From: a virus
Taxonomy: Duplodnaviria > Caudoviricetes
IMG/VR virus record: IMGVR_UViG_3300037657_000155
Coordinates: 1-25,987 of that record
Reading direction: 5' to 3' (one strand)
Length of the DNA: 25,987 bases
A model generated the notes under the pieces. The model was not told the origin of the DNA, did no database searches, and was given only the letters and a program-made list of their open reading frames with translations. This document shows, piece after piece, positions 1 to 25,987 of the stretch; positions within the stretch are counted from its first letter, which is position 1, and every line of letters begins with the position of its first letter. Made by a program: the position numbers and the translations under genes.

Positions 1-19
1 CGACATAAAGGAGACGACC

Positions 20-136
20 ATGGAAGAGAAGCGGAAAGAAGAACAAAAACCAATAGTCTTGAAGGTACGCGGCCTTGCGATAGGCGTGACGACCAAAACA
101 AAACAGGAGAAAGACCATGGCCCAGTGGATAAATGA
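20..136 (+). CDS. Small hypothetical phage protein, 38 aa (MEEKRKEEQKPIVLKVRGLAIGVTTKTKQEKDHGPVDK), below the ORF-track cutoff
   Basis: AAGGAG at 8-13, ATG at 20, TGA at 134-136; overlaps the start of the next gene, as is common in phage operons. Confidence 0.6.
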   Translation: MEEKRKEEQKPIVLKVRGLAIGVTTKTKQEKDHGPVDK

Positions 137-524
137 TGAGATTCTGGACTTTGTATTAGAACTCATTCGCGCGGGGCTTCCGTATGACACGAGGATCAGC
201 GCGTGCAGCCAGCAGCCGCTGACTTTCGACGAGGCAAGGACAACCTATATGCTCGCCGAGGCCACGATTGACTTGTCTTCGGTTACAAAAGCTGACGGGG
301 ACGTTTCGGGGCGGAAAATGACGATCCCCTCAGTGGCAGATGCACCCATAACGAACAGCGGGCTGGCGACTCACATCGCCTTGACGGCGTATTACAACGG
401 CACGTACACGGATTCGAAATTGGTGTATGTCACCACGTGTGAAGATTTAACGCTTGTGGCGGGCGGCACCATTACCTTCCCGGCGTGGGATATAGAAATA
501 GCAGACCCAACACTACCATCATAA
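117..524 (+). CDS. Small phage virion structural protein (beta-rich; putative fibre/decoration subunit A), 135 aa
   Basis: CAGGAG SD at 104-109; Thr/Ala/Gly-rich beta composition; motifs CSQQP, ATHIAL, LVYVTT and GGTITFPAWDIEIADP recall small phage structural proteins. Confidence 0.75.
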   Translation: MAQWINDEILDFVLELIRAGLPYDTRISACSQQPLTFDEARTTYMLAEATIDLSSVTKADGDVSGRKMTIPSVADAPITNSGLATHIALTAYYNGTYTDSKLVYVTTCEDLTLVAGGTITFPAWDIEIADPTLPS

Positions 525-537
525 AAGGAGAATTATC

Positions 538-948
538 ATGGCTGATTTCAACAAGTTTAACAATTTCGTGGAAGAACTGGCAAAGGGGGCACACCACCTT
601 CATGCTGCTGGTGACGTCGTCAAGGTATACCTGACGAACAACGCGCCAAGTGCCGCTGACGATGCCGTCTTAGGCGACCTTGCAGGCATTACCGAGGAAA
701 ACGGTTATGCAGCCGCGGACATCCAGAACGACGTGTCGGAAACGAGCGGCACAGCTTCGGTAACCGGAACCGACGTGGAGTGGACTGCGACCGGGGCGGT
801 AGGCCCGTTCAGATACGCTGTCCTCTACAACGACACCCACGCGAGCGACGCGCTTATCGGCTGGTGGGATTACGGCTCAAGCATTTCCCTTGCCAATGGC
901 GAGAAGTTCAAGGTCGATTTCGGCGTTTCCATCTTCACTATAGCGTAA
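538..948 (+). CDS. Small phage virion structural protein (beta-rich; putative fibre/decoration subunit B), 136 aa
   Basis: AAGGAG SD at 525-530; motifs FNKFNNFVE, VKVYLTN, NGYAA, GPFRYAVLYNDT and LIGWWDYGSSISLANGEKFKVDF recall a widespread small phage structural family. Confidence 0.8.
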   Translation: MADFNKFNNFVEELAKGAHHLHAAGDVVKVYLTNNAPSAADDAVLGDLAGITEENGYAAADIQNDVSETSGTASVTGTDVEWTATGAVGPFRYAVLYNDTHASDALIGWWDYGSSISLANGEKFKVDFGVSIFTIA

Positions 949-965
949 GAAGCATTTGAATGAAA

Positions 966-1055
966 TGAAGGGATGCAGGGACTTCCGTGAAACTTTTCTT
1001 TTAAAGAAAATTTATTGCCTATAGGGACTTTACCGGATTACCCTGCATCCCTTCA
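966..1055. repeat. Long intergenic stem-loop with a perfect 15-bp inverted repeat
   Basis: TGAAGGGATGCAGGG (966-980) is the exact reverse complement of CCCTGCATCCCTTCA (1041-1055). Inner elements: TCCG/CGGA, TTTTCTT..AAGAAAA (994-1010) and the palindrome CCTATAGG (1018-1025). Confidence 0.9.
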
Positions 1056-1084
1056 GCGAAGAAGTACAACGAGGTAGGTTATAA

Positions 1085-3568
1085 GTGGCCATAGAATTCG
1101 TCGCCGTAGGTACATTAGCGGAAGTAACAGCAACCGGTCAAACAATGACTCCCGGCCTTCCGGCCGGGTATGCCGTTGGAGATTTCCTTCTGCTTGTAAC
1201 ACAGGGGGCCAACGGTTCCGCATACCCTTCCTTGGGTTACCAAGGATGGACGGTATTTCTCAGCCAAACCGGGCTAAACAGAGACAGAATAACATTTCAT
1301 TATAAGAGGGCTGTCGCAAGCCAAGCTGCGCCGACGTGGACTTCTGATTCGTGGGAAACGGGCAGGATTTTTGCTTTCAGAGGCGCACTTTTAAGCGGAG
1401 ATGCGATCAACGCATCGGCCTACGATACCGACGCAGGAAAACCACAGGTCCTTCCAGCGGTAACCACATCCCTTGCCAAGTGCGGGATTATCCACGTGGC
1501 GGCTCATGGCGGTGCGCTTACATGGTCTGGATGGGGGGATGCTGATCTTGTCAGCTGCACCGATCTTGGTGATTTTTTAGGAGTATCGAATGGCTGTTAT
1601 TCCCTTGCGTACGGTATCAAAACTACGCCCGGGCTGGTTGACGGTGGAGTGGTAACGTGTTCCGGCACAAACACCACCCATGTAATCACTATTGCAATAG
1701 TGACCGCAACCCTTAATGTGGCAGCGGCCAGCGGTTCATTTGCAATGACCGGTACGGCAGCCACCTTAACGTTCACAGAGGGGACGACAACGCTGGACGC
1801 AGCAAGTGGCTCGATTGCCGTCACGGGAACGGCGGCAGGCTTCCTGTATTCGCGTATAATGCCCGCCTCGCCCGGTTCTGTTGCCATATTTGGAACGGCG
1901 GCAGGCGTCCTCTATTCACGCATATTGCCCACTTCATTTGGTTCGGTTGCAGTCGCCGGAACGGCGGCCACCCTTACCTACAATAGAGGTTCGATAACAC
2001 TATCGGCGGGATCCAACGATATTTACATACTTGGTCCCGTCGGCGGTAAGACCCTCAAGAAGTCATTGAGCCTTGTGCCGGCTTCGGAAGGCTCATTTGC
2101 CGTCACGGGTACAGCGGCGGGCTTCATTCGCTCGCACGTCCTGGCAGCGTCATCCGTCGCATATACCGTCAACGGAACAGCGACGACATTTCTGTACAGC
2201 AGGGTATTTACCACAGCCCCAGGATCGTATATCGTCACCGGCACGGCAGTTGATTTTGTGGCCGGAATAGGTATTGCGGCAACGACAGGATCGTTTGCAG
2301 TAAACGGCACAGCCGCCGGCCTATGCAAGTCATACCTTTTCAGCGTCTCGGAGGGCACCTTCGCCGTCACGGGCACGGAGGCGACATTTGATAGAACGCA
2401 GGGCGTCCTAACCTTTTCGGGAACATTCGCCGTCACGGGAACGGCAGCGGGGCTTTTAAAAGACCATATTCTCGTCGCGGATCCCGACAAGAGCTCAACG
2501 GTCATCACGCGCTATGCCGCCGACGCATGGGAAGGGGAATTCGCCCAGGCGTCGCTGACAACCACATGGACTCCGACAGATCTGCCGGACGACATCGCGA
2601 TCGTATTGTTTGGCCTGGACAGCCGCGCGGAGATCGCGTCCGTTACCCTCGGGGGAAGAGAATTCACGAAACTTGCTGAAGCCGAGGGAACAGGAGCGGG
2701 CTACCACCGGGGGGAACTATGGTACCTTGTAAACCCGCCCCACGTAGAATCGGAGTTTGCGATCACGCTGAACGACTCGCAAGGCACATGGACCATCTAC
2801 CGGGTTGAACACTACTATAACGTCAACCGGTATGACCCGTTCGGCGACGTTGCAGCATCGTTTGTTAATTACGGCGCTGAAATATCCAACACGGTCGAGG
2901 ACGTCCAGCCGGGACAATTCCCCTTCGACTGGTTGGTTCACACGATTGCCTGGTACGCGATCACGCCAGGGGTGGATCAGACCGAAATATTTAATTTGAA
3001 CACCGGGCATTTCGCCCGGGGTATGTCGCACCGTCTTGGCGACACCGGCGACGTGGATTTTACATGGTCATTCCAGGGCGTAAACGGCGACAAAGTCCAC
3101 ATCGCCACCGTATTCCAGCAGCCGGCCTTCCGGAACATATTTACTATCAACGGATCCACCGCGACCCTGCTCAAGATTGTCGAAATGACGATCCACGACA
3201 CGGCGCACGGCATTACCATGACGGGTATCGTTCTGATCGTGTCAACAGCACAAGAGCTCGTGATCGAGGACAGCGCACACGCCTTGACCATGGGAAACGT
3301 AACCCTCACGATGCCGGACACGCTGACGATCAGCGACGCGATCCATGGCCTCACCATGCCGAACGTTGGCCTTGTCATGCCCGGGACGCTCACCATCAAT
3401 GACGCGGCCCATGCGGTAACGATGCCGAACATTGCCCTGGGCGGGATAGCATACGGGAATTTAGGGGCCATAATCCAAATTGACGGCGAGTGGAAGGACG
3501 TAACCGCAATACAGGTACAAATCGGCGGTGTATGGAAAGACGTCACCGAGATCACATTACGGCAGTAG
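1085..3568 (+). CDS. Phage fibre/adhesin-like structural protein, 827 aa, with two globular beta domains and two classes of 22-aa repeat
   Basis: GAGGT SD at 1071-1075 and GTG start. N-terminal PAGYAVGDFLLLV-type domain, about 11 GS(F/Y/V/I)AVTGTAA repeats, a second globular domain, four LTIxDxxHxxTM repeats, and a duplicated C-terminal QIxGxWKDVT motif. Confidence 0.8.
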   Translation: MAIEFVAVGTLAEVTATGQTMTPGLPAGYAVGDFLLLVTQGANGSAYPSLGYQGWTVFLSQTGLNRDRITFHYKRAVASQAAPTWTSDSWETGRIFAFRGALLSGDAINASAYDTDAGKPQVLPAVTTSLAKCGIIHVAAHGGALTWSGWGDADLVSCTDLGDFLGVSNGCYSLAYGIKTTPGLVDGGVVTCSGTNTTHVITIAIVTATLNVAAASGSFAMTGTAATLTFTEGTTTLDAASGSIAVTGTAAGFLYSRIMPASPGSVAIFGTAAGVLYSRILPTSFGSVAVAGTAATLTYNRGSITLSAGSNDIYILGPVGGKTLKKSLSLVPASEGSFAVTGTAAGFIRSHVLAASSVAYTVNGTATTFLYSRVFTTAPGSYIVTGTAVDFVAGIGIAATTGSFAVNGTAAGLCKSYLFSVSEGTFAVTGTEATFDRTQGVLTFSGTFAVTGTAAGLLKDHILVADPDKSSTVITRYAADAWEGEFAQASLTTTWTPTDLPDDIAIVLFGLDSRAEIASVTLGGREFTKLAEAEGTGAGYHRGELWYLVNPPHVESEFAITLNDSQGTWTIYRVEHYYNVNRYDPFGDVAASFVNYGAEISNTVEDVQPGQFPFDWLVHTIAWYAITPGVDQTEIFNLNTGHFARGMSHRLGDTGDVDFTWSFQGVNGDKVHIATVFQQPAFRNIFTINGSTATLLKIVEMTIHDTAHGITMTGIVLIVSTAQELVIEDSAHALTMGNVTLTMPDTLTISDAIHGLTMPNVGLVMPGTLTINDAAHAVTMPNIALGGIAYGNLGAIIQIDGEWKDVTAIQVQIGGVWKDVTEITLRQ
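1720..2460 (+). repeat. Coding tandem repeat, type I (GSFAVTGTAA), mostly 66-nt period
   Basis: Equivalent codons at 1817, 1883, 1949 and at 2099, 2165, 2231, 2297, 2363, 2429 (66-nt steps); GCCGTCACGGG recurs at 1817, 2099, 2363 and 2429. Confidence 0.9.
3179..3440 (+). repeat. Coding tandem repeat, type II (LTIxDxxHxxTMxNVxL), 4 copies
   Basis: Conserved His codons at 3206, 3278, 3344 and 3410 (steps of 72, 66 and 66 nt), each followed by xxTM. Confidence 0.9.
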
Positions 3569-3581
3569 AAGGAGACAGACA

Positions 3582-4970
3582 ATGAGAACACCGAATACTA
3601 CGAATTACAGCTTGGCCCCGGACGCACTCAAGCAGATCGAGGCGAAGATGCGACAGATGCAGGCCACCGGAACGGTTGTCACCCCCGAAATGATGGAGGC
3701 CATGTACAATGCCGCGCTGAAAACCGGCACCGATCTGAACAGGCTCCAGGGAGCGGAGAACGTAACCGGGATGAAAGAGGCATACGAGACGAGACGCCAG
3801 GAACATGCGGCGAGAAAGGCACAGGACGCGGAGATGGCCAAAGGGATCGGCGGCACCCTCGGGAACATTGGGCTTCGTTACGGGGTTAAATACATTGATA
3901 AAAAATTCTTCCCGGAGGCAGCAAAGCCCGGAGCAACGCCTGGCGCGTCGGTATCGGGAGAGCTGAGCACCATCGGCGGACAGCCCATGGAGCTTGGCGG
4001 GATGAAGACGCTTGGCGCAGAAAACATAAGCCTTGGCGGACAGCCCACGCTTATGCCGGAGGGGAACCCGTTGGCCGGGTATGGAAGTGCGGTTAACATG
4101 GAATCGCTTGAGCTTGCACCGTCAACACTGCCGGGGTCGGGGCCGGTAACGGCACCACCGGTAACACCTGGTCCGCTTGTCGGGCCGACCGTGGAAACCG
4201 GCGGGGCGATCCTTCCTTCAAGCGAACTCGGAGGGCAGGGAATAGCAACACCGGTAGCGGAACTGGGAACAAACTTGGTAGAGCCGGTGGCAGAACTTGG
4301 GGGAAGCGCGCTGGCGGAAACAGGGGCGACGCAGATAGGCAGCCAGGTTGCATCGACGGCACCAGCCTTCTCGGCAACGTCCGCACTTGGGCCGGCCGGC
4401 TTCGGATCCATGGCTTCGGGCCTCATAGGAGCCATGGGCGTCAGGGACGACGTGGGACAGGCCATGCTTTTGGGGCAGGGCGGTGAAAACGAACAGGACA
4501 TCGCCGGAGGGGTAGCAGGCGGAGCGGCGGCAGGGGCCGCAGCGGGAACATGGGTTTTCCCAGGGGTAGGAACAGCGGTCGGCGGGCTTCTCGGCGGCAT
4601 AGCCGGAGGTGTAGCCACGGCCTTCGAGGATGACTGCATCATCGTCACGTGCTGCCATGGAAGTAATTCAAAAGAGGTTCAGATCGCCAAAGAATACCGC
4701 GACCGGTTCATGTCAAAGCGGCAGATCCGCGGCTATTACGTTATGGCTGAACTGCTCGTGCCTCGCATGACGCAAAAGCCCGGGCTGAAAAAAGCAGTAA
4801 AGCGGCTCCTCGTTGACCGGCTCATACCATGCGGAATGTGGGCCACGGGAAAGACAACCAGATGGCCGTCCGTGACGAGCTATTTCGTAACCAAGGCATT
4901 TCTTGGATTATGCAGCGTATTCGGCACGTTGGTTCCACAATATGAAAGAATAACCGGGGAGGTGTACTAA
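3582..4970 (+). CDS. Putative DNA-ejection/pilot-type internal virion protein, 462 aa, with a glycine-zipper membrane segment and a C-terminal CFI-box-CTERM-like domain
   Basis: Start moved from the ORF-track 3528 to ATG 3582 (AAGGAG at 3569-3574, right after the previous stop). Gly/Pro-rich middle; GGVAGGAAAGAAAG..GVGTAVGGLLGGIAGG; CIIVTCCHG..EV..AKEYRDRFM..RGYY from 4635. Confidence 0.7.
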   Translation: MRTPNTTNYSLAPDALKQIEAKMRQMQATGTVVTPEMMEAMYNAALKTGTDLNRLQGAENVTGMKEAYETRRQEHAARKAQDAEMAKGIGGTLGNIGLRYGVKYIDKKFFPEAAKPGATPGASVSGELSTIGGQPMELGGMKTLGAENISLGGQPTLMPEGNPLAGYGSAVNMESLELAPSTLPGSGPVTAPPVTPGPLVGPTVETGGAILPSSELGGQGIATPVAELGTNLVEPVAELGGSALAETGATQIGSQVASTAPAFSATSALGPAGFGSMASGLIGAMGVRDDVGQAMLLGQGGENEQDIAGGVAGGAAAGAAAGTWVFPGVGTAVGGLLGGIAGGVATAFEDDCIIVTCCHGSNSKEVQIAKEYRDRFMSKRQIRGYYVMAELLVPRMTQKPGLKKAVKRLLVDRLIPCGMWATGKTTRWPSVTSYFVTKAFLGLCSVFGTLVPQYERITGEVY

Positions 4971-6340
4971 TGAATTTAAAAGACGTGTCCATAGGTTTTA
5001 CCCACGCACTCAACAAGGGGATCCCCGAAATAGATGAACGCGCGATCCGAAACGAAGAACTGGGAATGAGAAAAGACACCCACGCCCTCCAGCTGAGAAA
5101 AGCGCAGCGGGAAGAGGAACTCTTGACGGCAATAAAGGGTCATGTTGACGAATACCGGAACGCGGTGGCGAACCTTCCACCAGGTCCGGCTATCGGAGGG
5201 GGAGTACCTCAACAGCAATCTCCAACAAGTGTCCAACAATCTCCAACACAATCTCCAACGTTGGCACCGACCGTAACGACATCCGGGCAGCCGAACGTTG
5301 ACAGCGGATCAGGAACGGTCATAGCGCAGCCGCCTCCGCAAGCACCGCCACAAGCACAAAGGCAGCAAACCACACCGGGGCCAGTAGAACTCCAGAACAA
5401 CGACCCGGTGACGAACCCGCCGCAAAACGAACCGGCACTTCAAGAACGCGGCAAGATGATGATGAAGATCCATGACACGCTCCTGGCGAATGGCCAGTTT
5501 GACGCGGCCAATAAGATTCAGAAGGCCGAACTCGACAACATTTTTACGATTGCGAAGATATCACCACAGGGAGCCATGAAGGCATGGAACTCCAACCCGT
5601 GGATCACAAAGAAATATGGGCTGGTGTCTCCTAAAGATATTACCCAAAAGGGTGAGTGGAGCTTCATGAAAATAGGCGGCGACGGCCTCGTCCGTTGGAA
5701 CAAAAACGGAACGTTTGAGATGGTCCAGAAGCCAACCGCAGCCGGAGGGAAGGCACCGACACCGCAGATGTACGTCGAGAAGCCCATCGGCCCGAACTCT
5801 CAGCAGAAATTCCAGTGGAACCCGCAGACGGGCCAGCACGACATACCATTCGGCGCACCATACCGCATCCACAAACCCGATAGCGGCGGAGGGAGCGGCG
5901 GAGATGGCAGGGGCGGCACGGCTGATACGCGGGAATTCAGAATGCACCTTGGCCAGCTCAACGGCCTCTATAAATCCATGGCTGGCATCCAGAAGGGCGT
6001 TGACCCGATTACACAGCAGATCATACCGCAAGATCAGATCGAGGCGGCAAAGGCTACGATCCAGGGGCAGATCAACAGCCTCGAATCACTCATGCAAGAA
6101 GACTACCCCGATCACTGGGCACGGTATCGCAAACAGCCCAAGGCCGCCGGAGCTATCGGCGGAAACGGGAAACAGGATTACAAGGCAAACAAAACCGGCA
6201 ACATTTCCAAAGCGGCTGATTATTTCCGCGATAATGCCGGCACACTTGGCCAAAAAGCCATGTATGACAAGCTCATAGCGGCAGGCTACAGCGAGGACAG
6301 CATAAAACAGGGATGGAAACAATTTAAAGGCGTACGGTAA
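4970..6340 (+). CDS. Putative internal virion/DNA-transfer protein, 456 aa
   Basis: TAATG stop/start coupling at 4968-4972 and a GGAGGTG SD. N-terminal coiled coil, Pro/Gln-rich linker, GSGGD linker and C-terminal LIAAGYSEDSI helix; lies between the pilot-like and giant genes. Confidence 0.7.
   Translation: MNLKDVSIGFTHALNKGIPEIDERAIRNEELGMRKDTHALQLRKAQREEELLTAIKGHVDEYRNAVANLPPGPAIGGGVPQQQSPTSVQQSPTQSPTLAPTVTTSGQPNVDSGSGTVIAQPPPQAPPQAQRQQTTPGPVELQNNDPVTNPPQNEPALQERGKMMMKIHDTLLANGQFDAANKIQKAELDNIFTIAKISPQGAMKAWNSNPWITKKYGLVSPKDITQKGEWSFMKIGGDGLVRWNKNGTFEMVQKPTAAGGKAPTPQMYVEKPIGPNSQQKFQWNPQTGQHDIPFGAPYRIHKPDSGGGSGGDGRGGTADTREFRMHLGQLNGLYKSMAGIQKGVDPITQQIIPQDQIEAAKATIQGQINSLESLMQEDYPDHWARYRKQPKAAGAIGGNGKQDYKANKTGNISKAADYFRDNAGTLGQKAMYDKLIAAGYSEDSIKQGWKQFKGVR
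5216..5259 (+). repeat. Short coding direct repeat CAATCTCCAAC x3 (QSPT units)
   Basis: Copies at 5216-5226, 5237-5247 and 5249-5259. Confidence 0.85.
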
Positions 6341-6354
6341 CGGGAGGACAAAGC

Positions 6355-9300
6355 GTGGCTAACGACAACTTTCTTGATGAACTCGCCGGAACAACGACAA
6401 TAGCGGGAAAAAAGGCAGAAAAACCGGCAAAACGAGGATTTCTTGATGAACTGGCCGGGACAACGGAAACGTTTGGCCCCGACACGGACGATCGAAGCAC
6501 CTACCGGAAGGTAGGGGAGGGCATGGTAGGAATTACGCGGGAAGGCGTAAAGGGCGTTGCCCGCGGCTGGCTCCAGGCGAACAAGGGCATAGGCTCTGCC
6601 ATCGAGTACCTAGGACGAATAGGCGACCAGTACACAGGCTCGCCTCCGGAGTGGGGTATAGACGAGGTCGGGCCGGAGCATTTAGGGACGCCCATACCGA
6701 AAGCCGACCCGAACGGGCCGACCTATGAACCACCACCGGGACCTCCAAAGGAAGGAGAAACGACACGGTTCGGGAAACAGATACGCCAGTATTGGGATGA
6801 GCCGTTAAAGAAAGTTGAGCCGGAAGTCGGGTCCATTTATGACATAAAGGATCCGGAGGGCTTTTTCAAGTGGGGAGCTGGAGCGCTGGGACAGATGGGG
6901 GCACAGGTGGCCATAACCGCACCCTTCATGATCCAGGGTAAGGCTGTCCAGATGGCCCAGGTTGCGCCGGAGGTGGCGAAGACGACCCTGGGCAAGAAGG
7001 CATTGTCGTATCTTGTCGAGTGGGCAAAGCTCAAACCCATGGACGTGCCCATTGCCATGATGGAAGGGGGAGAAATCCTCGGCGGCCAGATCGAACGTCT
7101 TGAGAAAGGGGAAACCAGGGAACTCAGCCCACTTCGGGGATTAGCCGCAATATTCATCGCGTCCAAATTCGAGGAACTCGGTACCGAGAAGGCCACGGCC
7201 AAGCTGCTCAAATTTGGTCCCGACGTTGCTGAATTCGCGAAGAAGGGGTTGTGGAACCGCATAAGCCAGTCCGCGCTGACACAAATGCTCGGTGAGGGAT
7301 CGGAAGAATTCTTCCAGGCATACGCAGAACAATACGGTATTAATCCGAATGACCTGCTGACCAGGAAACAGTTTCTGGAGGCAGTTGATGCAGCGGCAGC
7401 CGGGGCAGTGGGAGGCTTTGGCATCGGCGGAGTTACCGGCGCAATCGCACGCAAGACATATGAAGCAGGAACGAAAGATACGACGAAAGCCGGCGAACCA
7501 GTCACGGGAGAACTGGGCGGGCAACCGGCAACGCAGCCGCCTTTCGAGGGACAGCCAGAAACACAACCCGCGACGACACCACCTGGAACGCAACCGCCAA
7601 CGATGCCACCACCTCCACAACCGACTCCACCTGGATCACCCGTTGACGGACAGGCAACCGCTATTGTCGAACAGGTAAAAAACTCTTTAGAAAACGGACA
7701 GATCACGGCCGAGCAGGCAGGAGTCATCAGACAGAAGGCAGCGGCAGTTCTGGGTGAACAGCACCCGGAAATTCAGCGCATGGACCGCGTCATTCTGGAA
7801 CACGCGCGCATGGCCAACCTTCCATCCGGCATGGCTGACGGGATACGGATGGCACAGGAAGCGCAAAAGGCAGCTGAAGAGTCAGCGATATTGCCAAGCG
7901 AACCCATGGACGAACTCGATGAGATGACCGTACCGGATATCGTTGAACCGCAATCGACAGTGTCCTCAGGCGATGTTTTGGAGCTTGGCACGAAAACCAT
8001 TGAGGGAAAAGCACTTACTCCCGGCGGATATATAGCACCGGATGAAAAAGAAATTGAACGGTCAAAGAAACTACTCTCCCTCGCGAGCGACATAGGCGAC
8101 CAGGAGGCAGAAATACCTTCCTCTGACACCACAGTAACGACCAATTTAAAAGATGACGAAAAGTTTAGTGGCACTAAACAAGAATCGGCCAATAAATCGA
8201 CCAGCTCGGCTTTTTCAATAGGAGACAGGGTAACACGGGGAGGGCGAATTGGAACGGTGGCTCAACTATATCAGCCAACCGAAGACCAGCCCACCATAAG
8301 ACTTTACGTGAAGTGGGATGAAGACCCAAATAAGCAGCCGAATGAATTAACTTCGATGGCCAGCGCAGCCCCGGAAAGTGAATTTAAGAAAATAACTGAC
8401 CAGAAAGCCGTTACTGACAAAAAAAATAAAGGAGAATGGGGTGAAACATCGGTGGCGGTAGCATTGCAGCTCAAGCATCCTATTCCGCCGGATGTCCTCG
8501 CCAAATATCCCGATATAGCACGGCAATTCGGCGGGAAAGTGCCGAAAGAATCGCAGACCGCCAAGCAAGAAAATGGAGATATTTCTGCCGCCTCCGACGC
8601 AATCAGGAGAAAGCACCCCCATGCCGGAGCCATGTCTTTTGATGAAATGCCGGATGGCCTCACCCGCACGGAAGCTGACAACGCCCTGGCTGACGAACTT
8701 GCACAAACGATATGGGGATTCACCGAAAAGCAGAGAGATAATTTAGGCAGATCAGAGTATCGGCTCGAACACGAAGAGATCGAGGCGCCGCCATCCAAAA
8801 AGGGCTACGTTTCGACGAACGGCATAATCCTCGGCAAAGCCCCGAACGGCACATGGACGTATGGTTACAATATCAACATTAACAACGGCGGTCAGGGCTG
8901 GTACCCCGGGATCTACGAACGCAAACAATATGACACCCGCGAGGCTGCCTTGCTTGGGGCCATACAAGACTATCGGAATAACTTAGAGAAGCGCGTGAAA
9001 GACGAACAATCAGCAACCGTGAAAAAAGAAGCCAACATTTTACGTTCCTGGTTATCCAGCCTTGAGGCAGGGGCACAGACAAAAAAAGCACCCGCTAAAA
9101 AGGGGAACCATGAAGTAACGAAAGAGGAAGAGACAGCGGCAGCCGAGGCGAAGGTGAAAACGCCGAAGACAACAAAGAAGCCCAAGGCTATCACCGAAGA
9201 CACCCCCTTTCCGTACTACACGTTTTTCAAACAGTACCGGTACTTTTTGCCGCTCCTGCAGAAGATAAGGAAAGGACTGGACCTTGCCGGCGGTAGCGAT

Positions 9301-12300
9301 TCCCGTTGGAACAGCTTTGTCCAATTATTCAACGAGGCCATGAACAACGGGGAAATCCCCATGAAGTTACCGCCGTCTGGTTTGGAAGGACAGGAACGGG
9401 GCACGGTGGAGTGGACCGAGTCGGAAGTGTTCGACCTTATAACGGACGAAATGGCGCGCTTTCAGAATGAGGGCGGGAAAGCACAGGGACAGGAACATGA
9501 GATTGAAACGGCAGCAATCCCGCTGACTGAAGAGCAGCTCCAGGATGACGGTTTTATCCCGGAAAAGGATATTGAGGCGATTGTTGACACAACTGAGATC
9601 AATATTATAGGTTTAAAGGAGGAATTATATGAAGAAGGGTTCAGTGACACCGAGATCGGCCAAATTGTTAGCGGCCTTGAAGCAGCAAGTGATAATAAAA
9701 TCGCTGGCAAAGAGTTTGCTGAAAGACTTGCGGCCCTCAAAGAACAAGTAAAAAAATCCAAAACCGAGCAGCCAGCCCCCACGACAGACGGGGAACTTTT
9801 CAACACCAACGACATCTTCACCCTCTCCGGCAACCAGCCCGTGAAGCAGGGGGAATTCAAAACCGCAAAGGAACCGAAAGCGGAACTGTTTGCGCGTCCA
9901 AAACCAGTATTTCAAACCGAGCGGGAAAAAGAAGAAGGGCAGAAGAAGAAGCTGGCGGAAGCCCTCGCGGCAAAGAAAAAGCCTCAAAAGATCAACGTTC
10001 CACCAACCGAGGACCTTTCAAAGAAATCAATCAACGAGCTGGTCACAGACGCCTTCGATGTAATCAACCACTTCATCGAAGAAGATGAGGGAAAGGTATC
10101 GGATACCCGTATCGACTACGGTAAGACTGAGGGTATCAAGCAGGAGCTGTACCAGATGCTACGGCCGATCCTTGAAGAGATCGCAAAGCGGGCCACGACA
10201 AAGGGCCTTGATGTAAAGGCGTATCTCTTTGGTGCCGTTGACGCGCAGCAGGAAGGCAAGGCGAAACAGTTTTACGAAGCGGCAGCCGCGCAGTATGCCG
10301 AGGAACAAAATAAGCCGGTGCCGGAAGTGGTAAAAACGGAAGCCCCGAAGGGAATCGAAGAAGGCCCGGCTGAAGAGGGATTTTCGTGGGGGCCGTTGTC
10401 CAGCACGCTTGCAGAACACATAGAGAATATTGACGCCGAGCTGGGGGCGCGACTCAAAAAACTGGCAGGCCCGAGGTTCTCCGATTACGAGGCAGTGGTT
10501 GACGAAATCAAGAAGGCCATGAAGGAAGCGACCGAACGGGGAGAAACAGAAAAAGCCAATAATATAAAGGAAGAGCTGGGTGTAACAACGGGAAACTTGA
10601 GGATGCCGACGGCGGAACAGCGGGCAGCATCCCGGGCCATGGAAGGGAAGGAGACGTCAACAGAAACAACCCAGGAAACCGGGGCAAAGAAGCCACCTTT
10701 TGGTGCGACAGAGCTTCTTGGCACCATACCGGACAAGGAAAACAACCTCGAAATATTCATTGCTGGAAACATCAACGGCAATAGCTTTTCCGTATCCATC
10801 AGAGATAACGACTCCATGGAATTTTTGCCGACAGTAAGAATATTCCCGTCGGAAAAACAAGCGTGGGAAGTGGCCGGAGAGATTGCCCAGGGAAAGAAAG
10901 CCAAAATAGACCCACCCGACAGCTGGCGCGACAATCTTATCAAGGCCCGTATGTATGCCGGAATGTTGGGCGTGAAGTACGAGGGAGATTGGTACACCTC
11001 GAAGATCGTCGAGGCCATAGACAAGAAACTGGCGGAAAACGAAGCATTAAAACCAGCGGAACCACCGAAGGGCAAAACGTTTGACATGAACCTCTCCGAG
11101 AGGATCCGCGACAAAACGCTTGAGAAGGTGAAGCCATACCTCAACCCAAACAACAGCGAGACGGCCTTGCTTGCCACCATCGAGAAGTCAGCCGACGAGG
11201 CATACGGCGAGATAGTGGATGAAATTTTAGGTTCAAATGAGCCCTTGTCCACCACGCAGAAGGTCTACCTGGACACATGGGACAAGAAAAGCTTCGCCGA
11301 GGCGGTACTCAATTACATCAAACGCCACGACCTTTTGACCAAAAAACAGGAAGCGGAGGCACCGAAGGAAACACCGAAACCCGAAGTTTACAAAACCGGT
11401 GACCGGGTCGTCATCTCCGACAAGCATTACAGCCTACCCATGCGTGGAAGGCACGGCGTCATCAAAGCGGTGGGCGGCTACACCATGCAGGCTATTTTCG
11501 GTGGCCATACAACACACAACGTCACCTACGAAGTGGAAACCGACAACGGATTGACCCTCATGTCCATGCGGGCCGAAGACCTTGAGCGCGAAACCGGGCC
11601 GTTTGCCGGCAAGCTCGTGAAGGATGTTTACTTCGATAACCGTTACCAGACGCCCGAGAACCTCTTTGGCATGATCTCGTACAGCAAAAAACACGCGCAG
11701 AACTCACGGGAAGCAGCTGACCGGGCACGAAAAGAGGCCAACAGGGCTTCTCATTTACGTGTAGCGGCAAGCTACGACAAAGACGCGCAGAAGTACCAGG
11801 ACGCTTTTGATGCGTGGGCAAAAAAATACCCGGAAGAGGCGGAGAGGCTCAGGCCAAAGCCGAAGAAGCAGCCACCGCAACAGACGGCGGCACCGACACC
11901 GGAAACCGGAACCGTTACCAGCATATCAGATGTACACGATGCACTCGACAAGCTGAAAAGCGTCGGGTTGACCCTGGTAAAGACAACGACCAAGAACGGG
12001 CATCCCGTGTGGAACCTTGGGGGCAACACCAGGAACTACAAGGACGCGATCAAGAAGGCGAAAGGAATATGGTACGGCCCTAAGAAGGTATGGTCATTTT
12101 ACGGTACCGAGGATCCGACGGAGAAGATCATTAAGGCTTTCGATACTATGTATAGTCACCCGGACATGGTGCCATGGCAATCCAAGAAAGGAGAACAAGG
12201 GAAGTCACCCCTCACGACAGACAGGGGGGCATTGATACCAAAGTCGTCTATCGGAAAGAACAAGTACGGCCAGGAGATATTCGAGGACGAGAAGGGCGTC

Positions 12301-15300
12301 CGCTCCATCATGGAGGGACCCATCCGGATAACCGAACCAGTTGGCCTTACTCCTACCAGAAACGGAATAACGTTTGATGTAGAGCGTAAAGATCCTCGAT
12401 TTCTAACGACAGACGAGAACACACAAACAACAGCCGCACCGAATGCACCGACCGGGCAAGGAACCCAACCCGTGCAACCGCAGGCACCATCACCAACCGA
12501 AGAACGCATGGACGCCGACAAGATAAAGGCCGCCCGCGCCATCATGGCAAAGGTCGATGACGCGCTCGCCAACCAGAAAACGTTCACCCGCGAGCAGCTC
12601 ATGAAGTGGGGTGAGGAAGCATACGGCGGCACCATCGCCAGTGGCGCGCTTACATGGAAGGACCTCTTCGACGCCATGGAGCTGGGTATAAACCGCTACC
12701 TCGGACAGGGCCAGCGCTTATACGATCCCACGAGAGGCATGGTCATCGACGCCCGTGACACGATTGACAGCATACGGGAACACGTTCTTGACAAGATCCC
12801 CTCGCAGCATGGCTTCAGAACAAAGGAGATGGACGAGTACCAGCAGTTCTCGACGCCCCCGGATCTGGCTTACCTCATGGCATGGGTGGCAAACATCAAG
12901 CCGGGTGAGACGGTCCTGGAACCATCGGCTGGCGTGGGCGGCCTCGCCGTATTTGCGAGGAACGCAGGGGCGAAGGTGTACGTCAACGAACTTTCGCAGC
13001 GGCGGGCAAGCCTGCTGCGGCAGATGGGTTTCGGGCAGGTTTTCACCGAGAACGGGGAACAGCTCAATAACATCCTTCCTGATCACATAAAGCCAACCGT
13101 AATCATCATGAACCCGCCCTTTTCTGCAACGGCGGGCCGGATGCAGGGGAGGAGAAGTCCCGAGAACCTCATCAGGCATATTGGCCAGGCGTTGTCACGG
13201 CTGGAGCCGAATGGCCGCCTCGTGGTGCTGACCGGCAAGGGGTTGTTCGGCGAATCGAAAACCTTCAACGAGTGGCTGGACAACATCGATGTCACCAATG
13301 ACGTAATCGCCGACATCACCATCTCCGGCGAGGGCTACAGAAAATACGGCACCACCTATGATAACCGCTTGATTGTGATTGACAAAACGAAAACGAATGC
13401 TACAGTAATACAAGGGGAAGTCAGCGACATCAAGCATGCCGCTGCCCTCCTGAAAGGAGTTCGCGATGCGAGAAACAGTGTCACAGAACAACCATCCGCT
13501 CAACCAGGCAGCAAAGAAGTTTCTCAAGGATCCCGACCCGTCGATGCTGTATTGCCTCCAGCTGGTGGAGGAACAGTGGAACGAGGGCAGGGTACCGCTC
13601 AACAACGTCCGGGGCCAGGAGGTATACCCGTTCTTCGAGGAGATGGCGGGGCTGGACCCGAAACGGGCCTGGAACCTGCTCCAGAGGGACGGGGACCTGA
13701 CGGATCAGAAAGAACTGCCGACGATATCAGCGGACAACCTGGCGTGGGCAGTAGTAGACCAGCTGACGAGCATGCTGGAAGCGGCGGATTACTAAACACC
13801 GAGCCAGCCCTTACCATACAACAAACAGAAGAATACACCGACGAAGACCTCGAATCGGGCAACATCTTTGAGGAATACACACCTTCCATAAAAATTGAAG
13901 GGGCGCAGCCGCACCCCTCGGAACTTGTCGAAAGCGCGGCCATGGCAACCGTAAAAGCGCCAAAAGCGAGCTATGTGCCGAATATCGACAAGAAACTCGC
14001 CGAAACCGGGGCATTAAGCGACGTCCAGCTCGAAGCAATCACCATGGCTGGACAGGCCCACGGAGAAGTCCTCGGGTCCGGCGTCTATCTTGACGCGCAC
14101 GGCAACGTTGCAACCAGCGGGAGCCAGGAAAACACAACGTTCCACGCATTCCGCAAGGGCTTCTTCATCGGCGACGGCACCGGCGTGGGCAAGGGAAGGG
14201 AGATCGCCGGCATTATCCTCGATAACTGGAACCGGGGCAGGCGCAAAGCCCTATGGATAAGTCAGAATACGGACCTTATCCACGACGCACAGCGCGACCT
14301 CAGAGCTCTTGGTATGGACCCGAACCTGGTAATAGATTATGCCGGCGTGAAATTCGGCCAGCCCATCAAGCAGAAAGAGGGCATCCTTTTCATAAGCTAC
14401 GATACGTTAAAGTACAAAAAGGGCACGGTTCGCCGGATCGACCCCGTCGTAGCGTGGGCAGGGCAGGAATTCGACGGCGTCATAGCCTTTGACGAATCCC
14501 ACAACATGGGAAATGCATTGTCTACCAGGGGGAGGAGGGGAACGAAAAAGCCGTCCATGAAGGCAGTGGTGGGCGTTGAGCTGCAGTCGCGTCTTTACAA
14601 TTCGCGGGTTGTGTATGCGTCAGCTACCGGCGCAACGGAAGTTGCGAACCTTTCCTACTGCGACCACCTTGGGTTGTGGGGGAAGGGAACGCCCTTTTCC
14701 AGCAAGCGGAATTTCATCGAGCAGATCTCCGGTGCGGGCATCGCCGGAATGGAAATGATCGCCCAGGGGCTCAAGGCCATGGGATCCTATGTTGCCCGGA
14801 ACCTTTCCTTCGACGGGGTGAAGTACGAAACCATCGAGCACGAGCTGACCGAGAACCAGAAGGCCATTTACGACGAGATGGCCCGGTCATGGCAGATCGT
14901 CCTGCAGAACATCCACGCCGCACTCCAGGCGACCGGCGTAACCGCGACCAACCACACCGGGCAGGTCGTCACCAGGAACGGCAACGCCAGAAAGAATGTC
15001 ATGGGCGCATTCTGGGGCGCGCATCAGCGGTTTTTCAACCAGATCATCACGTCCATGCAGACTCCGACAGTCATCAAGGCCATAGAGAAGAATCTCGCAG
15101 ACGGCGACGCAGCAGTGGTGCAGCTCGTGAACACCAACGAGGCGCAGACCGACCGGGCAATGGCCAGACGGGAGGAAGGCGAACGCCTGGAAGACCTTGA
15201 TCTCACCCCCCGTGAGGGGCTGATGAACTACCTGGAACACAGCTTCCCTGTCCAGCAATACGAAGAGTACACCGATGACAACGGAAATATTCGTTCGCGC

Positions 15301-18300
15301 CCTGTTCTGGACTCGAAGGGGAACCCTGTCATCAACCGGGAAGCTGTGGCCATGCGTGACGCGCTGCTGCGGAGGCTCGGCATGCTGAAGGTGCCGGATG
15401 CACCCCTTGACATGATTATCCACCATTTCGGCATCGAGAAGGCAACGGAGGCAACGGGCCGCTCGAAACGGCTCGTAGACAAAACAAACGACCAGGGCGA
15501 GAAAGAGCGGGTCGTGGAACGGTGGAGCAAGGCAAAAGGGCTCAACGACATCCAAGCCTTCATGAATGACAAGAAACAGCTTCTCGTTTTTTCCGACGCT
15601 GCCGGTACCGGCAGGAGCTTCCACGCGGACAGGACAGAGAAGAACCAGCGGCTGAGGCACCACTATTTATTACAGCCCGGCTGGAGAGCTGACCGTGCTA
15701 TCCAGGGGCTGGGCCGGACCCACCGGAGCAACCAGAAACAGCCGCCTTACGTCCACCTTGTCACAACAAACCTGAAGGGGCAGAAACGGTTCATCTCCTC
15801 TATTGCTCGCCGGCTTGAACAGCTGGGGTCCCTTACCAAGGGGCAGCGCGACACGGCGACGCAGGGCATCTTCAAGTTGAAGGACAACCTTGAAAATTCG
15901 CATGCACCCCAGGCGTTCATCCGGCTCATAAACACGATATTCAGGGGCGGCATTGAGAATCTGTCTATGGCGGAATTTGAACAGGAAACGGGCATGAGGC
16001 TGACCGACGACCAGGGTCAGCTCAGGGACGACATCCCCGAGATAACCCAATTTTTGAACAGGCTTCTTTCGCTGACCGTGGACCGGCAGGAGGAAGTGTT
16101 TAACGCCTTCGACGCCCACCTTGACCGGATCATCGAAAAGGCGGCGGCAGACGGCACCCTCGATGCGGGCATGGAAACCATTTTGGCGAAGGGGGCGAAA
16201 CGGACCCGGGAAGAAATAGTCTACACCGGCCCCCAGGGAGAGCAGACAAAGTACAACGAGATCGAGATCTCCGAGGACGCTGTCACCGTTAATTTTCAAT
16301 CGAGTAAAGTGTGGGCAGCCTCAGGGTATGTGGTGAACAAAAAGAGCGGTGTTGTATGGGCGGCAAACAGGGAACGGATCACGACCGATACCAGCACCGG
16401 CGAAGTGATGGCCGTTGTAACCCTCACGAGCCCCCGGGGCACGGTCAGTGTCGTGGAGGCAAAAGACCTTAAGGACGGGGAAAAATACGATCGGATTGAC
16501 GACATGGCTCAGGCCGAGGCGATATGGGGTGAACAGCACGACATGGTGCCGAAGACGAAGACGCGGAAGATCCACCTCATTACAGGTGCGCTCCTGCCCA
16601 TATGGGACCGGCTCCCCCAGGAACACGTCAGGGTTATGCGGCTCAAGCTCGACACGGGCGAAAAGCTGCTGGGCCGGCTGATTCCCGACAAGAGCCTCAA
16701 CGGTGTCCTGAAAAAGCTGAATGTTGACAAGTCAACTGCAGCGTACACGCCGGAACAGGCTGTGAATGCCATCCTGGACAATGGGGAAACGATAACTCTT
16801 GCGAATGATTGGACGCTGAAGCGCGTGAAAACCCAGGGCATGGACCGGATCGAAGTCACCGGCGAAACGCTGTGGCGGTTCGAGACCCAACTTGAACAAA
16901 GCGGCGCCCTCATCGAGCGCATAAGCTACAAGACACGAGTATTCATCCCTACCGGAGACGACGGGATCACGGTCATGAAAGAAATCCTGGCCATCAGCCC
17001 CATCTTTGACGTGGAAGGCGGGGGTGGACCCTTGACAACCAGCATAGCAGAACGTAAGCTTGAGTATGGCGAGAAAGCAAAAGAGCAGGGTGCTTTATTC
17101 AATACCGACACCGCCCAACCTGGACGACCTTCACGTCGAAAACCCGAAACCATACTGCGTCAACAGGAAGTTGTCACGGAAAGAATCGGCAGCTATCGCG
17201 CTGGAACAAGAAAGATCGAAAACAGCGATGATGTTGCTGACATAGCCCGCAACCTTCTCGACGATCCCCAGGAAACATTCGCAGCAATCCTTATGAAAGA
17301 CGACGGTACTGTCCACAGCGTCCACCGTGTGAGCAGGGGCGGGACAAGTTCATCGATCGTGCAGCCAACTGTGGCAATCGGACAGGCCCTCAACACCGAG
17401 GGAGTGACCGGCCTGTGGTTCATCCACAACCACCCGTCGGGTGTAGCGGAGTTGTCAACGGAAGACAAGGACGTGGGAGTACGCCTGTTCAGGCTCGCCC
17501 AGGGATCGGGGGTAATGGTTCGCGGGATCATGGCCGTCACACCAATGGAGTATGCTGCGATGAACTACGGGGCTTTTGCAGTCCCGGATAAGACCGCCAA
17601 AATGCCAAAACGCAAACAGGCGGAAACGCTCCCCGTTGTCGAGCGGCGTTACAGCAAGCAGAAGACCGGAAGGCTGGCCGCGTCAAGCCCTGCTTCGGCA
17701 ATAAAAATATTCAACAAAGCTGGCATCAAAGAAGACAGTCCAGACATTACCGTCGGTTTTTTCGACGTTCGGAATAAATTAATTAGTACCATCACGATAG
17801 AGAGGCTGACGCCGATCCGGGGAGAGATCCAGCGCATGCTGCTCCAGGAAGCTGAGCGGAGGAACGCCTCGAACATGATCGTATATGCCCCGCAGCGAGT
17901 ACTTCTCGAAGGAGAAGCGAAAAATATTTCCAATTTCGGGAAGGCAGCCGGCCTCCAGGTACTGGACATCATCGACGCTGGTGGCAGTATGCAGCAGCGG
18001 GGCATGGTAACCCCAGACGCAAACCCGACGTTCTTCAAGCTGACCACCGCGGCTGACATGGAGAACCTCTCCTTTGACATCCGGCCGCCGAAGACGCCAC
18101 GGTTCTCCGTGGACCAGGTGAGACAGTTCCTTGCACTGCCCTTGAAGCAGTGGAAGAACATAGGAAAGGTACAGGTCATAAAAACGGCCCGCGATCTCCC
18201 GGTGCGGTTCATGGGATATGTTCGGGAGGGGGACACAATCTTCGGTGCATACGACCAGGAGACGGACACCACCTATATCATCGCCGACTCGATACCGAAC

Positions 18301-21300
18301 GCACGGGCTGCAATCGTTACCCTCATCCATGAGACAATCGGGCATCGGGGGATCACGGCGATTTTCCGGAATGCCGACGTGGATCTCATCTGGCAGCAGA
18401 TCGCGAAAGCATACCAGGGAACGCCGCTCATGGATCGTATTGTCAAAGGGTATGGCCAGAAAATGGGGACCTTGAGGCTTCCCCTCGACTTAAACGACAA
18501 GGACGACAGGAGGATAGCCGTCAGTGAGTTCATCGCCCACATGGCGGAGGCACGGGAAGCCACCCCGGTATGGACGAGGATCGTCGGGATCATCCGGGCA
18601 GCGCTCAGAAGGATTGCTCCGAACCTTACGTGGTCGGACGCCGACATCCTCCATCTGATTGACCGGGCACGAAGCTATTCCGGTGTCGTGCCGAAGGAAA
18701 CTACGGGGACGTACTTCAAAAAGGGGATGGAAGGCTCTACAACGGGCAGCACCGTCGTTGACGACCTCCTGCAAAAGATTGAGGCATTGGCGCCTCCGGA
18801 GCCAAAAGCTCCATCGTTAGAGATCAAGGACTGGGTTCGGGACCATGCAAAGGCTGCGGCGGTAACCATCATGTCGCACATGCCGGAGAACCTTCCCCAC
18901 GCCCATTTCCTCGAACGGGTACTGAAGAACCCTCTCTGGTATGAACACCCGGTATTGAAGCAGCTCTTCAACGTCATGGCCCACCACCGGCAGGAGACGT
19001 ATCACGAGCTTTTCTATGACTTCAACGACGTGGGTGAAGGCGCAACCGTGTCGGAGGCGCTTGCGAAACTGCGCAAAAGCGACAAGGCGGGCTATGAACA
19101 GCTTACGAAACTGCTCATCGAGGCTGACACGGAATGGGTTCGCGAGAAGGAGTGGACTTTTACAGACCGCATCAGAACCATGAAGGTGTCGGAGGATGTC
19201 AAACGGGTTGCTTTACTGATCCGGTCAGCCTTCGACAAGATGCTCGACGCCAGGCAGGCGCCTATGAAGGAACTGCTCAAGAAGCTCGAAGAAGAGGGAT
19301 ACGAGGAGGACCCGTTCTCCCTTGATGAGGAAGGGAAAAAGAATTTCCACGTTTTTACCGTGAGGCCCACGAAAGAATTCGACAGTTTCTGGACCGCTTC
19401 GGGGAAGGAGAGGCAGGAGCGGGCAGGGCTTCCCTACCACCAAGGGATAAACTACATCATGGGACACGGCCGGGCCGGAGGCATAGAGGTGCAGGCGATC
19501 CATTTCTCGAAAGAAGCGTTCACCGAACAGACGGCGGAAGATTGGTGGAATGATCATAAACGGTTTTTCCGCAAGGCACACAAGGATTTTAAAGCCGAAC
19601 TGCGGCAGACCATCATAGGGGCATTACAGGTCATGGACGAATGGCGGGGATATTACTTCCCGCGGCTGAGAAAGACCGGGAAAATAGTCATTACCGCTTA
19701 TAGGGAAAACAATTTCGGCGACCGTGACTATATCCGGGAACACGGCGGGAAATACTGGAGCGAACTGCGAAAGACGGAACTGGAAAAAGAAGGGTATCAA
19801 GAGATAAAGGTATCTGATTTCCAGAAATTACCGGAATCGGTCTACCTCAACATTAAGGCGATCGACATACAAAAGGCAATCGATTACGCTGTAACGGGAA
19901 TGAAGAACACGACAAGCGCGGACCTTCTCGCGAAATTCAACGAGGATCTCATTGAACAGGCCGTCAACATGATCCGCGAGCGTGGCATCGAGTCAACGAA
20001 AATACACCGGAAAACAACGGGGCGCGTCGTCCAGGGATTCATCACCGACCCTGTCGAGGCGTTCTTGAGGTATATGTCGGGCGTGGCCGGCGGCATGGCA
20101 AAGGGGGAGGTATCCAGAAAATCTACCGAATTGCTGTCACAGATCAACCCGGCGTCCGAGGCGAAGGCATATGACACGGCCAAGCGGTACATCGAGGAAA
20201 ACCTGAGAAACGTTGACGGAGCAGACCGGATCATGGCATATGCAAAATCAATAGCGACGCTCAAATTCCTTGGCTTTAACCCACGGTCCGCCGTTGTCAA
20301 CATGACGGCCATGGTAACATCCGCTCCGGCTGCCATCCACCAGTATGCCGGCGACAAGAAGGTCAGCATGGTGACGGTGGAAAAAGAGATCGCACGTGCC
20401 GGCATTTCCTACGCAAAGCACATGGCGGGCAAGCCCCTGGAGGCAGAGGAACAGATCATAGCGGAACGTATTACCCGGGAAGGGTACGACGCCCCGCAGC
20501 TCACCCGGGATGCATTGGGTGCCATGCAGGGCGGGCTTGAACGCTCGTGGGAACGGATCATGAAAGTGGCCATGTACATGTTCGGCAAGACCGAGCAGTG
20601 GAACAGGGGCACGACGATCCTTGCGGCATACAAGGTAGCAAAGATACATTTTGCGAAAGAAGGGCTGAAAGGGGATGCGTTACAGGAAGCGGCATACAAG
20701 GCGGCGATCGAGGCCACCGACAAGGCCCATGCCTCGTATGGAAAGTCGAATATGCCTGAGTGGGGGCAGGGAACGTCGGTATCCGCCAAGGTTGGCCAGG
20801 CCATGTATGTCTATGGCAACTTCGGCCACAACTATGTCCAGCTCCTGTACGATCTCGGCGCTAAGAAGCACAACATTGTTGGTTTTACCTGGGCGCTGGC
20901 AGCACCTGTGATAATTGCCGGTGGGGCAGCGTGGCCTTTTAAGGACGAGATGCTCTGGCTTATCAATGGAATGCTCCGAATGCTGGGCATCACCACAGGG
21001 GTGGACAAGTTTGTGTGGGACAAGACGAGGAAACACCTCGGTGAACAGGCAGAGGTCCTGGGACGCAGGGGGATATTCGGGCTGGCAGGTGTAGATATTT
21101 CAGGATCGCTCGGGATAGGGCTTGGTATACCTACAGGGCTATTGGGCCTGACAGGTGCGATGGGCGGTGTTGCAGAAGATATTGCTAAAGCCAGTCATTT
21201 CGTCAGCATTGGACAGACCGGAAGGGCGCTTGAGAAAACACTGCCCACGGCAGCGTCAAACATCTTCCGGGGAATACGGGAAGCCAAAACGGGAGTAACG

Positions 21301-21684
21301 ACCGAAAAGAGCCGTGTCCTGTGGGACAAAGGAGGAAAGCCATACAGACCAACGGCAGGAGAGACGGCAGCACGGATCATAGGCTTTCAGAGTTCACGGC
21401 AATCGGTAGCGCGGGAGAAAAGCAATGAGATGTACCAGGCAGAACAGAATTTTCTAAAAAGGAAGGATGCTCTCTACGAGGAGTTACGGGCCTGGGCGGT
21501 GGACCCGAAGAGGACAAATATTGGGCTGACGAAAATCTACAAGAAACAGAGTGAGTATAACCAAGCTATAATGAAAGCCGGACTTGTGGGAAGGGTGCCG
21601 TTGATTAAATCATCAGAATTGAGCCGGCAAATTAAGGGGGTGATGGTGCCGGTAAAGAAAAACCTTTTGCGGCTACAACGATAA
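6355..21684 (+). CDS. Giant polyvalent virion-ejected protein, 5109 aa (DarB-like in concept): N6A methyltransferase + Strawberry-notch helicase + JAB/RadC x2 + zincin-like peptidase + membrane-type termini
   Basis: GGAGG SD and GTG start; uninterrupted 15.3-kb frame. Motifs QQFSTPP, LEPSAGVG, NPPF, GDGTGVGKG, FDESH, YASATG, GRTHR, HNHPSG, HETIGH; hydrophobic Gly/Ala segments near both ends. Confidence 0.92.
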   Translation: MANDNFLDELAGTTTIAGKKAEKPAKRGFLDELAGTTETFGPDTDDRSTYRKVGEGMVGITREGVKGVARGWLQANKGIGSAIEYLGRIGDQYTGSPPEWGIDEVGPEHLGTPIPKADPNGPTYEPPPGPPKEGETTRFGKQIRQYWDEPLKKVEPEVGSIYDIKDPEGFFKWGAGALGQMGAQVAITAPFMIQGKAVQMAQVAPEVAKTTLGKKALSYLVEWAKLKPMDVPIAMMEGGEILGGQIERLEKGETRELSPLRGLAAIFIASKFEELGTEKATAKLLKFGPDVAEFAKKGLWNRISQSALTQMLGEGSEEFFQAYAEQYGINPNDLLTRKQFLEAVDAAAAGAVGGFGIGGVTGAIARKTYEAGTKDTTKAGEPVTGELGGQPATQPPFEGQPETQPATTPPGTQPPTMPPPPQPTPPGSPVDGQATAIVEQVKNSLENGQITAEQAGVIRQKAAAVLGEQHPEIQRMDRVILEHARMANLPSGMADGIRMAQEAQKAAEESAILPSEPMDELDEMTVPDIVEPQSTVSSGDVLELGTKTIEGKALTPGGYIAPDEKEIERSKKLLSLASDIGDQEAEIPSSDTTVTTNLKDDEKFSGTKQESANKSTSSAFSIGDRVTRGGRIGTVAQLYQPTEDQPTIRLYVKWDEDPNKQPNELTSMASAAPESEFKKITDQKAVTDKKNKGEWGETSVAVALQLKHPIPPDVLAKYPDIARQFGGKVPKESQTAKQENGDISAASDAIRRKHPHAGAMSFDEMPDGLTRTEADNALADELAQTIWGFTEKQRDNLGRSEYRLEHEEIEAPPSKKGYVSTNGIILGKAPNGTWTYGYNININNGGQGWYPGIYERKQYDTREAALLGAIQDYRNNLEKRVKDEQSATVKKEANILRSWLSSLEAGAQTKKAPAKKGNHEVTKEEETAAAEAKVKTPKTTKKPKAITEDTPFPYYTFFKQYRYFLPLLQKIRKGLDLAGGSDSRWNSFVQLFNEAMNNGEIPMKLPPSGLEGQERGTVEWTESEVFDLITDEMARFQNEGGKAQGQEHEIETAAIPLTEEQLQDDGFIPEKDIEAIVDTTEINIIGLKEELYEEGFSDTEIGQIVSGLEAASDNKIAGKEFAERLAALKEQVKKSKTEQPAPTTDGELFNTNDIFTLSGNQPVKQGEFKTAKEPKAELFARPKPVFQTEREKEEGQKKKLAEALAAKKKPQKINVPPTEDLSKKSINELVTDAFDVINHFIEEDEGKVSDTRIDYGKTEGIKQELYQMLRPILEEIAKRATTKGLDVKAYLFGAVDAQQEGKAKQFYEAAAAQYAEEQNKPVPEVVKTEAPKGIEEGPAEEGFSWGPLSSTLAEHIENIDAELGARLKKLAGPRFSDYEAVVDEIKKAMKEATERGETEKANNIKEELGVTTGNLRMPTAEQRAASRAMEGKETSTETTQETGAKKPPFGATELLGTIPDKENNLEIFIAGNINGNSFSVSIRDNDSMEFLPTVRIFPSEKQAWEVAGEIAQGKKAKIDPPDSWRDNLIKARMYAGMLGVKYEGDWYTSKIVEAIDKKLAENEALKPAEPPKGKTFDMNLSERIRDKTLEKVKPYLNPNNSETALLATIEKSADEAYGEIVDEILGSNEPLSTTQKVYLDTWDKKSFAEAVLNYIKRHDLLTKKQEAEAPKETPKPEVYKTGDRVVISDKHYSLPMRGRHGVIKAVGGYTMQAIFGGHTTHNVTYEVETDNGLTLMSMRAEDLERETGPFAGKLVKDVYFDNRYQTPENLFGMISYSKKHAQNSREAADRARKEANRASHLRVAASYDKDAQKYQDAFDAWAKKYPEEAERLRPKPKKQPPQQTAAPTPETGTVTSISDVHDALDKLKSVGLTLVKTTTKNGHPVWNLGGNTRNYKDAIKKAKGIWYGPKKVWSFYGTEDPTEKIIKAFDTMYSHPDMVPWQSKKGEQGKSPLTTDRGALIPKSSIGKNKYGQEIFEDEKGVRSIMEGPIRITEPVGLTPTRNGITFDVERKDPRFLTTDENTQTTAAPNAPTGQGTQPVQPQAPSPTEERMDADKIKAARAIMAKVDDALANQKTFTREQLMKWGEEAYGGTIASGALTWKDLFDAMELGINRYLGQGQRLYDPTRGMVIDARDTIDSIREHVLDKIPSQHGFRTKEMDEYQQFSTPPDLAYLMAWVANIKPGETVLEPSAGVGGLAVFARNAGAKVYVNELSQRRASLLRQMGFGQVFTENGEQLNNILPDHIKPTVIIMNPPFSATAGRMQGRRSPENLIRHIGQALSRLEPNGRLVVLTGKGLFGESKTFNEWLDNIDVTNDVIADITISGEGYRKYGTTYDNRLIVIDKTKTNATVIQGEVSDIKHAAALLKGVRDARNSVTEQPSAQPGSKEVSQGSRPVDAVLPPAGGGTVERGQGTAQQRPGPGGIPVLRGDGGAGPETGLEPAPEGRGPDGSERTADDISGQPGVGSSRPADEHAGSGGLLNTEPALTIQQTEEYTDEDLESGNIFEEYTPSIKIEGAQPHPSELVESAAMATVKAPKASYVPNIDKKLAETGALSDVQLEAITMAGQAHGEVLGSGVYLDAHGNVATSGSQENTTFHAFRKGFFIGDGTGVGKGREIAGIILDNWNRGRRKALWISQNTDLIHDAQRDLRALGMDPNLVIDYAGVKFGQPIKQKEGILFISYDTLKYKKGTVRRIDPVVAWAGQEFDGVIAFDESHNMGNALSTRGRRGTKKPSMKAVVGVELQSRLYNSRVVYASATGATEVANLSYCDHLGLWGKGTPFSSKRNFIEQISGAGIAGMEMIAQGLKAMGSYVARNLSFDGVKYETIEHELTENQKAIYDEMARSWQIVLQNIHAALQATGVTATNHTGQVVTRNGNARKNVMGAFWGAHQRFFNQIITSMQTPTVIKAIEKNLADGDAAVVQLVNTNEAQTDRAMARREEGERLEDLDLTPREGLMNYLEHSFPVQQYEEYTDDNGNIRSRPVLDSKGNPVINREAVAMRDALLRRLGMLKVPDAPLDMIIHHFGIEKATEATGRSKRLVDKTNDQGEKERVVERWSKAKGLNDIQAFMNDKKQLLVFSDAAGTGRSFHADRTEKNQRLRHHYLLQPGWRADRAIQGLGRTHRSNQKQPPYVHLVTTNLKGQKRFISSIARRLEQLGSLTKGQRDTATQGIFKLKDNLENSHAPQAFIRLINTIFRGGIENLSMAEFEQETGMRLTDDQGQLRDDIPEITQFLNRLLSLTVDRQEEVFNAFDAHLDRIIEKAAADGTLDAGMETILAKGAKRTREEIVYTGPQGEQTKYNEIEISEDAVTVNFQSSKVWAASGYVVNKKSGVVWAANRERITTDTSTGEVMAVVTLTSPRGTVSVVEAKDLKDGEKYDRIDDMAQAEAIWGEQHDMVPKTKTRKIHLITGALLPIWDRLPQEHVRVMRLKLDTGEKLLGRLIPDKSLNGVLKKLNVDKSTAAYTPEQAVNAILDNGETITLANDWTLKRVKTQGMDRIEVTGETLWRFETQLEQSGALIERISYKTRVFIPTGDDGITVMKEILAISPIFDVEGGGGPLTTSIAERKLEYGEKAKEQGALFNTDTAQPGRPSRRKPETILRQQEVVTERIGSYRAGTRKIENSDDVADIARNLLDDPQETFAAILMKDDGTVHSVHRVSRGGTSSSIVQPTVAIGQALNTEGVTGLWFIHNHPSGVAELSTEDKDVGVRLFRLAQGSGVMVRGIMAVTPMEYAAMNYGAFAVPDKTAKMPKRKQAETLPVVERRYSKQKTGRLAASSPASAIKIFNKAGIKEDSPDITVGFFDVRNKLISTITIERLTPIRGEIQRMLLQEAERRNASNMIVYAPQRVLLEGEAKNISNFGKAAGLQVLDIIDAGGSMQQRGMVTPDANPTFFKLTTAADMENLSFDIRPPKTPRFSVDQVRQFLALPLKQWKNIGKVQVIKTARDLPVRFMGYVREGDTIFGAYDQETDTTYIIADSIPNARAAIVTLIHETIGHRGITAIFRNADVDLIWQQIAKAYQGTPLMDRIVKGYGQKMGTLRLPLDLNDKDDRRIAVSEFIAHMAEAREATPVWTRIVGIIRAALRRIAPNLTWSDADILHLIDRARSYSGVVPKETTGTYFKKGMEGSTTGSTVVDDLLQKIEALAPPEPKAPSLEIKDWVRDHAKAAAVTIMSHMPENLPHAHFLERVLKNPLWYEHPVLKQLFNVMAHHRQETYHELFYDFNDVGEGATVSEALAKLRKSDKAGYEQLTKLLIEADTEWVREKEWTFTDRIRTMKVSEDVKRVALLIRSAFDKMLDARQAPMKELLKKLEEEGYEEDPFSLDEEGKKNFHVFTVRPTKEFDSFWTASGKERQERAGLPYHQGINYIMGHGRAGGIEVQAIHFSKEAFTEQTAEDWWNDHKRFFRKAHKDFKAELRQTIIGALQVMDEWRGYYFPRLRKTGKIVITAYRENNFGDRDYIREHGGKYWSELRKTELEKEGYQEIKVSDFQKLPESVYLNIKAIDIQKAIDYAVTGMKNTTSADLLAKFNEDLIEQAVNMIRERGIESTKIHRKTTGRVVQGFITDPVEAFLRYMSGVAGGMAKGEVSRKSTELLSQINPASEAKAYDTAKRYIEENLRNVDGADRIMAYAKSIATLKFLGFNPRSAVVNMTAMVTSAPAAIHQYAGDKKVSMVTVEKEIARAGISYAKHMAGKPLEAEEQIIAERITREGYDAPQLTRDALGAMQGGLERSWERIMKVAMYMFGKTEQWNRGTTILAAYKVAKIHFAKEGLKGDALQEAAYKAAIEATDKAHASYGKSNMPEWGQGTSVSAKVGQAMYVYGNFGHNYVQLLYDLGAKKHNIVGFTWALAAPVIIAGGAAWPFKDEMLWLINGMLRMLGITTGVDKFVWDKTRKHLGEQAEVLGRRGIFGLAGVDISGSLGIGLGIPTGLLGLTGAMGGVAEDIAKASHFVSIGQTGRALEKTLPTAASNIFRGIREAKTGVTTEKSRVLWDKGGKPYRPTAGETAARIIGFQSSRQSVAREKSNEMYQAEQNFLKRKDALYEELRAWAVDPKRTNIGLTKIYKKQSEYNQAIMKAGLVGRVPLIKSSELSRQIKGVMVPVKKNLLRLQR
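12841..13390 (+). other. N6-adenine DNA methyltransferase domain of the giant protein
   Basis: QQFSTPP (12841), SAM-binding EPSAGVG (12919), NELS, catalytic NPPF (13111-13122), LEPNGRLVVL. Confidence 0.9.
13379..13406 (+). promoter_or_regulatory. Intragenic sigma70-type promoter with extended -10
   Basis: TTGACA at 13379-13384, 16-nt spacer ending in TGC, TACAGT at 13401-13406 (TGn-TAnnnT); AAAGGAG SD at 13453-13459. Confidence 0.7.
13466..13795 (+). CDS. Nested +1-frame gene inside the giant ORF; 109-aa acidic helical protein of unknown function
   Basis: Has its own promoter-like sequence and an AAAGGAG SD 6 nt before the ATG. Translation looks globular, while the giant-protein frame over the same interval is G/P/R/A-rich low complexity. 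Confidence 0.78.
   Translation: MRETVSQNNHPLNQAAKKFLKDPDPSMLYCLQLVEEQWNEGRVPLNNVRGQEVYPFFEEMAGLDPKRAWNLLQRDGDLTDQKELPTISADNLAWAVVDQLTSMLEAADY
13860..16180 (+). other. Strawberry-notch-type SF2 helicase/ATPase (AAA_34 plus Helicase_C_4-like) of the giant protein
   Basis: LSDVQLEAI, Walker A GDGTGVGKG (14170-14196), Walker B DESH (14491-14502), YASATGA, SDAAGTGRSFHA, motif VI QGLGRTHR (about 15703-15726). Confidence 0.9.
17032..17060 (+). promoter_or_regulatory. Intragenic sigma70-type promoter
   Basis: TTGACA at 17032-17037, 17-nt spacer, TAAGCT at 17055-17060; ATG 5 nt later at 17066; lies in the linker before the JAB domain. Confidence 0.6.
17066..17245 (+). CDS. Candidate nested, leaderless +1-frame ORF, 59 aa (MARKQKSRVLYSIPTPPNLDDLHVENPKPYC...)
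   Basis: ATG sits at the expected transcription start of the 17032-17060 promoter; no SD; same +1 frame as 13466-13795. Confidence 0.4.
   Translation: MARKQKSRVLYSIPTPPNLDDLHVENPKPYCVNRKLSRKESAAIALEQERSKTAMMLLT
17215..17560 (+). other. JAB/RadC-like domain with intact metal-binding motif
   Basis: PQETFAAILM, then FIHNHPSGVAELSTED (HNH at 17425-17433), matching E..HxH..S..D. Confidence 0.88.
17665..17990 (+). other. Second, degenerate JAB/RadC-like domain
   Basis: RadC-like framework (SSPASA..VGFFDVRNKLI..EAERRNASNMIVY..GLQVLDII) but no HxH motif. Confidence 0.6.
18100..18680 (+). other. Zincin-like metallopeptidase domain typical of polyvalent proteins
   Basis: GAYD..TYIIAD, LIHETIGHRG (18328-18345) and downstream EFIAHMAE (18526) as candidate third ligand. 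Confidence 0.75.
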
Positions 21685-21751
21685 GAACCATCCTTACCGA
21701 GACAGCTTGCATTTTTATGATTATATTTATACGTAATCTGGAGGTATTACT

Positions 21752-21922
21752 ATGGAAAATATCTTGCTCTTAATCGGGATTGTCGCTGCCTGGTTTGTTC
21801 TGCAGAAGTACATTCTTCCCCGCTTCGGGATATCGACCTGACTGTCCAACAGCTGCAGCCCCGGGGACCGGGGTGCTGATAAAGATAAGAAAAAAAGTAG
21901 TGCTGATGATGAAGTCCGTTAG
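21752..21922 (+). CDS. Probable small membrane-anchored selenoprotein, 56 aa (MENILLLIGIVAAWFVLQKYILPRFGIST-U-LSNSCSPGDRGADKDKKKSSADDEVR); not in the ORF track
   Basis: GGAGG SD at 21740-21744, ATG at 21752, N-terminal hydrophobic helix. In-frame TGA at 21839-21841 is followed by an open frame with Cys five residues later and a GC-rich hairpin; TAG at 21920-21922. Confidence 0.7.
21855..21878 (+). promoter_or_regulatory. Candidate bacterial SECIS element
   Basis: CCCCGG (21859-21864) pairs with CCGGGG (21868-21873) around a GGA loop; extendable by GCA/TGC with a bulge. The loop starts with G, 23 nt after the UGA. Confidence 0.62.
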
Positions 21923-22046
21923 ATAGTGCAGCGTCATGTCCATTGCTTGTTATGTTAAAAGAGTATCAATGTTCTCTTGGAACAGGTAAGTCATAGGCCC
22001 GTTCCGCCTCTCAACGTACCATAAAATCGTATATTTCTTACATAAA

Positions 22047-22088
22047 CTACAGAAAAAGCTTGATTTCTGTAGGAATTGAGCGAATAAT
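22047..22088 (+). promoter_or_regulatory. Putative hup promoter overlapped by a 9-bp inverted repeat
   Basis: TTGATT at 22060-22065, N17, AATAAT at 22083-22088; inverted repeat CTACAGAAA (22047-22055) / TTTCTGTAG (22064-22072). Confidence 0.45.
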
Positions 22089-22189
22089 TCATTGAGATGC
22101 TCGATTCTACGGGGGATCACGCAACAGGCACAGCTTCTGCGCCTGATAATCATAGATATACCAACATCATACCCAAGGAGGTAGTAATA

Positions 22190-22528
22190 ATGACAAAGGC
22201 AGAAATCGTAGAGAAGGTAGCAGCAGAAATTAAGGTTTCCAAAGCAGCCGCAGGAAAGGCGCTGGCTGTGATTACCGGTTCTATCGCGGATGCTCTAAGA
22301 AAGGGTGGCAAAGTCACCTTGATAGGCTTCGGAACATTCTCCGTTGCCTCCCGGAAGGCCAGAAAGGGAAGAAACCCCCAGACCGGAAAAGAGATCAAAA
22401 TTGCTGCTAAGAAGGTTCCCCGGTTCTCTGCAGGTGCAGCATTAAAAGCAGCGGCTACCGGCAAGGCAGCCCCGGCAAAAGCAAAGAAAGCCCCTGCCAA
22501 AAAAGCTGCAAAACCGAAGAAGAAATAA
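22190..22528 (+). CDS. hup: DNA-binding protein HU with Lys/Ala/Pro-rich C-terminal tail, 112 aa
   Basis: AAGGAGG at 22175-22181 supports ATG 22190 (MTKAEIV); signature GFGTF..RKARKGRNPQTGKEIKI..VPRF; tail KAAPAKAKKAPAKKAAKPKKK. Confidence 0.96.
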   Translation: MTKAEIVEKVAAEIKVSKAAAGKALAVITGSIADALRKGGKVTLIGFGTFSVASRKARKGRNPQTGKEIKIAAKKVPRFSAGAALKAAATGKAAPAKAKKAPAKKAAKPKKK

Positions 22529-22539
22529 CTCACACTACC

Positions 22540-22567
22540 AGGCGGGTCTTCCGGGTCCGCCTTTCTC
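22540..22567 (+). terminator. Probable intrinsic terminator of hup
   Basis: AGGCGG/CCGCCT stem extended by G-U pairs and followed by TTCTC, 12 nt after the stop. Confidence 0.6.
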
Positions 22568-22587
22568 CCCCACCATCTTCCACGCTA

Positions 22588-22617
22588 TTGCCTGAAATCC
22601 CCAAGGAAGTGTATACT
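22588..22617 (+). promoter_or_regulatory. Putative sigma70 promoter of dinB (leaderless geometry)
   Basis: TTGCCT at 22588-22593, 18-nt spacer, TATACT at 22612-22617, ATG 5 nt later; no SD at normal spacing. Confidence 0.55.
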
Positions 22618-22622
22618 CAATT

Positions 22623-23840
22623 ATGGCAAAGATCATCCTCTGCGTTGACATGGACGCCTTTTTTGCCTCTGTGGAGCAGCAGGTCAACCCGGATCTCAAG
22701 GGCAAGCCCATTGCTGTGACCGGTGCCGGTGACAGAACGGTCATCACCACCTCGTCCTATGAAGCGAGACAATATGGCGTCAAGACGGGAATGACCCCGC
22801 ACGAGGCAAAAAAGCTCTGCCCCCACATTATCTTCATCGTCGGTCACAACAAGCTGTACGCTGAGATCTGCGGTAAGCTGGAAAAGATTTGCGAGCGCTT
22901 CACCCCTGACATTGAAACCTATTCCATTGACGAAATATTCCTCGACATAACGGGGTCCCACCACCTCTTCGGAGGTCCCGAGGAGCTCGCCCGCACCATC
23001 AAGAAGACAGTAAAAGAGGAACTCGGCATCAACTGCACTGTCGGGATGGGACCGAACATTCTCATCGCCAAGCTGGCAAGCGACCTGGCAAAGCCTGACG
23101 GCCTCAAATGGATACACAAGGAAATGGTGCCAATTGTTCTTCAATCGCTTCCCGTGAAAAAGCTCTGGGGCATCGGGCGCCATACCGAGGAGAAACTCCG
23201 CGCCATGGGAATCAGAACCTGCGGGGAACTGGGAGCAGCACCCCTTTCCCTTCTGACAAAAAGGTTTGGTATCCTTGGGGGTCAGCTCAAGGGGATGGGC
23301 AACGGGATACTGGATCGCCCCCTTGAGTCGGCTGACCGTGACCCGAAATCAATAGGCCACAGCAGGACCTTTCCGAAAGACATAGGACGACGGGAAGAAA
23401 TAGCGCCCCAACTTCTGAGACTGAGCGAGATGGTAGGCAGAAGGGCACGACGCTACGGGTATAAAGGCAAAAAAGTAACCCTTACAGTTAGGTATGCCGA
23501 TTTCAAAACATTCACCAGGCAGACCACCTTGACTACATATACAAACGATACCGGCGAGATCTACCGGACGGCCCTTTCCATCCTCGACGGGATACACCTG
23601 GTCAAAAGCATACGGCTCCTTGGCGTCTCACTCTCGTCCTTTGGAAATAACGAGCAGTTGACCCTCTTCGAGAAATCAGACCGGAAAGAAAGAGAGGCCC
23701 TCCTGAAAGCCATGGATACAGTGAACGAGAAGTTCGGCGAGAATAAAATTACTTGGGCATCAACGGTCAACCAGGAAAAAGGCCACAGCGTCATCTCACC
23801 TGCGTGGCGACCCTCCGGGGTCAGAAAAAGCGATGTCTGA
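22623..23840 (+). CDS. dinB: DNA polymerase IV (Y-family)
   Basis: CVDMDAFFASVE, SYEARQYGV, catalytic SIDE, AKLASDLAKPDG, LWGIG, KSIGHSRTF; clamp-binding QLTLF at 23655-23669. Confidence 0.96.
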   Translation: MAKIILCVDMDAFFASVEQQVNPDLKGKPIAVTGAGDRTVITTSSYEARQYGVKTGMTPHEAKKLCPHIIFIVGHNKLYAEICGKLEKICERFTPDIETYSIDEIFLDITGSHHLFGGPEELARTIKKTVKEELGINCTVGMGPNILIAKLASDLAKPDGLKWIHKEMVPIVLQSLPVKKLWGIGRHTEEKLRAMGIRTCGELGAAPLSLLTKRFGILGGQLKGMGNGILDRPLESADRDPKSIGHSRTFPKDIGRREEIAPQLLRLSEMVGRRARRYGYKGKKVTLTVRYADFKTFTRQTTLTTYTNDTGEIYRTALSILDGIHLVKSIRLLGVSLSSFGNNEQLTLFEKSDRKEREALLKAMDTVNEKFGENKITWASTVNQEKGHSVISPAWRPSGVRKSDV

Positions 23841-24319
23841 GAGTTGCCTGTCTTTGGAGGACTACTTAAGGAAATCGTGTTCACGCAAGTGTCTTGCGAC
23901 ATCCAAGATCACGGCTGGCATTCAATGACTGTTTTTCCTTGTAAGACAATCGAAAACTGATGAAAAATAAAAATATGGGCCTGACAGATAGGCATACCAC
24001 AAACAACTTACGCACTTAAAGTGGAGTGCGCGCTGGAGGCCAACGTTTGCAGCTTTATCAAAGTGATAACATGAAAATTCATAAGAGGACACTGTGCTAT
24101 TTTAAAGTGGAACGGATTCGATCTCACCTAAGAAGCTTGTGAGGAATCGGACACAAATGGCCCTGCATCTAGCGATCATGATTTAACCATGCGAGAAAAT
24201 TTTTAAACTGTCCATTGTATCCCTTTGGATATTGGTTTTTTGTTGAAAGGGACGATCGTTTACTTAGCCCTACAGTTCAATACTTCTTTCGTGTCATGCA
24301 TCAGAAAGATACCTTATAT

Positions 24320-24345
24320 AAGCCTGACACTGAGGCTTTGTATTC
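24320..24345. terminator. Possible terminator hairpin downstream of the oxidoreductase
   Basis: AAGCCT (24320-24325) / AGGCTT (24333-24338) stem with AT-rich flanks, about 30 nt beyond the minus-strand stop. Confidence 0.3.
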
Positions 24346-24368
24346 TGGGTTTTGTCCAGCTGCTGATG

Positions 24369-25987
24369 TCACGCAATGTAAACCTTACAAGGAATTCCCC
24401 GCATCGTGGGAGTACCCATCTCTGGTGCGTATGGGGGTTTATTATCAGTTAAGAAATTAGCATTTGATTCAGCCCATCCGTGTAAAGTCTCGACCCCCTG
24501 TTCCGGGTACCACCATCCATGCTCGATCATTGCAATACGAGGGTCCAAGTTATCAGTCAAGTGTGCTTTCTGTTTGATCCTGCCATGCCTGGTTTCAATA
24601 TAAACCCAATCACCGTCACGTATCCCCATCACGGCAGCTGATTTAGAGTTAATCTCAACAACTGGCTCAGGACGCATAGCCCTGAGGCTTTTTACTTGGT
24701 GAAGATTAGAGTGGCGGAATATAGCTGGCTTCCAATTGGTAAGGAGCAATGGATAGTCTGGGGATGGTTCCATATCTTCACGCGGCAAGCGATATTTGGG
24801 CAAAGCGTCGAATCCCAACTCCTTAAGCCTCGTCGAATAGAGCTCTACTTTCCCAGAAGGGGTACTGAAACCGTTAGACCGAAAATGTCTGTATTGCTTG
24901 GTGCCACTGACTACACGGACCTTTCTGAATTCATCGAATGTCAGTCCCGCAGGTGCAAGAAGTTCATCCGCAAACTCATGCTCATCCTCCCACAAGTCTT
25001 CTTTAAATCCCAACTGTTTGCCCAGTTCTATGAGAATTTTTAAATCGGACCAGCATTCACCCAGCTCGGCCACCTTTTGCTGTACCTGGGCTAAGTAAAA
25101 AGGTCCGGGGGAGTGGCTCACGCAGTCAAATTCAAGATATGTGGCAACAGGAAGTACGATGTCACTCATTTGGGCTGTTGGCGTAAGGAACATGTCGGCC
25201 ACTGCAATAAAATCAAGCTCTTTGAGCGCATCGAGAGTTTCCCCTGCACAAGGCCAGGTGGCAAGAAAGTTTCCACCCTGAATGTAAGCTACCCGTCCTC
25301 TGTTCGGCGTTTTTTTCAAAAGGGTATTCACAATGGCCTGAGGCAATGCGTACATAGCGAACGGCGCTAGGTATTCTGCCCCAAAGCGCTGCGCTCGCTT
25401 CTCCGTCGGAATTTTATATCGTAAGAAAAAAGCTGGAGATCCACGGTTTATCGATGATGGGCTTGTCCATGCTACTTCGCCTCCTGGCACACCGATGTTC
25501 CCGGTAATCGTTTCCAGGATGTATATGGCCCGTTGCGTTTGAAAAGTATCTTTTGTTTGCTCAAGGGCATTGCCGAGCTGGATTACTCCCGGTCTGTTCA
25601 TGGTGTACAAACGCGCGGCATCTTCAATCATGTCAGCAGGTACCCAGGTCATTTTTTCGACTTGCTTCGGTGTATAGTCCTTCACGTGAGCTTTTAGTTC
25701 ATCAAAGCCAACTGCCCATTCTGCGACAAAAGCACTATCAAACAAACCTTCCTTTATAATGACATTGATCAGTCCAAGCGCTAGGGCCAAGTCTGAACCT
25801 GGTTTCGGTCTTATCCAAATGTCTGCGCGCTTTGAAAGGGTTGTCTCTCTGGGGTCTATGACTACCAACTTTGCACCCTTAGCAAGCGCTCCGTTAATCT
25901 GCACATAGGTGGGTACAGCGGTTGCCTGGGGGTTGCAGCCCCAGACAATGATGCAGGATGGGGGATACTCGTAATCGGGCACTATTG
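24369..25987 (-). CDS. Molybdopterin (Mo/W-bisPGD) oxidoreductase, DMSO-reductase superfamily, acetylene-hydratase-like clade; 5' part outside the window
   Basis: IIVWGCNP, LVVIDPRET, PKPGSDLALALG, DMFLTPTAQMSDIVLPVATYLE, TPSGKVELYS, HSN, GIRDGDWVYIETRHG, HGWWYPE; frame stays open to the window edge. Confidence 0.92.
   Translation of the reverse strand, partial: IVPDYEYPPSCIIVWGCNPQATAVPTYVQINGALAKGAKLVVIDPRETTLSKRADIWIRPKPGSDLALALGLINVIIKEGLFDSAFVAEWAVGFDELKAHVKDYTPKQVEKMTWVPADMIEDAARLYTMNRPGVIQLGNALEQTKDTFQTQRAIYILETITGNIGVPGGEVAWTSPSSINRGSPAFFLRYKIPTEKRAQRFGAEYLAPFAMYALPQAIVNTLLKKTPNRGRVAYIQGGNFLATWPCAGETLDALKELDFIAVADMFLTPTAQMSDIVLPVATYLEFDCVSHSPGPFYLAQVQQKVAELGECWSDLKILIELGKQLGFKEDLWEDEHEFADELLAPAGLTFDEFRKVRVVSGTKQYRHFRSNGFSTPSGKVELYSTRLKELGFDALPKYRLPREDMEPSPDYPLLLTNWKPAIFRHSNLHQVKSLRAMRPEPVVEINSKSAAVMGIRDGDWVYIETRHGRIKQKAHLTDNLDPRIAMIEHGWWYPEQGVETLHGWAESNANFLTDNKPPYAPEMGTPTMRGIPCKVYIA

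Follow-up and report, generated by a model that had tools for sequence, protein, structure and literature searches.

A gene nested in the methylase–helicase linker of a giant DarB-like phage protein has stand-alone relatives in bacterial chromosomes

The window, a stretch of 25,987 nucleotides from a virus of the Caudoviricetes, carries on its plus strand a gene for a giant polyvalent (DarB-like) protein of 5109 residues (6355–21684). An adenine methyltransferase domain with QFSTPP and NPPF motifs, together with its last helix (12805–13470; PHROG matches at residues 2151–2350), is followed in the giant by a linker rich in Gly, Pro, Ala and Arg (13471–13854) and by a Strawberry-notch (Sno)-type SF2 helicase (13909–16176) with AAA_34 and Helicase_C_4 domains (E 4e-107 and 2e-80, respectively), the AAA_34 match beginning at residue 2519. 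A RadC JAB domain is also present. An adenine methylase with TP and NPP(Y/F) motifs preceding an SF2 ATPase of the SWI2/SNF2 type is the arrangement that defines DarB-like proteins, and P1 DarB is given as the archetype of this methylase–helicase dyad among polyvalent proteins (Iyer et al. 2017, PMC5512222). Upstream of the methylase, a helical segment with YGGTIASG showed, in a motif comparison, an inexact fit to the GXGU motif of the N-terminal LPD36. DarB-type proteins are described as injected anti-restriction factors (PMC5512222; PMC12810830), the mode by which their methylase–helicases protect DNA being proposed rather than demonstrated (PMC5512222). By analogy with P1 DarB, the giant is probably packaged, injected and protective against restriction.

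On the 3' side of the giant (21700–25987) the GC content falls, and HU-like (22097), DNA polymerase IV (22623) and oxidoreductase-like (24369) genes follow. Similarity of the window to the related loci L001 and L002 stops within about 300 bases after the giant, and this region may mark the edge of a prophage. What follows the giant differs among relatives; in L001 and L003 it is a small gene pair that by eye has the look of a toxin–antitoxin or abortive-infection system.

A complete ORF of 109 codons lies in the +1 frame of the giant gene on the same strand (13466–13795; ATG at 13466, stop at 13793–13795), and its product, P0001, is predicted to be an all-alpha protein. The initial annotation had described this ORF as running from the end of the methyltransferase to just before the helicase, and so it does: the last methylase helix, LLKGVRDA (residues 2365–2372), shares its DNA with the ribosome-binding site and the ATG, and the stop precedes the helicase at 13909. 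The proposed expression signals are likewise in place. A Shine–Dalgarno sequence AAAGGAG (13453–13459) stands 6 nt 5' of the ATG, and farther upstream a −35 hexamer TTGACA (13379–13384), written by the I-D-K codons ATT GAC AAA of the giant, is separated by 16 nt from the TACAGT of a predicted extended −10 element TG-n-TACAGT (13398–13406; TG at 13398–13399, TACAGT at 13401–13406). Four sites in 20 kb reach 10 of the 12 promoter positions, and the one at the nested gene is alone among these in having the TG; since the total of promoter-like sites (15) is not above that in shuffled sequence (11.9 ± 3.3), the promoter match alone proves nothing. Stop-free runs of at least 109 codons make up 2/206 in the +1 and 3/185 in the +2 frame of the giant, five over both off-frames, and ORF length by itself is weak evidence for a nested gene.

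A second +1 ORF in the giant (9629–9751, plus strand) encodes a basic, amphipathic peptide of 40 residues and is preceded by the Shine–Dalgarno sequence AAAGGAGG. Its 40 codons, Shine–Dalgarno sequence and ATG are kept in L001, L002 and L003; selection on it is ambiguous (pN/pS 0.187/0.286 in its own frame and 0.178/0.339 in the giant frame), and a nearby TTGACA (9584) is absent from L001.

In the close kin of the window the nested protein is exactly 109 residues long, with 83–94% identity. Among five distinct close sequences (L026 was excluded as a duplicate of L001), compared in pairs that are not independent of one another, dN/dS across the overlap was 0.26 in the nested frame versus 1.69 in the giant frame, and that of the giant frame was 0.15 and 0.08 in the two flanks. 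Comparing dN/dS in both frames, as had been suggested, thus revealed that selection switches to the nested frame over this interval. Consistently, variable columns at the first, second and third giant codon positions numbered 31/11/9 in the overlap and 44/27/108 and 26/17/121 in the flanks, and of 85 windows along the giant only two, both over the nested ORF, showed less variation at the third than at the first codon position. Across 29 loci, the nested frame contains 16% Leu and 4% Gly, and the giant frame of the same DNA 20% Gly with nearly no aromatic residues. The relaxed and Gly-rich giant frame agrees with the proposal that the giant protein uses the off-frame reading as a flexible linker.

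The initial annotation had proposed searching for stand-alone or similarly nested homologues, and profile searches found both. Viral loci were fished with the helicase alone, and after two loci with 70-aa matches (L024 and L025) had been set aside from 22, all 20 that remained (helicase identity 42–94%; three close kin and two related pairs included) contained a +1 ORF of about 110–140 aa with the same giant motif at its start, the giant frame being open across the nested ORF in each. Of 15 genome loci, 13 were matched by a profile built from the viral members, with E values of 1e-24 to 7e-5 for those held out of it. The two without a match have no upstream methylase motif (L036) or a shortened linker (L038), and in L031 a frameshift within the overlap disrupts the nested ORF. 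From 652 plasmid records found by tblastn, 8 of 40 listed were examined, picked by linker length. The four gammaproteobacterial ones, with long linkers, carry a nested homologue (E 5e-13 to 4e-9), and the four alphaproteobacterial ones, with short linkers, carry none. In all non-carriers (L036, L038 and L046–L049) the linker is short or the methylase motif upstream is lacking. Listed conjugation or mobilization genes adjoin the nested gene's module in three of the four plasmid carriers, tying the gene to the enzyme module and not to the virion. Three further nested copies (L054, L062 and L083) are also flanked by methylase and helicase, and all mobile-element copies that we found, in phages and plasmids and across several phyla, sit between the adenine methylase and the Sno helicase.

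The nested gene is absent from the gene tables of all four plasmid carrier records (one is unannotated, and the tables are incomplete). The expectation that standard gene callers would miss it needs correcting, since callers do sometimes predict it: 11 close homologues of 109 aa, mainly from short contigs, have already been called. GenBank phages gave no full methylase–linker–helicase match; a Pseudomonas F116-like phage has no helicase after its methylase and no nested homologue, and a viral scan with the member P0014 returned no matches. In Bacteroides phage BS-TP4, the same linker slot holds an unannotated +1 ORF of about 118 aa (L050, 3689–4054), acidic-looking and Trp-containing, with no detectable similarity to the nested family. 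Identity of the nested protein correlated with that of the helicase at rho 0.35, no better than methylase with helicase (0.37), and such tracking is therefore what shared descent gives.

Several of these loci have peculiarities of their own, noted by eye unless stated otherwise. The linkers of L012, L015, L016, L018 and L020 reach 300–440 aa and include extra acidic, helical-looking segments 3' of the nested gene, one of which resembles the window's giant at about residues 1225–1320. In L054 an intein-like insertion (6324–7025) splits the helicase at the Walker B motif and holds an off-frame ORF of 233 aa with the look of an endonuclease. On the Azospirillum plasmid L046, according to its gene order, the short-linker Sno methylase–helicase is flanked by a type I-E CRISPR cas cluster on one side and by a gene for a phosphorothioate-DNA restriction endonuclease on the other.

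For the start codon and the promoter, sites were anchored on giant-frame motifs alone in 35 loci, which left 27 carriers after 5 non-carriers and 3 near kin were removed. The giant's Asp, Asn or His codon that is able to form the ATG ended in T in 26 of 26 cases, against 11.0 expected from the codon use of each gene; the 27th carrier has a GTG start. The Shine–Dalgarno core is present in 23 of the 27, and the non-carrier L038 retains the ATG, compatible with a recent deletion. A perfect TTGACA on the I-D-K codons occurs in 11 of the 27 carriers and in none of the four plasmid carriers. All five close kin have it at the identical site, with TACAGT or TAAACT and the TG, and L018 has TTGACA-17-TATAAT. 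The −10 score was 3–6 of 6 in the 11 carriers with TTGACA and 0–3 in the other 16 (Mann–Whitney p ~1e-5, over lineages that are not independent), and it was at least 5 in 6 of the 11, against a background of 0.5%. AT-richness was considered as the cause of this covariation and rejected, the mean GAT share being 0.49 at loci with TTGACA and 0.47 at the others. The covariation, together with the promoter kept in the chromosomal copy L066 (below), lends indirect support to the promoter claimed at first, which on these sequence patterns is likely to exist in the lineage of the window and in a fair proportion of family members, though not in all.

The genome of the closest relative (L027, a Syntrophorhabdus record) contains a second match, a free gene between oxidoreductase-like and purA-like genes. 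Among 401 genomes of the phylum of L027, 15 matched at 16 places, 2 nested and 14 solo; among 301 genomes of the class of L032, eight matched, one nested and seven solo, and all seven solo copies are downstream of a class II aldolase-like gene; among 401 genomes of the phylum of L039, two matched, both nested. L039, a Rugamonas prophage, and L042, a Methylotuvimicrobium plasmid, offer models that can be cultured. The solo chromosomal homologues total 21. When methylase and helicase were searched by tblastn against 22 loci with about 1.5 kb on each side, only the nested L062 matched; the stand-alone homologues thus have neither enzyme nearby, and the gene is therefore autonomous and kept by its hosts. 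Together with the plasmid copies, they argue against a role solely in cis or solely in the virion. Inspection by eye within about 1.5 kb revealed housekeeping genes around the solo copies (purA-like, class II aldolase-like, PAS kinases) and no defence genes. In all seven solo pairs tested pN was below pS (pN/pS ~0.35–0.5). Two clades of solo copies are well supported: A, with 11 rows (99/99), and B, with 7 rows (100/100) and syntenic in seven of seven genomes. Because the trees are unrooted with an unresolved backbone, they are compatible with either direction of change for clades A and B.

The three other solo copies (L061, L066 and L069) branch among nested members. Their −1 frames retain traces of the linker: in L061, at a locus without methylase or helicase, the linker-like frame is open and free of stops, and in L069 it contains one stop. 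L066 (G103:C115) has kept IDK with a strong promoter match, TTGACA-18-TAGAAT, and, in the −1 frame, LLRGLRNAR as a remnant of the last strand and helix at the methylase end, the giant frame being interrupted by three stops. Judging from such traces, these three look like recent escapes in the direction from nested to free, and L066 in particular is, by its sequence remnants, an intermediate of gene escape.

It is these comparative tests, rather than length or promoter match, that lift the ORF far above chance, and we regard it as a real gene with very little reservation. Chance stop-free off-frame runs as long as this one do exist in the giant (the five mentioned above), as would be expected if the ORF reflected how the giant uses its codons and were no gene at all; the switch of dN/dS between frames, the held-out profile matches and the confidently predicted fold all speak against this, and a profile of the 11 solo copies of clade A, run against 8084 segments, recovered the ORF of the window (E 9e-7), making a mere by-product wildly improbable. 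That the ORF begins where the methylase domain ends could also mean that it is reached by a +1 frameshift and supplies an alternative C-terminal domain to a shortened methylase. However, in many loci an in-frame stop lies shortly upstream (four codons before the ATG in close kin), an ATG or GTG with a Shine–Dalgarno sequence stands at a fixed site, the T-ending codon is invariant in all 26 cases, and solo copies exist, which renders frameshifting very unlikely.

AlphaFold2, run with 58 sequences, predicted for P0001 a compact helical domain (pLDDT 85, pTM 0.79). The protein had no match in Pfam, PHROGs, NCBIfam or PADLOC; when 19 members were compared with Pfam, 10 weak families appeared, each matching one member only, and a sequence search of the PDB returned only designed helical proteins near E 1e-3. 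With the model as query, Foldseek gave no match at E ≤ 0.001 in the PDB or BFVD, and the best VIA-align match had a Z of 3.6 (rmsd 4.4, 82 aligned), with none at Z ≥ 5; these searches with a predicted structure establish neither a novel nor a differing fold. Matches of P0001 in the ESM Atlas were all under 0.9, and a solo copy had no usable match there. Two fusions were found: in the singleton P0041, which may be a chimera, the family domain is fused C-terminally to a GmrSD_C/type IV restriction nuclease domain, and in P0034 (two members) it is fused to a helical-looking extension of 55 aa.

In phage lambda, Rz1 is encoded in the +1 frame of Rz. For the pair in phage JC1, the whole of Rz1 is described as lying inside Rz on the same strand and in a shifted frame (PMC9144972). 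The nested gene shares with it the principle of a complete same-strand gene within a gene in a shifted frame. However, the outer frame is here a dispensable linker of the gene for a 5109-aa enzyme, and the nested product is predicted to be soluble and helical, has a predicted promoter of its own and has stand-alone chromosomal relatives. The host gene itself resembles the Strawberry-notch subtype of the DarB dyad, in which a methylase with TP and NPPF motifs precedes a Sno-type SWI2/SNF2 ATPase, found in phages and conjugative plasmids (PMC5512222); the main text of that paper does not use the words 'linker', 'overlap' or 'low-complexity', and its section 14 mentions no nested gene. P1 Ulx, too, comes from a small gene that accompanies a DarB-type gene, but ulx is downstream of darB and not nested, and hhalign detected no similarity between the nested protein and Ulx (probability 0.1%, E 0.49). 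Polymorphic toxin systems have orphan immunity genes that, like orphan antitoxins, are small, effector-linked and exchangeable, and are kept alone in chromosomes. Tight linkage to an enzyme gene and the existence of orphan copies recall such genes, the differences being that linkage is here by nesting instead of adjacency and that neutralization is putative. Ocr and ArdA are small acidic DNA-mimic anti-restriction proteins of mobile elements, and the nested protein is also small, mostly acidic and from mobile elements. A DNA mimic of the Ocr/ArdA type would have a strongly and uniformly acidic surface, which net charge does not suggest here: the window protein carries only a mild −8, members mostly −1 to −10, and 5 of 35 nested members are positive.

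As the best explanation, we propose, with a probability of about 0.4, that the nested product is an immunity-type inhibitor that binds and blocks incoming methylase–helicases, likely expressed from its own promoter. An internal sigma-70-type promoter would allow a lysogen or a plasmid carrier to make the protein when the late giant gene is not expressed. The protein would then neutralize the injected anti-restriction methylase–helicase of a related phage or plasmid, perhaps that of its own element too, and the invader's DNA would be left exposed to restriction. Nesting would keep enzyme and antidote inseparable during module shuffling, and hosts might take up the gene plus promoter as an orphan immunity gene. 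We favour this reading because it covers the linker-only position, the frequent constitutive-type promoter and host retention without the giant, and the inhibitor or superinfection-exclusion role put forward in the initial annotation thus remains the foremost hypothesis. It is supported by the enzyme linkage (20 of 20 viral, 13 of 15 genome and 4 of 8 plasmid loci), the different ORF in the same slot of BS-TP4, reminiscent of swappable immunity genes, the −35/−10 covariation, the 21 solo copies and the fusion of P0041 to a restriction domain. Counting against it are a perfect −35 in only 11 of 27 carriers and in 0 of 4 plasmids, the housekeeping surroundings of the solo copies, the housekeeping-like synteny of clade B (7/7), the short-linker alphaproteobacterial methylase–helicases that lack the gene (4/4), and a nested/helicase correlation (rho 0.35) explicable by shared descent.

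The solo copies and their neighbourhoods are better explained by a close rival, in which the protein acts on the host as a regulator or metabolic modulator, the linker is a mere tolerant shelter and hosts keep the gene for its cellular effect. Such a role fits the 18 solo copies of the two old clades, which are under purifying selection and lie among housekeeping genes. It also fits the class II aldolase-like gene that precedes the clade B copies in seven of seven genomes and the ability of unrelated ORFs to occupy the linker slot. Free cargo, however, should turn up at various places in an element, and the mobile-element copies were found solely in one linker; helicase-based fishing biases towards this result, and the profile searches are free of that bias. 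A host-directed role is accordingly a possibility that we hold tentatively. The protein could instead bind its own giant, as a chaperone, a holdase or a self-protecting antidote, while the giant is synthesized, packaged or transferred, an accessory role like that of Ulx. P1 DarB acts with accessory proteins including Ulx (PMC12810830, PMC9144972), and a small, mostly acidic, helical protein that accompanies the module in phages as well as in conjugative plasmids would suit this function, but 21 copies are kept at loci without methylase or helicase, a constitutive-type promoter would be superfluous for co-expression, and similarity to Ulx is lacking, so that we consider service to the giant rather unlikely. 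Returning to the inhibitor, its fullest form, in which an antidote carried in the linker and expressed from an internal promoter was repeatedly lifted out with that promoter by bacteria to give a one-gene anti-anti-restriction defence against phages and plasmids, is a speculative extension.

Embedded genes and the class of the giant are already known; none of the four libraries searched contains the nested family, and the main texts of the mostly open-access literature searched gave no report of the nested gene. Linkers of low complexity in giant proteins of phages and plasmids can be off-frame shadows of real, old genes, and annotation therefore misses a whole protein family. The solo copies that retain a promoter and giant-frame remnants capture the step from a nested gene to a free host gene, and such intermediates are rarely seen; here an old and widespread gene within a gene appears to have been set free by hosts repeatedly, with the intermediates still visible. 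For DarB-type methylase–helicases, the family also provides a candidate partner or inhibitor that is small and foldable, and if the nested protein blocks these enzymes, it would constitute a new and directly testable layer of defence.
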